Positions 1 through 64,000 of a stretch of 64,000 nucleotides of DNA are shown here, in pieces. Source of the stretch: Candidatus Omnitrophota bacterium (lineage in GTDB: Bacteria; Omnitrophota; Gorgyraeia; Duberdicusellales; 4484-171). Location: assembly GCA_003154195.1 (NCBI GenBank), contig PMCS01000025.1, positions 16,662-80,661 on the forward strand, in the 5' to 3' direction. How positions within the stretch are numbered: position 1 is the first letter of the stretch; every line of letters begins with the position of its first letter. The notes under the pieces are model-generated. The model had not been told where the DNA came from and did no database searches. It saw nothing but the letters and a program-made list of their open reading frames with translations. The position numbers were made by a program, and so were the translations under genes.

Positions 1-18
1 TTCAGACAACCGCGTTTT

Positions 19-2742
19 TTACCGATTGCGGCCTAATAACTTCAACCCCTCAAACCACCCCAGGCTGGCAATACCGGCGAAAAACGCGATTGCCAGCTCA
101 CCTAAGGAAAGCGGCGCGAAATGAAAAAGACCCCGTAGAAACGGCACATAAATAACCGCCAGCAGCGCGGCCAAGGTACCGGAACAAACCCACCAAAGCG
201 CTAAATTTCGGGAACGTAAAATGTGCCCCAGACTCTGCTTCCATGAAAGATTAGTAATGATCAACAAGATATTAGCAAAGGTTAACGCGGCGAAGCTAAG
301 CGTACGCGCCTCGATTTCGCCCATCCCCCGGCGCAATGCCAGCAAAAATACGATAAAAACTACCGCCAATACGCTTAACCCCTGAAGCAAGCTGAAAATA
401 AGAGTTTTGCGGCTGAACAACGGCTCACTTAAATTGCGCGGCGGCCGATTCATAATATCTTTTTCTTCCGGGACCGATTCAAAAACTGTGGAACACGCCG
501 GGTCAATAATCAACTCTAAAAAAGCAATATGCGCCGGTAACAGCACCAGGGGAAGATTAAATACCACCGGCAAAAACGACATTCCGGCGATAGGGATATG
601 CACGGAAAAAATATAGGCGATGGCTTTTTTTAAATTATCGAAGATGCGCCGGCCCAAACGTATCGCCTGGACAATCGAAGAGAAATCGTCGTTAAGCAAA
701 ACAATCGCCGAAGCTTCGCGTGCCACATCGGTGCCGCGCTCACCCATCGCTACTCCGATATGCGCCGCCTTCAAGGCCGGGGCATCGTTAACGCCGTCGC
801 CGGTCATCGCCACGACTTCGCCGTTGGCCTTAAGCGCGTTGACAATCGCCAACTTCTGCTCCGGCACCACCCGGGCAAAAATATTCGCCTCTTTGATTCT
901 TTCCCGCAAAGCGAGAAAATCCAACGCTTCCATTTCCGGGCCGGTAATATATTTTTCCGGATTACGTAAACCTATCTGCCTTGCTATATGCTGAGCCGTT
1001 CCGGGATAATCACCGGTAATCATAATCACGCGCACACCCGCGTTATAAGCCTCCTGTACCGAATTAGGAACAATCTTGCGTACCGGATCGACCATCCCGA
1101 TAAAACCAATAAATTCAAAATCGAAATCGTGCTGGTTTTTAGGAAGCTCGCCCTTAGCAAAGATTGCCTTAGCTACGCCCAAAACGCGCAACCCTTTATC
1201 CGCCATTAACGTGATTTTATCTCCCAGGGCAACCCTGGCCGCCGCGTCGATGTGGCATAAATCGATAATCGATTCCGGCGCGCCCTTCGCGGCGATGATG
1301 TAATTCTGCTTATCCGGCGATTCCCAGACATGGGAAAGCGCCAACAACTGTTTGGACAAAACATACTCGTGTACAAGTTGCCAGTTATTATGGATATGTT
1401 CCGTGCCCCTGAGGTATGTTTCGCCTACACGATGGATTTCTTTTTCGATGGGATCAAAAGGGTCGCGCTGGCTGGCAAGGATGCTGTATTCCACGATATT
1501 ATGAAATTCTTCCGGTAAATCATCCTGGTGAGTATCTAATTCCCAATACCGGCCGCGGGTAAACCCCGTTAGAGAACTATGTTCTTTTACCTCGTTATAA
1601 AATTCTTTTCTAACAGGGCGCGACGGCGGCATATCCGCCGAAGACGGAAGAACCCCAGGCTGAAAACCATCATCTTTGTCGGCAACTTTCTCTAACGGGG
1701 TAAACAACCCGGACAACTTCATGGAATTCAAGGTGAGAGTGCCGGTTTTATCGGTGCACAATACCGTCGCCGCGCCTAAAGTTTCTACCACGGCGGCGCG
1801 GCGAGTCAATACGCGATGGCGGGACATCCGCCACGCGCCCAGGGTAAGAAAAATAATCAAAACTACGGGAAACTCTTCCGGCAGCATTGCCATACTCAAA
1901 GTCAGCCCCGAAAGTACACCTTGTATCCAATTACCGCGCGTCAATCCGTAGATAACAACAATCAATAAACACAGGATCGCCCCGGCAATACTGAAATTAC
2001 GCACAATACGGCCGGTTTCTTTCTGCAGCAGTGTCCGCTCTTCGGTAATTTTCCCCAGCGTTTTACCGATTTTTCCCATCTCAGTCGCCGCGCCGATTGA
2101 AATGACTTTCGCCGCGCCACGGCCCTGCACGACAAGGGTGCCGGAAAAAACAAACGGCAGGTCATCGCCACCCGGCCGCTTCACCGCCTCCTTGCCGTCC
2201 CATACCGACTTGCGTACCGCTGCCGATTCACCGGTCAACAGCGATTCATCTACCGAAAGATTGGAACAAAATAATACCACCGCGTCAGCGGGAACGCGGT
2301 CTCCTTCTTTAAGGATAATAATATCTTCCCTGACTACTTCCCGGCCCGAAATACGCTTCTGTTCTCCGTCGCGTATCACCAGCGCCCGGGGACTGGATAA
2401 GTTCTTTAAAGCCTGCAAGGCACGCTCGGTTTTATTTTCCTGATAAAAAGTAATACCCACCACTACCACGACAAACGACAGCAGCATCGCCGCGTCGCTT
2501 ACTTCGCCCAGGAAAAAATAAATCGCGCCGCTGCCCAGCAAAAGAAGCAGCATCGGTTCGCTTAAAACATGCCCTAAAATAGCGAATACATTACGCTTCT
2601 TTTGCGATGGTAATTCGTTATAGCCTTCCGTCTCAAAACGACGGGAAACCACTTCTTCCGAAAGCCCCGATATGTTCTTAACGTCAAATTCAACGTTCAT
2701 GCTATCCCTACGGTATTGTTGGTTATCTTCCCTGAACGTCAA
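19..2742 (-). CDS. P-type cation-transporting ATPase (type IIA-like, Ca2+/Mg2+)
   Basis: 907 aa. Carries the DKTGTLT phosphorylation motif, MITGD and TGDGVNDAPAL hinge motifs, and about 10 TM segments. Confidence 0.9.
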   Translation of the reverse strand: MTFREDNQQYRRDSMNVEFDVKNISGLSEEVVSRRFETEGYNELPSQKKRNVFAILGHVLSEPMLLLLLGSGAIYFFLGEVSDAAMLLSFVVVVVGITFYQENKTERALQALKNLSSPRALVIRDGEQKRISGREVVREDIIILKEGDRVPADAVVLFCSNLSVDESLLTGESAAVRKSVWDGKEAVKRPGGDDLPFVFSGTLVVQGRGAAKVISIGAATEMGKIGKTLGKITEERTLLQKETGRIVRNFSIAGAILCLLIVVIYGLTRGNWIQGVLSGLTLSMAMLPEEFPVVLIIFLTLGAWRMSRHRVLTRRAAVVETLGAATVLCTDKTGTLTLNSMKLSGLFTPLEKVADKDDGFQPGVLPSSADMPPSRPVRKEFYNEVKEHSSLTGFTRGRYWELDTHQDDLPEEFHNIVEYSILASQRDPFDPIEKEIHRVGETYLRGTEHIHNNWQLVHEYVLSKQLLALSHVWESPDKQNYIIAAKGAPESIIDLCHIDAAARVALGDKITLMADKGLRVLGVAKAIFAKGELPKNQHDFDFEFIGFIGMVDPVRKIVPNSVQEAYNAGVRVIMITGDYPGTAQHIARQIGLRNPEKYITGPEMEALDFLALRERIKEANIFARVVPEQKLAIVNALKANGEVVAMTGDGVNDAPALKAAHIGVAMGERGTDVAREASAIVLLNDDFSSIVQAIRLGRRIFDNLKKAIAYIFSVHIPIAGMSFLPVVFNLPLVLLPAHIAFLELIIDPACSTVFESVPEEKDIMNRPPRNLSEPLFSRKTLIFSLLQGLSVLAVVFIVFLLALRRGMGEIEARTLSFAALTFANILLIITNLSWKQSLGHILRSRNLALWWVCSGTLAALLAVIYVPFLRGLFHFAPLSLGELAIAFFAGIASLGWFEGLKLLGRNR

Positions 2743-3469
2743 GAATCTTTGTGCGTTTTTTTAAAAACAGTAAAATAAAATATATCGTCAGCGAAACACT
2801 AAAAAAAATAACCCAGGCGGCATCGAGCACGATCTTTCTTACGGTGATAAAATCCGCCGCCGCGTCAAGGAAGAAAAAAAACGCGACGATGGCGATAAAG
2901 GTCGAAAATTCCCGGCGCAAAACTGTTTTTCCGGAGAACGGCAGATCCGGTTTCTGCCAATTCCCGAAACGGGGGAAAAAAATCGGCGTGCCCTGCGCCC
3001 AATTCAAAAAAACATCGCCGAATTTCGCGCGCAGGAATTCCTCCTCGACAAAAATTATTCTTTCGTAATACAAAAGAAAGCCCGCCGTGCTGACAAGGAC
3101 AAACCACCAAACTTGAACGAAGAAAAATATTCCCAGCATGATCACAAAATTTCCCAGGTATAAAGGGTTACGGACAATCGAATACATGCCTTTGGTATTA
3201 AGCGTTTCCGCCACCTGGTCTTTCGTATTCCTGCCGGAAGTACCCCGCGGCGCGTATCCGGCGACAAAACACCGGATTGCAAGGCCGGCGAAAGACACCG
3301 CGACACAAAATATTTCCCACGCGTTATCTACGGCGTCGCCAAATGTGCGCTTCAGATATTCCGAATCTCTTAACGCGATCGCGAAAACAGGCAGGGCCAG
3401 CAACGGGAGATAACTCCTCCAGCGAAAAAGGAACTCACCCTGTTTGCTCATTTCTTCCCGTAAAGCCAT
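2723..3469 (-). CDS. Isoprenylcysteine carboxyl methyltransferase / phospholipid methyltransferase family membrane protein
   Basis: 248 aa polytopic membrane protein. GMYSIVRNPLYLGNF matches the ICMT/PEMT signature GxYxxxRHPxYxG with H replaced by N. Confidence 0.55.
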   Translation of the reverse strand: MALREEMSKQGEFLFRWRSYLPLLALPVFAIALRDSEYLKRTFGDAVDNAWEIFCVAVSFAGLAIRCFVAGYAPRGTSGRNTKDQVAETLNTKGMYSIVRNPLYLGNFVIMLGIFFFVQVWWFVLVSTAGFLLYYERIIFVEEEFLRAKFGDVFLNWAQGTPIFFPRFGNWQKPDLPFSGKTVLRREFSTFIAIVAFFFFLDAAADFITVRKIVLDAAWVIFFSVSLTIYFILLFLKKRTKILDVQGR

Positions 3470-3675
3470 TGACGCACCTCCTTAAAAATCCAGAAAATTA
3501 TTTTCCTTAGATGAATACGAAAGGTATCCCGTGAGAAAAATAAAAGACTTTGTGGTGGAAACAAAAAAATCAATAAAATCTATTTTAACCCAAAAAACGC
3601 GATTTCCAAGAGCATTTTATAAAAAATTCCTCACCGGCATTTTTTGAATTGAAGAGGATAATTATGGCAAGACGA

Positions 3676-6600
3676 TTACGGCAGTTTGCTGTATTGTTTA
3701 AGCGGCGGCTCTTGACCGGAAATGCCTAAGGCGGTTTTAAGATCTTTTACTTCCTCCATCCCCATGATTTCTACCCGAAATCCGCCGAAGTTGTTGAAAT
3801 CAATAGATGGTAGATGATAGATAGCAGACGGTAGATTGGAAACCCCTGAAGACGCATTGATATTTTTAGTTTTTATCTGCTTATCTGACATCTGACTATC
3901 CACAGTTTTCACTTCCAGATTCAGCTTATCCGCTTTTAAATCGATACCGCCAGAGGGGCTATTCGTCGGACTTAAAGCAGAAGACGACGCTACACCATTT
4001 CGCACGGCGACCTTCGATGCTTCAAGATTTTTTTTAACTTTTTCTCTGCCCCAACTCAAATAGTTCATAACCGAACTTTTGGTAAGCTGCAAAATTTTAC
4101 CTATCTCTTTACACTTAAACCCATAAATATAATAAAGAACAAGGGACTCGCGCTCCTTGTCGGGTAATCCGCTCAGGCATCCTTCCAACTGTTCCCTTTG
4201 TATGATATTATGCTCTGTCCCCGGCGCTCGATCGATAACTTGGCGGGCAACGCCGGTCATCTGTTCGTCATCCAACGACAATACTCTATTATTGCGTTTT
4301 TTCCGCGTCCGCATTTCATCGATGCACGTGTAAATCGCTATCCTGCGCAGATACGGAAGGAATCTTCCCTTATCCTGATATGACCCTGAGCGCAGCAATT
4401 TAACTAATTTAGCAAAAATCTCTTGCACTGCGTCACTAGCTGCGTCGCTATCACCATTAAGTTGCTTAACACAGATGTTAAAAATAGCTTGCCAGTAAAG
4501 AGCATACAACTTATTAAAACACTTATCATCCCCGCTCAAAAACCCGGCAATAAGCTGCCCGGCAATCGCTTCTTGAGCATCGAAGCGCCTATACCTATCC
4601 GCCCGGCTTAACGGGCTGGATGTTTTCGGCTCAGCGCCGCCAACCGGAGCTTTGCCGCCTGATTTTTCTTTACTCCCATCTCCTTTCCCGCGTATTGCTT
4701 CTAAACCCGCCTCTGCCCGGTAATGGTCGATGTTTTCGAAAGCTTCGATTGCGGCGGCGCGGACCTGCGGGTGTTCATCATTAAGCGCGTCGCCGATTAC
4801 CCTGTTCACCTCATCAGCAACCGGCGATCGTAAATCATCTGGTTTTACTTTACCCAACGCTTCGATAACGGCAATGCGGACAACCGGGGCAGTGCCGTTG
4901 TCGTAAAATGCTTTTGCCAGGGACGGCAATGCTCTGGGATCGCGCTCTTCGCCGACACGCCACGCGGCAAGGGCGCGCTCTTGAGGGTCTCCCTCATTAT
5001 CCACAAACATCCTGCCGAGGAGTGAATCAAAAGAACCCGGTAATCCTGCGACAAGCTCTTCAAGGGATTGCCGCTTTTCGCCGGCACGACTGGGCTCCCT
5101 GCTTTGTCTTACCTGTTTTTCATCCCCTTCTCCCCTGCCGCCCCTTTTCTCCTTTTCCGAAATACTTTTCATTTCTTCTAATAATTGGCTTACCCGCCCA
5201 GGGCCTTCACTTGTATTTTCCAGTATATCCTTACTTGTTAATAGTCTTGCCCATAGCAAAAGTAAAGAATCAAGAACTTCCGGGCTATGTTCCCCGTCGC
5301 TGGTAAGCGTTACCGTAACCTCATGCTTAAATTCTACAACCAACGAAAGCAATAACCTAATATCTGTAGGTTGGTCACCCACAAGAGTAACGCTTACCCC
5401 ATTATTATTATTATTGGTAATGTGTACCGCAATATCGGAAAATGATTCTTTCATTTGGGAAGAAAATCTAGCCGCCACCGTCGAGGGCCACCCATGAATC
5501 CCCCTCGAATTCATCACCTTAATATCCAGCCAAGCTTCAACCGGGCTGGCGGCCAGCTTTACTCCTTCATACCATTTATCAACATTCGCCTGGCGCCGCG
5601 CTTTTTCTTTATCCCGGTCGATCCTGACGATGGGATAAATCCCTTCTTCTGTGCCATCAGGCCATTTTGCGATAAAGGCATTCTGGTTACCCGCGGGTAA
5701 AACTCCCTGGTAGCCGATGCCCTGCACCGGCTCATCCAGCTTGATATCACGAATATCCGTCCAGGTTCCATCGGGATGGATGACCCCGGCATGAATTTGA
5801 GCCGGCGCCTGCGCCTGAATCGTTACCGCCTCATTTTTAGGGGCCGCAAAATATATGCGAGCGGATTTATCGCTCCAAACCGGTTCCCGGGCCAACGAAG
5901 CCTCAATCGACGACCGGGCGGTCTTCTGGTACAACTTGGGAAAAAGCAAACTTAACGCGCGCAGGTTCTCAAAAATGCTCCAGGCTTGTTTATAGGCGCC
6001 GGTCTTATTGTATTCGGTTTCTAAATTATTATCTCCGCTGAATATCTCGGCAATGCCGTGAAGGTCCCTCAGCTGTTTGGCCAAACCGGAAAAATAACCT
6101 TTTTCCGCCAATAACCGAATTGTTTTTTCCCGGCCGTAAACGCGGATACAAGCCTGTATGCCGATGCCGCTTAAATGCGTCCAGACCAAACCCTGGTGAT
6201 AGGCCTCCTCCTTGTTACCGTCAGTCCGCAGAGGCTTGTATGCCGGATCATCGCGAGAAAGCGTCCGGAACCCATATACGGTAAAAAGTTCATCCATCAT
6301 TTTATCCATTATCCGTTTTGCCTGCTCGCCCTCAACCAATCCCAGAGCAACCGCCCACATCTGGTTGGGCCGAATCATCTCCGCTTCCTTGCTATCGCCG
6401 TCGATCGTATCGTAAAGGCATCCTTTTTTTTCATTCCAGTACTTGCCGAAACTTTCCTCAGCCAGTCTGGCTCGAGCCTCATAATTTTCGCGCTTTGAAC
6501 TATCGCCGGTTCTCCCGTAAATATCCGCCATCAATGACAACGCGTTCTTCCATAAAGCGTTCACCTCACCCGGTTTACCGTAACGCGGAGTGAAAATATG

Positions 6601-9600
6601 GCCGAAACCTTCTACCATCCCATCCATCCAGGTTAAATTGGTATTCTGATTTCCGCCCTTAAGCAATCCATCGGAGTCGACGGTGATATCGATATTCCTC
6701 TCTCCTTTATCGCTGTATACCAAATGGATTCCTTCTCGATGAGCGCGCATGATATCTTCTAATATTTCCAAGATTGTAGCTTTTTTTCTATCGCCGCTAA
6801 TGCCGAAAGCAAGGCTGATCGGCGTTTGTAAAAAAGCGTAGTCGCCGGTCGCCTTTAAATATTCGCCGATTGCCCAGAACATCAACATCGTCGAGTCAAT
6901 AGAACCGGGATTGACGTTTGTTCCGTCGCCGATAAAATTCGGCAATAATCCCTGTTTAACAAATCTTATGTAAGTGCACATAATATTTTTAAACGCCTCG
7001 ACATGCCCTGTAGCGAGCAACCCCGGTAAGCTGAGCATCGTATCCCGCGACCAATTACGCAAATAAGATGTGGGGCCAAAGCTGGGAAAACCGGCAACGA
7101 TTGACCAGCCGATAGCAGGATCATAGCGGTTACTGCCATCCGACAGACGGCTGACACTGAGGGTAGGGTCAAAATAAACCATATTTTCGCCGGCTTCCAT
7201 GAGCCCGGCAAAAACATTCTGCACCCGGCGGACAAACGGCAACGCGCTGTCAAACTCATTCATCCGCTCATAGGGCGGCAATACTTCGATACGGTAATCC
7301 CGGGGCTTGTGGCCATATCGCGCCTGCTCATCATGATCCCACTGCCCGGAACCAAGCCACTTAAAAGTCATCCAGTATTCACTGCCGGTTTCAAGGCCAG
7401 GCACGGCAGCGACGTATTCACCGCTCTGCGCATTGAACCGCGCTTCAATATCCCGCGCCGGTTCGCCGTGTTTTCGAATACGCAGCATAAAAGAATTTTT
7501 ATTTCTTACGACTAAAGTTTTTCCCGAAGGCATGACAAACGTATCGGTTTTATTCTTATCGGAAAATTCCCATACCGCTTCATCGGCGCCAATATTAACC
7601 GGTCCAGAGACGCTTACTTTCTTCCTTCCTCCTTCCTTCTTCACCCCTCGGTCCCCCCCGCCCTTTGACTTGGCCACCGGGCTCGACGAACTGACGCTAT
7701 AATCCGCCGCCGGATCAAGATAAAACGCGTGAACCTGAGCTGGTTCGAGGCTGAAATACAAACCTACATAATCACCGTCAACCTTTACCGTGTCGGTCCC
7801 CGGCGTAAATGTATACCTCGGGCAATCCTTCTGATCAACCGCCCGGCTCAAATCAACCAAGTCAAAAGGTTTCGTTATATCGATATTAAAATGTTTATGA
7901 TTGATCCAAAAATGACCTTGCGCCGGGTAACCGGAAAAATTTTCGACAAAGACCATCGCGCGCTTTCCATCGGGAGAATACCGCTCAACCTGTAACGCCA
8001 CCCCCCTGCCGTGTTCGCCAAGAACTTTTATGTCGGAATTCCTGGGGTTTAACATAAAAGGGAACCTCATGCGCAAATTATTGATTATCGCTAATTCCGG
8101 GACGAGGTCAACGCCGGTATCGCGCGGCGCGTACGCCCAGAGTACTTCTTCACCAGGCGCACGATTAAAATCACGGCCGTCGCCCTGTTCCCAGCCCGGC
8201 CCCGGGCTGTATGCCGCGGAAGTCGTCCCGGCAAACCACATCCCAATCCGGCAGGCAACCGCCGGCGGAACACGATAATCCAATAAGCCGAGGATTTTCG
8301 CCGCATTGCGCCAATCGTGACTGGCCATCATCATCAGATAACGGTCCTGGTCGTTGCGCCGGCCGGTCCCATCCGGCGGCCATTGATGATTGTCTAAAGC
8401 TCGGGGACCGCCTTCGCCGTCGATTAAAATATGCCGGCTTGCAATCGTGCCATCACCGCCCTCCCCCCACTTAGCCCCCCAGTTGGTGATAATCGGCATC
8501 CAGCCCCGCTGCAGCGCGTCGCGATAAAGCTTATGTATCTCCGGCGAACCTAAAAGTTCCGGCATCATCAGCCAATCGTGCTTTTTAAATTCACCGGTAA
8601 GACTATCCCAGTACCCGGGCTTATCCCTGACCTGCCAGAGCGCGTCGCCCCTCATACCGCTAAAACCAAAATATTCCAGATATGCTACGATTTCCCTTCT
8701 CACGTAATCATAATCGGAGTATATCGCTAAAGGATCCCATTTTTTGTCGCCTACCCCGGGATTTGCCCTGCCGTTATCGACCAGTACTCCGGGGTTATGG
8801 ACCGAATCCACGCCCACAATCGAAGGGGCAACCGGATAATCGATCAGCGCCCGGACATTGTGCGCCCGGGCATCATCGACTAAATCCCTGATAAATTTAT
8901 GGAGCCAGTATTGCTCAAATAAAACAAGGTTCATTAATTTCTTATAAATCGGCAGGGCGCGGATCTGTTCGTTTGAACTCTGTAATAAATCAGAAACACG
9001 GTATTGGGGAAATCTTTTTAGAATAAATTTAAGATACCCCGGCCAGCCGTCGCGCAAAATCCTTAAAACCAGCGCGTCAGCCCCTTTATTAACCCGGCCG
9101 TCAGCCAGCGTCCGCATCGGCTTTATAAAATTTTTAGCCAGCCTATCGCGATCCGTTCTTTCCCAATACTCATATTTGGCGACTAAATCATCACCCTCGC
9201 CTTCCACTTCAGCGATATCGTGATAACCGCGATTGATGATCCAGGGACTGATCGACGCGTAAGCCGAATCATCGACAATAAATTCAAAATCACCGAAACT
9301 TCCTGTAGTCTTGTATTGCGCAATCGCCACGTCGACATCACCGGCGTACTTAGCGACATTGGCTTGAGATTTACGCTTATCCCAGTGGGCGGACATGGAA
9401 ACCGGAGATAAAAGTATCGCCGTGGCTTTCGCCTCTGCCGCCGCTTTCACCAAAGCTCGACGGTTGACATGGCCTTCCCAGTTAGCCGCTTTGGGATCAG
9501 CATAACGCGACGGCCACATCTGCAAAATCGAACCAGAAGTAGGGTTCCCGGCCGAATCAAGAAGAAACCAATCCGGAACAGGAAAATCTTTGATAATATC

Positions 9601-12327
9601 TCGCGGATCGCCATATCGAACCGCCGGACTGCCGGAAACAGCTTTCTTTTTCCCGGCGGCTGATGACGCTCGGCCGGCCGGGCTGGCGGCGGCGGAAAGC
9701 GGACTGGAATTGGACTTATTTCTACCCGGCGCAATTTTAATAAAATATGCTTTCGTATAATGCCCCGCCGGAACCTTTACCGTTCCATCTGTGACTTGAC
9801 CCCATTCAGTCTGATAAAATGTCGGCTCCTCACGCATCCCATCGTCGACATGTATAGATTTTATAAAACGGAAATCAAATCCGCTTTCTTTCAATCTAAG
9901 CGCCTCCGGTAATGAATCGAAAAACCCCTCTTGCGCCTCTAATTCCGCACGCACTTCCTCTACAAATTTTCTTTTTTTTCCATTGATAGCAATGATAGCC
10001 TTATAAACCGTTTCCGGATCGGTATTCGTAAATGCTCGATAAACTGCGGCTTCCGTTGACTTATCGCCAATCTTACCGAGAGCGTTACAAGCATCTCTAC
10101 GAATCCTTGGATTATAATCCTCCAAATCTCTGAGATAACGTTTTATCTTTAATTCCTTGGTTAACGATCTCATCTCGTCAAGAGCATCGTAAGCTGCCTT
10201 ACGAACATCACTATTTTTATGCGTTAATTTCTTAGTAAAAATCGGGACAGCGCGCTTGCCAATTTTTGCCAGTTTTCTAGCTGCATCATAATCACTGCCT
10301 ATGCGCTCGCTGAAATAACTTATAGGTAAAAACAATCGCCAGCTAAAATATACTAAAGGGGGAGTGAAAAGCCCTCCCCAAAAAGCACCAGTAATATCTA
10401 ACTCCTGCACAAATTCATTCCACTGGCGTTGCCAAAACGCCTCTGAAGACTCCGACATAATATTACCAAGAGCCTTTAAGTCACGTAAGGGTTCTCCGGC
10501 AAGTATCATTTGCACAGCATGGCCACCTAAATAATGCCCGAGAATCCCGCCACCTATTATTCCCGCAATAATTGATCCCCCAATCACCCACTTTGTCACC
10601 GCCGAACTTGTTACGTTTCCCGTAAGCACCGGACCATCGCACCAACCGTCTAATTTTATCGCCTTTAAATCATAATGAACCATTGCGCCAATTTCGGCGT
10701 CAGTTAACGCAAATCTATTACGCGTAAGAGTTATACTTCTAAATAAAGAGGCGATTACAAGCGAGCCTTTTTGTTTATCATATTCTGCATTCTCTTCCGC
10801 AACATGCTTCTTCCGTCTTCCTTCTACATTCACCAGCCTTTGTCTTTCATCCCAGCGAAACGAAGGCCTCTCGCCCTTCGTTCTTTCCCCTTTCCCCTTC
10901 CATCTTTCCTCTTTCTTGCTCCGTCTCTCACCTATAGTCTGCGGGATGATTGTCCCGAGAGAAGCCTGAGAACTAACCATAGACTCACTTTCCGCATTCA
11001 TTATCCCCAACCGCGCGGTAACCACTGTAGCCTCATTATTTTTTATAGGCGAACTTGAATCCAGCGGGCTGCAGGCAACCGTAGCCTGATAATCAAAAAA
11101 CCGCGCCATACTGGCTCCGCCGCTAAAGTACCGGCGCCGGACCGGTTTCTTTGTGGACCGGTCTAAATCTTTCTTGATGTAATCATAGACGCCTTTCTTG
11201 TAGGCTTCTAAGTACTGGCTGTAGATCTTCTGCTTGATCGCCGGGTCGGAGGTTTCGATACCTTTGGTTTTATTTTTATCGAAGTACCGGCTAAAAACGT
11301 TTAGCCCGTTGGGCCTGTTTAGCCCGTTAGAAGATTTTAACCCTGCAACCGGCTCAACGGACTCAACTGACTCAACGATTTGCCGCAAGCGACGCTTAAA
11401 CCACGCCGCCAGGATCACCGCACTACATACCTGGCGCAGTTGGCTGAAATTCTTGCCGTGGTTGACGTCCTGCTCGATTAAAGGAACAACTACTTCTTTC
11501 ATGACTTGGCTGGTCAATTCGTTTAGCCCGTTGAGTCCGTTTTGCCCGTTGGGCCCGTTAGGTCTGTTAGGAGATTTTAACCCTGCAACCGGCTCAACCG
11601 GCCTAACCGTCTTAACGCTTTTTTCCATAGCAACATAATCAGCTTCCATCATGACTTTAAGCGAAGACTCTCCGATTATGGCTTTATCACTATCTTCATA
11701 GATTTGAGCTTTATTGGGGATGATCCAGATTTTGTTGAAAGTATCGAAGGGTAAATTGTTTGTGCCAAAAAGCTTACTCGCTTGCGCGTAAACTTTTTTC
11801 CAGAAATTCTTTCCGATTTCACTTTCCGGATAAGTAACGCTGGCGGATAGTTGCTTCAAAACGTAGTCCTGAGACAGTAAATCTTTCCCTAAATCAGTTT
11901 GTCCCAAAGAATCGGCAACGATTCTTTGGGACTCGTAGGGGGAAAGGTTTACCCATAATTCATCTTCGGGAATAGTCAAAGCGGCAAGAAAATAGTTTAT
12001 CAGTTTTGTCGATTCGGATTTCAGCTCGTCAGATGCCAGGTTAGAATCGCCGCGATTGATGATAAAGTCAAATTTTAAAGGGTCGCTGGGGTAGAATTTA
12101 ATGCCCAGAAGCTGGGCCGGGGTATATTCCGGGCTGAGCGAAACCAGCGATGCCGGAGCAGGCATGTAGGACAGGGCGGAGCCCGGGACGGAAGCGCGGG
12201 CGTAACCTACCCCCAGGCTTGTCCCCAGAAACGAGACCAGCAAAATCACGATGGCCAACTTGCGATAAATTATTGAATGTGGTTTAGATAGTTTAAGCAG
12301 CATTATAATCCGGCCTGCGCCAGGCAA
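3676..12327 (-). CDS. Giant multidomain protein (2883 aa): signal/TM, Asn-Gly repeats, HEAT repeats, GH13-like barrel, GDE_C amylo-alpha-1,6-glucosidase domain, HEAT repeats, C-terminal ECF sigma-70 domain
   Basis: An 8.65-kb ORF with no stop codon cannot arise by chance at this GC content. The N-terminus has a hydrophobic leader; a TM segment follows (VIGGSIIAGIIGGGILG). PBS-lyase/HEAT-like repeats are present (DVRKAAYDALDEM, NPRIRRDACNALGKIG). GH13-like regions are recognisable: VDSVHN (I), GMRGDALWQ (II), MMMASHDWRN (IV). GDE_C motifs are clear (RNWSRDTMLSLPGL, LTWMDGM). The C-terminus carries sigma-70 region 2 and region 4 (GDDKCFNKLYALYWQAIFNICVK ... LPDKERESLVLYYIYGFKCKEIGKILQLTKSSVMNYL). 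Confidence 0.8.
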   Translation of the reverse strand: MPGAGRIIMLLKLSKPHSIIYRKLAIVILLVSFLGTSLGVGYARASVPGSALSYMPAPASLVSLSPEYTPAQLLGIKFYPSDPLKFDFIINRGDSNLASDELKSESTKLINYFLAALTIPEDELWVNLSPYESQRIVADSLGQTDLGKDLLSQDYVLKQLSASVTYPESEIGKNFWKKVYAQASKLFGTNNLPFDTFNKIWIIPNKAQIYEDSDKAIIGESSLKVMMEADYVAMEKSVKTVRPVEPVAGLKSPNRPNGPNGQNGLNGLNELTSQVMKEVVVPLIEQDVNHGKNFSQLRQVCSAVILAAWFKRRLRQIVESVESVEPVAGLKSSNGLNRPNGLNVFSRYFDKNKTKGIETSDPAIKQKIYSQYLEAYKKGVYDYIKKDLDRSTKKPVRRRYFSGGASMARFFDYQATVACSPLDSSSPIKNNEATVVTARLGIMNAESESMVSSQASLGTIIPQTIGERRSKKEERWKGKGERTKGERPSFRWDERQRLVNVEGRRKKHVAEENAEYDKQKGSLVIASLFRSITLTRNRFALTDAEIGAMVHYDLKAIKLDGWCDGPVLTGNVTSSAVTKWVIGGSIIAGIIGGGILGHYLGGHAVQMILAGEPLRDLKALGNIMSESSEAFWQRQWNEFVQELDITGAFWGGLFTPPLVYFSWRLFLPISYFSERIGSDYDAARKLAKIGKRAVPIFTKKLTHKNSDVRKAAYDALDEMRSLTKELKIKRYLRDLEDYNPRIRRDACNALGKIGDKSTEAAVYRAFTNTDPETVYKAIIAINGKKRKFVEEVRAELEAQEGFFDSLPEALRLKESGFDFRFIKSIHVDDGMREEPTFYQTEWGQVTDGTVKVPAGHYTKAYFIKIAPGRNKSNSSPLSAAASPAGRASSAAGKKKAVSGSPAVRYGDPRDIIKDFPVPDWFLLDSAGNPTSGSILQMWPSRYADPKAANWEGHVNRRALVKAAAEAKATAILLSPVSMSAHWDKRKSQANVAKYAGDVDVAIAQYKTTGSFGDFEFIVDDSAYASISPWIINRGYHDIAEVEGEGDDLVAKYEYWERTDRDRLAKNFIKPMRTLADGRVNKGADALVLRILRDGWPGYLKFILKRFPQYRVSDLLQSSNEQIRALPIYKKLMNLVLFEQYWLHKFIRDLVDDARAHNVRALIDYPVAPSIVGVDSVHNPGVLVDNGRANPGVGDKKWDPLAIYSDYDYVRREIVAYLEYFGFSGMRGDALWQVRDKPGYWDSLTGEFKKHDWLMMPELLGSPEIHKLYRDALQRGWMPIITNWGAKWGEGGDGTIASRHILIDGEGGPRALDNHQWPPDGTGRRNDQDRYLMMMASHDWRNAAKILGLLDYRVPPAVACRIGMWFAGTTSAAYSPGPGWEQGDGRDFNRAPGEEVLWAYAPRDTGVDLVPELAIINNLRMRFPFMLNPRNSDIKVLGEHGRGVALQVERYSPDGKRAMVFVENFSGYPAQGHFWINHKHFNIDITKPFDLVDLSRAVDQKDCPRYTFTPGTDTVKVDGDYVGLYFSLEPAQVHAFYLDPAADYSVSSSSPVAKSKGGGDRGVKKEGGRKKVSVSGPVNIGADEAVWEFSDKNKTDTFVMPSGKTLVVRNKNSFMLRIRKHGEPARDIEARFNAQSGEYVAAVPGLETGSEYWMTFKWLGSGQWDHDEQARYGHKPRDYRIEVLPPYERMNEFDSALPFVRRVQNVFAGLMEAGENMVYFDPTLSVSRLSDGSNRYDPAIGWSIVAGFPSFGPTSYLRNWSRDTMLSLPGLLATGHVEAFKNIMCTYIRFVKQGLLPNFIGDGTNVNPGSIDSTMLMFWAIGEYLKATGDYAFLQTPISLAFGISGDRKKATILEILEDIMRAHREGIHLVYSDKGERNIDITVDSDGLLKGGNQNTNLTWMDGMVEGFGHIFTPRYGKPGEVNALWKNALSLMADIYGRTGDSSKRENYEARARLAEESFGKYWNEKKGCLYDTIDGDSKEAEMIRPNQMWAVALGLVEGEQAKRIMDKMMDELFTVYGFRTLSRDDPAYKPLRTDGNKEEAYHQGLVWTHLSGIGIQACIRVYGREKTIRLLAEKGYFSGLAKQLRDLHGIAEIFSGDNNLETEYNKTGAYKQAWSIFENLRALSLLFPKLYQKTARSSIEASLAREPVWSDKSARIYFAAPKNEAVTIQAQAPAQIHAGVIHPDGTWTDIRDIKLDEPVQGIGYQGVLPAGNQNAFIAKWPDGTEEGIYPIVRIDRDKEKARRQANVDKWYEGVKLAASPVEAWLDIKVMNSRGIHGWPSTVAARFSSQMKESFSDIAVHITNNNNNGVSVTLVGDQPTDIRLLLSLVVEFKHEVTVTLTSDGEHSPEVLDSLLLLWARLLTSKDILENTSEGPGRVSQLLEEMKSISEKEKRGGRGEGDEKQVRQSREPSRAGEKRQSLEELVAGLPGSFDSLLGRMFVDNEGDPQERALAAWRVGEERDPRALPSLAKAFYDNGTAPVVRIAVIEALGKVKPDDLRSPVADEVNRVIGDALNDEHPQVRAAAIEAFENIDHYRAEAGLEAIRGKGDGSKEKSGGKAPVGGAEPKTSSPLSRADRYRRFDAQEAIAGQLIAGFLSGDDKCFNKLYALYWQAIFNICVKQLNGDSDAASDAVQEIFAKLVKLLRSGSYQDKGRFLPYLRRIAIYTCIDEMRTRKKRNNRVLSLDDEQMTGVARQVIDRAPGTEHNIIQREQLEGCLSGLPDKERESLVLYYIYGFKCKEIGKILQLTKSSVMNYLSWGREKVKKNLEASKVAVRNGVASSSALSPTNSPSGGIDLKADKLNLEVKTVDSQMSDKQIKTKNINASSGVSNLPSAIYHLPSIDFNNFGGFRVEIMGMEEVKDLKTALGISGQEPPLKQYSKLP
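11300..11617 (-). repeat. Internal duplicated segment (two ~90-bp copies, 11300-11387 and 11521-11617) inside the giant gene, encoding (N-G-x)n repeats
   Basis: A 9-bp-periodic NNNNCCGTT run is followed by the shared core ttag(a/g)agattttaaccctgcaaccggctcaac(c)gg. It translates to VEPVAGLKS.N..NG.NGLN, which occurs twice. Confidence 0.8.
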
Positions 12328-12410
12328 AATTCTCCCTTATTTTATTATAAGTATTAGTATATAACATATTTATTATGGAAATGCCAATCACGCGGCAAAA
12401 TTTATCCAAG

Positions 12411-12456
12411 AAATAAAAAAGGCCTGCCCTTTTTATAAAGGGCAGGCCTTTTTTTG
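12411..12456. terminator. Bidirectional rho-independent terminator
   Basis: An A-run, then ggcctgccc / gggcaggcc (a perfect 9-bp stem), then T7. It lies immediately 3' of the minus-strand gene 12512..12874 and upstream of the giant gene. Confidence 0.8.
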
Positions 12457-12511
12457 CCGCTGCCTACAGCCTGTTTTCAGGCCACTCACTACAACGCGAT
12501 ACCGAAAACTG

Positions 12512-12874
12512 TTATTTTACTAACGCAATCGAAACCGCTTCGTTGGTTCCATTTTTTTTGGTAATATACTGCGTTTTGACTTTTTCTCCGGCAACAAGCT
12601 TATCGAAAGTAATCGGTTTGCCGTCGGCATCGGAGATAACCGTCGACGCCTTTACGGCCATGGTTAAATCTTTGTCCTTGGCTACGATGATTTTAATCGA
12701 AGCATCCGTAGCTTTTGCCGCATCGGCGGGAACAAGAGAATCGATGGTCCCGGAAACGGTCATCGCTACCGGCGCCTTGGCCTTTGCCTTTGCCGTTGCC
12801 GTTGTTTTCTGCTGAGCGAAACAAAGAGAACCGGCGGTCACCATCAAAACAAACAAAAATAATGCTTTCTTCAT
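12512..12874 (-). CDS. Small secreted protein (signal peptide, KAKAKAP low-complexity)
   Basis: 120 aa with N-terminal MKKALFLFVLMVTAGSLCFAQQ. A strong RBS is present. A terminator follows the gene. Confidence 0.5.
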   Translation of the reverse strand: MKKALFLFVLMVTAGSLCFAQQKTTATAKAKAKAPVAMTVSGTIDSLVPADAAKATDASIKIIVAKDKDLTMAVKASTVISDADGKPITFDKLVAGEKVKTQYITKKNGTNEAVSIALVK

Positions 12875-12970
12875 ATCCCCACCCCCCCTTTTTTTTGGTA
12901 AAAATGTTCCTTATTTCCATGTTTCTTAAAATCACACCGCGTCTTTTTATATTTCTTATTACTTCATTTC

Positions 12971-13252
12971 TTATTGTTTCATTTCTGCTTGTTTTGGCTC
13001 TACTTGTTTTTTAGGCTTGCTTGGCGCGGCGCGCTTCTTGCTGTTTTTTGGCGCAACTTTCGCGGCCTTAGCTTTTCCCTTTTTATGCGTCGCGGATGTT
13101 TTTTTGGCCGGCGTTACCGAACCTGCCGTAGCGTTCCCCGCATTATTCATGCCGGGTGTTTCTTCCCCGCTTTTAGCAAAACTCATCCCGCAAATGCTGC
13201 CGGAAAAAACCAATGCGATAAAAAAACATACCATCTTTCTCATAACAATCAC
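12971..13252 (-). CDS. Small secreted lysine-rich protein
   Basis: 93 aa. It has a signal peptide and a Lys/Ala/Pro-rich tail. Its start overlaps the stop of the upstream response regulator by 4 bp. Confidence 0.45.
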   Translation of the reverse strand: MIVMRKMVCFFIALVFSGSICGMSFAKSGEETPGMNNAGNATAGSVTPAKKTSATHKKGKAKAAKVAPKNSKKRAAPSKPKKQVEPKQAEMKQ

Positions 13253-13650
13253 CCCCTTTCCTTAATCGAAGCAATACCGCTACGGCATTCCTCCGATTGC
13301 GTTCCAAAGCTTTTATTGATTTTATCCATCAACTTACTAAAACCATCCGCTTTATCATGATAACCGAAAGCGCCGTCAATAAGGCGTTTCTGGTCTTCTA
13401 CCGAATAAACACTCGTAACGATTACCTTGACCTCCCGGTATACTAACGCGATGATACCAAAAAACTCATCGCCCCGTGCTTGCCCCATATTAATATCAAG
13501 CAAAACCAAATCGATAGGCTGTTCTTTCAATGCCGCGCCGGCCTCTACAGTATTAGCCGCCCCTAAGACCTTAAAACCGTAAGCCTCTAAATGGCGTCCG
13601 TAGATATTTCTTATCTTATCTTCATCGTCAACAATAAGAATTGTCTTCAT
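13249..13650 (-). CDS. Single-domain response regulator (CheY-like receiver)
   Basis: Carries the receiver motifs DDE...D (LVLLDINM) and a conserved T/K region. Confidence 0.8.
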   Translation of the reverse strand: MKTILIVDDEDKIRNIYGRHLEAYGFKVLGAANTVEAGAALKEQPIDLVLLDINMGQARGDEFFGIIALVYREVKVIVTSVYSVEDQKRLIDGAFGYHDKADGFSKLMDKINKSFGTQSEECRSGIASIKERG

Positions 13651-13724
13651 AAAAGATATTTATTATTGCAGAACAATGATAAAAGGACGGTTAAAAAAAG
13701 ATTAAAATTTTCTTATTTTGATGG

Positions 13725-15203
13725 TTAGCACAGCGGCAGGACAATCGTAAAGATACAGCCTTTCTCCGGTTTGTTATTCGCGGTAATATCCCCGTCGTGG
13801 GCAAGAGCGATAGACCGGGCGATGCTTAAGCCCAGGCCGATACCATGGGAATCGTTTTGTTTTTTACCGGGGACGCGGAAAAATTTATCAAAAATTTTAG
13901 TCAGATACTGCTCCGGTATACCCTCCCCGTTGTCGGAAATATTAATATGAATTTTACTGCCATTTACGGCGGCCAAGACATCAATATCGCCGAAGGGAGG
14001 GGTGAATTTAACGGCGTTATCCAGAATATTAAAAAATAACCGGCGCAGATGAACTTTATCGCCGTTGACGATAAAATGCCCCGCGGGAAGACCACAGCTA
14101 AAATTAATTTCCTTGGTCGATGACAGCACGCGAGCGTGTTCGCAGATTTCGGCGAGAAAAACTATAAAATCAAATTGTTCAAATTTAAATATATCCGTCC
14201 GGTAATCAAGCTGGGCCAAAAGAAACAAATCCTGGGTTGTCCTGATAATCTTATTAAGTTCATCGAGGCTTTCCCGTAAAACTCTTTTATATTCATCGGG
14301 CAAACGGTCTCTCTCTAAGGCCAGCTCGATTTCTCCTTTGACGATTGCCAACGGCGTCTTGAGCTCGTGGGCGACATGCGAGCTGAATTCATTAATATGG
14401 CCGAACGCTTTCTGCAAGCGGCTGATCATGGAATTAAAGGAATCGACGAGATATTTCATCTCCGTGTCGATTTGCCCGGCGGGGATACGCACGCCCAATT
14501 CATGATGGGATATATTATTGGCGATACGCGCTACTTCGGCTACGGGTTTTAAAATACTATAGGCAAGAAATTTACCGAGAAAGCTGGTCACGACAACGAT
14601 ACAGACGATACCCGCCAGGATGAATAAAAATAACCGGTTCAAGATGTGCTCGATATGCCCTGCCGGCGAGCCGATCAGGATAATACAACGAAGCGAGTTT
14701 TTGTATAAGAAAGGGCTCTCGATAAAACGAAAATAATTTTTTTTGATTTTAATGGTCTTATAGTTTTTCTTATTGTTGGCGCTGATGAACATTTTCCGCA
14801 GAAAATTACCGATTTCCTGAGGATAATTCGATGAAAATAAAAAAGACCGGCGGCCCACATCAAAAACATTAATATAATCTTCTTTCAGGCTGAGCGCCTC
14901 CACTTCCGCCCTCCAGAGATTATCGATGATTTTGCGGCTCTTACCCTCCAGGCCGACCGCCTCGATAAAAATACCGTTTTTCCGTGAAATAACGAAGGAA
15001 CCGGCGCGCGCCGGGCTGAGTTCTTCGGAAGCGTTTAGAAGAGAGGTGATTTCCGAAACTTTAATCCGCAGCTTTTCGTCAAAATCGGCGTAAAGGATAT
15101 GGCGAATCGATAAAAAAATAATCCCGCCGAAAATATCTAAAATAAAAAAAAGAATAATCGAATATAAAATGCTTGTTTTGAAACGGATGGAGTTGGCGCG
15201 CAT
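13725..15203 (-). CDS. Sensor histidine kinase
   Basis: Two N-terminal TM segments. H-box SHVAHELKTPLAIVKGEIELAL. HATPase N/G boxes (DNAVKFTPPFG, SDNGEGIP, GIGLGLSIA). Confidence 0.85.
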   Translation of the reverse strand: MRANSIRFKTSILYSIILFFILDIFGGIIFLSIRHILYADFDEKLRIKVSEITSLLNASEELSPARAGSFVISRKNGIFIEAVGLEGKSRKIIDNLWRAEVEALSLKEDYINVFDVGRRSFLFSSNYPQEIGNFLRKMFISANNKKNYKTIKIKKNYFRFIESPFLYKNSLRCIILIGSPAGHIEHILNRLFLFILAGIVCIVVVTSFLGKFLAYSILKPVAEVARIANNISHHELGVRIPAGQIDTEMKYLVDSFNSMISRLQKAFGHINEFSSHVAHELKTPLAIVKGEIELALERDRLPDEYKRVLRESLDELNKIIRTTQDLFLLAQLDYRTDIFKFEQFDFIVFLAEICEHARVLSSTKEINFSCGLPAGHFIVNGDKVHLRRLFFNILDNAVKFTPPFGDIDVLAAVNGSKIHINISDNGEGIPEQYLTKIFDKFFRVPGKKQNDSHGIGLGLSIARSIALAHDGDITANNKPEKGCIFTIVLPLC

Positions 15204-15206
15204 AGG

Positions 15207-15875
15207 CTAACCCTTCAACACGTAGCCCGTGCCCCGCAGGGAATGAATCAATTTTTGGGGATAGCCACCGTCGATTTTATTACGTAAATAGTTGATATAG
15301 ACATTGATGATATTAGAAAAACTATCGAAATCGTGGTGCCAGACATGTTCCGAGATCATCGTCCTGGTTACGATCTGGCCGGCGTTGAGCAGCAGATACT
15401 CCAGCAAGGCGTATTCGGTAGCGGTAAGTTTTATTTCTTTACCGGCGCGCACTACTTCATGAGTAAGCTGGTCAAGCTCTAAATCAGCGGCCTTAAGCCT
15501 GGTGGCCTTATCTTGCTGCCGACGCCGCAGGCAGGCGCGCACTCTCGCTAAGAATTCTTTGAAATCAAACGGCTTAGCTAAATAATCGTCGGCGCCGGCG
15601 TCAAGCCCTGACACCCTGTCTTCGATACCGCCCTTAGCGGTAAGCATCAGAACAGGGGTTGAATTTTTTTTAGCGCGCAGCTGGCGGCAGACATCCAGGC
15701 CGTCTTTACCCGGCAAAAGTACATCGAGGATTATCAAATCATACTGGTTGGTCTCCGCCTGGAACAAACCATCAATACCGTCATAAGCGTTATCGACGAT
15801 ATAATGCTGCTCCTTCAACCCGCGTTGGATAAAACTTGCCAACCGCTTTTCGTCTTCAATAACCAGTATCCGCAT
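15207..15875 (-). CDS. OmpR-family response regulator (CusR/CopR-like)
   Basis: A receiver domain plus a winged-helix domain with MISEHVWHHDFD...INVYINYLRNKID, typical of heavy-metal-type regulators. The histidine-kinase gene starts 4 bp downstream. Confidence 0.9.
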   Translation of the reverse strand: MRILVIEDEKRLASFIQRGLKEQHYIVDNAYDGIDGLFQAETNQYDLIILDVLLPGKDGLDVCRQLRAKKNSTPVLMLTAKGGIEDRVSGLDAGADDYLAKPFDFKEFLARVRACLRRRQQDKATRLKAADLELDQLTHEVVRAGKEIKLTATEYALLEYLLLNAGQIVTRTMISEHVWHHDFDSFSNIINVYINYLRNKIDGGYPQKLIHSLRGTGYVLKG

Positions 15876-15901
15876 AGGCTATATTTTTTCCCCCGCTTAT
15901 T

Positions 15902-17275
15902 TTATTCAAGCTCGACGATGCGCCAGGAAACCCGGTCTAAAGGGATATTGCCCAGATAAGTATTGGCGCTGGTGAAAATGCGCCGGGGGTTACCCAGCGC
16001 GTTAAGCGAAACAGAAACGGTTATCGCCTTGCCGCCCTTTCTTATCTGCAAATCGGACTTGCGCAATTTAACCCCCTGGCACACAACCCTGATCCACAGC
16101 ATACCAAGCCGAATATGTAATTTCGGCATATCGCGAAAATCTTTATCTTTACGATAGCCAAAAATATGCATCGAAATGCCGACCGTTTTGGCTAACGGCC
16201 GGGATAACTCGATTCTGATGATCAGCCTGTCTTTATTACGGCGCACAAAACGCTTCTCGATCCCGACAAAGGCAGCTTTTTCCTCGGCGGTTAATTCTTC
16301 CGGCCCGGAGCCGTCGTCGCCGGAAACATGCTGCGTTAAATCGTATTCGGCGGAGGCAGGTTCAAGCTTCACCACGGGAAAATCGCCGAATATCTCATTA
16401 GACCGGACAAAAGAAAGAAGGTTGCGCTTGCCGGAATCATATTGTGAACGATGCGCCCTTATTGCCGCATATTTATTTTCGACCGATTGACGGGAAAGAC
16501 TATGGCCGAACCATTTTATCTCCCGCTGGAAAAATTGCGGTATAGCCATTTCCCGGGAAGGGTAATAGCCTGAAGGCGACGGCCAATCCTTACAATGTAT
16601 CAGATAAGGAAAAATCATGGCCCGGCCTTCGTATCCTAAATCCCAGATTGCCACCTGCGTAAAAAGGTAAAAGGCGCGATGGTCGGGATTATTGTCCGAG
16701 GGATGAGAAAGAAAAATCTCGGTAGGTTTAAATTCTTCAATAATCGTCTTTAAATCTTTTACTATTTCTTCACCCTTGTAGGCGGCGCCGGAACGAAACG
16801 CGCTGGAGTAAGGCACCCGCGTTACCTCCATCAGCATCCCCTTGCCCGGCGGCCGGCGGCCCCAGTGATACAACCAGATATCCAAAGTTTTAAAATCGGG
16901 GTACCCTAAAAACACCAGTTGCGACGGCAATACGCCAAGGACTTTATCGGCGGCCAGCGCTTCGTCATGGCGAACCACCCCCATCGCCTCCGCCCCTTTG
17001 GGCATAACCACGGGATATTTGCGATAGAACAAAAATGACCACTGGTTATTATCCCCGTAGGTCAAAAAAACTATTTTCAACGGCAGTTTATTTTTAACCG
17101 CCTCCTGGATAATACCGCCGCAACCCAATACTTCGTCATCAGGATGAGGCGCAAGGACAAGAATACGCTCGCCCTTGCTGAAAGATATCCCATCCGCCGC
17201 CGCCTGGCCGAAGCTGTCGGCGGGAATAAGCAATATCGCGATAATTACAAAAAACAATAATAGTTTTTTTGACAT
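15902..17275 (-). CDS. PIG-L/LmbE family N-acetylglucosaminyl deacetylase with signal peptide and C-terminal extension
   Basis: LVLAPHPDDEVLGCGG is the HPDDE zinc motif of the PIG-L family. There is an N-terminal signal peptide. The protein is 457 aa. Confidence 0.7.
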   Translation of the reverse strand: MSKKLLLFFVIIAILLIPADSFGQAAADGISFSKGERILVLAPHPDDEVLGCGGIIQEAVKNKLPLKIVFLTYGDNNQWSFLFYRKYPVVMPKGAEAMGVVRHDEALAADKVLGVLPSQLVFLGYPDFKTLDIWLYHWGRRPPGKGMLMEVTRVPYSSAFRSGAAYKGEEIVKDLKTIIEEFKPTEIFLSHPSDNNPDHRAFYLFTQVAIWDLGYEGRAMIFPYLIHCKDWPSPSGYYPSREMAIPQFFQREIKWFGHSLSRQSVENKYAAIRAHRSQYDSGKRNLLSFVRSNEIFGDFPVVKLEPASAEYDLTQHVSGDDGSGPEELTAEEKAAFVGIEKRFVRRNKDRLIIRIELSRPLAKTVGISMHIFGYRKDKDFRDMPKLHIRLGMLWIRVVCQGVKLRKSDLQIRKGGKAITVSVSLNALGNPRRIFTSANTYLGNIPLDRVSWRIVELE

Positions 17276-17393
17276 TTATTGCCTGAAACTACGGGGATAT
17301 GCTACTTACTCACTTCGTTCCCTTTTTTATCTTTCGATAAGTATATTTTTATATCACAGCTTAGAAAAAAATCAATAGCCCTTTCGCTGACGG

Positions 17394-18251
17394 TCAATAT
17401 TTATTCAGAAAAGAAATTACTCTCTGCGCTACTTTTTCTCTTTCCTGGTCGGCGGTTATTATATGGTAAGAATCTTCGAGGAAGCAGATTTCCTTGTCGG
17501 ACGAACCAAGGCGTTGGTAAATATACTCGGAGTTGCGGGGGCTGGTCACATCGTCATCTTTGGCCTGGACCAATAACGCCGGATTCCGGATTGTACCCAG
17601 CAAGGAAGAAACATAGTTCGCTAATAAATGATTTTGATACATGCACGATACGGGGATAGCGGGATAACCATGCAAATGGATTTGTTCATAGTCGTCCAGC
17701 TTGGCCTTTTTGTAGTAGCTTTCGATTCGCGAACGCAGCCGTTCGTTCTTTATCCCGTAAGGAGACTCTTCTTTAAAGAAAATGTTGTACTTTAGGGGCG
17801 TCCGGTAAATTAGAGGAAGTAATACCCTCGACTTCGGCGTGCTCCACCCGTCGAAAAAAAGCGTCGGCGAGAGGCATATCAGCGCTTTGACCTTGCGGGG
17901 AAATTCATGGGCCAGACAAAGCCCCAGCAATGCCCCGAAGGATAAACCAGCCACAAATACGCTCTCGCAGCGCGCCGCCTGTTCCAGAAACTTTTCTTTC
18001 ATCGCGGCATAAAAATCCTGCCAGCGTATTTTCTTTAAAGTAGAAAGGGTCATATTATGCCCCTTCATCAGCGGCGCGGCCGCCGAATATCCCGCCCGAT
18101 GCAGGCGGTGGGCTAAAAATCCCATTTCCCGGGGCGTACCTGTAAGCCCATGAATAAGAAAACAGAGACGGTCATTGCCTTGTAGGAAAAAACTCTCGTC
18201 CGGAGCAACCGGATTTTTTTCCGCTTCTTCTTTAAAAGAAAAGATTACCAT
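17394..18251 (-). CDS. Alpha/beta-hydrolase (carboxylesterase/lipase)
   Basis: GLSFG nucleophile elbow (GxSxG). The alpha/beta-hydrolase layout has an HG oxyanion region (LIHGLTG). Confidence 0.7.
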   Translation of the reverse strand: MVIFSFKEEAEKNPVAPDESFFLQGNDRLCFLIHGLTGTPREMGFLAHRLHRAGYSAAAPLMKGHNMTLSTLKKIRWQDFYAAMKEKFLEQAARCESVFVAGLSFGALLGLCLAHEFPRKVKALICLSPTLFFDGWSTPKSRVLLPLIYRTPLKYNIFFKEESPYGIKNERLRSRIESYYKKAKLDDYEQIHLHGYPAIPVSCMYQNHLLANYVSSLLGTIRNPALLVQAKDDDVTSPRNSEYIYQRLGSSDKEICFLEDSYHIITADQEREKVAQRVISFLNKY

Positions 18252-18291
18252 AAGGGATAAATTGTATCACTAAAATAAAAAATACCCAAAC

Positions 18292-18320
18292 AAAAAATGC
18301 GTTGGGAAAGCGCATTTTTT
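18292..18320. promoter_or_regulatory. Hairpin with flanking A/T runs in the divergent promoter region
   Basis: aaaaaatgcg-ttgggaaag-cgcatttttt, followed by ttataat (-10-like) 5 bp before the ATG of 18338. Confidence 0.35.
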
Positions 18321-18337
18321 AGGTTATAATAACTGCC

Positions 18338-19885
18338 GTGAAAAGCCAGCCGCTTCTTACTACCGCCGTATATACGTCGGTCACCCAGATACCCCAAGCG
18401 CAGTGGGACGCATTGTTTTCCCCCGCCCCCGACGGTTACTATTTTTTTAAAACCATCGAAGAAACACTGAAAGACCAATTCCAGCCTTACTACCTTACGC
18501 TGTATAAAAACGGAGAAATCGCCTGCATTGCCCCCTGCTTTACGATGAATTATTCCCTGGCCACCACCGTTGACGGTCCGTTTAAAAAAGTACTCGACCG
18601 CCTGGGCAGTACCGTAACGAAATTCCTGACCTTGCGCGTCCTCATCTGCGGCTGCCCTACTGCCGAAGGAAGAATCGGCATCAAGGACCAACTCGACCGG
18701 GAAATCGTAGAATTACTGGCCGGCCGGATGTTTACCCTGGCAAAAGAAAAAAAAGCCGGCCTGGTAGCGTTCAAAGAGTTTTCGCCGCAATACGACCCGC
18801 TTTTCTCTCTTTTGCGTAAATCCGGGTTCCATAAAATGAGCAGCTACCCCGCGGCAATGCTGGAAATAAATTTCAATAATTTCGAAGATTATCTCTCCAG
18901 CCTCAGCAAGGTTACGCGCAAGAATCTCAGGAAAAAATTCCGGCAGGCAGGAGAACTGGCAAAAGTAGAGATGGAAACTGTCAATAGCCTCAACGAAAAC
19001 CTGGATGAAGTTTACACCCTCTATCTCAATACGCTCAATAAAAGCGGCGTCCAGTTTGAGATACTCACTAAAGATTTTTTTAAAAAAATATCGCAGAATA
19101 TGCCGGGGGAAACCAGATATTTTCTCTGGCGCATCAACGGAAAGCTTGCCGCCTTTGACCTTTGCCTGGTTTCCGGCGGGACTTTAATCGACGAATATAT
19201 CGGTATGGATTATACGCTAGCGTATCAATACCATCTGTATTACGTGACCTTTCGCGACGTATTCAACTGGTGCCTGCAAAATAACGTAAAGACAATCCAG
19301 GGCGGCAGTTTAAACTATGACCCTAAAAAACGTTTGGATTTCGTTTTCGTACCGCAAAGCATTTTCCTTAAACATAAGAATAGTTTCCTGAATTTTTTCT
19401 TCGGTATTCTTTGCAAAATTCTCCAGCCGGATAATTTTGATCCGGTTTTAAAAGCGGCGAAAAAAACAAAAAACGGCTTTTTCTGGAAAATTTTCACGTT
19501 GATATTTTTTGCCGACCTTGCGGAAGCGGCGGCCGATTTATTTTTTAAGAAAGGGACATCGGCGACCGGCATCACCAACGTCACCTTGCATAATCTTGCC
19601 CCGTTCACGGAACACCTGTTAACCAGCCCCCTTTTGTGGATTGGTATTGCCTTTTACTTTGTTAACTTTCTCTTCTGGATTACCGCGCTCTCGAAAGTCG
19701 ATTTAAGCGTCGCTTTCCCCATCGGGAGCACGACTTATGTCATCGTCCCGCTGTTGGCAATGATTTTCTTAGGCGAAAGAGTAATCTGGAGCCAATGGCT
19801 GGGTATTATCTTGATCATTGTCGGGATATTTTTTGTCTCGCAATCAAAAGAACAAGTTACGGCCAAGCAGGATATTGAAGAATGA
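18338..19885 (+). CDS. FemAB/GNAT-like (Acetyltransf_6-type) acyltransferase fused to a C-terminal EamA/ArnE-like 4-TM module
   Basis: The N-terminal ~380 aa resemble FemAB-like GNAT acyltransferases. The C-terminal ~130 aa form 4 TM helices in an SMR/EamA pattern (GIILIIVGIFFVSQ). The next gene, which overlaps by 4 bp, is a second EamA half. Confidence 0.6.
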   Translation: MKSQPLLTTAVYTSVTQIPQAQWDALFSPAPDGYYFFKTIEETLKDQFQPYYLTLYKNGEIACIAPCFTMNYSLATTVDGPFKKVLDRLGSTVTKFLTLRVLICGCPTAEGRIGIKDQLDREIVELLAGRMFTLAKEKKAGLVAFKEFSPQYDPLFSLLRKSGFHKMSSYPAAMLEINFNNFEDYLSSLSKVTRKNLRKKFRQAGELAKVEMETVNSLNENLDEVYTLYLNTLNKSGVQFEILTKDFFKKISQNMPGETRYFLWRINGKLAAFDLCLVSGGTLIDEYIGMDYTLAYQYHLYYVTFRDVFNWCLQNNVKTIQGGSLNYDPKKRLDFVFVPQSIFLKHKNSFLNFFFGILCKILQPDNFDPVLKAAKKTKNGFFWKIFTLIFFADLAEAAADLFFKKGTSATGITNVTLHNLAPFTEHLLTSPLLWIGIAFYFVNFLFWITALSKVDLSVAFPIGSTTYVIVPLLAMIFLGERVIWSQWLGIILIIVGIFFVSQSKEQVTAKQDIEE

Positions 19886-20256
19886 ACTTAAAAAATTTTT
19901 TATTAATCTTACTGCATGAAGTCGTCGGCGCCGCGGAGCAACTGTTTTTCAAAACCAGCGTCAACAACTTCCCCGAGGGAAAGCTGAGGGGCATCAAGGA
20001 CTACCTCATATTTTTAGGCAGAGTTTTCCGCTCACCGCTGATCTGGCTGGGATTTGTAATGACCGTTGCAATGTGGCTGGTATGGCTGGCGGTCCTGGCA
20101 AATCTTGACTTAAGCATTGCCGTCCCTTTAAGCAGTATCCACTATCTGGTAATATTCGCCGCGGCCTATTTCATCCTGAAAGAACGCATCGATAAAAAAC
20201 GCCTCTTCGGCGCCCTGCTCATCCTCATCGGAATAATCCTTGCGGCAGTGCGGTAA
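19882..20256 (+). CDS. EamA/SMR-like 4-TM protein (ArnE/ArnF-like flippase subunit)
   Basis: 124 aa with 4 TM helices. It pairs with the EamA module of the upstream gene. Confidence 0.6.
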   Translation: MNLKNFLLILLHEVVGAAEQLFFKTSVNNFPEGKLRGIKDYLIFLGRVFRSPLIWLGFVMTVAMWLVWLAVLANLDLSIAVPLSSIHYLVIFAAAYFILKERIDKKRLFGALLILIGIILAAVR

Positions 20257-20287
20257 TAGGAAGAATAACACATAACAGCAAAATATT

Positions 20288-20390
20288 TTCCCGCAAAGAC
20301 AGAGCGAAGCCTCCCCGAGAGGACAAAGCACGCAAAGATAATTAATCTCTTTATTATTTTCTTTACGCCCTTGGCGGGCTTTGCGGTAAA
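20288..20390. repeat. Inverted-repeat element, family E (TTCCCGCAAAG ... CTTTGCGG(G/T)AAA)
   Basis: Terminal inverted repeats ttcccgcaaag / ctttgcggtaaa. A related copy in inverted orientation lies at 34652-34750. Confidence 0.7.
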
Positions 20391-20467
20391 CTGATTTGTT
20401 TATATCAAGAAAAACATCTTGCATTTACCCTGCCGTCATTTAAAATATAATCCGCTGGAGGGTTTTT

Positions 20468-20767
20468 ATGAGTAAAAGAGATATAATTGCTAAATTACGC
20501 ACCGATTTACCTTACTTACGCCATAATTTCGGCGTCAAGCGGATTGCCCTGTTCGGCTCTTACGCAATCGGTAAAGCCACAAAGAAAAGCGATGTTGATT
20601 TAATGGTAGAATTCCAGCGGCCGATCGGCCTTAATTTTATCGACATGGCCGAGCATCTGGAAAAAATATTAGGGGTTAAAATCGATATCTTAACCGCCGC
20701 GGGAATAGAAGGGATAAGAGTTAAAAAAATAGCTCAGAGCATAAAAAGGAGCCTGCTATATGTCTGA
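20468..20767 (+). CDS. mntA: MntA nucleotidyltransferase antitoxin (type VII TA)
   Basis: GSYAIGKATKKSDVDLMV matches the minimal nucleotidyltransferase GSxxxGxxxxxSDxDL motif. Confidence 0.8.
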   Translation: MSKRDIIAKLRTDLPYLRHNFGVKRIALFGSYAIGKATKKSDVDLMVEFQRPIGLNFIDMAEHLEKILGVKIDILTAAGIEGIRVKKIAQSIKRSLLYV

Positions 20768-21101
20768 ACGTTCGGACAAAGAATTGCTCCAAGACATCAA
20801 AGAAGCGGCTTCGCGGATAAAATCATATACTGCCAAGATAAGCTATGAAACATTTTTATCCGACACTAAAACTCAAGACGCGGTAGTGCGCAATTTAGAG
20901 ATTATCGGCGAAGCGTCAAAAAAACTATCGACACAGTTTAAGAAAAAACACCCCGGAATCCCCTGGCAAAAAATTTCCGGCATGCGCGACAGGCTTATTC
21001 ACGATTATTCCGGCGTAAATCTCGACATCGTATGGACAGTGACCGACGAAGAACTGCCTTCCTTATCCGCAAAAATTACCAAAATACTCCAATCTATTTA
21101 A
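20760..21101 (+). CDS. hepT: HepT HEPN-domain toxin
   Basis: DUF86/HepT fold with the Rx4-6HxY motif (RDRLIHDY). It overlaps mntA by 8 bp. Confidence 0.8.
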   Translation: MSERSDKELLQDIKEAASRIKSYTAKISYETFLSDTKTQDAVVRNLEIIGEASKKLSTQFKKKHPGIPWQKISGMRDRLIHDYSGVNLDIVWTVTDEELPSLSAKITKILQSI

Positions 21102-21107
21102 AAAATA

Positions 21108-21245
21108 TTTCAAATCCGAGTAATCTGAGAAATCTGTGGACACATTTTTTGTTTCTCTTAGTATTCTTTGTGCCTTGGTAGTAGGTATCGGTTTTATCTT
21201 TAAAGTATCTATCGGTTTAATCCACGAAATCCGTGGACTAAAGTA
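21108..21245. repeat. Inverted-repeat element, family A copy 1 (rearranged)
   Basis: atccgagtaatctgagaaatctgtggac at 21114-21141 and atccacgaaatccgtggac at 21220-21238. It is related to the elements at 47779-47924 and 53808-53972. Confidence 0.6.
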
Positions 21246-21257
21246 TTTATTTCTGCA

Positions 21258-22244
21258 TTAAGCTTGCCCCAGCAATCCCAGAATCTCCAAATTCGTCGCT
21301 TCGTTAACCGAATTGATCTCCGCCTCAGCCCGGCCCTGAGCGCTGAAAATCTTTGGATGGTCGGTCTGGTATAAAAATTCCATGAACTTTCCGTTGATCT
21401 TAGGCAAAGAGTAATCGCCGGTGATATCCAGGCCGACGATATCGAGATGCTTTTTGATCAGCCCCAGCAGAAGAAGCACATCGTCCAGCTCAAAACAGCC
21501 TTCTTCCCAGTTAGTCAAAGAATAAGGCGCGCGCAGGCAATCTTTATCGACGCTGACGTAAACCTGCCGGGCATCGATTCTTTCTTTCAGGGCAAGAAAA
21601 AATTTCGTTAAATCGGCATTTCTCAATTCCTGCCAGTGTATTTTTTTATAAAACAATTTATCCTCGACCCTTATGGAAGCGCTGTGTCCGGGCACCTTTT
21701 TAAAAAATGTTGTCGTTGGACAATGGCGATAAGGATAAATCTCGACGCGGTTATCGGTAAGAGCGGCTAAATTTCCGGTTTGGATAGAAAAAGTCGAAAT
21801 GTCATGCGAAGAGACGCCCAGAAGGATGATTTTTTTGATGTTCGGATTTCGTAAGGCATAGGTAACCCACGAACCGTAGCCTAACCGGGGAGGAAGAATA
21901 TCCCAATCAGGATGATAATCAAAAACAATGATGGTGAGCGGCTCAGCGAATTGTTCAAGTAAAAGCCCGGAAATATGGTGGAAATCACCGGAACCCAGGA
22001 AGGTCACGCTGTTTTTTTCCTGAACGTTAAGGCTCTCTTTTATCACTTCGCTGTTTTTTTTATTTAGCCAGATACGGCAGGAAGGCCCAACATGGGTTAA
22101 GTCGATTACGGCAGGCGAATATTGTTCCCGGAGCCGCTTTTGCCGGGTAACGCTGTCGTCGAAATTCAAGACGCGGATTTTTCGCGATAACATCTTACGA
22201 AAGGCGATTGATGCCTTTCTGCAATGCCTCCTCGAAAAGGACAC
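21258..22244 (-). CDS. Arginase/ureohydrolase-fold family protein (degenerate metal motifs)
   Basis: GSGDFHH (GGDHS-like), FDYHPDWD (DAHxD-like), VSVDKDCL (SxDxDxxDP-like). The start is probably the internal Met at 22193, because the annotated start overlaps the upstream aminotransferase by 50 bp. Confidence 0.4.
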   Translation of the reverse strand: MSFSRRHCRKASIAFRKMLSRKIRVLNFDDSVTRQKRLREQYSPAVIDLTHVGPSCRIWLNKKNSEVIKESLNVQEKNSVTFLGSGDFHHISGLLLEQFAEPLTIIVFDYHPDWDILPPRLGYGSWVTYALRNPNIKKIILLGVSSHDISTFSIQTGNLAALTDNRVEIYPYRHCPTTTFFKKVPGHSASIRVEDKLFYKKIHWQELRNADLTKFFLALKERIDARQVYVSVDKDCLRAPYSLTNWEEGCFELDDVLLLLGLIKKHLDIVGLDITGDYSLPKINGKFMEFLYQTDHPKIFSAQGRAEAEINSVNEATNLEILGLLGQA

Positions 22245-23607
22245 AAGCTAAATCGATCTCTTTTTCGGTAATATAAAACGACGGGGCAATAGTAAAAACG
22301 TTCTTATAATACCCGCCCACATCGAGAATAAGGCCGCGTTTTTTTCCACCGGCGCTCAAGTTTCCGCTCAACCCCAAGTCGACCACGGTATCGGTCAATT
22401 CTTTATTCGGCGCATATCCGTCTTTATGGCATATTTCTACCCGCAATGCCAATCCCAAGCCGTCGACATCGCCGATTTGCGGGTACTTTTTCTGTAATTC
22501 CTTCAACTGGGCCAGAAAATAGCGTCCCTTTCGGGGAATTTCGATTTCGAAATTTGATTCCGCGATAAGGTTCATCACCTCCAAACCCACGGCCGTGCCC
22601 AGAGGATTGGAAGAAAAGGTAGAGTGGGTCGAACCGGGAGGAAATACGTCGGGCGAGATCAACTTTCCCTTCGCCCATACCCCGGAGAGAGGGTTTAAAC
22701 CGTTAGTCAAAGCTTTGCCGAAAACCACGATGTCCGGGACAACGTTAAAATGCTCGATGGCCAGGAATTTTCCCGTCCGGAAGAATCCCATCTGTATTTC
22801 GTCGTCAACCATCATGATGCCGTAACGATCAAGGGTTTGCTTAAGCTGGGAAAAATATTCAGGCGGCGGAACAACATAACCGCCCGTGCCCTGGATTGCC
22901 TCGACATAGAAGGCGGCAAATTCGCACTTGCCGGTCTTTTTATCGACTACCCCGTAGTATTCGGTCTCGAATAACCGCTCGAATTGCTTAATACAATAGA
23001 AATCGCAGGAATCCTTCTTTTTATCGTAAGGGCACCGGAAACAATAAGGATAAGGGACAAATAACGCCCGGTCGCCGAAATGGCCGAACCGTTCGCGGTA
23101 GCGATAACTCGAAGTGATTGCCGATGCGGCGAGCGTCCGGCCGTGATAACCGCCCATAAACGCGAACATAAGATTTTTGCCGGCATGGATACGCACTAAT
23201 TTAAGCGAATCTTCGATTGCCGCCGAACCGCCGACGTTAAAATGCACCCTTCCTTTCTCCGTAAAGGTTGCTTCCATGCGCCGGGCGATTTTTTCCGCCA
23301 GGAGTATTTTTTCCTCATGAAGATACTGGCAGGCCAGCTGGGGCAATTTATCGATTTGCCGCTTCAACGCGTTGTTTAACCGGGGGTTGGCATAGCCGAA
23401 GTTGACCGCCGAATACCACATCTGCAAATCCATATACTCAACGCCCCGGTGGTCATAGAGACAGCTTCCCTGGGCGCGGCTGAATATTTGAGGATGCGGC
23501 GCGTAATGAACCGTATCTCCCCAGGAACAGTATTTTTCTTCCAGCGCCAGCAGGTTATTCGCCGCGGCGGTAGACATTTTTCCCGTGGTTTTTCCTTTTT
23601 TCATCAT
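22195..23607 (-). CDS. Class-III (omega) PLP-dependent aminotransferase with Cys-rich insertion
   Basis: DDEIQMGFFRTGKFLAIEHF...FGKALTNG contains the PLP-binding lysine. There is an unusual insert CFRCPYDKKKDSCDFYC. Confidence 0.8.
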   Translation of the reverse strand: MMKKGKTTGKMSTAAANNLLALEEKYCSWGDTVHYAPHPQIFSRAQGSCLYDHRGVEYMDLQMWYSAVNFGYANPRLNNALKRQIDKLPQLACQYLHEEKILLAEKIARRMEATFTEKGRVHFNVGGSAAIEDSLKLVRIHAGKNLMFAFMGGYHGRTLAASAITSSYRYRERFGHFGDRALFVPYPYCFRCPYDKKKDSCDFYCIKQFERLFETEYYGVVDKKTGKCEFAAFYVEAIQGTGGYVVPPPEYFSQLKQTLDRYGIMMVDDEIQMGFFRTGKFLAIEHFNVVPDIVVFGKALTNGLNPLSGVWAKGKLISPDVFPPGSTHSTFSSNPLGTAVGLEVMNLIAESNFEIEIPRKGRYFLAQLKELQKKYPQIGDVDGLGLALRVEICHKDGYAPNKELTDTVVDLGLSGNLSAGGKKRGLILDVGGYYKNVFTIAPSFYITEKEIDLACVLFEEALQKGINRLS

Positions 23608-24314
23608 GGCAATGCCTTTTTAAAATAATGATACACATCCCTTAAGCTCTGTATCGGAATACACTGTTTTCTGGGCCCAGCCCATTTTTGCCAGAGATGT
23701 TCTTTGGCAAATACCAAGTCCGCGTGCCGCGAAGGGCAGATATCGGAACTTCCGTCTCCGATATAAACTCGGGTCTTGCCGTTGCTTACCCTCTGGAGCA
23801 AGGTATCCTTCTTACAATGGCCGCAATATCGCGAGCATGTCTCATTTTTGTAAGGGAAAAAAGGAATAAGACGGTTATTTACCAACCGCAGCCGGTTCGC
23901 ATAAATCTTCAATCCCTTAACTTTATTTGATTCCAGAATCGCCGCGATCAACGGCAAAAAACTGTCGCTTACAATCACCGACTGGATATTATTATCCTTA
24001 AACTCCCGCAGTAAAACAAGAAAATAAGGATCAATCTTGATATGGGAAAGATATTTCCTTAAATCATCTTTGCCTATTCTTACCGACTTAAACTGTTCCC
24101 GCAGGCATTTGTGCGAACCGATCTTGCCGGCTTGCCACTTCTTTTCCCATCCCTGCCATTCCTTATCGACCGAAAACCGCGCAATCAAATCATCCAAAAC
24201 GTCAAAAGAAGTGATGGTATTATCGAAATCAAAAAATACCTGGCACCCGGCTAAATCCATCGTTGGCTTGGAATCTCTATAGCGGCGTTGCTTACCATGT
24301 AAATCTCTTCCCAT
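23604..24314 (-). CDS. HAD-IB family hydrolase (MtnX/PSPase-like) with Cys-rich C-terminus
   Basis: FFDFDNTIT is HAD motif I. The C-terminus carries CSRYCGHCKKD. It overlaps the aminotransferase gene by 4 bp. Confidence 0.6.
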   Translation of the reverse strand: MGRDLHGKQRRYRDSKPTMDLAGCQVFFDFDNTITSFDVLDDLIARFSVDKEWQGWEKKWQAGKIGSHKCLREQFKSVRIGKDDLRKYLSHIKIDPYFLVLLREFKDNNIQSVIVSDSFLPLIAAILESNKVKGLKIYANRLRLVNNRLIPFFPYKNETCSRYCGHCKKDTLLQRVSNGKTRVYIGDGSSDICPSRHADLVFAKEHLWQKWAGPRKQCIPIQSLRDVYHYFKKALP

Positions 24315-24715
24315 AGCATTACCGATCTCCTCAGTCTTTTATTTCTTGCGGCGGAACCGGAGGAATGCTTCCCTGAATCTTTTGTACGATTATACTTTTA
24401 GATAACTCTTAAGGCAACAATATTTTTTGCGCTAAGCACATCCCTGACGCCTGCTTGCCATGCACAGGCAGCATCTTTACGGTGAAAAATGAGTATAGCC
24501 GGCATTTCGTTAGATTAACGTTAAAATAAAATTAATAATTTTTAATTTTTCCGGCGCAGAATCAGTCTCGTTAAGCTCTGGAACTTGCAAGCCCCCTCTA
24601 CAAAAATAAAATACCCCTTGCACCATTTCAATAGGGTGAGGGGTATTTTATGGCGGATCCGCCTCACCAGCTTCGCTGGCGGGCGAGATCTCGCCATTTT
24701 TCGCTTTGCGAAAAA

Positions 24716-24809
24716 TGGCGGAGAGGTGGGGATTTGAACCCCAGGTATAGGCTTTCACCCATACAGCGGTTTAGCAAACCGCCGCCTTAAACCACTCGGC
24801 CACCTCTCC
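24716..24809 (-). tRNA. tRNA-Ser (anticodon GCT)
   Basis: Read on the minus strand: GGAGAGG acceptor stem, anticodon loop TTGCTAA, long variable arm, T-loop GGTTCAAATCC, and an encoded CCA. Confidence 0.85.
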
Positions 24810-24994
24810 GAGAATTCGCGAAGCAAATTCGAGGATTTCGAGCCCCATTAAGGGCGAGAAATCTCAACAAGATTTCTCATATGCAGAAATTTCTTGGATC
24901 TCGAGTTCCGCTATGGCGAAACGAAAAATCTTAATAATATTTCTCGTGACGGCGTGTATTATAGCATTGCCTGAAGATTTTTAAAAGGCATTTT

Positions 24995-25510
24995 TCAATT
25001 TACCGTGCGGCGAATGGCGGTCGTTTGAGTCTTCTTCTCTTCCCTCTTCTTCCTGAAAAAATCGCTCATTAATTGTGAACATTCATCGGCCATGATTCCG
25101 CCTTTATATTTTATCTTATGATTAAGCTTTAAATCGTTAATGTTCATCTTTGAACCGAACGCGCCGGTTTTGGGGTCGACGGCGCCAAAAACAACCCGGC
25201 CGATGCGCGCCAGCACTAACGCTCCCGCGCACATGCTGCATGGCTCTACCGTAACGTATAGCACGCAATCTTGCAGCCACTTAGAGCGCAAAAAAGCCGC
25301 CGCGCCGGTGACGGCGAGGATTTCCGCGTGAGCCGTGGGATCAGACAAACGCTCTACCTGGTTATAAGCCTTGACGATTATTTTATCTTTTAAAACGACT
25401 ACCGCGCCGACAGGAGCCTCATCTTCCTGATAAGCGAGGCGCGCCTGGGCTATGGCGGTTTGCATATAGAATTTATCGGCCGGAAATAAACGCATGCGGG
25501 AATTAATCAA
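24995..25510 (-). CDS. tadA: tRNA-specific adenosine deaminase
   Basis: HAEILAV and VEPCSMCAGAL are the zinc-binding motifs of CDA-fold TadA. Confidence 0.85.
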   Translation of the reverse strand: MINSRMRLFPADKFYMQTAIAQARLAYQEDEAPVGAVVVLKDKIIVKAYNQVERLSDPTAHAEILAVTGAAAFLRSKWLQDCVLYVTVEPCSMCAGALVLARIGRVVFGAVDPKTGAFGSKMNINDLKLNHKIKYKGGIMADECSQLMSDFFRKKREEKKTQTTAIRRTVN

Positions 25511-25520
25511 AAAGGGATTC

Positions 25521-27065
25521 TTATTCTCTTGAATTATTTTTATTCATACCAACAATTTTCAGGAATACGTCCACAATCTTCGGATCAAAATGTTTTCCCG
25601 TTTGTTCCCGGATTATCTTAATCGCCGCTTGTTTATTAAACGCTTTTCGGTAGGGACGGTTGCTGATCAGCGCCTGATAAACATCGGCCACGGCGATAAT
25701 GCGCGCGCCTAAAGGAATTTCTTCGCCTTTTAATCCTAAAGGATAGCCCGAACCGTCAAAACGCTCATGATGATATAGAATCGCCGGAATCGTTCCCCTT
25801 AACGCGTGGATCTCCCGTAAAATCTCCGTGGCAATCCAGGGATGAGTCTTGACCACCTCTCTCTCTTCTTTATTCAAAGGCCCTTTTTTTGCCAGAATAC
25901 TCTCATCGATGCCGACCTTGCCTAAATCATGCAAAATGGCCGCGCGTTTTACATTTTCTATTTCATCGCTGGGCACGGACAACTCCCGGGCAATTTTTTC
26001 GGCGATTACCGCCGTTGACTCCGTATGTTTGGCGGTATACGCATCCTTTACCTCAATCGCTTTAGCAAAACCGTAAATCATCTCCAGCAGATCCCGCGTG
26101 AGCAAAGAATCCATTTTTTTGATTCTCTCCTGCAATTCATCAACGCTTGCCTCTTCTTTTTCGCGGCAAACAATATTATAGGCGACGGGAGAATAGGGAA
26201 TGATTACGTTGCCGCCCTTGCCCTTAGCGGTCGCCAGGCATTTGGTTAAAGCATTAACCACATCGGCAGTATTAACGACATTATCCTGCGGGAAGGAAAC
26301 AAAAGCAATGCTCGCGTGAATACTCAAACTTAATTTTTTATACTTAAATTTGTGGCCGGCGATTTTATTTTTTATTCTCCGGGCAACCCGATAAGCATTA
26401 TCGCTCGATATATAAGGCATGATAATAAAAAATTCATCGTCGCGCCAGCGGCTGACAATATCTTCTTTTCGCAAAATCTTTTTTATAATTTTCACCATAT
26501 CGGAGATCATGCTGTCGGCGACTTTAATCCCGTAGAGTTCGTTTACCTGGCGAAAATAATCGATATCCACGGCGATGAACGAAAGATTGTAAAAATGCCG
26601 CCGGGCGCGGCTTAATTCCTGTTGGGAACGATGGACAAAATAACGCCAATTATAACAATCGCAGGAAGGATCGACTAAGGTAATTTTTTCAAGTTTTTTA
26701 TCTTTACTCAGAATACCGCGCTCTAGATTAAGTATCTTCCGGCGGGAAGCCACAACCCCCCACGCGCGGTGTATCTTGAAAAGAACCTTTTCCTTAGAAT
26801 GCCCGTCGACCAGATAATCGAGAAAACCAAACTTCCCAGTTAATTCAAAGTTATTTTCTCCCTCCCGGGAAAAATTAATAAAACAAACCTTATCCTGCAA
26901 CAGCTGCAGATTGATTTGTTTATTTTTCACCGCATCTTCGCTGAAAATAACAAGGGGGTAATCTTTTTTATACACATCTTTTATCCGGCGGGTGACGACC
27001 AGAGGAAGGAAGGGGAAGGGTTTATTCTTTAACGGTTTATCAGCGCAGTATAAAATTTTTTGCAT
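25521..27065 (-). CDS. HD-GYP c-di-GMP phosphodiesterase with degenerate GGDEF domain
   Basis: The GGDEF-like domain has RWRDDEFF in place of GGDEF. The C-terminal HD-GYP domain carries ILHDLGK ... HHERFDGSGYPLGL. Confidence 0.8.
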   Translation of the reverse strand: MQKILYCADKPLKNKPFPFLPLVVTRRIKDVYKKDYPLVIFSEDAVKNKQINLQLLQDKVCFINFSREGENNFELTGKFGFLDYLVDGHSKEKVLFKIHRAWGVVASRRKILNLERGILSKDKKLEKITLVDPSCDCYNWRYFVHRSQQELSRARRHFYNLSFIAVDIDYFRQVNELYGIKVADSMISDMVKIIKKILRKEDIVSRWRDDEFFIIMPYISSDNAYRVARRIKNKIAGHKFKYKKLSLSIHASIAFVSFPQDNVVNTADVVNALTKCLATAKGKGGNVIIPYSPVAYNIVCREKEEASVDELQERIKKMDSLLTRDLLEMIYGFAKAIEVKDAYTAKHTESTAVIAEKIARELSVPSDEIENVKRAAILHDLGKVGIDESILAKKGPLNKEEREVVKTHPWIATEILREIHALRGTIPAILYHHERFDGSGYPLGLKGEEIPLGARIIAVADVYQALISNRPYRKAFNKQAAIKIIREQTGKHFDPKIVDVFLKIVGMNKNNSRE

Positions 27066-27136
27066 AGCTGAAATATTTTACCATAGCTATGCTTTTTTGC
27101 AAGCAGTCTTGCCGCTGAACACGGTCATCCCGGCTT

Positions 27137-27532
27137 TCAAATTTTAGTACCCGCGCCTTTCGCGCGAAGCAAATCCGTTAAGCGGGCATACTGCGCAGAA
27201 TCGCCGTCATAAAATTCCAGGCCGACACGATAGCGGGGGATCCAGAGGGAAGAAGCAGTTTCCTTGCACCACACAACCTTGCCGATAAGCTTTATGGGAT
27301 CGGCCATTCCGGAGGAATAAAGACAAAAATATAAATGGCTGGCCGGTTCTATCTTTTCATTGGAAAAAAAGCACAGCCCTATCGGCCCGAGATCTTTGAG
27401 AAACGAAATACGGGCAGTAGACTTTCTGATTAAAGAATATTCAAACAAAGAACTCTCCTCTACCCTCGAAAACTCGCGGCGCTCCGCCCCTGCATAATCG
27501 CACCTGGAAGGAGTCATGGTTAAGTATACCAC
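27137..27532 (-). CDS. PilZ-domain protein (c-di-GMP receptor)
   Basis: RREFSR matches RRxxxR, and DLGPIG matches a D.S..G-like motif. The protein is 131 aa. Confidence 0.5.
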   Translation of the reverse strand: MVYLTMTPSRCDYAGAERREFSRVEESSLFEYSLIRKSTARISFLKDLGPIGLCFFSNEKIEPASHLYFCLYSSGMADPIKLIGKVVWCKETASSLWIPRYRVGLEFYDGDSAQYARLTDLLRAKGAGTKI

Positions 27533-27984
27533 GCCTCAAAAATGAATACCAATGCCGAAACGCAAAAAAATACCACGCCGCCGGGCAGGGAGATAACTTT
27601 TCGCCCAGACCAGAAAATGCGCAGCTCATTAAATTACAACGGGTTAAGCCCGATTAACCTGCTAAAAAAACGGTTGCTGTAAGCGTTTTCCTGAATTTTA
27701 TTTTTTGATGCGAAAAAAAGGATGGTATTGCAGTATGGAAGTACCGGACAAGTTTCACAGCGCACGCTACACATGCGCTCGCGATGAAGCCTCACTCATT
27801 ACCTCCCTATCGGGATAATTCAACTATAACCGGGATACCGGTCAAGTTTCATTACAAAATCTGAAGTCGCGCTTCGCGCTCCAACGATTTTGGCAATGAA
27901 GCCTGCCCTATACTCAGGGCATAGCTGAATTGATTCGGCTACAGCCTCACCCCTTCGCTCCGCTCAGGGGTAATTCGACTACAT

Positions 27985-28017
27985 CCAGCACTAATTTCAT
28001 TTTGAAATCAGTGCTGG
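27985..28017. repeat. Palindromic element CCAGCACT(A/G)AT-N11-ATCAGTGCTGG, 3' of cNMP-binding gene copy 1
   Basis: An 11-bp inverted repeat. The same motif recurs 3' of the paralogous gene at 28578-28614. Confidence 0.8.
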
Positions 28018-28030
28018 ATAAGTCTCATTA

Positions 28031-28540
28031 TTAAAATATCAAACCGCCGCCGGGCATATTTTTACGCCGGAGCCGGTGGGACATCTCGCTCATCATCTGA
28101 TACAGGATTTTTGCCGCGATTTGCGGCTTCTGATTAAATAATTTATTGAACTCGTTACGGCTGATTTCTAAAACCGACACTTCCTCCACCGCCGTCGCAG
28201 TCGCAGTCCTTAAGGCGTATTCAAAAAGGGTAATCTCGCCGAAAAATTCGCCCGACGAAAACGTAATAATTTCTTTTTCCCGGCCGGCTTCCTGTATGCT
28301 TATCTTTACCGTACCGTTCTTGATTACATACATCGTTTCGCCTTTTTCTTTTTCGCTGAAGATTTTCATTCCTCCGGCATACATCTTTTCATGAAAAAAT
28401 TCGATTGCATCATCCAATTCCTCAACGGTTAATAATTGAAATAAAAATAATTCTTTCAATTCGTTTATTCTTTTCTGCTCCATATATCCTCCCTGCCTCA
28501 TTCCCCCCTTCGGAGCAATGAATCTTGGCCTGCCGTTCAC
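28031..28540 (-). CDS. Stand-alone cyclic-nucleotide-binding (CNB) domain protein
   Basis: cNMP-binding beta-barrel with GEITLF and the phosphate-binding-cassette RTATA. There is no HTH or effector domain. The true start is probably Met20 (28483). Confidence 0.75.
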   Translation of the reverse strand: MNGRPRFIAPKGGMRQGGYMEQKRINELKELFLFQLLTVEELDDAIEFFHEKMYAGGMKIFSEKEKGETMYVIKNGTVKISIQEAGREKEIITFSSGEFFGEITLFEYALRTATATAVEEVSVLEISRNEFNKLFNQKPQIAAKILYQMMSEMSHRLRRKNMPGGGLIF

Positions 28541-28577
28541 GGCAAGGCTTAATTACATTATCGACTGAGTCTCATTA

Positions 28578-28614
28578 CCCAGCACTAATTTTGCTACACA
28601 AAATTAGTGCTGGG
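28578..28614. repeat. Palindromic element CCCAGCACTAATTTT-N7-AAAATTAGTGCTGGG, 3' of cNMP-binding gene copy 2
   Basis: Perfect 15-bp arms. It is flanked by the same gtctcatta and gtaattcggttacagcctc modules as copy 1. Confidence 0.8.
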
Positions 28615-28670
28615 TAATTCGGTTACAGCCTCTTGCTGCGCCCTGCGGGCTTGCAATCGGCTAAACCTCA

Positions 28671-29126
28671 TTAAATAAAAGCTGCCTCTTCGGGATGCTT
28701 ATCAAGCCGGCGCAGCCGTTTAGCCATATTTTGTATCAGAAAAAAAAGTATCTTAACTCCAATCGCGGAATGCGAAGAAATAAAATCGACGAATTCATTG
28801 CGCCGGATTTCTAAAAGTGAAGCCTCTTCGACGGCAACGGCGGAAGCGGTGCGCAAAACATAGCCGAACAAGGCAATTTCTCCGAACGTACCTCCGGAAC
28901 TTAACACGACCATTTCTGTTGTTTCCCCCTCCCGCTGCTTAGTGATTTTTACCGAACCGCTTTTGATTACATACATCGTATCGCCCTCATCTTTTTCGGA
29001 AAAGATTTTATCACCGGAAGAAACTTTCTTTTCGTGTAGAATAGCCGCGATTTGTTCGACTTCCTCATTGGTTAAAGTTTGGAACAGAAATAGCCTTCGT
29101 ATTTCTTCGAGTTGCTTGCCTTCCAT
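28671..29126 (-). CDS. Stand-alone cyclic-nucleotide-binding (CNB) domain protein (paralog)
   Basis: 151 aa, carrying GEIALFGYVLRTASAVA. It is a tandem paralog of 28031..28540. Confidence 0.75.
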   Translation of the reverse strand: MEGKQLEEIRRLFLFQTLTNEEVEQIAAILHEKKVSSGDKIFSEKDEGDTMYVIKSGSVKITKQREGETTEMVVLSSGGTFGEIALFGYVLRTASAVAVEEASLLEIRRNEFVDFISSHSAIGVKILFFLIQNMAKRLRRLDKHPEEAAFI

Positions 29127-29344
29127 AATTATATTTTAGCTTAAAAAATATGTTTATCAACGCTTTATTTGCTGATGCCTGCCTTCCTATAAGTAATACT
29201 TATTTATGGAATAACATGGGGGATCCCCTGGTAGTAAATGGCAGCTGGCGGGATAAAGCTATAACTTGATTGATAATAAATGGTTAGCGATGCCGGCACG
29301 AATACCGGGGAGAAAAAACCGAAAAGGAAAAAATATCTAAAATT

Positions 29345-29809
29345 TTATAGATAATTTTCTCTTGCCGTATTGCTGTTAGCCCATATTTCTCCCGTCGTAG
29401 GATTATATGCCCACCCGCCTGAATTTCCAATAACAGCACCCTTATAACGGCCGGAAGCGTTTACCACATTAGTCACATTATTATTCTCCACAAACAAATT
29501 GTGCGGGAAAGGATCGTTGACAACCGGCGAAACATAAGCGCCCCCACCCCTGCTTACCAGATTATTGGTCATCTCGCTTAAAGTGGGGACATTGCCGGTT
29601 TGGTCATAGCCCTTGACATTGATAGTGCCGTATTGGACGTTTATCCCACTTCTTAACGCGGCAAGAGATCCCGCAATTGCAGCAAGTTTAGCTTGATCAC
29701 GCAAATTAATAAATCTAGGTATCGCTGTAGCCGCTAAAATACCGATAATAACTATAACCATGATCAATTCAATAAGTGTAAAACTTTTTTTAAAAACATT
29801 AAACTTCAT
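29345..29809 (-). CDS. Prepilin-type N-terminal cleavage/methylation domain protein (T2SS pseudopilin / type IV pilin-like)
   Basis: KKSFTLIELIMVIVIIGILAATAIP is a class III signal, with S in place of the usual G at the cleavage site. The protein is 154 aa. Confidence 0.7.
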   Translation of the reverse strand: MKFNVFKKSFTLIELIMVIVIIGILAATAIPRFINLRDQAKLAAIAGSLAALRSGINVQYGTINVKGYDQTGNVPTLSEMTNNLVSRGGGAYVSPVVNDPFPHNLFVENNNVTNVVNASGRYKGAVIGNSGGWAYNPTTGEIWANSNTARENYL

Positions 29810-29933
29810 ATACCCCCCCTTCCTTTAGCAAAGTTGAATAATCAACTGTCGGAGTTTTCGTCTCCGGCATGCGTACTATAATTTTAACCGAAAAAATAGG
29901 TTTCGCAAACAAAAAAATAGCAACGAATGTATA

Positions 29934-32117
29934 TTATCTCCGCGGCACAGCACTTAGCCTTGCAATATTTTTGAGAACAATCGGATCATCGGGGTTGGTT
30001 TTTAAAACTTCCGAAAATTCTTTTTCCGCCTTTTCGTATAATCCCTGCCGGGCATAAACAACCCCGAGATTGACTCTTGCGTTAATGTTCCAGGGCCGGA
30101 CGTTCAACAGCTTGAGGTACCATTTCTCCGCTTGTTCGTATTGGCCATACAGCAGGCATATCCCGGCCATATCGTAATACGCTCCGTTTAAGCCGCCGCC
30201 AAATTTAATCGCGTCGCGGTAGCATTTAACTGCCAGGCCGATATTGTTCCGGCGATAATAAAGCGCGCCAAGATTAAGGCTGGCTAAAACCGAATGCGGA
30301 TTTATCTTTAAAGCGTTTTTGTATGAATCACCAGCCGACAAAAAATCGTTTTCCCTTGAATGGATTATCCCCAGGTTAATATATATATTCTCATCAAAAG
30401 AATCATAGATAAGAGCCTTCGTATAATTTTGTTTAGCTTTCTCGAAAACGGCAAACCGGGCAAAAAAATTACCTCGCCGGGAATATATCCGGGATAATAA
30501 TTTTGGGGAAAGGCCCCCTAAACTGCCGATATCGCTAAAATCGGAAGAAGCAACATCGATTCGATAGTTTTTAATAATTTTTTTATTTTCCTCTGAATCT
30601 TTAACAAAAACCACGGCGACATCGTCAAAGTACACAAGTTTCCACCCGGAATCAGAATAGAGATAGGTTAATAATTTGTCCAGGCCTTCTTCCACGTGAG
30701 ATAACAAAACGTAATTTATATTGTATTTTTTAACTATTTTTGGCCAAAGCCCGGGATCCTCGAGCAGCCGCACGTATTCCGTATAAAATTCCTCGCTATG
30801 CACCTCCAGCCTGCCGTCTAAGAATACTTTACGTTCGGGATAAAAACGCCAGATAAGATAATTTCCGCTTTGGAGGTCATTAAAAATGTTGCCCTTCAGG
30901 GAAGCTTTTTCCACAAAAGAAACCGCGGCGTCCGGATACTTAAATGGCGCCATGCCAAGATAAAAGCTCTTTTCGGTATTGCCCCGAATACGCTCTCCTC
31001 CTCCGGAGAGGTCGATTATACCAAGCGCTGTGATAACAGCGATAATACACGAACCGGCAAAACGGATATCGCCGCGCGCCAGGAATTCCTTTACCCGTCC
31101 CCTTACCGCCTGGCACAGGTTCTCCGTTATAATCGGAACGCACACTAAGGCGAACGGCGGAATATTGCGCCGGGCTAAAAAAGAAAGGCCGAAAAAAAAT
31201 GAATAAGATATCAGGTGGGGCCAGGAAAGACGGCGCGAATTAATCAACATCGCCGCGAAGGACAACGCCAGGATAGATTTATAAAAAAGGATGGTGGTGT
31301 TCGGGCAAAAAGAAGAAAAAGGCGGCTGGATTTCTCCTACGGGCAATTCTCCGACCGCAGAAAATATTTTGATGCTGCCGTTGATCCTGTCCAAAAGCGT
31401 AAAAGGAAAAATAAAAGCACGGTAGGTGTAAGGGTTCAGAAAAGAGACGACAGTTATAAGCGCTGCGGCAACCAAAAGACGCCGGTAGTCTTCCCCTTCT
31501 ATACGGCAAGCCTTATCGTTTAAAACCGGTAATTTTACGCGCGAGCTTAAGGTTTCGCCTAAAACATACGAATAAACCAGCACGATTCCCAGGATAAACA
31601 ACGCATGGCTGTTAACCCAGAACAGTTGTACCAGGGGCAGAAGATAAATGTAATTTTTATTGTATCCGGAGCCGGCGTATTTATAACGGTGCAAAACGTA
31701 GACAAATATACTCAGGTAAAAATAGCTGAATACTTCCGGACGCAAAGAACCTCTTTCCCACAGGCATAGCGCGGCAAGAAAAACCGCTGCGGCGGTAAAA
31801 AAATATTCGCCAGGGCCGTATACAGCCTTGAAGATAATTAAAAAAATCGACAGGACAACCAGGGCATTAAACAAAATCAATCCGCTGCAGCCGGAATATT
31901 TGTATACCAGGAAAAGTATTGCCTGAAACAACCACTGCATATCCATCCAAGGTTTACCTACCGAGGTATAGGAATATAAATCGGTATGGGGAATTTTAAA
32001 ATTTTGGATAATATACTGGCCGGTCTTAAGGTGCCACCACAAGTCGAAAGACTGAATATCGTGGACGAACAGCAGGAAGATAAACAAGAAGAGTAAAAAT
32101 ATAGAAAAACGTTTCAT
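29934..32117 (-). CDS. Polytopic membrane protein with C-terminal TPR repeats (TMTC/PMT-like GT-C fold candidate)
   Basis: About 13 TM segments followed by 6 or more TPR units. It is a paralog of 32311..34461. Confidence 0.6.
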   Translation of the reverse strand: MKRFSIFLLFLFIFLLFVHDIQSFDLWWHLKTGQYIIQNFKIPHTDLYSYTSVGKPWMDMQWLFQAILFLVYKYSGCSGLILFNALVVLSIFLIIFKAVYGPGEYFFTAAAVFLAALCLWERGSLRPEVFSYFYLSIFVYVLHRYKYAGSGYNKNYIYLLPLVQLFWVNSHALFILGIVLVYSYVLGETLSSRVKLPVLNDKACRIEGEDYRRLLVAAALITVVSFLNPYTYRAFIFPFTLLDRINGSIKIFSAVGELPVGEIQPPFSSFCPNTTILFYKSILALSFAAMLINSRRLSWPHLISYSFFFGLSFLARRNIPPFALVCVPIITENLCQAVRGRVKEFLARGDIRFAGSCIIAVITALGIIDLSGGGERIRGNTEKSFYLGMAPFKYPDAAVSFVEKASLKGNIFNDLQSGNYLIWRFYPERKVFLDGRLEVHSEEFYTEYVRLLEDPGLWPKIVKKYNINYVLLSHVEEGLDKLLTYLYSDSGWKLVYFDDVAVVFVKDSEENKKIIKNYRIDVASSDFSDIGSLGGLSPKLLSRIYSRRGNFFARFAVFEKAKQNYTKALIYDSFDENIYINLGIIHSRENDFLSAGDSYKNALKINPHSVLASLNLGALYYRRNNIGLAVKCYRDAIKFGGGLNGAYYDMAGICLLYGQYEQAEKWYLKLLNVRPWNINARVNLGVVYARQGLYEKAEKEFSEVLKTNPDDPIVLKNIARLSAVPRR

Positions 32118-32240
32118 TGTAGATATTTTACAATAAAGCGCGTAAAATCCAATAGGATTATATATTCAGGGCGGTCAGACTCGCTTATCCCATTAGCCGT
32201 AATAAAATCTGGTCCACCATAAACGACGGGACTTGGTTTT

Positions 32241-32254
32241 ATTATACCCCCCCC
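32241..32254 (-). promoter_or_regulatory. Poly-G8 tract abutting a TATAAT -10 box upstream of 29934..32117
   Basis: The minus strand reads GGCGGGC-GGGGGGGG-TATAAT, about 125 bp upstream of the ATG. The homopolymer sits in the promoter spacer. Confidence 0.4.
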
Positions 32255-32310
32255 GCCCGCCTACCGGCGGGGACGAAAGCAAGACGGGACGTCGCCCCGC
32301 GGGGCTCCAG

Positions 32311-34461
32311 TCAAGGAGTTTTATCCAATAATCTTAAATTCTTTAACGCCGCTTTATTGCCGGGATCGGACGCCAGGATTTTTAAAAATTGCCGGCGCGC
32401 TTTATCCGGCCGGCCTTCTTTCGCATAGAGCACACCGAGGTTTATCATCGTATCGATATGCCATGGCCGTATTCTTAACGCTTGCAAATACAAACTTTCG
32501 GCACGCTCATATTGCCCGTAGGCCATGCCGATGCCTGCGGCGTTAAAATACGCTTCGGCAAAGGAATGATCCGCCATGGCGGCCCGCTGAAAATAGTTCA
32601 AAGCCATACCGGTTTCTCCCCGGCCATAATAAAGATTACCCAGATTAAACAGCGCGCGCGAAGAACGGGAAACTATACTTAAAGCTGTTTCGTACTCTTC
32701 GATCGCTTCTTCGTAACGCCAAGCATTTTGATACAGTATGCCCATGTTTATGTATACCGCGTTATCGTAAGGTTTGAATATCAGGGATTTTACATAATTG
32801 TCGCGCGCCTTGTCGTAAATACCCAGCCGGGCGAAAAGATTACCGCGGGAAAAATAGATAGAGGCTTTGTCCCCGTCATCGAATGCAATGGTATCGTCTG
32901 ATGAAAAATCGGCAAACACCGGGAAGATTTCGCAGCCCCTTATCGTCGCGCTATTTTCCGGAGAATCCTTTAAAAAAACTACGGATAGGTCGTCGCAAAA
33001 AACCAATTTCCACCGCGGGCTATGATAAAGATAAACCAGCAACTTATCCATGTCGGCGTCGCGATGAGAAAACAAAGCGTAATTTATGGAATATTTTTGC
33101 GAAAAACTTTCCCATAACAAAGGTTGTTCCAGAAGGCGCACGTATCCGGCATAAAAATCGGTGCCGTGAACTTCCAACCGGCCGTCAAAAAGTACCTTTC
33201 GTCCGGGGTAAAAACGCCATATAAGATAACCGCCGCTTTGCAGGTCGTTAAACATATTACCTTTCAATCCGTGCCTGAGTACAAAGGAAGCCGCTCCTTC
33301 GGGAAATTTAAAAGGCGCTATTCCCAAAGATAATTTTCTCTCGATATCATCGCGGATAATCCGGCCGTTATAAATAAGGTCGTTAATGCAAAAAAGCAAT
33401 ACCAGCGAAAATACAAAGAGCGATACCAGCTGAACCGTTTTATGGAAACGGAAAGCACTTTTGCGGTTTTCCAGAAATTGGCATAAATTCTCCGCGGTAA
33501 CCGGCAGGCATACCAGGGCAAAAAGGGCTATATTGCGCCTGGCCAGTAATGATAAGCATAAAAACACGCCGTAAAGTATAAGGTGCGAAAAAGAAAGGCG
33601 CTTCACATTAAGCGCAAAGCATAATGCCGAAACAAATATAAGTATTTTGTAAAAACCAATCGCTCCGCCACGGCAAAGATAAGAAAAAGAAGGGTTTAAC
33701 TCCCCTATCGTCAGCGCTAAAACCTTAAATTGGCCGCTCATATGCGTAAACAATGTATAAGGAAATAATGCGCCTTTGAAGCCGTAAGGATTAATAAAAA
33801 GAACAATTAAGCTTAAAGCCGCGGCAAGCGTAAGATGAAAATAACTGCGGCCGGTTATTATCCTGCCTTCCTTGAAAAACGGCAAACGGTTTTTGGCGGA
33901 TAAGAATTCCCCCAGTACAAATGACCACATTATCACCGCACCGAGCATAAATAGCCCGTGGCTGTTGACCCATAAAAGTTGTATCACAGGGATGAGATAA
34001 ATATATTTGCCGGCAGAAGAATATTTGTAGCGGTGCAAAATATACAAAAAAGCAGCTAAATATAGAAAGGTAAACATTTCCGGCCGGATGTAGGTACGTT
34101 CCCAGAAGGACAGAGCGCAAAGCAACGAAACAGAGATTACGGCAAAAACCCTTTCCGGCCGGTAAACCGATTTAAATAAGATGAAAAACGCCGCCAGAAG
34201 GACCAGCGTTTTAAATAATATAATCCCGGCAATATTGAAAAGTTTATAAACCCCGAAGATAGCCAGCTCGAACAGCCATTGCATATCGATCCAGGATTTC
34301 CCGCAAGAAGCCTGCGAATACATATCGGTATGCGGGACAGCGTGGTTACCGGCAATGTATTTACCGGTAGCGAGATGCCGCCATAGATCATGGGATCGGA
34401 TGTCGTGGGTAAATAATAAAGCAAAAAATAAAAACAGGAAGAATATGGCTAATCGTCGCAT
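32311..34461 (-). CDS. Polytopic membrane protein with C-terminal TPR repeats (paralog)
   Basis: Same architecture as 29934..32117, with similarity along the full length. Confidence 0.6.
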   Translation of the reverse strand: MRRLAIFFLFLFFALLFTHDIRSHDLWRHLATGKYIAGNHAVPHTDMYSQASCGKSWIDMQWLFELAIFGVYKLFNIAGIILFKTLVLLAAFFILFKSVYRPERVFAVISVSLLCALSFWERTYIRPEMFTFLYLAAFLYILHRYKYSSAGKYIYLIPVIQLLWVNSHGLFMLGAVIMWSFVLGEFLSAKNRLPFFKEGRIITGRSYFHLTLAAALSLIVLFINPYGFKGALFPYTLFTHMSGQFKVLALTIGELNPSFSYLCRGGAIGFYKILIFVSALCFALNVKRLSFSHLILYGVFLCLSLLARRNIALFALVCLPVTAENLCQFLENRKSAFRFHKTVQLVSLFVFSLVLLFCINDLIYNGRIIRDDIERKLSLGIAPFKFPEGAASFVLRHGLKGNMFNDLQSGGYLIWRFYPGRKVLFDGRLEVHGTDFYAGYVRLLEQPLLWESFSQKYSINYALFSHRDADMDKLLVYLYHSPRWKLVFCDDLSVVFLKDSPENSATIRGCEIFPVFADFSSDDTIAFDDGDKASIYFSRGNLFARLGIYDKARDNYVKSLIFKPYDNAVYINMGILYQNAWRYEEAIEEYETALSIVSRSSRALFNLGNLYYGRGETGMALNYFQRAAMADHSFAEAYFNAAGIGMAYGQYERAESLYLQALRIRPWHIDTMINLGVLYAKEGRPDKARRQFLKILASDPGNKAALKNLRLLDKTP

Positions 34462-34651
34462 GAATTCCTTTTTTATATATTTCGGTAATATTGTAATATT
34501 TTTCAGGAGGAATGTAAATTAGTTTAAATTTTTTACGTCGCGAAAACAATATAAATTCCTAAACATTCCTAAAATTTTCACGCTTTTTGATATAACCCCT
34601 TGGGATATAAAGAATTAAAAAATAAAAACCAAAAAAGCAACAAATAAAGAT

Positions 34652-34750
34652 TTCCCGCAAAGTTCGCCAAGCAAAGAAAATAATAAGAGAATCGACACCC
34701 TTTGCGAACTTTCTCTCTTCTGGAAGGCTTCGCTCGCCTTTGCGGGAAAA
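34652..34750. repeat. Inverted-repeat element, family E copy 2
   Basis: Perfect terminal inverted repeats tttcccgcaaag / ctttgcgggaaa. The internal segment gcgagcgaagcc is inverted relative to copy 1. Confidence 0.7.
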
Positions 34751-34857
34751 TTTTTGGTTGTTTTCAAAAATGGGTAAACTTCTGGCCTAAATTCCGCTTT
34801 ACTTCCGGTTGCGATACTGCTAAAATTCATTTTTAACTTAGCGCGAGGTTACACCAT

Positions 34858-36180
34858 ATGTATGTCGGCATAAAAAAATGGGGATATGACGAGTGGCTTT
34901 CATCTGCGGCAATTTCTCTCTTTTTGGCGCTGCATCTTGTTATTGCCGGCTACCCGATTATCCTTTGGGATTCGGCAAGATATTTAGGCAGTTCGCTTTT
35001 TTTGAATCCGGATTACGTTAGTTTGTCGCCGGTATCTTATCTGCTCAAACCGCTGATAACTTTAGCCGGGGCATGGGGATTTGCATTTTTTCAAATAGCT
35101 ATATTAACCTACGTTACAGTTTCAGTATTAAAATTTTTTAATAAAAATTTTACCGTAGGCGTCATCGCCATATTGGTATCTGCGGCGGGTTATTTTGCCG
35201 TTCAGGTGATGATGGATATCTACACTGCCGCGGGATTCCTGGCATTGTTTCTTGTACTGAATGAAGATAAGGATATTTTTCTCTATGCTATATTAAGCAT
35301 ATGCTATGTAGCTCATTATGAAAATATTTTCCTCTTCCCTCTCTGCGCCGGGATATATTGGGCAATATTTGATCGAAAAAAATTTAATTTAAAATTGCTT
35401 CCGATGACATTCCTCTTTCTCATTCTTGTTATCGGTGTTTTTTCGGCTAATTATCTGGCCGAAAATGATTTTCGCTTTTTTCCTAAGGTAAGATATTCCA
35501 TGTGCGCCGCGCGGATCATGGCCGATTCTCCTGAGATCGCAAGGTCATATATGGAAAAATACCCCGATTCCGGCTTCAGCAAGCGTAAAAAACTTTACGA
35601 ATATGCTAAAACTCAAGCCGACCCGTTTCACGTCTTGCTCTGGGATGCAAAAGAAGGAATCGGCCTCGGGGCAGGCTTTAACAATTTCGATAAGGAATCA
35701 AAAAAATTTACATCATACGCCTTGAAAAACTACAAGCTTACATTATTTAAAAATGCTTTAAAAAATACGTACCGGTTTCTCATAAAGCCGGGGCACAAGA
35801 TAGGAGGAGAATCCGGCAAGGAACCGATCGAGCAATTTATAGGAGAATTTATACCCGGGCAGCTCGCCGCCGCTAAAAATTCTTTACAATACAAAGGGAT
35901 ACTGTCGCTTATAAGTTTTGAACTGGTCTATGCAATGTGTTCCCGCATAACTTTTCCAATCATAATATTTTTTATATTCCTTTCCTTTATAAAAAGGGAA
36001 ATAAAAAATTTAAAATATTATCCCTTCGTTGTCTTAACCGCGATCTTTATATTGATCAATGCCTTTGCCATGTCTAACTTTATCAACATATATTTAAGAT
36101 ACCAATTAAGAGTCATGCTTCTGCCAAGCCTTGCCGCAAGCTTGATCGTCGCAGATTTTTTACGGCACAGGAAAGTATGA
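34858..36180 (+). CDS. Polytopic membrane protein (family 1 of a paralog pair; possible GT-C/polymerase-like)
   Basis: 440 aa with about 10 TM segments. Its N-terminal block ...GYPIILWDSARYLG... is conserved with 38439..39821. Confidence 0.5.
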   Translation: MYVGIKKWGYDEWLSSAAISLFLALHLVIAGYPIILWDSARYLGSSLFLNPDYVSLSPVSYLLKPLITLAGAWGFAFFQIAILTYVTVSVLKFFNKNFTVGVIAILVSAAGYFAVQVMMDIYTAAGFLALFLVLNEDKDIFLYAILSICYVAHYENIFLFPLCAGIYWAIFDRKKFNLKLLPMTFLFLILVIGVFSANYLAENDFRFFPKVRYSMCAARIMADSPEIARSYMEKYPDSGFSKRKKLYEYAKTQADPFHVLLWDAKEGIGLGAGFNNFDKESKKFTSYALKNYKLTLFKNALKNTYRFLIKPGHKIGGESGKEPIEQFIGEFIPGQLAAAKNSLQYKGILSLISFELVYAMCSRITFPIIIFFIFLSFIKREIKNLKYYPFVVLTAIFILINAFAMSNFINIYLRYQLRVMLLPSLAASLIVADFLRHRKV

Positions 36181-37631
36181 AGATAAACGATAAGTTAATC
36201 CGGCCGGTGGTATTTTTTTTATTTTTAATTTTATTGTTTTTTCTTAAAAGGCCGTGCCTGAATCTTCCTGCCTTTAATGATGAATGGAATTACATCACCA
36301 GTATTTTGGCAGTCTACGACAACCACCTTAACCCTTTCGTTACCTACTGGGCTTACCACCCGCCGGTTTTTTTTGTTTTCGTCGCTTTGCTTTTCAAATT
36401 ATTCGGTTGCTCGCTTGCCGTGGGGCGCCTGGCGATAATGTTTTTTTCCCTTTCCACCCTTTACTTTACCTTTCTGCTGGGAGAAAAGTTATATAACAAA
36501 AAAACCGGTTTTTTCGCCGGCCTGTTGCTTTTTTTCTCGCCGTTTTTTTTCGCGCAATGCGGCCTTTTGTATTGCGATATGCTGGTGACAGCGCTATCGA
36601 CCGCAGCTATCTATTATTTTGTCAGCGGTAAAAGGAGAGGGTATCTCATCGCCGCGACCCTGCTTGTTTTGACTAAAGAACCGGCGATATTGACGGTCAT
36701 CGCGATCGGAATATACCAGGTTATCCTGAATTTACCGGAATTTACCGGAAAATCCCGCCGGGAAGAAGTATCGTCAAAAACAAAGAAGTTAATTTTAGAA
36801 ACATTGTTTATTCTGTCGCCGCTTTTATTTTTTTTAGTATGGATGATTCTCAACAAGCTGCTTTTGGGCTGGTTTTTTTTCCCCTTATTCACTTCGCTTC
36901 TCGAAAGGTTTTCGCTATTTCCCGATTTAATGAAATGGATTCTAAGATGGACCTTCCGGGAAGATTTCAGGATTTTTTTTACCGGCGCGGTTATTTTAGC
37001 CGCTTTTCTTTCTTTATTCAAAAAAGATATCCGGAAAGGTTTTTTAAAGAATGAACTCCTGCTTTTTGCGATATTATCTTTGATTTCGATATTATTTTTT
37101 GCCGGCATACAAGGGAAGCACTACGGATTTTCAATGCGTTATCTATTATTCCTCCAGCCGTTGTTGTTTCTGGCCGGAACCGCCGCCGTGATCCAATTGA
37201 TTAAAAATAAAATCGCGCATACTTTAGTTTTCCTATTCTCTATTTTTATTTTCATTAATTGCTGGCATTCGAGAGGTTTGCCGCAAAAAGATGATTTAAA
37301 TTTGGATTATCTTAATATCGTAAAAATTCATAAAGAAGCTGCCGGGTTTTTAGCAAAAAAATTCTCCTCCCGTTTGATTGTCGCCGCATTGCCGGTAAAT
37401 AATAACCTGACCCTGCCGGTACGGGGGTATGTCAACCGGCCACTGGCCAATGTTGTGGATGTGCCGCCGGAAACCGCCAGCCAGGGAACGATCATCGTCG
37501 TTTCGAAGTATTACCGGATTTGGACCGACCAGGCAGAAGAAGTAATAAAATTTCAACAAAAAACGAACGCGGCGCTGGTAAAAAAATTCAGCCGGGGCGA
37601 CGAAGAGATTTCGATTTATGCTCTGCCGTAA
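36177..37631 (+). CDS. GT-C glycosyltransferase, family 39/83 (ArnT/PMT_2-like)
   Basis: YWAYHPPVFF...GRLAIMFFSLSTLYFTFLLG...LLVLTKEPAIL is a PMT_2/ArnT-type N-terminal domain. There are about 11 TM segments. Confidence 0.75.
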   Translation: MKINDKLIRPVVFFLFLILLFFLKRPCLNLPAFNDEWNYITSILAVYDNHLNPFVTYWAYHPPVFFVFVALLFKLFGCSLAVGRLAIMFFSLSTLYFTFLLGEKLYNKKTGFFAGLLLFFSPFFFAQCGLLYCDMLVTALSTAAIYYFVSGKRRGYLIAATLLVLTKEPAILTVIAIGIYQVILNLPEFTGKSRREEVSSKTKKLILETLFILSPLLFFLVWMILNKLLLGWFFFPLFTSLLERFSLFPDLMKWILRWTFREDFRIFFTGAVILAAFLSLFKKDIRKGFLKNELLLFAILSLISILFFAGIQGKHYGFSMRYLLFLQPLLFLAGTAAVIQLIKNKIAHTLVFLFSIFIFINCWHSRGLPQKDDLNLDYLNIVKIHKEAAGFLAKKFSSRLIVAALPVNNNLTLPVRGYVNRPLANVVDVPPETASQGTIIVVSKYYRIWTDQAEEVIKFQQKTNAALVKKFSRGDEEISIYALP

Positions 37632-37674
37632 GCAAACATAAGGAAGCTCAATCCCGGCGATAAACCCTAAACCT

Positions 37675-38406
37675 ATGCAGGAAGCAAACAAAAACCATAA
37701 GGTCTCTCTTTTTATCCCGATCTTTAACGAAAAAGACGTCATCGAGCGGTATATCAATACGCTCCGGCATATTTTAAAAAGAATACCCCTGGCTTACGAA
37801 ATATTTATCGTCAACGACTCTTCCCGCGACAACGTGCGGCATATTTTAGAAAAAATCCACGCCTCGAACCGGGAAGTTACGCTTCTCAATTATGAAATCG
37901 GCCCTACCCGCAGGGAGAACCTCGCGCAATCTTTCCGGAAGGCAAACGGCGATATTATAGTTTTTGTGGATGTCGATCTCGCCGCCAGCCTGCGTTTTTT
38001 GCAGGATTTAATCGACCAGATAATCCTTGGTTACGATATCGCGACGGGAAGCCGTTATGTTTGTGGCGCTAAAATAAAAAGAAAACCATTCCGGCTGGTA
38101 ATAAGCATCCTGTATAATGCTTTTGTGCGAATAGTTTTTAGAACAAAAATCCGCGACCACATGTGCGGATTCAAGGCTTTTAAAAAGGGGGTGATTCTGC
38201 GGCTGGTGGATGAGATGGGTTACGATAAGACGCTTAAGCGCGGCGTGTTCTGGGATACCGAGATGTTAGTAAGGGCGATAAGGCGCGGCTATCGGATAAA
38301 AGAGATACCTATCTGGTGGAACGAGCGGAATAAAAGCAAACTTTATTTTATCAGAGAAGTCAAAGCTTTCGGTTATATTTTAAATTTTATGGCGAAGCCT
38401 CATTAA
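37675..38406 (+). CDS. GT2 polyprenyl-phosphate glycosyltransferase (DPM1/ArnC-like)
   Basis: LFIPIFNE...IFIVNDSS.D...VFVDVDLA gives the GT-A DxD motif and a DPM1-like layout. Confidence 0.8.
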   Translation: MQEANKNHKVSLFIPIFNEKDVIERYINTLRHILKRIPLAYEIFIVNDSSRDNVRHILEKIHASNREVTLLNYEIGPTRRENLAQSFRKANGDIIVFVDVDLAASLRFLQDLIDQIILGYDIATGSRYVCGAKIKRKPFRLVISILYNAFVRIVFRTKIRDHMCGFKAFKKGVILRLVDEMGYDKTLKRGVFWDTEMLVRAIRRGYRIKEIPIWWNERNKSKLYFIREVKAFGYILNFMAKPH

Positions 38407-38438
38407 TAAATAAAACTTTCTTCATCTGCCGAAGAAAA

Positions 38439-39821
38439 TTGAACCGAGGAGTTGTTTCCATGCGTATCGGCGCCCAAAAATGGCAAAAAAACTATTGGCT
38501 TTCGTTTATGGTAATAAGTTTATTTTTAACAATATATCTTATTATTATCGGTTACCCGATTATAAATTGGGATTCGCAAAGGTATTTAAGAGGGGCGCTT
38601 TTTTTCCAAACCTGCCCCTTTGCCCTGACCTCAGTCTGTTACTTGTTTCATCCGCTGGTCGCCATCACGGGAGCCTGGGGATTTGCAATTATTCAGATAA
38701 TTTTATTAGCGTATGTTACAGTATCGTCTTCGCAATTCTTTCATAAAAGTTTTATCGTGGGGCTTATCGCGATAATAATGTCCGCGGCCGCCTATTATGC
38801 TATTTCCGTGATGATGGATATTTATACCGCCGCCGGCTTATTAGTATTATTCCTCATCTTGAACGGCAACAAAAATATTTTTCTTTATATTACCTTAAGT
38901 TTATGTTTCCTGGCTCACTATGAGAACATTCCGCTGTTCCTTCTTTCCGCCGTAGCATACTGGATAATATTTCACCGGAAGAAAATTAGCTCTGCCCTGA
39001 TTTCGATAATAATAACCTTTATTATTTCCATCATAAGCGTTGTCCTAACAGGTTATTTAAAGGGGGATGATTTTATATTTTTTTCGAAAGCGCGATATGC
39101 CATGACTGTGCCGCGCCTTATGGCCGATTACCCTGACGCCGCCCGTTCCTATATGAAAAAATACCCCGATTCCTATATTGGCAAGCACAAAGAATTTTAT
39201 GAATTTGCTCTCACCGCCGGAGAACCTTCTCACGCCTTGCTTTGGGGAGACTGGCAAGGTGAAAAAGGGCTGGGCTATCAGCCCGTCGACGATAACCTTT
39301 TTAAAGAAACCAGAAGTTTTATCGTGTATGTTTTGAGCAACTACAAGCGGGAATTGCTAAAGAATACCCTGAAGAATACCTGCAGGTTTTTGCTATGGCC
39401 GGGGTACGAGCCGGGGCTGAATACCCATCGCGCAGCAATCAAACAGTGCGTAGGGGATTTACTTCCCGGCCAACTTAAAAGCGCGTTAAATTCTCTACCC
39501 TATAAATCCAACGAAGAACAATTCCCCATCCGTTTAAAAGCGCTCTATGGACTATGTTATTATGCAAGTTTCCCGGTTATTCTGCTCTTTATTTTCCTTT
39601 CTTTCATCAATCGCAAAATAAAAAATTTAGAATATTATCCATTTGTGGTTTTTGCGGCCATCGTTATACTGGTGAATGCCCTATTAATGTCTAACGTTAT
39701 CGAGACATCACTGAGATATCAACTACGGATCATGCTCCTGCCCTGCCTTGCCATGAATTTAATCGTCGCGGATTTGCTTAAACGCCATTTTGCCAATAAA
39801 GGATTTTTAAATAATGGATAA
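38439..39821 (+). CDS. Polytopic membrane protein (paralog of 34858..36180)
   Basis: 460 aa with a conserved N-terminal block and hydropathy profile. Confidence 0.5.
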   Translation: MNRGVVSMRIGAQKWQKNYWLSFMVISLFLTIYLIIIGYPIINWDSQRYLRGALFFQTCPFALTSVCYLFHPLVAITGAWGFAIIQIILLAYVTVSSSQFFHKSFIVGLIAIIMSAAAYYAISVMMDIYTAAGLLVLFLILNGNKNIFLYITLSLCFLAHYENIPLFLLSAVAYWIIFHRKKISSALISIIITFIISIISVVLTGYLKGDDFIFFSKARYAMTVPRLMADYPDAARSYMKKYPDSYIGKHKEFYEFALTAGEPSHALLWGDWQGEKGLGYQPVDDNLFKETRSFIVYVLSNYKRELLKNTLKNTCRFLLWPGYEPGLNTHRAAIKQCVGDLLPGQLKSALNSLPYKSNEEQFPIRLKALYGLCYYASFPVILLFIFLSFINRKIKNLEYYPFVVFAAIVILVNALLMSNVIETSLRYQLRIMLLPCLAMNLIVADLLKRHFANKGFLNNG

Positions 39822-40569
39822 AAAACTTATTGTTATTATTCCCGCCTTTAACGAAGAAAATTTTATCACTTCGGCGATAAAGGAAATCCCCAGAAAGATC
39901 AACGGTATCGGCAGTATCGAGGTTGTTGTCGTAAATGACGGGAGCAGTGATGGCACGGTTAAAGCGGCGCGCAACGCCGAAGCCGGTAAAATCATCGATT
40001 TGGGCGGCCATCGCGGTTTAGGCGCGGCCATTCGGGCCGGATTAAGCTATGGCGTGGATAACGACGCGGATATCATCGTTATCTTCGACGCCGATTGCCA
40101 ATATTACGGGAAGGATATCGAAAAAATAGTTGCGCCGGTTTTAGCAGGAACTGGCCAGGTTGTAATCGGCCAAAGAAATTTCAGGAAAATAAAAACTTAC
40201 CCTTTTTATATGAGATTATCGCAGCGAATCGGCAACGGGCTCACCGGATTTATTTTCGGGGCAGATGTCCAGGATATCGCTTCCAGCCTCCGCGCCTACC
40301 GCAAAGAAACCGCGAAGCTATTGCTTGAAAACCTCCACAATCCCTATGAGGAAGCAATCGAATCGGTGTGTTTTATGGCCGAAAAAAATATTCCTATCGC
40401 CTGGATACCGGTTAATATCCGCTACCCTACCCGCCCATCTCGGTTGATTACCAGCAAGTTTTATTTTGTGAAATATTTTTTTACGACCCTGGCTGATTAT
40501 TTTTTTGCTTCGCGAAAAAATAATCAGTCGGCCGCTTGCGCGGAAAGGAACAGAAAGGTTTTTCGATAG
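39814..40569 (+). CDS. GT2 polyprenyl-phosphate glycosyltransferase (DPM1/ArnC-like)
   Basis: IIPAFNEE...VVVVNDGSSDGT...IVIFDADCQY. Confidence 0.8.
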   Translation: MDKKLIVIIPAFNEENFITSAIKEIPRKINGIGSIEVVVVNDGSSDGTVKAARNAEAGKIIDLGGHRGLGAAIRAGLSYGVDNDADIIVIFDADCQYYGKDIEKIVAPVLAGTGQVVIGQRNFRKIKTYPFYMRLSQRIGNGLTGFIFGADVQDIASSLRAYRKETAKLLLENLHNPYEEAIESVCFMAEKNIPIAWIPVNIRYPTRPSRLITSKFYFVKYFFTTLADYFFASRKNNQSAACAERNRKVFR

Positions 40570-40588
40570 TTGTCCTGAATAAACCCGA

Positions 40589-41275
40589 TTATTTATCCTG
40601 GCTGTTGTATGCGCACGCCAGAAACGTCAGCGTCCGGTTTTTTGTCGCGTCACGCCGGTGCGAAGGGAAACCGCGCCGGTCACAAAAGCTGCATAAGCCA
40701 ATATCGCAAAAATTGCCTCCTTTCACCCCCCGGCGCATTAACCGGGAACGGGCAAAACCGATGGGATCAAAATAGATACAATCGTTTTCTTTCGTAAGAA
40801 AATCATCAAAACCGCGATAGGTAAGAAATTCTTCCCCCACGCGATAGCAACACTTGCGCAGCCCCACCCCGGCAACAACCTTAAATGCCGCCAAGTCGTA
40901 AGGTATATTATCCAGAATACCTTCCCTGGCCGAGCGCCATCCCATGTGTACCACCCCGGCAACTCCGGCTTTCTCGCTTACAAAAATAAGCGGCAGGCAA
41001 TCGGCGGTTTTAACAATAAGCGGATGGTTTTTATCTTTCGTAAAAAGCGCGTCTCCTTCGTAAATGCCGGGCTTTGACACCTCATAGACAATCGAAGAAT
41101 GGATTTGTTTCATATAGCTTGCTTCGCCGCCGCATCGCAAGACGGATAATACTTTCGCGATATCATCGGGAAGTTTACCTTTTATCTTTTTACCGGTAAA
41201 GCCGGCGATAAACGCGCCGGCAAAAAAATCTTCCAAAAAAAAGCAATCTTTTTTCTTAAATACCTTCAATTTCAA
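40589..41275 (-). CDS. pgeF: YfiH/PgeF family (purine nucleoside phosphorylase / peptidoglycan editing factor)
   Basis: TADCLPLIF and VHMGWRSAREGI (the HxGWRG motif) identify DUF152. Confidence 0.8.
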   Translation of the reverse strand: MKLKVFKKKDCFFLEDFFAGAFIAGFTGKKIKGKLPDDIAKVLSVLRCGGEASYMKQIHSSIVYEVSKPGIYEGDALFTKDKNHPLIVKTADCLPLIFVSEKAGVAGVVHMGWRSAREGILDNIPYDLAAFKVVAGVGLRKCCYRVGEEFLTYRGFDDFLTKENDCIYFDPIGFARSRLMRRGVKGGNFCDIGLCSFCDRRGFPSHRRDATKNRTLTFLACAYNSQDK

Positions 41276-41477
41276 CCACCTTATCCCGGTTCGTTTCTCC
41301 CCGGACTATCGTGACAGCGCTCTTTTTTACCGCAAAATAATCGGCAAGGACTTCACAAAGTTTTTTATTGGCTCTTCCCTCGATGGCGGGTTCGTTGAGA
41401 TAAACCTTTAAGTTATCGGGCAGTTTCTCGATACGTTCCTTCTTCGCGCGGGGAACTACTCTTACCTTGATACGCAT
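41256..41477 (-). CDS. YggU family protein (DUF167)
   Basis: 73 aa. VRVVPRAKKERI...NEPAIEGRANKKL...VTIVRGETNRDKVVEI matches the DUF167 pattern. Confidence 0.7.
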   Translation of the reverse strand: MRIKVRVVPRAKKERIEKLPDNLKVYLNEPAIEGRANKKLCEVLADYFAVKKSAVTIVRGETNRDKVVEIEGI

Positions 41478-41627
41478 GATATATCGTTTGGGTGGATTAC
41501 CGCCGACTTCATCGGCAGCTTCTCCTAAATGATCCCGCCAAACTGCGGCGGCCCGCCTTGATGAGCCATAAGGCCCACGGCTTCGCCGTGAGGCGAGCGA
41601 GGCAGGGATTATTTGCCCCGCATCAAT

Positions 41628-41653
41628 CCGCCGAATAAATTCGGCGGTTTTCT
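41628..41653. terminator. Hairpin plus T-tract (putative terminator)
   Basis: ccgccgaat-aa-attcggcgg followed by ttttct. It lies 30 bp 3' of the TPR gene stop. Confidence 0.4.
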
Positions 41654-41680
41654 GCGGTTCAAATAAAAATCACCGGCCGG

Positions 41681-42556
41681 TTATTTATTTAGTTTCGCCA
41701 ATATTTTCTTAGCGCGGTCTTCTAACTTTTTCGCCCGGCCTTCGTCTTCGCAATTTCGTACCACCTTTGCCGTCTTTTCCAAAACTTCGGCAACCGGTGC
41801 GCTATCTTTACCGTAAACCTTTTCGGCTATCTCCAGTATTTTTTTATAAATAAACAAAGCTTCGGAATTTTTCCCCTGCTCCGCGTATAGCCCGGCCAGG
41901 TTATGAAGGCTTAAAATCGTCTCGGAATGATTTGGGCCGAAAATTTTCTCTTTTATCTCCAGGACGCGCTTGCAATATATATCCGCTTCCATAAACCGGC
42001 GCTCAATCCGATAAAGCCCGGCTAAGCTATCAATGGTAGCGACGGTATCGGGGTGGTGAGAGCCTAACGTAGCTTCTCTTATCGTCAGGGTTTGTTTATA
42101 AAAATTCTCCGCGCTTTGGTATTCTTTCTTCGCGTCGTATAGTTTAGCTAAATTATCCAGAGGGCAAGCGGTAAAAGGGTGGATTTTACCGGCGGCACCC
42201 TCCAAGATCCCCAGCGAACGCTGGTAAAACGATTCCGCCTCGGTAAAACGGCCCTCGAAATCGTAAAGGGCGCCGAAGTTGTTAAGGATGCAGCCTTCAT
42301 CCAGCTTCCCGCTCCCGAAGCAGTTCTGCAATATAACCAGTGTTTTATTATAAAGAGTTTCGGCCTCGGAGTATACTTCCTGCGCCTCATAGAGCAAAGC
42401 GAAATTATTAAAAACCGGTACCGATTCATAACTATCCGGCCCGTATATTTTTCCGATTATCGCCAGGGATTCATTATAATACTTAGTTGCCTCATCCAGG
42501 CGCCCCTGTAGATAACAATGAATACCGAAATTGTTCAACGTCATCGTCTCGTCCAC
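41681..42556 (-). CDS. TPR-repeat protein (C-terminal 291 aa of a gene interrupted by the IS insertion; GTG start created at the junction)
   Basis: TPR_12-type repeats. Joining the flanks after removal of 42594-45102 gives a continuous reading frame with the fragment 45086..45370. Confidence 0.75.
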   Translation of the reverse strand: MDETMTLNNFGIHCYLQGRLDEATKYYNESLAIIGKIYGPDSYESVPVFNNFALLYEAQEVYSEAETLYNKTLVILQNCFGSGKLDEGCILNNFGALYDFEGRFTEAESFYQRSLGILEGAAGKIHPFTACPLDNLAKLYDAKKEYQSAENFYKQTLTIREATLGSHHPDTVATIDSLAGLYRIERRFMEADIYCKRVLEIKEKIFGPNHSETILSLHNLAGLYAEQGKNSEALFIYKKILEIAEKVYGKDSAPVAEVLEKTAKVVRNCEDEGRAKKLEDRAKKILAKLNK

Positions 42557-42611
42557 TTGGCTATACCGCTCTTCGCTGTCCGGCCTTTCTTTAGGGAATT
42601 ATATACTTAGC

Positions 42612-43310
42612 TCAACCAATGCGGTCTTTTTTGGAGTAAAGGCGGCCTATATCGTAAGGGGATACTCTAAACTTAGTGCCATGATTACGTAGCCCTTTGC
42701 TTTCTGGCTTAGCTTCTCTTACGTCAAAATCTATCTTAACCGTTCCGCGGACAACTTCATCAATGAAAGAGCTTAATTCAAGGTTTTCGTAAGAATCAGC
42801 GCGATTGTAAACAATTTTTTGCCCTGTTCTTACACCTTTTACTAAAATCAAGCGGCGTAATTTGGCTCCCGCCGAGCTCATAATATCATCATCAGTCCAA
42901 TAAGGAACCGCGCCGTTTCCGTCAAGTCGGCGAATTATTATCTGGTGAGAATCTGCTTCTACTTTGAACCTATCTGATTTGCCCGCTATGGTATGTCTAA
43001 AGCTAAGACGTCCCATATCGTCTTTCCATCCCCATTTACTAACCATAAGCCTAATAACATTATCGGGGCGTGGCTCTTTGTGGAATAGAGTAATAAGGTT
43101 TGTTTTTTCTGTATAAAATTTTAATTCCCATCCAAGAGTATCAGGAATATCTTTATTACCTGTTCTTAATCCAAGAAGGTCTTCGAGGTAAAGTCCAGGG
43201 GCCCCTGTTCCGATATATCGCTTATCGGGCATTATGTATTCTTTATGCTGAATAATTTCGGAAATTCGTGCAAACAGCTCTTTTTTTGTTGTTGGAGCTA
43301 TGATACTCAT
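42612..43310 (-). CDS. Putative type II restriction endonuclease (cargo of IS)
   Basis: 232 aa with no recognisable conserved domain. It overlaps the upstream DNA methyltransferase by 4 bp and lies inside the mobile cassette. The assignment rests on position only. Confidence 0.45.
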   Translation of the reverse strand: MSIIAPTTKKELFARISEIIQHKEYIMPDKRYIGTGAPGLYLEDLLGLRTGNKDIPDTLGWELKFYTEKTNLITLFHKEPRPDNVIRLMVSKWGWKDDMGRLSFRHTIAGKSDRFKVEADSHQIIIRRLDGNGAVPYWTDDDIMSSAGAKLRRLILVKGVRTGQKIVYNRADSYENLELSSFIDEVVRGTVKIDFDVREAKPESKGLRNHGTKFRVSPYDIGRLYSKKDRIG

Positions 43311-44122
43311 TTTTTAAGTAACCTCCCCTGGGCTTCAATGCGTTCCCTTGCTAATTTGCAATAATCTTTTGATAGTTCAAGACCTACCCAATCTCTTCCA
43401 CATACTTCGGCGGCAATAGCCGTAGTGCCCGAACCCATAAAGGGATCGAGAACAATTTTTCCCGTAGTAGACTGAATACATCTTTGCGCCAATTCAACAG
43501 GAAAGGGCGCAGGGTGAGGATTATTATTTTCTTGAGGAATAATCCACACGTCCCCCACGGCATTAGCCTTTGGCGCAAGTTTAAAATTAGGCTTGCATAT
43601 AAGATAGATAACTTCATAAGTGGGAAGAAAATACCCAGAATTAAAATTTATGCCGCCGTTACGTTTCCAAATAATGATTTGCCGAATCGGAAATCCCTGA
43701 ACAATATCATGCCGGTCTTGCATTACGCCGCCTTGAACCCGCCATTTATGATTGTAGAATATCGCTCCATCCTCCCGTAAAACTCTCATCATCGCAGTAA
43801 GGCAATTTCTTTGCCATTCAACATATTCATCGTGGGGCATATCGTCATTATGATTTTCATAACCATTTACAAGCTGAGCATTTTTCCATTTACCGCCTCG
43901 CGGGTCTTTCATTCCATTGCCGGTGCTATTCCGAAGATTATAGGGGGGGGAGGTAACAATTAAGTCTATTGACCCTGTAGGCATTTTGTTCATCAACGCA
44001 AGGCTGTCCCCACAATGAACTTTATTAAGCCATTGCTTCAAAACATTGGGAGAAATCGTCTTGGTGGCGGCTTTTAAAAGTTGGCTAAAAGTAGCAGCAA
44101 CAGAGAAAGGTTTTGTAATCAT
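43307..44122 (-). CDS. DNA methyltransferase, beta-class (N4-cytosine/N6-adenine; SPPY catalytic motif)
   Basis: DLIVTSPPYNL (motif IV) precedes DPFMGSGTTAIAA (motif I), which is the beta-class order. A poly-C8 tract encodes the S-P-P residues. Confidence 0.85.
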   Translation of the reverse strand: MITKPFSVAATFSQLLKAATKTISPNVLKQWLNKVHCGDSLALMNKMPTGSIDLIVTSPPYNLRNSTGNGMKDPRGGKWKNAQLVNGYENHNDDMPHDEYVEWQRNCLTAMMRVLREDGAIFYNHKWRVQGGVMQDRHDIVQGFPIRQIIIWKRNGGINFNSGYFLPTYEVIYLICKPNFKLAPKANAVGDVWIIPQENNNPHPAPFPVELAQRCIQSTTGKIVLDPFMGSGTTAIAAEVCGRDWVGLELSKDYCKLARERIEAQGRLLKK

Positions 44123-45030
44123 GCGATTAACCCTTTATACGATAGGCGTCTTCCTGCTACTGATTCTAACAGATAATTTAATCGTTCGCAACCTTTCATT
44201 TCGGCCATGCCAAAACGCGTTTCAAACTCTGATAAATAACGGTGCAGATGTTTCCAGCTTAAATGATGGAATGTTCCGTAATAACCACGTTTTAACAATG
44301 CCCAAAAAGATTCCATACCGTTCGTATGAGCTTGCCCGCGGACATACTCACCCATAGAATGATTAACGCTGTAATGGTTATAGTCTTTAATTCCGAGGTA
44401 AGAACGATGGTCATCTGTGTAAAGAGTTGTTCCTGTTGCAACATTTTCTTGTATAAAATTATGCAATTCATTCTTTTCAGTATTCGGAACCATCTTAATT
44501 TTAACCCTGCCAGACCTTTCACGTATTCCAGCTACAGCCTGTTTCCCTGCTGGCCCACGGCCCAAATCAGACTTTTTATTAAAATGTTTATTTTTCTCTT
44601 TACCTCCAAGATAAGTTTCGTCAGCTTCGACAGTTCCACTTAACGGGCCACCAGTTGCACCCATTCCCTCGGCTACATCACGAAGACGACCTAACATGAA
44701 CCATGCTGTTTTTTGCGTTACGCCTATTTCCCGCGCTAATTGGCAACTGCTGATACCTTTACGATTGCTGGTGATGAGCCATGCGGCAGAAAACCATTTG
44801 CGAAGCGGTAAACGGCTTTCTTCAAAAATAGTTCCCTTGCGAACGGAAAATGTCTTATTACAATCGGCGCATTTATAGACATAACACCGTTTGATATGAT
44901 GTATCTTTCGGCTGCTTCCGCAACAAGGACACACTATCCCGGTGGGCCAACGTAAACTTTCGAGGTGTTTGATGCAAGATTCTTCGGTAGGAAATTTCTT
45001 CATTAAATCGTAAAGACTATTCGCTTCCAT
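44119..45030 (-). CDS. IS1595-family (ISXO2-like) transposase
   Basis: N-terminal zinc ribbon CPCCGS...CADCNKTFS and a DDE domain. The protein is 303 aa. Its stop overlaps the methyltransferase start (ATGA). Confidence 0.85.
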   Translation of the reverse strand: MEANSLYDLMKKFPTEESCIKHLESLRWPTGIVCPCCGSSRKIHHIKRCYVYKCADCNKTFSVRKGTIFEESRLPLRKWFSAAWLITSNRKGISSCQLAREIGVTQKTAWFMLGRLRDVAEGMGATGGPLSGTVEADETYLGGKEKNKHFNKKSDLGRGPAGKQAVAGIRERSGRVKIKMVPNTEKNELHNFIQENVATGTTLYTDDHRSYLGIKDYNHYSVNHSMGEYVRGQAHTNGMESFWALLKRGYYGTFHHLSWKHLHRYLSEFETRFGMAEMKGCERLNYLLESVAGRRLSYKGLIA

Positions 45031-45085
45031 AATGGGCCTCCTTATTTACCTTACACACCCATTATACCATACCTTTATGGTTGTG

Positions 45086-45370
45086 TCAAGTATATAAGTC
45101 CCTTTCTTTAAGTATCTTTATAATTTTCATCGCTTTATCGAAAAGAGTTTCCGCCTCGGCAAACTTAGCTTGCAAATCGAAAAGAACCGCCAGATTACTG
45201 ACATAGGGCACCAACGATTGATGCATCGTGCCGTAAGTCTGTTCGGCGCCGATTAGTATTTTTTCCGCCCCTTCCAGAGCCCGGCTGTAAAAACCTTTCT
45301 GATAAAGTTCAAAAACCTTTTCATTGATACTGGTAACCGAAGGAATTAATATTTTTGAAAGTCGGGCCAT
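45086..45370 (-). pseudogene. N-terminal fragment (94 aa) of the IS-interrupted TPR gene
   Basis: TPR-like sequence that runs into the IS right end and stops. In the reconstructed pre-insertion sequence it is in frame with 41681..42556. Confidence 0.7.
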
Positions 45371-45458
45371 ATTTTTTTAATAACCAAAAAACTAAAAAAC
45401 CTAAGAACCTAAAAACAAAAAATTGGATGGCGAAAAATATTTACCGGTTTCAGGTTCT

Positions 45459-46019
45459 TCAGTTCTTTAGTTTTTCGGTTATCTTCTCAAAAATCTCTTC
45501 CGGTTCAGGCATCCGGCCGTCGCCGCACGCACCGCAGGCAAGCTCACCCTTTTCCGGCGGCATAATCATATACTTTCCTAACCGCCTTAATTTATCGGCG
45601 TTATCCTGAATAATTTTATTCTGCCACATCTTTTCATTCATCGCCGGAACCAGCAAAACATTGACCTTATCCGAGAAAGCGCAAACAACCGTCGTCAGCA
45701 GATTATCGCAGATTCCTCCGGCAATTTTAGAAAGGGTATTAGCCGTCAGCGGCGCGATAACACATAAATCCGGCCAGTCGGCAAGAGAAATATGCTCGAC
45801 GCCTTCCCGGCGGTCAAGCGAAAACATATCCGTATACACTGGATTATTTGACAATGCCTGAAAAACAAGAGGCGAAACAAATTTTGCCGCCGCTTCAGTC
45901 ATAACCACCTTCACGCTATATCCGCCTTTAACCAATAACCTTACCAATTCGCAGGTTTTATAACTGGCGATCCCGGCACACACTCCGACTAATATATTTT
46001 TTCCTTTTTTCATATACAT
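45459..46019 (-). CDS. coaC: Phosphopantothenoylcysteine decarboxylase (stand-alone CoaC flavoprotein)
   Basis: Flavoprotein domain with KNILVGVCAGIASYKTCELVRLL, corresponding to the Dfp N-terminal half. Confidence 0.8.
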   Translation of the reverse strand: MYMKKGKNILVGVCAGIASYKTCELVRLLVKGGYSVKVVMTEAAAKFVSPLVFQALSNNPVYTDMFSLDRREGVEHISLADWPDLCVIAPLTANTLSKIAGGICDNLLTTVVCAFSDKVNVLLVPAMNEKMWQNKIIQDNADKLRRLGKYMIMPPEKGELACGACGDGRMPEPEEIFEKITEKLKN

Positions 46020-46124
46020 CTCCTTCTCCCATTACTGTCGATTGATCCACAGAACATTCTTTTATTCTTTATAATAGACGCTCCGTTTATTCGTTTAATG
46101 CAAGTTTTATTAAGCCGACTAGAT

Positions 46125-47126
46125 TTAACGCGATTCCATTCGGATATCGAAAACACCGTTGATTAAGGAAATTCTCTTCTTTCGCACAATCTGATTATTT
46201 TCTTTATCCATAGTTTGGATTAATTTAATAATATCTTGATTGCCCGCCGCTTGCGCGATGTCCCGCGCATTCTTGCCATCTTTATTTTTTCGCTCCACAT
46301 CGGCTCCATTTTTTATCAAAATATCGGCAATCTCTTTTTGATTATTATGGCAAGCATACATCAGGGCTGTCCAACCGCTACTGTTTGACTCATCAAGATA
46401 TACGTGCTGATCGCTAAGAAGTAATTTCACAATATCCTCATGGCCTTCGCGAACGGCTAATGCCAACGGAGCGTTGCCGGTCATCGGATCGCCTCCCCCC
46501 TTACCTGTGCTATTGGCGCTGGCTTTATTCGCCATAAGAATTTTCACTATTTCTGTATACCCATTCTGTGCGGCAATTTGCAATGGGGTTAAAGCCGGTA
46601 TGTCTCTTCCATAAAATAAGCTCGGGTTTATGTCCGGCTTTACGCCGTTTTTCAATAGCCGTTTAACTTTTTCTAAATTATTTTGTTCTACGGCGGCTAC
46701 TAAACTACTATATAATTTTTTCGCAATATCCAATTTTGCCCTTATTAATTTTATCGCCTCATTAGGGCCGGTATTATCGGCGCCAATTGAATAATAAACA
46801 AAAGGATCACCAGCCTGGACATCGGCGCCTTTATCTAATAAATAATTAACTATATCAAGGTGCCCCGCGAAAGCGGCAGCCACTAAGGCTGTCTGGCCTT
46901 TAGAAGTAGCATAATTTACATCGGTGCCTTGCTCAACTAAAGATTTGACTTCGGCTAATTGGCCTTTTTCAGCGGGTAGTACCAGGTTATGGCGTGGCGC
47001 CTTGTCAAATAACTCGGCGTTATTTTTTTTACCATACCCCGCAGAAGGCCCACTAAGGCTAACCAAAATTATTAAGCCAAATAATTGCAAAATCTTTTTC
47101 ATTATTTTTTCCCCATCTTGCCACAA
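46125..47126 (-). CDS. Secreted ankyrin-repeat protein
   Basis: A signal peptide (probable start Met9 at 47102) and at least 5 ANK repeats (GQTALVAAAFAGHLDIVNYLLDKGADV, TPLQIAAQNGYTEIVKILM, WTALMYACHNNQKEIADILIKNGADV). Confidence 0.85.
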   Translation of the reverse strand: MWQDGEKIMKKILQLFGLIILVSLSGPSAGYGKKNNAELFDKAPRHNLVLPAEKGQLAEVKSLVEQGTDVNYATSKGQTALVAAAFAGHLDIVNYLLDKGADVQAGDPFVYYSIGADNTGPNEAIKLIRAKLDIAKKLYSSLVAAVEQNNLEKVKRLLKNGVKPDINPSLFYGRDIPALTPLQIAAQNGYTEIVKILMANKASANSTGKGGGDPMTGNAPLALAVREGHEDIVKLLLSDQHVYLDESNSSGWTALMYACHNNQKEIADILIKNGADVERKNKDGKNARDIAQAAGNQDIIKLIQTMDKENNQIVRKKRISLINGVFDIRMESR

Positions 47127-47740
47127 AATAAAATACTACGAATCTTATCCGCCAAGTCTTCCTTCGAATTTGACTCAACTATCTTCTTATACTTATCGAT
47201 CAAAAATGCCTTATATCCTTTTTTTAAATCTTCATAAGCGTTCGCCACGACCAAATCGCTTTTATTGCGCAAAAGGCTATCGTATGCTTTATCGATTAAA
47301 CCCTCGCGCCCTATCTCCAGTTTAAATTGCACAAGCTTTGCCGCCGGAACGGCCTTTCTTATTATTTTAATGATTTTTTCGGCGGGCATAAGATTTAAAC
47401 TCAAACTTTTCTTCCCCGAAGAAATCTTGCCGCCAAATGCTCTTGCCAATTTATAATCGCTTACTGCCGCGCTATGAATAACTGCGTCGTATTTTTTTCC
47501 GGCCAGCTCGCACTTCACTACCTGCTTCAGTTCGTCAAAGTAACGGAACGGAACAACTCTTATCCCCTTTTCTTTGATTTCGCCTAAAGCATGGTTATTG
47601 ACCACCAGCGTAACATCACACCCCTTATCGCGCAGCCGGCGCGCGATAAACAAACCGGTAGCGCCGGTAAAGACGGTAGTCAAAATCCTTACCTCATCGA
47701 TTTTTATCCAGGTCGGCCCGGCCGTCACTAACATTTTCAT
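47102..47740 (-). CDS. coaB: Phosphopantothenate-cysteine ligase (stand-alone CoaB)
   Basis: DFP domain with LVTAGPTWIKIDEVRILTTVFTGATGLFIA and HSAAVSDYK. Confidence 0.8.
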   Translation of the reverse strand: MKMLVTAGPTWIKIDEVRILTTVFTGATGLFIARRLRDKGCDVTLVVNNHALGEIKEKGIRVVPFRYFDELKQVVKCELAGKKYDAVIHSAAVSDYKLARAFGGKISSGKKSLSLNLMPAEKIIKIIRKAVPAAKLVQFKLEIGREGLIDKAYDSLLRNKSDLVVANAYEDLKKGYKAFLIDKYKKIVESNSKEDLADKIRSILFCGKMGKK

Positions 47741-47778
47741 AAATTATTCATTCTATGATTGAATAAAAAAATAATGTG

Positions 47779-47924
47779 GTCCACAGATTTCTCAGATTAC
47801 TCGGATTAAAAAATTATAAATAGAAAATCAAACCGTAGGACAGAATAAAGTATCGATGTTTTTTCCAACCCATTAGTTCATATTCTTTCCGCAAAATCTG
47901 TGAAAATCTGAGTAATCTGTGGAC
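47779..47924. repeat. Inverted-repeat element, family A copy 2 (MITE-like, 146 bp)
   Basis: gtccacagatttctcagattactcggatt (47779-47807) is inverted relative to aaatctgtgaaaatctgagtaatctgtggac (47894-47924). Confidence 0.75.
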
Positions 47925-47958
47925 AAAAAATCTTTTGTTTTTAACAATTTCCCCTTTC

Positions 47959-48711
47959 CTAAGGCAAGTAGTCGGTTTTAATTTTTTTCAACGCCTTGAA
48001 GATATTCCCCTTGATGTTAACTGCCGGGTTTATTTCTTCGAGTTGAGCGATGATGTCTTTCATTGTTTTACGCTTCGACTGCTTGCCGAACGGGCATTCA
48101 TAGCCGGTAACCGGCAGGTTCAATTTCGAAGCGAAATTAGCGATTGTTTTTTTCGGTACATAGCACAGCGGCCGGATTATGGTAAGCCTCCCATCGAATA
48201 AATCAATCTTCGGTTTCATCGTGCTAATCTCGCCGTGAAAACACATATTCATCAGCGTCGTTTCCACCGTATCGTCGAGATTATGCCCCAGGGCGACTTT
48301 GTTACACCCTAAATCCCGCGCCGTTTCAAAAATAATTTTCCGGCGGTTCCAGGAACACCAGAAACAGTCTATTTCCTTGTCAGACAAAGTAAGCGTTTTA
48401 ACTACGCACTCTATACCGGTATCTTTAATATAATCCAATAATGGCTTAGGGTCAATCCTGATAAAATTAGCGTCAACAAAACAAACTACAAACTGAAAAC
48501 TCTTCATGGGGATGCGCTCTTTACGCATCAGAAATAACTTTAACAACGAAAGGCTGTCCGAGCCGCCGGAAACCCCGATAAGAATCTTATCATTCTCCGC
48601 CAGCATCTGGTAATCAAAGATAGCCTTACCCATAAACTTATAGGTGTCCTTAACGACACCGCGCAAATCGATTTTATGAGTCCGGGAATAGGCGATTTCG
48701 GTTGAGTTCAT
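47959..48711 (-). CDS. ttcA: PP-loop ATPase, TtcA-like tRNA thiolation enzyme
   Basis: SGGSDS PP-loop, the ALGHNLDDTVETTLMN block, and Cys motifs (CFWCSW). Confidence 0.7.
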   Translation of the reverse strand: MNSTEIAYSRTHKIDLRGVVKDTYKFMGKAIFDYQMLAENDKILIGVSGGSDSLSLLKLFLMRKERIPMKSFQFVVCFVDANFIRIDPKPLLDYIKDTGIECVVKTLTLSDKEIDCFWCSWNRRKIIFETARDLGCNKVALGHNLDDTVETTLMNMCFHGEISTMKPKIDLFDGRLTIIRPLCYVPKKTIANFASKLNLPVTGYECPFGKQSKRKTMKDIIAQLEEINPAVNIKGNIFKALKKIKTDYLP

Positions 48712-48932
48712 AATCTTATGGTATTATAGGCAAAATACGCTATATTGCAACGAATATAAGCTTTTGCCGGAGCAGGCAACTTGGAGTATAATTTAGGCGG
48801 ATAAATTCAACAAAAAAGTGCTATTTTTTGTATGAAAACGGTTTATTTTTGTTAAAATATTTAAGGGTCACACAGAAAATACGGAGTCTGCATATTAATT
48901 GTTAGAAATAATAATAAAATTAATTAAAGATC

Positions 48933-48975
48933 TTGACAATACGTACGTTATATGGTACGTTTTATATGGAGGTGA
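48933..48975 (+). promoter_or_regulatory. Putative yefM-yoeB promoter with repeated ACGTAC operator half-sites
   Basis: TTGACA is followed by acgtacgttatatggtacgt and then the RBS GGAGGTGA 5 bp before the ATG. Confidence 0.4.
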
Positions 48976-48980
48976 TTTAA

Positions 48981-49223
48981 ATGACCACGTTAAGCGCCAC
49001 CCAAGCAAGAGGCCGACTGTATAAATTGTTAGATGCTGCCGCAATTTCCCACGAGCCTATCCAAATTACCGGCAAACGCCATAATGCTGTTTTGATTGCC
49101 GAAGACGATTGGCGTTCAATCAAAGAAACATTATATTTGCTGTCAATCCCGGGGATGAGAAGGTCTATTCAAAAAGGCCTAAAAACTCCGGTTTCAAAAT
49201 GCGCTAAGATTATCAAATGGTAA
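48981..49223 (+). CDS. yefM: YefM/Phd-family antitoxin
   Basis: 80 aa. The N-terminal ATQARGRLYKLLD...PIQIT matches the Phd/YefM fold signature. Confidence 0.85.
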   Translation: MTTLSATQARGRLYKLLDAAAISHEPIQITGKRHNAVLIAEDDWRSIKETLYLLSIPGMRRSIQKGLKTPVSKCAKIIKW

Positions 49224-49483
49224 ATTGGCAATTAGTTTATACCAAGCAAGCCCAAAAAGACGCCAAAAAGCTCTCCACTGCCGGTTTACGGCCAAAAGCG
49301 GAAGAACTTCTTTTAATCTTGCAAAAAAATCCTTTCCCAGCCCCTCCTCCGTTTGAAAAATTAGTAGGCGATTTAGCGGGAGCTTACTCGCGTAGAATAA
49401 ATATCCAGCACCGTCTTGTTTATCAGATTATCAAAGAAACACACACCATAAAAATCATAAGAATGTGGACGCATTATGAATAG
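49217..49483 (+). CDS. yoeB: YoeB/Txe-family toxin
   Basis: 88 aa carrying ...RINIQHRLVYQI...IKIIRMWTHYE, which is the YoeB C-terminus. It overlaps yefM by 7 bp. Confidence 0.85.
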   Translation: MVNWQLVYTKQAQKDAKKLSTAGLRPKAEELLLILQKNPFPAPPPFEKLVGDLAGAYSRRINIQHRLVYQIIKETHTIKIIRMWTHYE

Positions 49484-49513
49484 ATTTTCTAACCAACAAA
49501 TCCAGCCGACCTT

Positions 49514-49556
49514 GCCCGCCGCCTAATGGCGGCGAGGCGGGCGGCTGATTTTTGTG
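49514..49556 (+). terminator. Rho-independent terminator of yefM-yoeB
   Basis: gcccgccgcc-taat-ggcggcgaggcgggc followed by ggctgattttt. Confidence 0.7.
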
Positions 49557-49568
49557 TTAAAATAACTT

Positions 49569-50114
49569 ATGCCTAAAAAAATAACGAGACAACTGCTGAT
49601 ATCCGTTGTCATCGCCGTTGGCTGCGCCGGCGTAAGTTTCGCTAAAGAACCACAAATAATAAAAAAACGCCAGGCCATTGAAATACTACGTGGCAGGAGC
49701 CTGAAGCTCTGTTACCAATCCGAAGAACAAGTGCTGATTACCAACGGGATAATGCTTAACATCTATGACGAAATAGAAAGATTAAAAAACGCGGCCGGGA
49801 TATTCAATAGTTTTAGATTGGACTCCTGTATCGATAAAGACGCCGGAATACCTAAATATTGCATCTATTATACCGGTAAAGATTTTGAACTATATCTTGC
49901 GTTCGACCACTGCGGGTCCTGCTGTCACACCTTCCGTAAACCCGAATCATTATCTAACAGCTCAGGGATTACGCGCCGATACATCATTAAAAAAATTGAT
50001 TCGTGGTTAATCGTATGGGGGGATTCAAGAGATGAATCGGTAGAAAATGCTATCGCCGGGATTGCTGAAAATATCCTGCGCGAATTTAAAACAAAAATCA
50101 ATGACCCGCAATAA
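49569..50114 (+). CDS. Hypothetical secreted Cys-rich protein
   Basis: 181 aa with a signal peptide and 8 Cys. No recognisable domain. Confidence 0.4.
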   Translation: MPKKITRQLLISVVIAVGCAGVSFAKEPQIIKKRQAIEILRGRSLKLCYQSEEQVLITNGIMLNIYDEIERLKNAAGIFNSFRLDSCIDKDAGIPKYCIYYTGKDFELYLAFDHCGSCCHTFRKPESLSNSSGITRRYIIKKIDSWLIVWGDSRDESVENAIAGIAENILREFKTKINDPQ

Positions 50115-50117
50115 AAC

Positions 50118-50286
50118 GGCTAGGGTAAGGGTAAAGATGCCCGTATGGGCCATGGTTATGGTCAAGGCTTTAAATTAGTATCAGCCTTAACCTTTGCCTT
50201 AACCCAAACTGGCTTTCCGCCTTCGCTATTGCTTCGGCGAGACTTCTCCGAAGCTCGAAGAGTGAAGGAGAGCCTATCCCTAGCCC
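50118..50286. repeat. Complex inverted-repeat element, family D copy 1 (GGCTAGGGT ... ACCCTAGCC termini)
   Basis: It shares an ~85-bp block, in reverse complement, and the ggctagggtaagggtaaagatgcc module with 61848-62062. Confidence 0.75.
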
Positions 50287-50294
50287 TCACCCAA

Positions 50295-51050
50295 TTATAT
50301 TATCTCCAGCTCTTCCTTCCTGATCCACCCCAGTTTTCCGTCCAATCGCTTGACCTTAAGCCACTGGCCTTTATCTTCGACTAAAATAACTTTTTCGCCG
50401 CCGTAAATCGTAAAATGGGTGACGGCGGCGTTACCAGGCTCAAATTTAACGTTAGCCTTCTCCGCGATAATAACCGCTTCTTTGCCGAACAGTTGGGAAC
50501 GCGAAAATAAATCATAAATACCCAGGCCCATCAAAAGAAAAAGCGCGGCGGCGAGGTAAAAAAACTGTTTTTTAAAAGCCGGTAAAAATAACCGCCCGGC
50601 CAGCAACGAAAACAATAAAATATTAAGTATGGCGATAAAAATCGCCAAACCATCCGGCGCGAATGAAGCGTATAGCCAGTCGATAAACTTTTCGAGGTTA
50701 TTCTTCTCGCCGGTTTTATAGCTTTGGGTAAGCTGGCTGATAACCAATTCATGATTAGAATTCAAATCGGCGTCGGACGGCGCAAGCCGCCGGGCGCGTT
50801 CGTAAAAAAGCGCGGCCCGCGGAAAATCGCTTTTTTTATAAAAGCAATTTCCTATATTGTAATAAAGATTAGCGCTCTCATACCCTTTGCCCGCGATGTC
50901 GGAATACAACTTCAGGGCATTATCATATTTACCTTCCTCATAATAAAGATTGGCGCGATAAAACCCTGTTTTGTCTATACCGGATTGGGCATGGGCCGAC
51001 GCACATAATAAAAATACTGCGATAATTGCTGTCGGGATAAACGTCTTCAC
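50295..51050 (-). CDS. batE: BatE-like protein (TPR + TM + bacterial SH3 domain)
   Basis: TPR repeats, a TM segment, and a C-terminal SH3b domain (GQWLKVKRLDGKLGWIRKEEL). It is the last gene of the Bat operon. Confidence 0.7.
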   Translation of the reverse strand: MKTFIPTAIIAVFLLCASAHAQSGIDKTGFYRANLYYEEGKYDNALKLYSDIAGKGYESANLYYNIGNCFYKKSDFPRAALFYERARRLAPSDADLNSNHELVISQLTQSYKTGEKNNLEKFIDWLYASFAPDGLAIFIAILNILLFSLLAGRLFLPAFKKQFFYLAAALFLLMGLGIYDLFSRSQLFGKEAVIIAEKANVKFEPGNAAVTHFTIYGGEKVILVEDKGQWLKVKRLDGKLGWIRKEELEII

Positions 51051-52879
51051 TTTAATCTCCTCTCGCTGTAATCAATAATCTTTTTTACCGTTTTTAAATC
51101 TTCTTTCATCGAGGCTGGCTCAAACTGCTGCGACGAAAAACGCGCCATATCGCATTGCCCGAAGATATGTTTTAACGAATCGATAATTTCCTTATCCCAT
51201 CCTTTACTTTCCAACAGGCCGGCGATATCGACGGTGATACCGCGCCAGGGAAGGCGCAGTTTATAACCGAGATATTGCTGCAGGGTCTTAAACAATGTCT
51301 CGTAGAATTCCCTGGATTTACTGTCGGATAAAAATGCTGCCGCCGTTTTAAGGCCCTTGGCGGCAACGGACGGCGCTTTAAGTTTTTTCGCGTAAGCGTC
51401 GTCTACCATCAACCGCCGGTAATGCTTGTTGATCAGGGAAACGATAACAAAGCACAGCAGGGGCAGAAATTGCAAAAGCCAGAAAATCCTGTTTTTAAAA
51501 AGATAATGCCCTTTTTTTCTTAACGCCCCGGCTAAATCCTTAATATAAATGATGTCCCGGCCCAAAACCTGGGTAACGGTTGTTTTTTGCGTTGCGGGAT
51601 TTTGTTCGACGATTTTTTGTGTTTCCGCTCTTCCCTTACTTACAGTAATAGGAAACGGCCCTTTTTCGATGGTCGAATAACGGCCGTCGGCGGTATTAAA
51701 AAAACTAAACGATATCCCGGGGATGGCGGTAACTTTTTCGGTTTTAGGCATCACGACATATTCAAAAATCTTAGAATTTTCGCCGTTGGTTATCCTCGGC
51801 TCATAAACCTTAAAATCATTTTCGCTTAAACCCAAACCGGGGGTGGTTACGGTATCAAAATTACCCTTGCCGCTTACAGCAAGTCTTAATGTTATCGGAT
51901 CGCCCACGCTTACCTCGGGGGGGCCGGCCTGCGCGTCCAGGTTAAATCCGCCGATTGCGCCGTTAAAATTTGCCGGTTTATTTTCTTCCGGCAAGGGGGA
52001 AACGACCACGCCGACGCCGGCGGCATCCAGGTTTAACGGCTGTGTCCTGGCCGCGCCGAAAAAATCCTCAAAAAGGCTGTCGTCAATAAGACCGTCAAAA
52101 GCGCCGAACGAAGGCAGCCTTCTTTGCCTCTCCGGTTTCACCATAAGATAGCATTCAAAATTAGCCGGGCCAAGCGACAACTCGCCTGATTTGACGGCAA
52201 AAGTTTCCACGCTAAAATCTACCACATCATAGTAAACCCCGTTGAGCATGTCTTTATATTGCCGGGGCTGGCTGAACTGCGCCAGAGAAAAACCATCATG
52301 GCTAATCTGCGGCACCCCGCCGCGGGACAATCTGATATCTAAATCCTTCACGTATAATTTTATCGAAAGGTTAAACTTTTCATTAATATACACCTTACGT
52401 TTTTCCGGCTGGATCACTAAAAATATCTTATCGCCGATGTTCTTAGCCTCGGCCCGGCTCTCCTCTCCTTCGCGGTTATTAACATTAGCGGGCGAAGCGG
52501 GTTTATCAACCACTTCGATAGTTATCGCGTTGGAAGTATATTGTTTATCTTTGTAGTCGACGGTAAACGGCCCGATGTTAAAAGTGCCGGTTTTAACCGC
52601 CGCGAGCAGATAGGCATGGCTTACGGAAGCAGAAGATTTGCCGTTGATAATGGTTAAATTTGACGACGGGCCGAGATAGCGGCTGCTGCTGAAACCGTCA
52701 ACCGTTCCCAAATCTGGCGCCGGAAGGTCCTGCGCCCCCTCAAAATTTAAACTGAGATAAATCCCGTCGCCCAACACGACCTTTTCCTTATCCACAGAAA
52801 GGGTCAAGCTCTCCGCCGGCGCCGTACCGCACAACAATCCCGAAATAAACAACAAGGTAATTACTTTCTTCATATTCAC
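51047..52879 (-). CDS. batD: BatD-like oxygen-tolerance protein
   Basis: 610 aa. It has a signal peptide, a large periplasmic domain and a TM segment near residue 460. It follows batC in the operon. Confidence 0.6.
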   Translation of the reverse strand: MNMKKVITLLFISGLLCGTAPAESLTLSVDKEKVVLGDGIYLSLNFEGAQDLPAPDLGTVDGFSSSRYLGPSSNLTIINGKSSASVSHAYLLAAVKTGTFNIGPFTVDYKDKQYTSNAITIEVVDKPASPANVNNREGEESRAEAKNIGDKIFLVIQPEKRKVYINEKFNLSIKLYVKDLDIRLSRGGVPQISHDGFSLAQFSQPRQYKDMLNGVYYDVVDFSVETFAVKSGELSLGPANFECYLMVKPERQRRLPSFGAFDGLIDDSLFEDFFGAARTQPLNLDAAGVGVVVSPLPEENKPANFNGAIGGFNLDAQAGPPEVSVGDPITLRLAVSGKGNFDTVTTPGLGLSENDFKVYEPRITNGENSKIFEYVVMPKTEKVTAIPGISFSFFNTADGRYSTIEKGPFPITVSKGRAETQKIVEQNPATQKTTVTQVLGRDIIYIKDLAGALRKKGHYLFKNRIFWLLQFLPLLCFVIVSLINKHYRRLMVDDAYAKKLKAPSVAAKGLKTAAAFLSDSKSREFYETLFKTLQQYLGYKLRLPWRGITVDIAGLLESKGWDKEIIDSLKHIFGQCDMARFSSQQFEPASMKEDLKTVKKIIDYSERRLK

Positions 52880-52957
52880 TTTTTCGTATTTTCTTACAAC
52901 ATAAAAATTTTAGCCTTTTTTCGCGATACAAGTTTTTAAAAGGGGTAAAATTTTTAT

Positions 52958-53965
52958 TCACCAATCCTTCTGCGGCTCCGGGTATTCTCCTGTTTCCCGG
53001 GTACGGTTATCCACCGTGCCCCAATATTCTTCGTTGTCGCGATAGCCGTCTAAAAGCATACGGGCCTCCTGCTTCGACATCTCCTTGGCCGTTTCCTCAG
53101 CCGCCGGCTTTTCGGAAGTTTTATTTCCCGCGTCTTTCGTTTCTTTATTATCTTGTGCTGTCTGCTTTTTATCGGTTTCGTTATTTTTATCCTCTTCCTC
53201 GGCCTGATTTTTCTGCTCCATCGACTGACCTTTATTTTTTTGTGTTTCCTCCGGATTTTGTTTATCCGCCTTGCCGTTATTTTTTTTATCGGCCAGGTTA
53301 GGGCTTTGCTTTGGCGGCTGCCGTTTTAATCTCTTGATGAGTAATTTTAACTTTTTATCGGTTAGTTCATAATTATACCTCGCGTCTTTATCTTTAGGCG
53401 ATAATTCTATCGTTTTAGCATAATGGTTAAGCGAATCCTTCAAAAGATTAATCGCGCCGTTTATATCGGTTTTTTCTTTAGCGACGGCTGATTTAAATTT
53501 ACTGTCGGCAAGATTAAAAGCGGCTTTCGCCTCCAAACCTTTTTTATCCGTAGCCAGCACCCTGGTAAAAAACTGGGCGGCTTTTTCGTAATCGCCTTTT
53601 TTATACCATGCCGCGCCGGTATTGAAATTAACGATATCGGAAACCCCGGAATCATCACCGGCTTTCTGATATTGCCCCAGGGCATCGTCAAACTTTCCTC
53701 GCCGGTAAAATTCATTACCCTTAGCGATCGCGCCGGCCGGCGACGCGGCAAAACAATCCGCCGCGCTCAACAATATAAAGAAAAAAAATAAAGACAAAAA
53801 ATACTTTGTCCACAGATTTCGCAGATTGCTCGGATTATAGCCCGAAAAGAATAAAGAATAAATTATCCCTGCGTTGAAACGCGAAATATTTAAGTTATAG
53901 CTTTTCATAAAAGCAAGATATTTTTGGTTCATGTTTTTCCAAAAAATCTGTGACAATCTGAGCAA
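52958..53965 (-). CDS. batC: BatC-like TPR protein with Lys/Glu-rich tail
   Basis: TPR repeats plus an acidic/basic low-complexity C-terminus. The annotated N-terminus runs through repeat element A3; the true start is probably the TTG near 53804 (..SLFFFFILLSAADCFAAS signal). Confidence 0.6.
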   Translation of the reverse strand: MLRLSQIFWKNMNQKYLAFMKSYNLNISRFNAGIIYSLFFSGYNPSNLRNLWTKYFLSLFFFFILLSAADCFAASPAGAIAKGNEFYRRGKFDDALGQYQKAGDDSGVSDIVNFNTGAAWYKKGDYEKAAQFFTRVLATDKKGLEAKAAFNLADSKFKSAVAKEKTDINGAINLLKDSLNHYAKTIELSPKDKDARYNYELTDKKLKLLIKRLKRQPPKQSPNLADKKNNGKADKQNPEETQKNKGQSMEQKNQAEEEDKNNETDKKQTAQDNKETKDAGNKTSEKPAAEETAKEMSKQEARMLLDGYRDNEEYWGTVDNRTRETGEYPEPQKDW

Positions 53966-53972
53966 TCTGTCC
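53808..53972. repeat. Inverted-repeat element, family A copy 3 (165 bp) in the batB-batC spacer
   Basis: gtccacagatttcgcagattgctcggatt is inverted relative to aaatctgtgacaatctgagcaatctgtcc. Confidence 0.75.
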
Positions 53973-54069
53973 CGGTACCCTTTATAACAATATTAAGGTG
54001 CGGGACGCCCCGAACATTAATAGATTATTCAGGGTAACGGGGCTGTGGACAATATTCTTTGTTTTTTAT

Positions 54070-55089
54070 TTATTGCCTCTTATCTTTTTCTTCCCTCCGC
54101 TCGGAGATAAACGGTTCCGCCAGCAACAGCAAAAATGCCAATGCCAAAGGCACCTGGAACCTCTCGCGGTAATGTTTTATGGTTTTACTCTCTAATTCTC
54201 TTTTTTCCATCCGGGATATTTTTTCCTTATAAATAAAATCGAGGCCAAAATCCGCGGGCGTCGCTTTCACGTAAACACCATTGGTAGCTAAAGCTATTTT
54301 TTGCAGGATTTCCTCGTTAAGCCTTGATTTTATAACGTTGCCCTCCCGGTCTTTTAAAAACTCGGAACTGCCGCGATCGTCGGCAACCTGGATAAGCTCG
54401 CCTTCTTTCGTGCCCACGCCCACCGTAAATATCCTGACACCTTCTTTGGCCGCTTCCCCGGCCAAAGCCAGGGCGTCGCCCTCATGGTCCTCGCCGTCGG
54501 TAATAATCACCATGGCTTTATATTTTTTAGAATCTTTAGGATAACTCTTTATCGCTTCTTTTATCGCCGTCGATATTGACGTACCGCCCTGAGGTATGGA
54601 ATCACCGGATAAACTGTCCAGCGCCAGGACAAAACCCGGATAGTCTACCGTCAGGGGACATTGCACAAAAGCCGTCCCGGCAAAAGCAATCAAGCCCACG
54701 CGGTCGCCGGAAAGCCTGCCGGCCAAATCTTTCACCGCAAGCTTAGCGCGCTCCAACCGGCTGGGTTTGATATCCTTAGTCAGCATGCTCTTCGATGTAT
54801 CGACGGCAATAAAAACATCCACGCCCTGCCGCTTTACTTCCTCCCAGCTGAATCCCCACTGTGGCCGCGCCAGAGCGATAACGCTAAAAAATAACGCCAG
54901 TATAAACAATAGCGCCCGGACTTTCCGCGCTTTTTGATTCAACGAACTGAATAATTCTTCAAGAAGATGGCGTTGGGCAAATTCCTCCCAAGCGCGGCGC
55001 CGTTTCTTAAACGACCAAACCAAAAACGCGGCAGCCGCGGCCACAATCAAAAAACCATAGGCTAAAAAAGTATAATTCGCGAATTGCAT
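54070..55089 (-). CDS. batB: BatB (vWA-domain protein)
   Basis: An N-terminal TM segment and a vWA MIDAS motif (DVFIAVDTSKSM). Confidence 0.8.
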   Translation of the reverse strand: MQFANYTFLAYGFLIVAAAAAFLVWSFKKRRRAWEEFAQRHLLEELFSSLNQKARKVRALLFILALFFSVIALARPQWGFSWEEVKRQGVDVFIAVDTSKSMLTKDIKPSRLERAKLAVKDLAGRLSGDRVGLIAFAGTAFVQCPLTVDYPGFVLALDSLSGDSIPQGGTSISTAIKEAIKSYPKDSKKYKAMVIITDGEDHEGDALALAGEAAKEGVRIFTVGVGTKEGELIQVADDRGSSEFLKDREGNVIKSRLNEEILQKIALATNGVYVKATPADFGLDFIYKEKISRMEKRELESKTIKHYRERFQVPLALAFLLLLAEPFISERREEKDKRQ

Positions 55090-55106
55090 ATAGTTCTGTT
55101 ATGCGC

Positions 55107-56099
55107 TTAGGGTATTTTCCTTAAAACCGTATTCACCAAAATCATCTCCAGCAACACCAGGATTAAAGCCGGAATCAGAAACAACACAAATAACTCCCGG
55201 TACTGACGGTATCCCTTTTCCTCGATTTTTGTTTTTTCCAGCCGGTTTATCTCCTGGTAAATATTTTTTAAAGACGGCGTGTCGGTAGCGCGAAAATATT
55301 TCGCGCCGGTAAGGGTAGCGATTTTCGCGAGAGTATCCTCATCGATTTCTATTTTCACGTATTGATAAGCCAACCCGCCGAAGACATCCTGAACCGGATA
55401 GGGAACAACGTCTTTAGTCCCCGCGCCGATCGTGTATACCTTTACGCCCAACGCCCTTGCCGCCTCTGCCGCGGTAAGGGGAGAAATTTTCCCGGCGTTG
55501 TTAACACCATCAGTAAGAAGGATTATGATTTTGCTCTTTGCCTTGGTATTCTTCAACCGGTTAAGGCTGGTCGCGATACCCAAACCGATAGCGGTACCGT
55601 CTTCGATCATCCCGGTTTTGATCCGCGCCAGATTATCCAGCAGCCAGCCATAATCCGTAGTCAAGGGACAAACCGTATAGGCCCGGGCGGAAAACGCCAC
55701 GATACCGACCCGGTCGCCCTGCCGGGATTTTATAAAATCCTCGATGACTTTCTTTATTACCTCTAAACGGTCGAAGCGTTTCCCGGCAATGGTAAAATCC
55801 TGAGCGCGCATACTCGTCGAACAATCGACCGCCAGGACAATATCGATACCTTCCGTATCTATCCTTGAATCCTCTAAAACCGCCTGGGGACGCGTCAAGG
55901 CGAAAATAATAAGCGCCAGGGAAATTACCCGCAAAATAACTAAATTGCGGCTCCCGGTTATCCTCCAGGAACCCTCTCTACCCTTTAAAAAAACAGCATA
56001 GGGATATCTTGCCCCCGGCTCTTTTTTTATTTTCGCGTAAATCGCCGGTAATACCGCCAAAGGCAACAAGAATAGAATCCAGGGGTTATGAAAAAACAT
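55107..56099 (-). CDS. batA: BatA (vWA-domain protein)
   Basis: N-terminal TM helices and a vWA MIDAS motif (DIVLAVDCSTSM). Confidence 0.8.
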   Translation of the reverse strand: MFFHNPWILFLLPLAVLPAIYAKIKKEPGARYPYAVFLKGREGSWRITGSRNLVILRVISLALIIFALTRPQAVLEDSRIDTEGIDIVLAVDCSTSMRAQDFTIAGKRFDRLEVIKKVIEDFIKSRQGDRVGIVAFSARAYTVCPLTTDYGWLLDNLARIKTGMIEDGTAIGLGIATSLNRLKNTKAKSKIIILLTDGVNNAGKISPLTAAEAARALGVKVYTIGAGTKDVVPYPVQDVFGGLAYQYVKIEIDEDTLAKIATLTGAKYFRATDTPSLKNIYQEINRLEKTKIEEKGYRQYRELFVLFLIPALILVLLEMILVNTVLRKIP

Positions 56100-56114
56100 A
56101 GTATGATTTTTTGA

Positions 56115-56244
56115 CCACGAAAATCACGAAATACACGAAAAATTTAACCAATCAGAAAAGTTAAATGCAAAATGTGAAGCAATCTTTAGTTCAAAATCTA
56201 ATAGTAATCTCTTCTCGTTTTCGTGTGTTTCGCATTTTTCGTGG
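56115..56244. repeat. Inverted-repeat element, family B (CCACGAAAATCACGAAATACACGAAAAAT termini)
   Basis: Left arm 56115-56143 and right arm 56214-56244 are inverted. Internal AATCT motifs are present. Confidence 0.7.
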
Positions 56245-56291
56245 TAGAAAATATTTTTGTTTTTTTATCTATTTTTTATAAAAAATGACTC

Positions 56292-57350
56292 TTAAGTTTT
56301 ACCGCTGCTACCCACCTCAATGTCCAGCGAAGTTATCACTTCTTTAGTCTGATTGATAAATTTTTTCGCCAACACGAAACTGGCTTCAATCTCTTCGGGC
56401 GACGGGCCATATTTGGCAAATTTTACCAAATCGCAATGTGATAGAAATTCCTTCAAAATGCTTCGATGTTCATAGGAAACAGAGTTTTCTTCTTTTACTT
56501 TAATAAAAAATTCTTCTGTAGTCATTTCCGGCGCGTGGATGTTAAAGCGATCTTCGAGATAACGGCGCAAAATCAAAGAAAGCTGAGTGTAGAATTCTTT
56601 AATTAATCCCGCCCGGACAAGAGCTTTACCGCGCAGCTCATCTAAAGCTTCATAGGCAATTTCATGTGCCGGCCTCCTGGTTTCAATAGTTGCCGTTTGC
56701 GCCCTACCCTTTTTCCCGAAATTCAACCAGATAAAACCGGCGATAACGGCTAAAATAATAATTAATAAAATTAAGACGGGAATTTTATTAAAAAGACCGA
56801 TTGGCCCTTTAATATCTTTTATCTCGGCGTTTTCCGCATCTTTCCCCAAAACGCTTTTGACTTCTATCGGGATAAGCTCAGTTTCTGCTTCGCCGGAAAC
56901 GCCTGCTTTATCTTTATATTTTAAAATCACTTTTGGAACAACTACTTTCCCCGGCGTAAACGACTGCAAACTATAGCGGCGCTCAATATTTTTCCGGCCG
57001 AATATTTCATTTTGCGAATCGCGGTGATCCTTAACAAAGAAATCGCCTAACTTTTCTTTAACCGCGGGGAACTCCACTTCGATTCCGCTTTTCGTTTTAA
57101 CCGCGATAACGTAATTTATTTTATCGCCGACCACAACCGTTTTATTATTAACTTTAGCCGTTACGGCAACCGGCTTATCGGCAGCAGCGTAACAATGATT
57201 CGGACATAAAAGTACAGACCAAAAACCAAAGATCAGAAAACACGCATGAAGGATGAAGGATGAAGGATGAAGGATGGAAATACTAAATAGGTTTTTATCT
57301 TTTATCTTTTTTCTTCCTCCCTCCCTCATCACTCTTCCCTCATCCATCAT
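56292..57350 (-). CDS. Bat-operon membrane protein (hypothetical; one TM, signal peptide)
   Basis: 352 aa, lying between the DUF58 gene and batA. Its 5' coding region contains an (ATCCTTC)4 heptamer repeat. Confidence 0.5.
   Translation of the reverse strand: MMDEGRVMREGGRKKIKDKNLFSISILHPSSFILHACFLIFGFWSVLLCPNHCYAAADKPVAVTAKVNNKTVVVGDKINYVIAVKTKSGIEVEFPAVKEKLGDFFVKDHRDSQNEIFGRKNIERRYSLQSFTPGKVVVPKVILKYKDKAGVSGEAETELIPIEVKSVLGKDAENAEIKDIKGPIGLFNKIPVLILLIIILAVIAGFIWLNFGKKGRAQTATIETRRPAHEIAYEALDELRGKALVRAGLIKEFYTQLSLILRRYLEDRFNIHAPEMTTEEFFIKVKEENSVSYEHRSILKEFLSHCDLVKFAKYGPSPEEIEASFVLAKKFINQTKEVITSLDIEVGSSGKT
57246..57277. repeat. Heptanucleotide microsatellite (ATGAAGG)x4 on plus = (ATCCTTC)4 on the coding strand
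   Basis: Four perfect 7-bp units within the first ~30 codons of the gene 56292..57350. It is followed at 57300-57410 by a degenerate GATGAGG/GAGAGAA purine-rich tract. Confidence 0.85.
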
Positions 57351-57390
57351 CTCTCATCCCTCATCCTTCTATTTTTCTCTTCTCTCTCGC

Positions 57391-58269
57391 TCATCTCATC
57401 CTCTTCTCTCTGGCCCTGAAAAACCTTACCAAACTCTGAGAATAAGGGATATCCGTACGGATATCGATATGGTCGATATGCAATGATGAAAGCAGCTTTC
57501 CCCGTTCCTCCAACTTAGCGGAAGAATTATCATGATAGCTCCGGCGCAACGCGGCGTTAGCGGTATCGATGAAAAAGCTTTCTCCTGTTTCCGCATCATC
57601 AAATTTTATGACACCGATGTCCGGCAAAGCCAGCTCCCGGGGATCGGTTATTGTCAAAGCGATAATATCGTGATGTTTAGCCGCAATCGCCAGCGCCTTT
57701 TTGTAGCCCTCGTCATAAAAATCAGAGATGATAAAGGTTACTGTTTTGCGCTTGGCAACTTTATTTAAATATTCGATTGCCGCGGCCAAGTCAGTCTTTA
57801 CGCCGATGGGCTTAGCGTATAAAGCTTCCCTGATTACGCGCAGCACATGGCGCAAGCCTTTACGGGGAGGGACAAATTTTTCAATCCGGTCGCTAAACGC
57901 GATAAATCCCACTCTATCGTTATTTTTGACCGCGGAAAAGGCCAGAACCGAACAGAGTTCCGCCGCCAGTTGTTTTTTAAGCTTGTTGACTGTGCCGAAG
58001 CTGAAAGACTGGGAAACATCGAGAATGATGATTACCGTAAGCTCTCTTTCTTCCACGAATTTTTTAACATACACCTGCCCCATGCGAGCGGTTACGTTCC
58101 AATCGATGGAACGTATCTCATCGCCGGGCTGGTATTGGCGCACTTCTTCGAATTCTATGCCCCGGCCCTTAAAAACACTGTGGTATTGCCCGGCAAAAAC
58201 ATCGGAAACCAACCGCGAAGTGGTAATCTGAATCCGGCGGATTTGTTTAAAGATTTCTCGTGGGATCAT
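57391..58269 (-). CDS. DUF58 (vWA-like) protein of MoxR operons
   Basis: DVFAGQYHSVFKGRGIEFEEVRQYQPGDEIRSIDW is the DUF58 signature. The start is moved to the internal ATG at 58269 (MIPREIF...), because the ORF-track start lies inside repeat C1. Confidence 0.8.
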   Translation of the reverse strand: MIPREIFKQIRRIQITTSRLVSDVFAGQYHSVFKGRGIEFEEVRQYQPGDEIRSIDWNVTARMGQVYVKKFVEERELTVIIILDVSQSFSFGTVNKLKKQLAAELCSVLAFSAVKNNDRVGFIAFSDRIEKFVPPRKGLRHVLRVIREALYAKPIGVKTDLAAAIEYLNKVAKRKTVTFIISDFYDEGYKKALAIAAKHHDIIALTITDPRELALPDIGVIKFDDAETGESFFIDTANAALRRSYHDNSSAKLEERGKLLSSLHIDHIDIRTDIPYSQSLVRFFRAREKRMR

Positions 58270-58280
58270 ATTTTTATACG

Positions 58281-58482
58281 CAGATGACCGCTGATTTAAA
58301 ATCAACAGATAATCACAGATAATTAAAAATTCCCGTTTTATAAATAAAAACCGGGAAAATACCAATTATCAAAATCCTGGCTGCCCAAATATTAATAATT
58401 GTGGACATTATGATTTATTTAATATTTTGGGATTTTATCATTTATCAGCGATCATCCGCTGCATCTAATCAGCGGTCATCTG
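58281..58482. repeat. MITE-like element, family C (16-bp perfect TIR CAGATGACCGCTGATT)
   Basis: cagatgaccgctgatt (58281-58296) is inverted relative to aatcagcggtcatctg (58467-58482). The 202-bp element fills the moxR-DUF58 spacer. Confidence 0.8.
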
Positions 58483-58486
58483 TGCT

Positions 58487-59482
58487 TTACGGAACCTCTA
58501 TCTCCTCAAATATCCTCTTTATAATATCGTCGGAGGTCTTGTCTTCGGCTTCCGCCTCATAGCTGGGAATAACCCTGTGGCGCAATACATCTGGGCCGAT
58601 TGATTTAACGTCCTGGGGCGTGACATATCCCCTTTGCTGGATAAAAGCGTAAGCCTTGGCGGCCAGCGCCAGATAAAGCGTCGCCCGCGGCGAGGCGCCG
58701 TATTGGATAAAATCCCTGAGCTCTTTTAAATTAAAATTCTGGGGCTCTCGCGTGGCAAAAACAATATCAATAATGTATTTTTCAATCTTTTCATCCATAT
58801 AAATTTCATCCACTACCGCTCTTACCCGAATAATATCTTCCGGCCCGATAACAGGCTTAACTTCAATACCGAAAGAAGTATGCGCCATACGCTTAAGAAT
58901 ATTAGTTTCCTCGACGCGGTTGGGATAGACGATATTGACCTTGAGCATAAACCGGTCGCGCTGCGCTTCCGGCAAAGGATAAGTCCCCTCCTGTTCGATG
59001 GGGTTTTGGGTTGCCAGGACCATAAACGGCTCATCAAGCTTAAAGGTATTTTCGCCGATAGTAACCTGGCGCTCCTGCATAGCCTCAAGCAAGGCACTCT
59101 GGACTTTAGCGGGAGCGCGGTTTATTTCATCCGCCAAAATTATATTGGCGAAAATCGGGCCTTTTTTGACCATAAAACTTGTATCTCTGGGGTTATAGAT
59201 TAAAGTGCCGATCAAATCAGCGGGCAGAAGATCAGGGGTAAATTGTATTCTTTGGAACTTCGCGTTTATCGCGCCGGCTAAGGTTTTGACGGAAAGAGTT
59301 TTCGCCAGGCCCGGCACGCCTTCAATGAGAATATGCCCGTTGGCAAGCAACCCCACCATAAGGCGTTCGATCAAATAGTCCTGGCCGACGATAACCTTGC
59401 GCATTTCTGAAACCAGAGTGCTGACGAATGAACTTTCTTTCTTGACCTTGTCGTTTATCGCGGTGATACCGGTATAGCTCAT
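58487..59482 (-). CDS. moxR: MoxR-family AAA+ ATPase
   Basis: Walker A GVPGLAKT and Walker B ILADEINRA, with MoxR-type conservation over 331 aa. Confidence 0.9.
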   Translation of the reverse strand: MSYTGITAINDKVKKESSFVSTLVSEMRKVIVGQDYLIERLMVGLLANGHILIEGVPGLAKTLSVKTLAGAINAKFQRIQFTPDLLPADLIGTLIYNPRDTSFMVKKGPIFANIILADEINRAPAKVQSALLEAMQERQVTIGENTFKLDEPFMVLATQNPIEQEGTYPLPEAQRDRFMLKVNIVYPNRVEETNILKRMAHTSFGIEVKPVIGPEDIIRVRAVVDEIYMDEKIEKYIIDIVFATREPQNFNLKELRDFIQYGASPRATLYLALAAKAYAFIQQRGYVTPQDVKSIGPDVLRHRVIPSYEAEAEDKTSDDIIKRIFEEIEVP

Positions 59483-61185
59483 AAATTACCTCCTTGTAGT
59501 TTTAAAGGAAGAAAAACAAAAAAAGATGTTCCCCCGCCGGATTTGCTTCCTACTACGATTTTACCGCCGTGGGCGTCGACAATAGACTTGCTTATACTTA
59601 AGCCCAGGCCAAAACCTGAGCTGGAACGTGATTTATCGGCGCGGTAGAACCGGTCGAAAATATGCGGCAAATCAAAAGAAGAAACACCCATCCCGTTATC
59701 GCTTACTGTAATTTTAGCAAAACCGCCCTCTTTATTCACAAAAACATTTACGCTGCCGGCTTCGGGAGTATACTTAAAGGCGTTGTCCAGTAGATTAAGA
59801 ATTACTCGGGAAATCTGATTCTCGTCTGCTTCAACGACAACATTTTCGTCGCCTGATATTCCGATGGATATATTTTTTTGACCGGCGATCACCGCGATAT
59901 CGCCGGAAACTTTGCGCGCCAGATTCAAAACATTAAACGGCAGAAATTCTAGATTCACCTCTTTGTTGTCAAACTTTACCAATACCAGGAGATTTTCCAC
60001 CATCCGGATTATTTTATTAACTTCTTCCAGATTGCTGGTTAAAACCGATTCGTACTCCCGGGGAGAACGAATCCGGTGAAGGGCTACCTCAAGCTCGCCG
60101 CGCAATATCGTCAAAGGCGTTTTAAGCTCGTGGGAGATATCTTGCATGAACTGCCGCTGCGAAGTAAAGGCACTATCCAAACGGGCCAGCATATCGTTGA
60201 AGGTATCGGCAAGCCTTTTTATCTCATCTTTGGTATCCGGTATCAAAACCCTCATTTTTAAATTTTCCGCGGTGATCTGGCGGATTGTACGAATCATGCT
60301 GTCCACAGGATTGAGCGCCAACCTCGCCAGGAATTCTCCCACGGCAGCGGTAACCAACACCGTCAACGGCAGCATCAAAAACAATATTGCCCGCAAGCGG
60401 CTAAGCGCTGAATCTACGGATTTCAAAGGGCTGGATACCTGCACAGCATACGTCACGATGCCCTTTTCGATAACCGGCAGGGTAAAGGTGCGCAATAATA
60501 CCGGCTGCGCCTCGGGAAGACGGATGGTCACAACATCAAACCGGCGATTATCGTTCAGGATAAAAGCGCTTATCTTCTGGGGAAGCTTAGATCTTCCTTG
60601 TATATTTTTAGAAGAAGCGATTTGCCGGCCGCCGGCGCTGAAGATCCGGACGATTACATTAACAAAGGACGGGTCTTTAGCTTTTTCGTCAACCCAGCGC
60701 TGGGCTAAGTCGGCAAAATGACTGTTGTTCGCTTTATCTAAAGGATCACCGCCCAAAAATCCTTCCCCATTCTGTGACAGGTAAGCCTGCCAGTAGACGT
60801 CAATGGCGTCGGCAATGCTTTCCGCTTTTGTTTTCAGGGCAGCGTCCATATCGTCATAGAGGCTGCGGCGCATGCTCCGGTAGAGGGTTACGCTGAAAAC
60901 AAACAGGGTAACCGCCAGAATCAGCATGTACCAGATTGTGATCTTAAAACGGATTGATTTAAAGAATGTTAACCGGAAAAATGCCTCACGCTTGCCTGAC
61001 AACCCGCTTCGACTCGCGTCGAGCGAGGCGAGCAGACGGGCATTTTCCCGGTTGTGGGGAAAAATGCCGCCCATTTGTTTTAAAAATTTTTTAAGCCAAT
61101 AATATAAAAATATTATTTTGTAACTCATTATTTCTCTGGGATTACAAAAACAATTTTTTGCTATTTTTTGAGGGTGTACCCACAA
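59479..61185 (-). CDS. Sensor histidine kinase (paralog of 13725..15203)
   Basis: H-box ISHELKTPLTILRGELEVAL, and HATPase motifs DNAFKYTPEAG and GFGLGLSISKSIV. The annotated N-terminus is probably over-extended; the true start is likely near ..KSIRFKITIWYM (compare MRANSIRFKTSILYS in the paralog). Confidence 0.85.
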   Translation of the reverse strand: MWVHPQKIAKNCFCNPREIMSYKIIFLYYWLKKFLKQMGGIFPHNRENARLLASLDASRSGLSGKREAFFRLTFFKSIRFKITIWYMLILAVTLFVFSVTLYRSMRRSLYDDMDAALKTKAESIADAIDVYWQAYLSQNGEGFLGGDPLDKANNSHFADLAQRWVDEKAKDPSFVNVIVRIFSAGGRQIASSKNIQGRSKLPQKISAFILNDNRRFDVVTIRLPEAQPVLLRTFTLPVIEKGIVTYAVQVSSPLKSVDSALSRLRAILFLMLPLTVLVTAAVGEFLARLALNPVDSMIRTIRQITAENLKMRVLIPDTKDEIKRLADTFNDMLARLDSAFTSQRQFMQDISHELKTPLTILRGELEVALHRIRSPREYESVLTSNLEEVNKIIRMVENLLVLVKFDNKEVNLEFLPFNVLNLARKVSGDIAVIAGQKNISIGISGDENVVVEADENQISRVILNLLDNAFKYTPEAGSVNVFVNKEGGFAKITVSDNGMGVSSFDLPHIFDRFYRADKSRSSSGFGLGLSISKSIVDAHGGKIVVGSKSGGGTSFFVFLPLKLQGGNL

Positions 61186-61829
61186 CCGCGAACGGTGTGG
61201 ATAAGCTTAGTCTTGTGGCCGGCGTCGATTTTTCGGCGAAGATAGTTGACATAGACATCTATCACGTTGGTATCGGTATCAAAATTAATATCCCAGACAT
61301 GCTCGCTGATCATGGTACGGGTGACGATCCTGCCGGCGTTACGGATAAAATATTCCATAAGCGCGAACTCTTTTGAAGTAAGGACTATTTCTTTTCCGGC
61401 GCGCGTTACTTTATGGCTCAATAAATCCATGCGTAAATCCGCCACCGTCAACTCATGGGATAAATGCGCCGAAGCTTTGCGCAAACCGGCGCGCAGCCTG
61501 GCTAAAAGCTCCTCAAAAGCGAACGGTTTCGTTAAATAGTCATCCGCCCCCGCGTCGAGGCCGATTACTTTATCTTTCAGGGAATCTTTAGCGGTAAGGA
61601 TAATAATCGGCGTAGTGATTTTATCGGCACGCAATTTTTTGCATAAACTCACGCCGTCGAGTTTGGGAAGCATCAAGTCCAGAATAATAGCGTCATATTC
61701 GTTGCTCGAACCTAAAAAATAGCCTTCTTCGCCGTCGCCGGCGATATCGACGGCATACCCCTCTTCCTTCAGGCCGCGCTTGATGAAATCCGCGATTTTG
61801 CGTTCGTCTTCGACAAATAGAATGCGCAT
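61161..61829 (-). CDS. OmpR-family response regulator (CusR/CopR-like; paralog of 15207..15875)
   Basis: A receiver domain plus a winged-helix domain carrying MISEHVWDINFD...VYVNYLRRKID. Confidence 0.9.
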   Translation of the reverse strand: MRILFVEDERKIADFIKRGLKEEGYAVDIAGDGEEGYFLGSSNEYDAIILDLMLPKLDGVSLCKKLRADKITTPIIILTAKDSLKDKVIGLDAGADDYLTKPFAFEELLARLRAGLRKASAHLSHELTVADLRMDLLSHKVTRAGKEIVLTSKEFALMEYFIRNAGRIVTRTMISEHVWDINFDTDTNVIDVYVNYLRRKIDAGHKTKLIHTVRGCGYTLKK

Positions 61830-61847
61830 ATTTTTAAACCGGGTAAA

Positions 61848-62062
61848 GGCTAGGGTCAGGCTCTCCTTCGCTCTTCGAGCTTCGGAGAAGTCTCACCGAG
61901 GCAATAGCGAAGGCGGAAAGCCGGTTTGGGCTAAAAACTCGGTTAGGGCAAGGGTAAAGATGCCAGTATGGGCTAGGGTTAAGGTAAAGGCTTAAGAAAT
62001 AATTGTTTTAAGCCCTGACCTTTGCCTTAGCCCATACGGGCTTCATAACCCTAACCTTAGCC
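61848..62062. repeat. Complex inverted-repeat element, family D copy 2
   Basis: ggctagggtcagg...ccctaaccttagcc. It contains the reverse complement of the D1 block and the ggttagggcaagggtaaagatgcc module. It lies in the promoter region of the response-regulator/histidine-kinase operon. Confidence 0.75.
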
Positions 62063-62389
62063 TTTTCTGCCCAGCTTCAACGTAATATTCTCTTTATCCT
62101 GCCACGGCCAGAGCATAGCAAATACAGGACTGCCGTTATTATCGGAAAAATAAAGCGTCTGGCCTTTCATTATACCGCCGAATTTACCTATAACCGCCTC
62201 GGCCTGGGAAGGAATTCCCTTAGGGGAGGGGTACGCGCAAGAACCGAAAAGAGCATCAAGCTTAGCCAATAATGACGGTACCTTCTCTTTTACCAGCACA
62301 GCTTCGAAATAATCATCCTTCTCGCAGCGAATTTCCTTGTAGCTTACCGACATGACCTCTTCCTTGATTTTTGAAAATTCCATGATCAT
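62057..62389 (-). CDS. Hypothetical protein
   Basis: 110-aa ORF that is translationally coupled (1-bp overlap) to the upstream TPR gene. No recognisable domain. Confidence 0.35.
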   Translation of the reverse strand: MIMEFSKIKEEVMSVSYKEIRCEKDDYFEAVLVKEKVPSLLAKLDALFGSCAYPSPKGIPSQAEAVIGKFGGIMKGQTLYFSDNNGSPVFAMLWPWQDKENITLKLGRKG

Positions 62390-63930
62390 TATCTCCTTTC
62401 CAACCCCAAGAGTTTTTCCTTCGCTACCCCTGATTCAACGGTATTTAATTTAATTATATCGCGATACATCTTTTTTGCCAACTCAATATTTCCCTGCTCC
62501 TCATAAATACGCGCCGCCCGAAAAAAAGCCTTGACCGCGTAATCTTTATCCCCGGAAGACGCGGCTATCGCGTAATGCGTTAACGCGCCGCTTATGTCGC
62601 CGGTTTTCTCCAGACACATTCCCAAAAAAAATCGGGCCGATGCCGCGTCAACACCCATTACCATCGCTCTTTTATAAGCCGCTGCCGCCTGTTTATAATC
62701 CTGGGAGCCTTTTAAAAAAAAAGCTTTTTCCATCGCCGCTTCCCTGCTGGTTCCGGTTCCGTAACCGATGAGTTCGTCAAAAACCGCCAGGGCTTCGGCG
62801 GTCTTTCCTTCGTTAGCGTAAGCCTTAGCAAGAGAAAATTTTGCTTTTGAAAAAAGGTTACCATCCAGAGTTTTGAGCTTTTGGAAATAATCTTTTGCCT
62901 TATCGAAATCGGCCCTCGCCAAACAGATGCTGCCTAAAGAAAAAAAGGCGGCCCCCGCTAAATCTTTATCTTTTAACGCCGCTACCCGGTAATACTTTTC
63001 GGCGGCGGCATAATTGCTCTCTTTTTCGTAGGCCCCGGCCAAAAGCAAAGCTACCGAACCGGCGTAGGAAGAATGGCCGAATTTTTGCAAAAATATTTTC
63101 CACGCCTCCTTTGCCTTATCCGCTAAGGATAAGCCCGCGTAAGCATCACCCATTTCGATAAGAAATAATCCTTCCTCCGGAGAATCTTTAAATTTTCCCG
63201 ATAAATTCTTAAGCGTCTCCAAAGCTCGTTCGTATTTTCTACCGGCCAGCAAACATTTAACATAAAGATAAGCCGCTTTGGGGGTAAGCTCATCCTGCGC
63301 CCTGCCGTCGATAAACGAACTTAATAACTTCCCGGCTTTTATAAAAATATTCTGGGAAAAATAGCCGGCTGCCAAATTATATTTTGCTTTGGATAAAATC
63401 TTTGAATCCGGGTAATCTTTGCCGATACGGTCAAGGCAACTCTGGGCGTCCTCCAATTTTGAAGTCTTTAAAAAGATATTCTCCTTCTGGAACAATATAT
63501 AATCCCCGTATTCGTTTTTGCTGTTGTTCTTTAAAATATTATTATAAACGGCGAGCGCTTCAGCAAAATTTTCTGAATTATAAAAATTGTCGGCAACCTG
63601 GATTTGCGAACTCAATTTTACCAACTGGTCATGCGTGTACTTTATGACCAGCTTGAATTCCTTGACCGCGCTCGTAAAATCGCCGCCGCGCAAGTAACAG
63701 CGCGCCAGGCCGTAGTGCGCCCGGTCATAAATATCTTCGTAATCATCGCCACTAAAGGTCAGGATGTGACGGTAAAGAAACATCGCGTCGTTGATCCTGC
63801 CCATTTCATACAGAATACCGGCTTTATTCAGGTAAATATTGTTAAAAAACTTTCCTTGGGGAAAATCCTTCAGCAGCCCATCCAAAACCTCAAGGGCTTT
63901 CACGTATTCTTTTATCTTCCAGTAAGCCAT
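62389..63930 (-). CDS. TPR-repeat protein
   Basis: 513 aa of consecutive TPR units (for example AMFLYRHILTFSGDDYEDIYDRAHYGLARCYL). Confidence 0.7.
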   Translation of the reverse strand: MAYWKIKEYVKALEVLDGLLKDFPQGKFFNNIYLNKAGILYEMGRINDAMFLYRHILTFSGDDYEDIYDRAHYGLARCYLRGGDFTSAVKEFKLVIKYTHDQLVKLSSQIQVADNFYNSENFAEALAVYNNILKNNSKNEYGDYILFQKENIFLKTSKLEDAQSCLDRIGKDYPDSKILSKAKYNLAAGYFSQNIFIKAGKLLSSFIDGRAQDELTPKAAYLYVKCLLAGRKYERALETLKNLSGKFKDSPEEGLFLIEMGDAYAGLSLADKAKEAWKIFLQKFGHSSYAGSVALLLAGAYEKESNYAAAEKYYRVAALKDKDLAGAAFFSLGSICLARADFDKAKDYFQKLKTLDGNLFSKAKFSLAKAYANEGKTAEALAVFDELIGYGTGTSREAAMEKAFFLKGSQDYKQAAAAYKRAMVMGVDAASARFFLGMCLEKTGDISGALTHYAIAASSGDKDYAVKAFFRAARIYEEQGNIELAKKMYRDIIKLNTVESGVAKEKLLGLERR

Positions 63931-64000
63931 GCCCAGCGAATATAAACGAAATTCGTCGTTGCGGATATTGTCGAGATTGTTTTTCGCCTCCAGATACTGG

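What the first reader, a model, noticed from the sequence alone, without database searches (positions are those of the whole stretch)
28031..29126. Tandem paralogous stand-alone cNMP-binding-domain proteins next to c-di-GMP (HD-GYP, PilZ) and pilin genes
Two proteins of 150-170 aa consist of a CNB domain only (GE(I/L)(A/T)LF, RTA phosphate-binding cassette) with no HTH or effector domain. They sit between a prepilin-type gene and a PilZ protein plus a degenerate-GGDEF/HD-GYP phosphodiesterase. Effector-less CNB proteins must act through partner proteins. Together these genes look like a compact second-messenger module, cyclic mononucleotide together with c-di-GMP, controlling a pilus-like surface structure.
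Basis: partly seen in the sequence, partly recalled or inferred. Interest (0 to 1): 0.55.

Follow-up and report, generated by a model that had tools for sequence, protein, structure and literature searches.

The report
Paired stand-alone cyclic-nucleotide-binding proteins
Two neighbouring genes of an uncultured Omnitrophota bacterium encode small proteins made only of a cyclic-nucleotide (probably cAMP) sensor domain; the protein type is ordinary, and their position beside pilin and c-di-GMP genes is peculiar to this genome, not a conserved signalling module.

Summary
The genes at 28671..29126 and 28031..28483 (minus strand) encode proteins of 151 and 150 aa. Each is a single cNMP_binding domain with a canonical phosphate-binding cassette. 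They are 52% identical to each other, have no HTH, and are under purifying selection. The neighbours are as described: a prepilin, a PilZ protein, and a degenerate-GGDEF/HD-GYP protein.

The "compact module" reading does not hold. In a sister genome (79% orthologue) the CNB gene directly follows yfiH. The pilin gene lies on an 11.5-kb block that the sister genome lacks at this site. The first CNB gene has its own promoter-like site, which the sister genome also has. Gaps of 187-513 nt rich in hairpins separate the genes. None of 12 related loci has a PilZ, HD-GYP or pilin gene next to the CNB genes.

What is conserved is the pair itself: an A-type followed by a B-type gene in 8 of 8 pairs, each type with its own C-terminal tail. 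In relatives the pair often ends an envelope-glycan gene cluster. In four loci it lies beside a class III cyclase with adenylate-cyclase specificity residues.

The organism is Omnitrophota Fen-1317. Verdict: new members of a known kind, namely stand-alone CNB proteins that are probably cAMP receptors acting through unknown partners. Interest is low to moderate.

The parts
28671..29126 (-). CNB-A: 151-aa stand-alone cyclic-nucleotide-binding protein, the first gene of the pair
   Evidence: ORF. Pfam cNMP_binding, E 5e-21. AF2 model with pLDDT 91: beta-barrel plus a long C-helix. Foldseek matches CRP/GlxR effector domains and the stand-alone CNB protein 3gyd. The 79% orthologue in L014 gives dN/dS 0.045. 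It groups with first-position genes in the NJ tree, but only weakly by BLAST score.
28031..28483 (-). CNB-B: 150-aa stand-alone cyclic-nucleotide-binding protein, the second gene of the pair. The mechanical ORF extends to a GTG at 28540.
   Evidence: ORF. Pfam cNMP_binding, E 1.5e-20. A GGGAGG SD precedes the ATG at 28483. Best hits are the second genes of pairs in L017, L018, L022, L102-L105, at 49-62% identity. It has the B-type tail RLRRKNxPGGGLIF.
29128..29160 (-). Promoter-like site TTGATA-16-TAAAAT. The -10 box is followed by 6 nt and then the CNB-A ATG (a leaderless-looking arrangement).
   Evidence: Consensus scan. The same arrangement, TTGACT-17-TAAAAT-6 nt-ATG, is present in the sister contig L014 although the upstream gene differs. 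This is a consensus match only; function is not shown.
28574..28618 (.). Perfect 20-bp hairpin with a 5-nt loop between CNB-A and CNB-B. It has no U-tract.
   Evidence: Inverted repeat I2. Its arm CCAGCACTAATTT is shared with the hairpin after CNB-B. A role as terminator or RNA stabiliser is inferred.
27983..28019 (.). Related 17-bp hairpin 12 nt after the CNB-B stop codon
   Evidence: Inverted repeat I4. It shares its arm sequence with 28574-28618.
27533..28030 (-). Non-coding stretch of about 500 nt between CNB-B and the PilZ gene. It is packed with hairpins and short local repeats (linker GGCTGTARCCGAAT, three copies).
   Evidence: RNA fold -180 kcal/mol, z = -5.9 against shuffles. Repeats. 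No Rfam family matches. It separates the CNB pair from the c-di-GMP genes.
27137..27517 (-). Context only, not shown to belong: a PilZ-domain protein (126-131 aa)
   Evidence: Pfam PilZ, 30 bits. RxxxR is present and the second motif is DLGPIG. No PilZ gene lies next to CNB genes in related loci.
25521..27065 (-). Context only, not shown to belong: a 514-aa protein with a degenerate GGDEF (RDDEF) and an intact HD-GYP domain
   Evidence: Pfam GGDEF and HD_5. Motifs read. NCBIfam gives a partial match to an HD-GYP phosphodiesterase.
29345..29809 (-). Context only, not shown to belong: a 154-aa prepilin-type protein at the edge of an 11.5-kb block absent from the sister genome at this site
   Evidence: Pfam N_methyl. 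NCBIfam matches cover the pilin/pseudopilin N-terminus only. The block boundary comes from blastn of L014 against the window.

Best explanation
The two genes are the A and B members of a gene pair conserved in Omnitrophota. Each encodes a single-domain cyclic-nucleotide receptor: a CNB beta-barrel, a long C-terminal helix, and a short conserved hydrophobic tail.

Shown here:
- The CNB fold is intact and the phosphate-binding cassette is canonical.
- There is no effector or DNA-binding domain.
- The genes are under purifying selection.
- The gene order A then B is kept in all pairs examined.
- The pilin, PilZ and HD-GYP neighbourhood is specific to this genome.

Inferred:
- The ligand is cAMP, because in relatives the pair sits next to a CHASE2-type class III cyclase with adenylate-cyclase specificity residues.
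- The proteins dimerise through the C-helix as CRP does, possibly as A/B heterodimers.
- Nucleotide occupancy is passed on by binding or releasing a partner protein, in the manner of the PKA regulatory subunit.
- The most likely target area is cell-envelope glycan assembly, because in relatives the pair closes glycan or polysaccharide gene clusters. It is not a pilus or the adjacent c-di-GMP proteins.
For: Domain and fold:
- Pfam cNMP_binding is the only hit.
- The AF2 model has pLDDT 91.
- Foldseek gives TM 0.78-0.88 to CRP, GlxR and the stand-alone CNB protein 3gyd.

Ligand site:
- G57, F81, G82, E83 and R92 are invariant in 62 family sequences. The Gly of the beta2-beta3 loop (G48) is kept in at least 90%.
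- This matches the canonical motif FGE[LIV]AL..R and the Gly169/Arg209 coupling described for cNMP-binding CNB domains (PMC2246266).
- The cassette aligns without gaps to PKA RII-alpha.

No HTH. NCBIfam CRP scores 47-64 bits against a cutoff of 266 and matches only the CNB part.

Pair conservation:
- The NJ tree and BLAST split the family into first-gene and second-gene clades. The order A then B is kept in 8 of 8 pairs.
- The C-terminal tails are type-specific.
- All 120 best profile hits are CNB-only proteins of 129-279 aa.

Selection: dN/dS 0.045 against L014.

Cyclase link:
- A convergent cyclase gene lies next to the CNB genes in L017, L018, L105 and L021.
- The L018 cyclase best matches CyaB (3r5g). 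It has Lys in DKYVGD, where the guanylate cyclase Cya2 has DEFMGD, and Asp in MDYTVIG.

Glycan link: the immediately upstream same-strand gene is Wzy_C (L018, L105), an epimerase (L104), Glycos_transf_4 (L016), or a 686-aa membrane protein in a GT2 cluster (L102, L103, L022). These genes overlap the CNB gene or lie up to 57 nt away.

Independence from the neighbours here: CNB-A has its own promoter-like site, conserved in L014. The pilin gene is on the 11.5-kb indel. There is a hairpin-rich 500-nt gap before the PilZ gene.
Against: - No ligand-binding data exist. The RTA cassette does not discriminate between cAMP and cGMP.
- No cyclase is present in the 64-kb window. The rest of the genome was not available.
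- Dimerisation and partner binding are inferences. No multimer prediction could be run.
- The glycan association is not universal. L014 has yfiH upstream, L019 a Macro-domain gene, and L021 an SMC gene. Glycan and TPR genes are also frequent in these genomes, so part of the association could be background.
- The window's first gene is a divergent A-type: BLAST bits are 142 (A) against 140 (B), and its tail HPEEAAFI departs from the A consensus.
- The side downstream of the pair could not be examined in the sister genome because contig L014 ends in CNB-A. Conservation of the PilZ/HD-GYP adjacency at very short evolutionary distance is therefore untested.
Confidence: 0.6

Rival explanations
1. 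The CNB pair, the PilZ protein, the degenerate-GGDEF/HD-GYP enzyme and the prepilin form one functional module. In it a cyclic mononucleotide signal is integrated with c-di-GMP, for example by CNB proteins regulating the HD-GYP phosphodiesterase in trans, to control a pilus-like surface structure.
For: - All five genes lie on one strand within 4.3 kb.
- Fusion proteins of cNMP_binding with HD-GYP exist and form a large family. L031 is one example (351 aa), and 118 of the 120 best clusters carry both domains.
- The cNMP-activated EAL phosphodiesterase Bd1971 shows that such convergence occurs (PMC6717892; PMC8846402).
Against: - The adjacency is not conserved. The pilin gene lies on an 11.5-kb block absent from the sister genome at this site.
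- No PilZ, N_methyl or HD-GYP gene occurs in 12 related loci. There are no BLAST hits for the PilZ or pilin proteins in 96 loci covering 665 kb. BLAST is weak for such short, divergent proteins.
- The intergenic gaps are large and each gene has its own promoter-like site.
- The window has no pilus assembly genes.
Confidence: 0.12
2. The proteins are HTH-less derivatives of CRP/FNR regulators. They act as dominant-negative or modulating subunits by heterodimerising through the C-helix with a full-length CRP-family regulator encoded elsewhere. They would thereby tune transcription rather than act on envelope enzymes.
For: - The closest domain-bearing relatives are 220-aa CRP/FNR proteins, 33-35% identical over the CNB domain plus C-helix.
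- The best structural matches are CRP/GlxR effector domains including the dimerisation helix.
- In L102, L103, L022 and L018 a small HTH_17 protein is encoded downstream of or near the pair.
Against: - The window contains no CRP-family regulator and no HTH_17 homologue.
- By sequence the family is as close to PKA/PKG CNB domains as to CRP.
- The conserved A/B pairing and the specific tails suggest a self-contained pair.
Confidence: 0.12
3. The CNB-like domains bind a different small molecule, or none, as in CooA, CprK, NtcA and trypanosome PKA. The pair would then have nothing to do with cNMP signalling.
For: The CNB scaffold is known to have been re-used for other ligands (PMC2246266; PMC10959531 listed). 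No cyclase is present in the window.
Against: - The families that use other ligands have non-canonical cassettes. Here the Glu and Arg of the cassette are invariant and the coupled Gly is near-invariant in 62 sequences.
- Adenylate-cyclase-type genes flank the pair in four relatives.
Confidence: 0.08
4. The proteins are remnants or accessories of a cyclic-nucleotide-based anti-phage system of the Pycsar type.
For: Weak PADLOC hits to Pycsar TIR effectors and PycC (E 1e-6 to 5e-11).
Against: - The hits cover only the CNB portion of those models (about positions 17-147 of about 300).
- There is no TIR or transmembrane effector domain, and no pyrimidine cyclase nearby.
- The pair is vertically conserved and under strong purifying selection.
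Confidence: 0.02

Closest known systems
Stand-alone CNB-domain proteins of unknown function solved by structural genomics (Mfla_1926, PDB 3gyd; also 3mdp and 5d1i), annotated generically as 'cyclic nucleotide-binding domain-containing protein'
   Same: Single CNB domain with a C-helix and no effector domain. 3gyd is the best structural match by query coverage (TMq 0.87-0.88). Database names for family members are of the same generic type.
   Different: Sequence identity is only 22-23%. Those proteins are not known to occur as conserved A/B pairs, and they lack the tails seen here (..LFI and ..PGGGxxF).
CRP/FNR-family transcription factors (E. coli CRP, M. tuberculosis CRP, C. glutamicum GlxR)
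   Same: The effector domain and the long dimerisation helix superpose at TM 0.78-0.83. The cassette has the same Glu and Arg. The nearest multi-domain homologues by sequence belong to this family.
   Different: There is no HTH domain, and the CRP equivalog score is far below its cutoff. The proteins therefore cannot bind DNA by themselves.
Regulatory subunit of cAMP-dependent protein kinase (PKA R) and PKG CNB domains
   Same: These are the best sequence matches in the PDB (E 2e-20), with a gapless cassette alignment. This is the working model for a CNB protein that acts in trans, holding or releasing a partner according to nucleotide occupancy.
   Different: PKA R has two CNB domains in one chain plus docking and inhibitor segments. 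Here two separate single-domain proteins are encoded side by side, and no kinase partner is evident.
cNMP-regulated c-di-GMP phosphodiesterases: Bd1971 (CNB-EAL; PMC6717892) and the CNB-HD-GYP fusion family (for example L031 1321-2376)
   Same: A CNB domain is coupled to c-di-GMP hydrolysis. The CNB domain of the L031 fusion is 40% identical to CNB-A.
   Different: In those proteins the domains are fused. In the window the HD-GYP protein is a separate gene about 1 kb away with its own N-terminal and GGDEF domains, and the adjacency is not conserved.
CbpA of Pseudomonas aeruginosa, a cAMP-binding protein that is not a transcription factor (Endoh and Engel 2009, cited in PMC11139211)
   Same: A bacterial cAMP receptor without a DNA-binding output, whose partner is unknown.
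   Different: From my own knowledge, not tested here: CbpA is larger, with an additional degenerate CAP-like domain, and is under Vfr control. No sequence comparison was made.

Membership tests
CNB (cNMP_binding, PF00027) superfamily | Profile match above the curated threshold | tested here: met
   73.4 and 74.8 bits against a cutoff of 27.5.
CNB (cNMP_binding, PF00027) superfamily | Eight-stranded beta-barrel with a helical subdomain | tested here: met
   AF2 model with pLDDT 91. Foldseek probability 1.00 to many CNB structures.
Canonical cNMP-binding CNB domains (as opposed to CNB-like domains with other ligands) | Cassette FGE[LIV]AL..R with the phosphate-binding Arg and the Glu, plus the coupled Gly in the beta2-beta3 loop (PMC2246266) | tested here: met
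   FGEIALFGYVLRTA and FGEITLFEYALRTA. E83 and R92 are invariant and G48 is kept in at least 90% of 62 sequences.
Canonical cNMP-binding CNB domains | Measured binding of cAMP or cGMP, and the selectivity between them | not testable with these tools
   The only evidence is indirect: adenylate-cyclase-type neighbours in relatives.
CRP/FNR transcription factors | C-terminal helix-turn-helix DNA-binding domain | tested here: not met
   No HTH Pfam hit. tblastn with five CRP/FNR relatives aligns only residues 25-141. The proteins end 8-12 residues after the C-helix.
CRP/FNR transcription factors | NCBIfam CRP, FNR or FtrB equivalog score at or above the cutoff | tested here: not met
   46.8 and 64.1 bits against 266 for CRP. 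All other models also fall below their cutoffs.
Pycsar anti-phage effectors | CNB domain fused to a TIR or transmembrane effector, next to a PycC cyclase | tested here: not met
   PADLOC hits cover only the CNB part. The window has no TIR or transmembrane domain of that kind and no cyclase.
Pilus-linked cAMP circuit (of the Pil-Chp / CyaB / Vfr type) or any pilus regulatory module | Linkage to pilus assembly or chemosensory genes, and conservation of that linkage | tested here: not met
   The window has only one prepilin-type gene and no PilB/C/M-Q/T or Chp genes. The prepilin gene is absent at this site in the sister genome and from all related loci.
Conserved gene neighbourhood with c-di-GMP genes (the proposed 'module') | PilZ and/or HD-GYP genes adjacent to orthologous CNB genes in other genomes | tested here: not met
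   0 of 12 related loci. Only L021 has an unrelated GAF-GGDEF gene, 2 kb away. The sister contig ends before this side, so the closest relative is uninformative.
Omnitrophota A/B pair of stand-alone CNB proteins (a grouping defined in this study) | Two adjacent same-strand CNB-only genes, A-type first and B-type second, with type-specific C-terminal tails | tested here: met
   Order and clades. CNB-B has the full B tail (RLRRKNMPGGGLIF). CNB-A groups with the A clade in the tree, but its tail (HPEEAAFI) and its BLAST scores (142 against 140) are atypical.
PilZ c-di-GMP receptors (the neighbouring gene) | RxxxR and (D/N)x(S/A)xxG c-di-GMP-binding motifs | tested here: inconclusive
   RREFSR is present. 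The second motif reads DLGPIG, with Gly in place of Ser/Ala. Pfam gives 30 bits against a cutoff of 22.5.

The most novel reading that the evidence does not exclude
The A and B proteins form an obligate heterodimeric, effector-less cAMP receptor specific to Omnitrophota and neighbouring candidate phyla. It is fed by a CHASE2-domain adenylate cyclase that senses an extracellular cue. It acts post-translationally on envelope-glycan polymerisation or export proteins (Wzy-like and large uncharacterised membrane proteins), perhaps by docking its conserved C-terminal tails. cAMP would then directly switch surface-glycan assembly in these ultra-small, possibly host-dependent bacteria. In this genome the pair would have been brought next to a newly acquired glycosylation/pilin island and a PilZ/HD-GYP unit.
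Probability: 0.15. Interest if true: 0.55.

Novelty: new member of a known kind. Interest (0 to 1): 0.3.

Why it matters
Little is at stake for the original claim. Stand-alone CNB proteins are common and already carry generic annotation, and the attractive "cNMP plus c-di-GMP plus pilus module" is a coincidence of gene order in one genome.

The modest value lies elsewhere. Second-messenger signalling in Omnitrophota is not discussed in the main survey of the phylum; its main text has no mention of cAMP, cyclic nucleotides or c-di-GMP. This study finds a conserved two-gene A/B set of effector-less receptors, recurrently linked to an adenylate cyclase and to glycan clusters. That gives a concrete, testable entry point for how non-transcriptional cAMP receptors work in bacteria. 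Very few such receptors have known partners.

Tried and rejected
- Hidden or frameshifted HTH: rejected.
- Operon with the pilin gene: rejected on three grounds. The gap is 218 nt, a promoter-like site is conserved in the sister genome, and the pilin gene lies on an 11.5-kb indel.
- Riboswitch or known RNA in the structured 500-nt spacer, such as a c-di-GMP riboswitch ahead of the PilZ gene: no Rfam match at gathering score, and only sub-threshold matches at E<=1, none to a riboswitch family.
- Hairpins as integron attC sites or a CRISPR array: rejected by eye. There is no GTTRRRY core and no integrase or cas genes. The repeats are confined to the two CNB 3' regions.
- TPR proteins as conserved partners: TPR genes are near the pair in 4 of 6 long loci. 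The window itself has about one TPR gene per 10 kb, so this is not distinguishable from background.
- The representative-library search was uninformative. Its ranking was swamped by giant multi-CNB proteins. It showed only that the superfamily is huge (98,470 clusters) and that few single-domain clusters score above 160 bits.
- The genome-contig scan found only distant relatives. The metagenome scan gave mostly 30-35% relatives, useful only as background.
- Pycsar membership: rejected.
- Same-species contigs are at least 99.6% identical and give no comparative information.
Full report
**1. What is there**

On the minus strand the window carries two short ORFs, 28671..29126 (151 aa) and 28031..28540 (169 aa from a GTG). 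The second almost certainly starts at the ATG at 28483, giving 150 aa. A GGGAGG ribosome-binding site lies 6 nt upstream, and every homologue starts at the equivalent Met.

Each protein gives one Pfam hit, cNMP_binding (E about 1e-20, 73-75 bits against a cutoff of 27.5), and nothing else. The two are 52% identical over 140 residues without a gap (E 5e-48).

- The prepilin-type protein at 29345..29809 has an N_methyl hit, the sequence KKS|FTLIE, and Glu at position +5.
- The PilZ protein at 27137..27517 has an intact RxxxR motif. Its second motif is DLGPIG.
- The 514-aa protein at 25521..27065 has RDDEF in place of GGDEF. Its HD-GYP domain (HDLGK, HHERFDGSGYP) is intact.

**2. The organism**

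Contigs carrying identical proteins include PMEA01000141 of assembly GCA_003154645.1. That contig is 99.95% identical to the window over 4.4 kb. The genome table of Seymour et al. 2023 lists this assembly as Omnitrophota, class Velamenicoccia (GTDB Koll11), genus Fen-1317, from Stordalen Mire (PMC10066038 supplement). The closest named homologues of the CNB proteins are also from Omnitrophica/Omnitrophota MAGs.

**3. The proteins**

An AlphaFold2 model of the 151-aa protein, built on a 62-sequence alignment, has mean pLDDT 91. It shows an N-terminal helical segment, the eight-stranded barrel, and a 24-residue C-terminal helix. The last four residues are disordered.

Foldseek finds CRP, GlxR and other CRP-family effector domains at TM 0.78-0.83. 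The best coverage is to Mfla_1926 (3gyd), itself a stand-alone CNB protein (TMq 0.87-0.88). By sequence the best PDB hits are the CNB domains of PKA RII-alpha and PKG, with the cassette aligned without gaps: FGELAL....RAA against FGEIAL....RTA.

Across 62 family members the cassette residues F81, G82, E83 and R92 are invariant. The beta2-beta3 Gly (G48) is present in at least 90%. This is the canonical pattern that Kannan et al. associate with true cNMP binders. It contrasts with the altered cassettes of CooA, CprK, NtcA and FNR (PMC2246266). The Thr in RTA occurs in both cAMP and cGMP binders (my knowledge), so selectivity cannot be read from it.

No DNA-binding domain exists. tblastn with the five nearest HTH-bearing relatives aligns only their residues ~25-141. 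NCBIfam CRP scores are 47-64 bits against a cutoff of 266.

Comparison with the 79% orthologue in contig L014 gives dN/dS about 0.045, with dS saturated. The gene is under purifying selection.

**4. The family and the pair**

A single-sequence search found only six close relatives. A profile search found about 50 proteins of 139-173 aa at 148-244 bits. All 120 listed hits contain cNMP_binding only. The exhaustive representative search shows how large the superfamily is (98,470 clusters at E<=0.001). Its ranking was dominated by multi-CNB giants, and only about ten single-domain clusters scored above 160 bits.

Reading the contigs of family members showed that the genes usually come in twos. 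BLAST and an NJ tree split the family into two clades that correspond to gene position. First genes are the A-type, with tail ..R(M)N(V/I)Qxxx(L)FI. Second genes are the B-type, with tail ..RLRRKNxPGGG(I/L)(I/V)F.

The order A then B holds in all eight pairs examined: the window, L017, L018, L022, L102, L103, L104 and L105. Of 48 family proteins, 17 classify as A, 25 as B and 6 are ambiguous.

The window's second gene is a typical B. Its first gene, together with its L014 orthologue, is a divergent branch beside the A clade. The duplication is therefore old and the pairing is maintained. This suggests the two act together, although a heterodimer is an inference.

**5. Test of the proposed module**

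- Upstream side. Contig L014 (sister species) has a TPR gene (75% to window 41681..42556), yfiH (61% to 40589..41275), and then the CNB-A orthologue after 103 nt. blastn places L014 1036-1854 on window 41477-40662 and L014 2022-2490 on window 29138-28670. The 11.5 kb between these (29.14-40.66 kb) are absent from the sister at this site. This block holds the prepilin gene, two 716-727-aa TPR-membrane proteins, a PMT_2 protein, two GT2 proteins and two membrane proteins without a Pfam match. Part of it has lower G+C (39-42% against 44-48%).
- Promoter. A promoter-like TTGAYN-16/17-TAAAAT box lies 6 nt before the ATG in both genomes. CNB-A therefore appears to have its own, leaderless-looking, promoter.
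- Spacing. Within the window the gaps are 218 nt (pilin to A), 187 nt (A to B), about 500 nt (B to PilZ) and 71 nt (PilZ to HD-GYP). The A-B gap holds a perfect 20-bp hairpin, and a related 17-bp hairpin follows B. The 500-nt gap folds far better than shuffles do (z = -5.9).
- Other genomes. None of the 12 related loci with precomputed Pfam annotation has a PilZ, N_methyl or HD-GYP gene near the CNB genes. BLAST of the window's PilZ and pilin proteins against 96 non-self loci (665 kb) finds nothing, although BLAST is weak for such short, divergent proteins.
- Pilus genes. No pilus assembly gene is in the window.

One caveat remains: L014 ends inside CNB-A, so the downstream side is untested in the nearest relative.

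**6. What is conserved around the pair**

- Envelope-glycan genes. The immediately upstream same-strand gene is Wzy_C in L018 and L105. It is a sugar epimerase at the end of a DegT/epimerase/GT cluster in L104, and Glycos_transf_4 in L016. In L102, L103 and L022 it is a 686-688-aa membrane protein at the end of a radical-SAM/GT2/methyltransferase cluster. Spacing ranges from overlap to 57 nt. In the window the inserted block next to the pair also encodes glycosyltransferases.
- A class III cyclase. A convergent CHASE2-Guanylate_cyc gene follows the pair in L018 and L105. Its orthologue (72-76% identical) follows the pair in L017. A 295-aa cyclase abuts the single B-type gene in L021. The L018 catalytic domain best matches P. 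aeruginosa CyaB (3r5g, E 8e-46). It has Lys in DKYVGD, where the guanylate cyclase Cya2 (2w01) has DEFMGD and the engineered adenylate-cyclase chimera (6fht) has DKFMGD. It also has Asp in MDYTVIG. This is the adenylate-cyclase pattern; the interpretation of these residues is from my knowledge of class III cyclases.
- Lineage-specific extras. A secreted Big_5-like protein ending in GDCGC occurs in L018, L105 and L104. A 74-aa HTH_17 protein occurs in L102, L103, L022 and L018. None of these, and no cyclase, is in the window.
- Exceptions. L014 has yfiH upstream, L019 a Macro-domain gene, L021 an SMC gene, and L015 a PEMT gene between two CNB genes. The association is recurrent but not universal. 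Glycan and TPR genes are common in these genomes.

**7. Mechanism**

Shown: intact cNMP-type sensor domains, no output domain, a conserved A/B pair, and purifying selection.

Inferred:
- The ligand is cAMP, from the cyclase neighbours.
- The proteins dimerise through the long C-helix as in CRP (review statement in PMC8846402).
- The signal is relayed by nucleotide-dependent binding of a partner, as in the PKA R subunit.
- The conserved hydrophobic C-terminal tails are candidates for a lid or docking element. This is speculation.

I put about 0.6 on this overall picture, about 0.3 on envelope-glycan assembly as the target, and about 0.12 on the adjacent HD-GYP/PilZ proteins as the target.

Two precedents keep the HD-GYP/PilZ target alive. 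Bd1971 is a cNMP-activated EAL phosphodiesterase (PMC6717892). CNB-HD-GYP fusions are a large family: L031 is an example, and 118 of the 120 best clusters carry both domains.

**8. Comparison, novelty and score**

The proteins are members of the CNB superfamily with a canonical cassette. They are not CRP/FNR regulators, because they lack an HTH. They are not Pycsar effectors. Stand-alone CNB proteins are common, have solved structures (3gyd, 3mdp, 5d1i) and carry generic database names. These two are therefore new members of a known kind.

The conserved A/B pairing, the tails, and the recurrent cyclase and glycan context in Omnitrophota are not mentioned in the main text of the phylum survey. 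These are small new observations. Interest: 0.3.

Noticed in passing
window 27533-28030 and 28541-28670: The 3' regions of both CNB genes carry related long hairpins (a 20-bp perfect stem at 28574-28618 and a 17-bp stem at 27983-28019, sharing CCAGCACTAATTT). They also carry a local linker repeat, GGCTGTARCCGAAT, in three copies. The 500-nt spacer folds with z = -5.9. There is no Rfam match, and the repeats occur nowhere else in the 64 kb. The A/B duplication is ancient, so the near-identical hairpins must be recent, either a REP/MITE-like element or gene conversion. Their function is unknown.
   Followed up: partly
window 29140-40660: An 11.5-kb block is absent at this site from the sister contig L014. 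It contains a prepilin-type gene, two paralogous 716-727-aa multi-pass membrane proteins with C-terminal TPR repeats, a PMT_2 protein, two GT2 proteins, and two membrane proteins with no Pfam match. G+C is lower in part of the block. It looks like an acquired glycosylation island. The prepilin-like protein may be its substrate or a cargo gene rather than a pilus subunit.
   Followed up: partly
window 42612-45030: A second insertion relative to L014: an MvaI/BcnI-type restriction endonuclease, an N4/N6 DNA methyltransferase and an IS1595-family transposase.
   Followed up: partly
window 3676-12327 (-): A giant 2883-aa ORF combines HEAT repeats, a GDE_C (amylo-alpha-1,6-glucosidase-like) domain and, at its C-terminus (aa 2591-2768), an ECF-type sigma-70 region 2 and region 4. 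A sigma-factor domain at the end of a giant protein is unusual. Omnitrophota are known for very long proteins.
   Followed up: no
window 45459-47740 (-): The CoaC-like flavoprotein gene (45459..46019) and the CoaB-like DFP gene (47102..47740) are separated by a 333-aa ankyrin-repeat protein gene (46125..47126) that overlaps the DFP gene.
   Followed up: no
window 29128-29160, 27523-27552, 27075-27102 (-): Promoter-like -10 boxes (TAAAAT, TATACT) end only 5-9 nt before the ATG of the CNB-A, PilZ and HD-GYP genes. None of these has a Shine-Dalgarno sequence, which suggests leaderless transcripts. CNB-B and the prepilin gene do have strong SD sequences.
   Followed up: partly
L018 9112-9744; L105 2224-2907; L104 8987-9424: In three relatives the CNB pair is followed by a conserved small secreted protein with a weak Big_5 (Ig-like) match and an invariant C-terminal ...F(K/S)GDCGC. 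The window has no homologue.
   Followed up: partly
L031 1321-2376 and proteins P0291-P0410: A large family of ~350-aa proteins fuses an N-terminal cNMP_binding domain to an HD-GYP domain (found in Spirochaetaceae and many metagenomes). This is a likely cNMP-regulated c-di-GMP phosphodiesterase class, analogous to Bd1971. I found no paper describing it in the searches made.
   Followed up: partly
window 50295-59482 (-): A Bat/MoxR-type operon: MoxR AAA_3 ATPase, DUF58, two BatA-VWA proteins, a TPR protein, BatD, and a TPR-SH3 protein. It is an ordinary aerotolerance-type cluster.
   Followed up: no
window 2723-3469 (-) and L015 527-1312: A PEMT (phospholipid methyltransferase-like) gene lies in the window 25 kb from the pair. 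In contig L015 a PEMT gene sits directly between two CNB genes. This may be coincidence.
   Followed up: no

Follow-up and report, generated by a model that had tools for sequence, protein, structure and literature searches.

The element and its insertion site

The window examined here is a 64-kb stretch of DNA from Candidatus Omnitrophota, the host of the element described below. It contains three genes enclosed by a pair of terminal inverted repeats (TIRs) and, outside these, by a target-site duplication (TSD). The element is 2509 bp long (42594-45102, read directly from the sequence) and ≈96% coding. All three genes are on the minus strand, in the order transposase (44119-45030; 303 aa), DNA methyltransferase (43307-44122; 271 aa) and restriction endonuclease (42612-43310; 232 aa), and both junctions between them are ATGA overlaps. 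The endonuclease gene reaches into the extended distal TIR, where its stop codon finishes at 42612.

The distal TIR (42594-42618, plus strand) has the core GGGAATTATATACTT at 42594-42608 and fits the clade consensus GGgaaTTATATACtTgact; the transposase-proximal TIR (45078-45102, minus strand) has its core at 45088-45102. GGGAATTATATACTT and the reverse complement of that core (GGGACTTATATACTT) agree at 14 of 15 positions, and at 21 of 25 when extended to ≈25 nt. The pair was the top-ranked inverted repeat in a search of 42300-45400. Both repeats are short and begin with GG, as in the IS1595 family (clade consensus GGGaaTTATATACtTgact). The degenerate TIR 15-mer had exactly two exact matches in the window, namely the two element ends. 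A third TIR-like site at 1530-1544 had two mismatches and was rejected, being within chance expectation. The cargo-distal copy of the TSD, TTTCTTTA (42586-42593), and the second copy (45103-45110) are identical at 8 of 8 positions, with a chance probability of ≈1.5e-5 for one fixed position pair.

The insertion target is an AT-rich stretch of a TPR gene, of which both parts remain. In its present form, the ORF of the N-terminal fragment (45103-45370, minus strand) continues for 17 nt inside the element and is 94 aa long. The C-terminal fragment (41681-42593, minus strand; TPR_12 at 6e-64) is on the same strand as the genes of the element and was assigned from the in-frame reconstruction and from collinear homologues. 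Both fragments match TPR_12/TPR_10 in Pfam. Deletion of 42594-45110 yields a single open TPR frame of 390 aa, reading ...FDKAMKIIKILKERPDSEERYSQVDETMTLNNFG..., and the predicted empty junction reads ...GTCCGGCCTTTCTTTAAGTATCTTTAT... in the DNA. TPR homologues that lack the interruption can be aligned straight through the junction, with collinearity and repeat register preserved.

A sequence-only reading of this DNA had described 15-bp inverted repeats matching at 14 positions, an 8-bp target duplication and a single in-frame TPR protein upon excision. The repeats were seen again directly in the sequence, the duplication is exact at both ends, and excision restores the frame. That reading had also called for a search for further TIR copies, which returned only the two element ends in the window, and had named a lack of collinearity between the flanking TPR fragments as grounds for refutation; the homologues are collinear.

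The transposase and its family

The transposase matches both Pfam domains of the IS1595 family, Zn_ribbon_IS1595 (PF12760, 5e-13) and DDE_Tnp_IS1595 (PF12762, 4e-42), and the NCBIfam model NF033547 (8e-58, above the 75-bit cut-off). The N-terminal zinc ribbon comprises C34, C37, C54 and C57, and the DDE domain comprises D137, D206, E240 and K247; these residues are ≥95% conserved across 53 transposases of the clade. The D-D-E-K(+7) arrangement agrees with what is presumably the DDEK signature of the ISNwi1 subgroup, and GGGAATTAT agrees with ggnnatTAT, which we take to be the ISfinder end consensus of that subgroup.

With a single transposase gene, a single TIR pair and a pattern search that returned only the two ends, the element does not have the make-up of a compound transposon. 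It has that of a transporter IS (tIS): the methyltransferase and endonuclease genes lie between the transposase and the distal TIR, with no second transposase and no inner TIR. The transposase would bind both repeats and insert the whole transposase-methyltransferase-endonuclease unit via an 8-bp staggered cut.

The restriction-modification cargo

The methyltransferase belongs to the Pfam family N6_N4_Mtase (PF01555, 1.1e-39) and has the β-class motif order, in which SPPY (motif IV) precedes FMGSG (motif I). Its top PDB matches (8s9n and 8s9m, 2.5e-36) are annotated as “DNA cytosine-N4 methyltransferase”, and the enzyme is probably N4-cytosine-specific. The endonuclease belongs to the MvaI/BcnI family (MvaI_BcnI, PF15515, 1.4e-24) and matches the structures of R.MvaI (2oa9, 2.9e-10) and R.BcnI (2odh, 0.005). 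The alignment with R.MvaI covers the D-x4-E-x-K segment and places D57, E62 and K64, the candidate catalytic residues of the endonuclease, on that motif. The two genes thus have the hallmarks of a type II restriction-modification (R-M) pair: a methyltransferase with SPPY and FMGSG motifs next to a PD-(D/E)XK-type endonuclease, with a 4-bp gene overlap.

MvaI recognises CCWGG and BcnI CCSGG, and the modification in these systems is N4-methylcytosine. The solved enzymes of this type act as monomers that cleave the two strands of a short pseudo-palindromic site one after the other, and the endonuclease of the element would, by analogy, do the same. The element shares with the MvaI and BcnI systems an endonuclease of the same family with aligned D...E-x-K residues and a β-class SPPY methyltransferase whose nearest solved relatives are N4-cytosine enzymes. 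It differs in that its similarity to the solved enzymes is only distant and in that its genes are co-oriented behind a transposase, inside an IS. A search of annotated plasmids and phages for close relatives of the endonuclease gave only matches of 27-30% identity. Neither CCWGG nor CCSGG was depleted in the host sequence, with observed/expected ratios of 0.97 and 1.07, respectively; composition therefore reveals neither the specificity nor any long-term restriction pressure.

MvaI/BcnI enzymes have a fold in common with MutH. We therefore considered the possibility that the cargo is a methyl-directed or nicking repair-type module with no role in defence or addiction. The low identity to R.MvaI and R.BcnI and the lack of site avoidance in the host would be in keeping with such a module. 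However, Pfam places the protein in the restriction-enzyme family proper, and the gene is tightly coupled to an N4-cytosine-type methyltransferase, as in the MvaI and BcnI systems. Furthermore, sister elements hold classical R-M pairs in the same position (C5 methyltransferase with HaeIII; Dam-type methyltransferase with PD-(D/E)XK nuclease). A repair module is thus very improbable. If it behaves like other type II systems, the R-M pair would shield its host from phage and make loss of the element costly; both the defence and the self-addiction role are assigned from what is known of type II R-M.

Promoter and operon structure

A putative inward σ70 promoter lies at 45061-45089 on the minus strand. 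It consists of TTGACA and TATAAT separated by 17 nt, with an extended -10 TG, and matches the consensus at 12 of 12 positions. Its -35 box coincides with positions 14-19 of the transposase-proximal TIR, and it is directed into the operon. A Shine-Dalgarno sequence, AAGGAGG (45037-45043, minus strand), is read 6 nt upstream of the transposase ATG. Among the 55 elements of the clade described below, the transposase-proximal end has a -35 box with at least five of six matches in 25, and in 16 of these 25 also a -10 box at the same level; no -10 box was found at the distal ends of the 55.

The consensus promoter overlapping the TIR, followed by a strong ribosome-binding site, would allow all three genes to be transcribed as one operon, with the qualification that promoter preferences in Omnitrophota may differ. 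Through the ATGA overlaps, translation would be coupled from the transposase to the methyltransferase and on to the endonuclease, so that the protective enzyme would appear earlier than the restricting one and in at least equal amounts. The element contains no separate control protein.

Occurrence in the population

The element was found in independent assemblies from at least 17 samples (ENA, JGI, Logan and NCBI), which include peat and permafrost samples such as ERZ28653714, SRR6960558 and JGI 3300038473. Among the first 17 contigs, 15 extend across a junction, and each matches the window collinearly at ≥99.9% identity. Since independent assemblies reproduce the junctions, the element is not an assembly artefact. 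A chimeric assembly or a contaminating fragment, for which we found no supporting point, is refuted by the reproduction of both junctions at 99.9-100% identity by independent assemblers and samples, and its probability is practically nil. The sole deviant copy, an apparent endonuclease-decay variant on a 117-kb scaffold (L001), differs only beside runs of N that mark scaffold gaps. We rejected it as an artefact because two of its three deviant stretches abut 10-N gaps and a third N run occurs in that region.

The element is present in all sampled contigs of the population, a uniformity that would fit an addictive R-M module but does not demonstrate one. Every contig that reaches an element end shows the identical site. 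Within the window it is single-copy, with no second copy of the transposase. A single site and a single copy give no sign of ongoing transposition in the population. We looked for the empty TPR site in three ways. A search with the reconstructed TPR protein gave nothing above 38% identity, an exact 25-mer across the predicted junction had no match in the JGI metagenome collection, and the contigs found via the neighbouring flavoprotein gene all carry the insertion. The insertion is therefore inferred from the TIRs, the TSD, the restored frame and the paralogous copies, and not from polymorphism in the population. The sequence-only reading had called the event unambiguous; the scars on which it relied (TIRs, TSD and frame restoration) hold, but the empty site was not found in the searches run.

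Diverged copies of the unit

Counting the element itself, the three-gene unit was found in at least 13 diverged copies, the others in other phyla and on phage-like contigs. Four of these have their own exact 8-bp TSDs at unrelated sites: L018, in an Acidobacteriota MAG (2491 bp, CTTATTTA); L019, in a delta proteobacterium MAG (2565 bp, CTAAAGAG); L184 (2531 bp, AAATGTAT); and L185 (2520 bp, TTTTTTAT). The unit is also present in L099-L102, L183, L186, L187 and L220. Pairwise identities among seven units are 57-84% for the transposase, 69-90% for the methyltransferase and 38-78% for the endonuclease. Three elements have phage-like surroundings: a portal protein gene lies 530 bp from L183, L184 is flanked by genes for an integrase, an exonuclease and a DnaD-like loader, and a DnaB-like helicase gene is adjacent to L188.

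L019 and L099 align only within the element, and their flanks differ. For this pair, dN/dS is 0.07 for the transposase, 0.06 for the methyltransferase and 0.10 for the 5' part of the endonuclease gene, showing strong purifying selection, transposase included, on the one pair compared. The at least 13 diverged copies suggest an old unit whose parts move together. The homologous units with their own TSDs at unrelated sites likewise point to movement of the entire unit, cargo included, as in a tIS.

These copies bear on the possibility that a plain IS1595 element merely landed beside a resident R-M operon, and that the distal repeat and the duplication are coincidental. The one point in its favour is a general one, the frequent insertion of IS close to R-M genes. 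The distal end fits the clade-wide end consensus, the 8-bp duplication is exact, and the TPR frame is restored by excising the whole unit, not the transposase part alone. Other taxa also hold these three genes, enclosed by the same ends, at sites unrelated to this one. Chance juxtaposition is effectively refuted and exceedingly improbable.

A different question is whether the element, having entered by transposition, has since become immobile and is kept for a useful or addictive R-M system, with the transposase retained only as the head of the operon. Its single copy in the window, the identical site in at least 17 assemblies from different samples and the failure to find either an empty or a second site are all consistent with this. 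On the other hand, the three ORFs are intact, the TIRs near-perfect and the TSD perfect, all catalytic and zinc-binding residues are present, and related units are under strong purifying selection that extends to the transposase. We consider present-day immobility possible but rather unlikely. It is compatible with the interpretation that we favour, from which it differs only on present-day activity: that the locus holds an autonomous 2509-bp tIS of the IS1595 family in Candidatus Omnitrophota, with a complete type II R-M operon as integral cargo. We assign this interpretation a probability of roughly 0.85.

Several further claims of the sequence-only reading bear on this interpretation and are borne out. 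The assignment to IS1595 agrees with the zinc ribbon and DDE profiles and with 8-bp TSDs both here and in 54 delimited relatives. The description of the cargo as a type II R-M pair agrees with the Pfam and PDB matches of both proteins. The ATGA coupling behind the transposase was confirmed, with a second ATGA at the methyltransferase/endonuclease junction. The claim of one self-mobile unit accords with the recurrence of these three genes, bounded by similar ends, in other phyla and in phage contigs at sites unrelated to this one.

The wider clade

The 54 relatives were delimited by demanding an 8-bp duplication with no more than one mismatch. The TSDs of the resulting 55 elements are 79% A+T, compared to a background of 45%. 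Of 48 relatives that share these ends and bear cargo, at least 24 have genes for a methyltransferase, a restriction nuclease or both, belonging to ≈10 unrelated types; this share may reflect the R-M-bearing query from which the relatives were gathered. The types include N4/N6 methyltransferase with MvaI/BcnI, C5 methyltransferase with HaeIII, two C5 methyltransferases with HNH, C5 methyltransferase with GIY-YIG, Dam-type methyltransferase with PD-(D/E)XK, EcoRI-like methyltransferase with GmrSD/HNH, methyltransferase-HNH fusions, a methyltransferase-Mrr fusion, type IIG fusions and a type II methyltransferase/endonuclease pair recognised by PADLOC.

This variety raises the idea that the IS1595-family clade with GGGAATTATATACTTG-type ends is a dedicated modular shuttle for R-M and nuclease defence genes. 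The space that follows the transposase stop codon, up to the distal repeat, would have been refilled repeatedly, the cargo of some members would be expressed from the TIR promoter, and spread between phyla would have proceeded partly via phage genomes. We regard this proposal as evenly balanced.

Relation to known elements and significance

To our knowledge, the tIS passengers listed in reviews are regulators, methyltransferases and resistance genes, not R-M pairs. The tIS of the IS1595 family were reportedly defined by Siguier, Gagnevin and Chandler in 2009 (Res Microbiol 160:232). Their paper is cited in PMC2853133 and PMC7986276, and the TnCentral preprint (10.1101/2021.05.26.445724) gives a description of the class. 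The present element shares with these tIS a single zinc-ribbon DDE transposase, short TIRs, an 8-bp TSD and passengers inside the TIRs, but differs in its passenger, an entire type II R-M operon with translational coupling. Defence cargo is also borne by larger transposons (Tn7-like and Tn3-family) and prophages. Like them, the element is a mobile element with a defence system, and its relatives also occur in phage genomes. Unlike the Tn7-like and Tn3-family transposons, it is only 2.5 kb long and has one transposition gene, no targeting or resolution functions, and cargo apparently expressed from the transposase promoter.

Further precedents are the transposon-like R-M units described by Furuta, Abe and Kobayashi in 2010 (PMC2853133). 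A unit in Neisseria gonorrhoeae is bounded by 26-bp inverted repeats and an 8-bp duplication and contains a type IIG RM gene that is truncated, a homologue of the S subunit and a COG3677 transposase-like gene; a type II R-M unit in Xanthomonas oryzae has inverted repeats matching at 60 of 65 positions and an 8-bp duplication. The transposase-like gene in Neisseria was called a likely inactivated derivative and the other case had no transposase, and the authors could not say what had moved these units. The element described here likewise has R-M genes within imperfect inverted repeats and an 8-bp duplication, and the Neisseria unit also encloses a transposase-like gene. In contrast to those units, its transposase, methyltransferase and endonuclease genes are intact and arranged as a single operon, which recurs in a diverged lineage.

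Full-text literature searches returned no account of IS1595 elements with a complete R-M operon, with mention in the original IS1595 paper or the main IS review being possible. The sequence-only reading had described such elements as rarely documented; the literature searched agrees, but they are common in sequence data. The element joins the recognised IS1595 tIS class, and R-M cargo across the clade appears poorly documented. The element also suggests that routine annotation, by labelling such elements only as “IS1595 family transposase”, conceals a common route of R-M dissemination.

The movement of R-M systems between distant genomes has long been debated, and the documented cases involve mostly large vehicles or unexplained “transposon-like” units. 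The present element is a minimal and clear-cut example, in which a single transposase, promoter and R-M operon go together with unambiguous insertion scars; with its diverged siblings in other phyla and in phages, it provides a directly testable model. It belongs to a widespread, little-described group that moves restriction systems between bacteria and phages. If the clade does act as a dedicated shuttle, its elements (≈2-3 kb) would be the smallest self-mobilising defence elements, in a partnership in which the R-M system stabilises the IS while the IS disseminates the R-M system. On the host side, the element is an example of mobile defence genes in Omnitrophota, a phylum for which most knowledge comes from metagenomes.

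Boundaries and Integrity of the Element

The sequence-only reading had described an IS1595-family transporter IS that carries a type II restriction–modification (R-M) system and is inserted into a TPR gene, an interpretation that is supported by the present analysis. Both ends were present on re-inspection. Two copies of the 8-bp target-site duplication (TSD), TTTCTTTA, were read directly from the sequence at 42586–42593 and 45103–45110, and their inner sides abut the terminal inverted repeats (TIRs): GGGAATTATATACTT at 42594–42608 on the distal, or cargo, side and its imperfect reverse complement at 45088–45102 on the transposase-proximal side. The repeats match at 14 of 15 positions, extend to ≈25 nt with 21 of 25 matches, and were the top-ranked pair returned by a repeat finder for 42300–45400. 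A degenerate form of the 15-mer had two exact matches in the 64-kb window, both of them the element ends. A TIR-like sequence with two mismatches, GGGAATTAGATACTC, lies inside a 907-aa ORF at 1530–1544 on the minus strand, with no partner repeat or transposase nearby, a match within chance expectation.

When the 2509-bp element and one TSD copy were deleted in silico, the result was a single open frame of 390 aa with TPR_12/TPR_10 repeats in both halves, as the in-frame TPR gene claimed earlier demands. Two uninterrupted TPR proteins (P0001 and P0004) align across the junction without a shift in the 42-residue register; this speaks for collinearity of the two fragments but, given the repetitive nature of TPR proteins, does not settle it. 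No empty site was found by a TPR protein search, with the junction 25-mer in JGI metagenomes, or on contigs with the neighbouring gene. The element is single-copy in the window, and no second insertion site was found in the contigs of this population.

The element is not an assembly artefact. Contigs with the identical transposase and endonuclease come from no fewer than 17 independent assemblies (ENA WOOD18 scaffolds and k141 contigs, JGI, Logan, and the NCBI MAG GCA_003154645.1); 15 of the 17 first contigs reach at least one element end, and all 15 enter the same flank at 99.9–100% identity. An apparently damaged endonuclease on one scaffold (L001) was rejected: this copy deviates in three stretches, two of them adjoining scaffold gaps of 10 N, and the region has a third run of N. 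Compared to window positions 37500–46600, the contig from GCA_003154645.1 (L178, PMEA01000081.1) has four real SNPs, all within the element (transposase K152N, methyltransferase I146V plus one synonymous change, and endonuclease Y25N), and none across ≈6 kb of flanking DNA. These could stem from reads of slightly different community copies of the element that were collapsed into the assembly.

The Three Genes and Their Predicted Expression

All three genes are on the minus strand: the transposase (45030..44119, 303 aa), the methyltransferase (44122..43307, 271 aa) and the endonuclease (43310..42612, 232 aa). The IS1595 assignment was borne out by the zinc ribbon and DDE domains (PF12760 and PF12762; NF033547 at 8e-58). 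The four zinc cysteines and residues D137, D206, E240 and K247, which are at least 95% conserved across 53 clade transposases, are all retained. The R-M assignment of the cargo held as well. The methyltransferase is a beta-class N6_N4 enzyme in which SPPY precedes FMGSG, its best solved relatives being two "DNA cytosine-N4 methyltransferase" entries (2.5e-36), while the endonuclease is an MvaI/BcnI-family enzyme (1.4e-24) that aligns to R.MvaI (2.9e-10) and R.BcnI and has a D57-x4-E62-x-K64 motif that superposes on the matching MvaI motif in the alignment.

A promoter with a perfect match to the sigma-70 consensus (TTGACA, 17 nt, TATAAT, with TG before the TATAAT) is predicted on the gene strand at 45089..45061. 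Its −35 box coincides with TIR positions 14–19, and AAGGAGG and the transposase ATG follow downstream. No terminator-like site was found on the gene strand from this promoter to the element end. The most economical reading is that all three genes would be on one transcript, with translation probably coupled at the two ATGA stop/start overlaps that join the transposase to the methyltransferase, as had been claimed, and the methyltransferase to the endonuclease. The methyltransferase would thus be made before the endonuclease and never in smaller amount. As the element is oriented like the TPR gene, read-through may occur from a host promoter into the element, and out of it into the 3′ TPR fragment.

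Host DNA and Sample

All named close homologues (75–79% identity) of a conserved aminotransferase of the window are from Candidatus Omnitrophota, and the names of the source samples point to peat or permafrost metagenomes. CCWGG and CCSGG are about as frequent in host DNA as expected, so that the recognition sequence cannot be read from composition. GATC is strongly under-represented in host DNA (1–42593 plus 45103–64000; 136 observed, 286 expected, O/E 0.48), a deficit possibly caused by a further restriction system of this Omnitrophota genome. CTAG (O/E 0.25) and GGCC (O/E 0.72) are also low, and CCGG is enriched (O/E 1.23).

The minus-strand region 45459–47740, immediately upstream of the interrupted TPR gene, encodes the two halves of phosphopantothenoylcysteine synthesis/decarboxylation in separate genes, one with a DFP domain (47740..47102) and one for a flavoprotein (46019..45459), with a 333-aa ankyrin-repeat gene (47126..46125) between them. 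The window also has a very large minus-strand ORF of 2883 aa (3676–12327).

Related Elements and Their Vehicles

Genome, metagenome and viral collections were scanned with the transposase, and a TIR-plus-8-bp-TSD finder was run around each match. The genome and metagenome collections yielded 54 elements of 1374–4572 bp with ends of the same type (consensus GGGaaTTATATACtTgact) and with at most one mismatch between the copies of an 8-bp duplication. Insertion targets in this clade are 79% A+T (background, 45%). Seven relatives have only a transposase; 48 elements, including that of the window, bear cargo.

A homologous transposase–methyltransferase–endonuclease unit in the same gene order was found at no fewer than 13 loci (2491–2565 bp): in an Acidobacteriota MAG (L018) and a "delta proteobacterium" MAG (L019), each with its own exact TSD, on metagenome contigs (L099–L102), and on IMG/VR contigs (L183–L187 and L220), with exact TSDs for L184 and L185. 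Pairwise identities among seven compared units were 57–84% for the transposase, 69–90% for the methyltransferase and 38–78% for the endonuclease. L019 and L099 have the element in common but not the flanks, and their dN/dS is 0.06–0.10 for all three genes, at a dS above 1 and near saturation. Such diverged, co-occurring units under low dN/dS argue that the three genes have moved and evolved as one functional unit over a long time. One copy (L101, 7400–7542) lacks a recognisable distal repeat, and the 8-bp flanks match at five of eight positions in L183 and not at all in L186 and L187; older insertion, or rearrangement between copies, may account for these four.

The IMG/VR copies have phage-like flanks: L183 is 530 bp away from a portal protein gene (7e-70), L184 is surrounded by an integrase, an exonuclease and a DnaD-like loader, and a DnaB-like helicase adjoins L188. 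A 2810–2868-bp relative with ends GGCAATTATATATTAA and GGCAATTATATACTAT is present in four large IMG/VR viral contigs (L254, L256, L261 and L262), each time at a different AT-rich 8-bp target. More distant transposase relatives, annotated by curators only as "IS1595 family transposase", are found with other cargo on mobilisable and conjugative plasmids. The Gammaproteobacteria MAG CATOTD01 has five copies of a 1451–1457-bp transposase-only relative (L046, L071, L075, L077 and L086), whose exact 8-bp duplications all differ and in which the transposase is followed by a conserved 100-aa ORF; this is a multicopy clade member with apparently recent activity.

Earlier Descriptions and Cargo across the Clade

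The class to which the element belongs is already known. Units in which inverted repeats and 8-bp duplications enclose R-M genes have been described (Furuta et al. 2010, PMC2853133), including one in Neisseria whose COG3677 transposase-like gene is probably inactive and whose RM gene is truncated; the authors could not name the agent of its movement. They cited the IS1595 paper (Siguier, Gagnevin and Chandler 2009) for IS-flanked RM genes or solitary M genes. Compared to those units, the element described here is clean and intact. In the searchable literature we found no description of a clade-wide R-M association, a TIR-embedded promoter or phage carriage, which the original IS1595 literature may mention.

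The cargo ORFs of the relatives were scanned with Pfam and PADLOC. DNA methyltransferases, restriction-type nucleases or both were identified in at least 24 of the 48 elements with cargo, in a sample that is biased because the search was seeded with an R-M-bearing query. The types are mutually unrelated: N6_N4 methyltransferase with MvaI/BcnI, C5 methyltransferase with HaeIII or with GIY-YIG, two C5 methyltransferases with an HNH nuclease, Dam-type methyltransferase with a PD-(D/E)XK nuclease, EcoRI-like methyltransferase with GmrSD/HNH, methyltransferase–HNH fusions and one methyltransferase–Mrr fusion, type IIG-like fusions, and a type II methyltransferase/endonuclease pair called by PADLOC. 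The remaining cargo comprises SieB-like, DUF6414, IrrE-like peptidase, Bro-N and P63C proteins and many unknowns. On the transposase tree, the MvaI/BcnI-type elements form one cluster; the other cargo types are intermixed with each other and with cargo-less copies, which suggests that cargo has been replaced repeatedly. We put the probability that the clade acts as a modular R-M shuttle at about one half.
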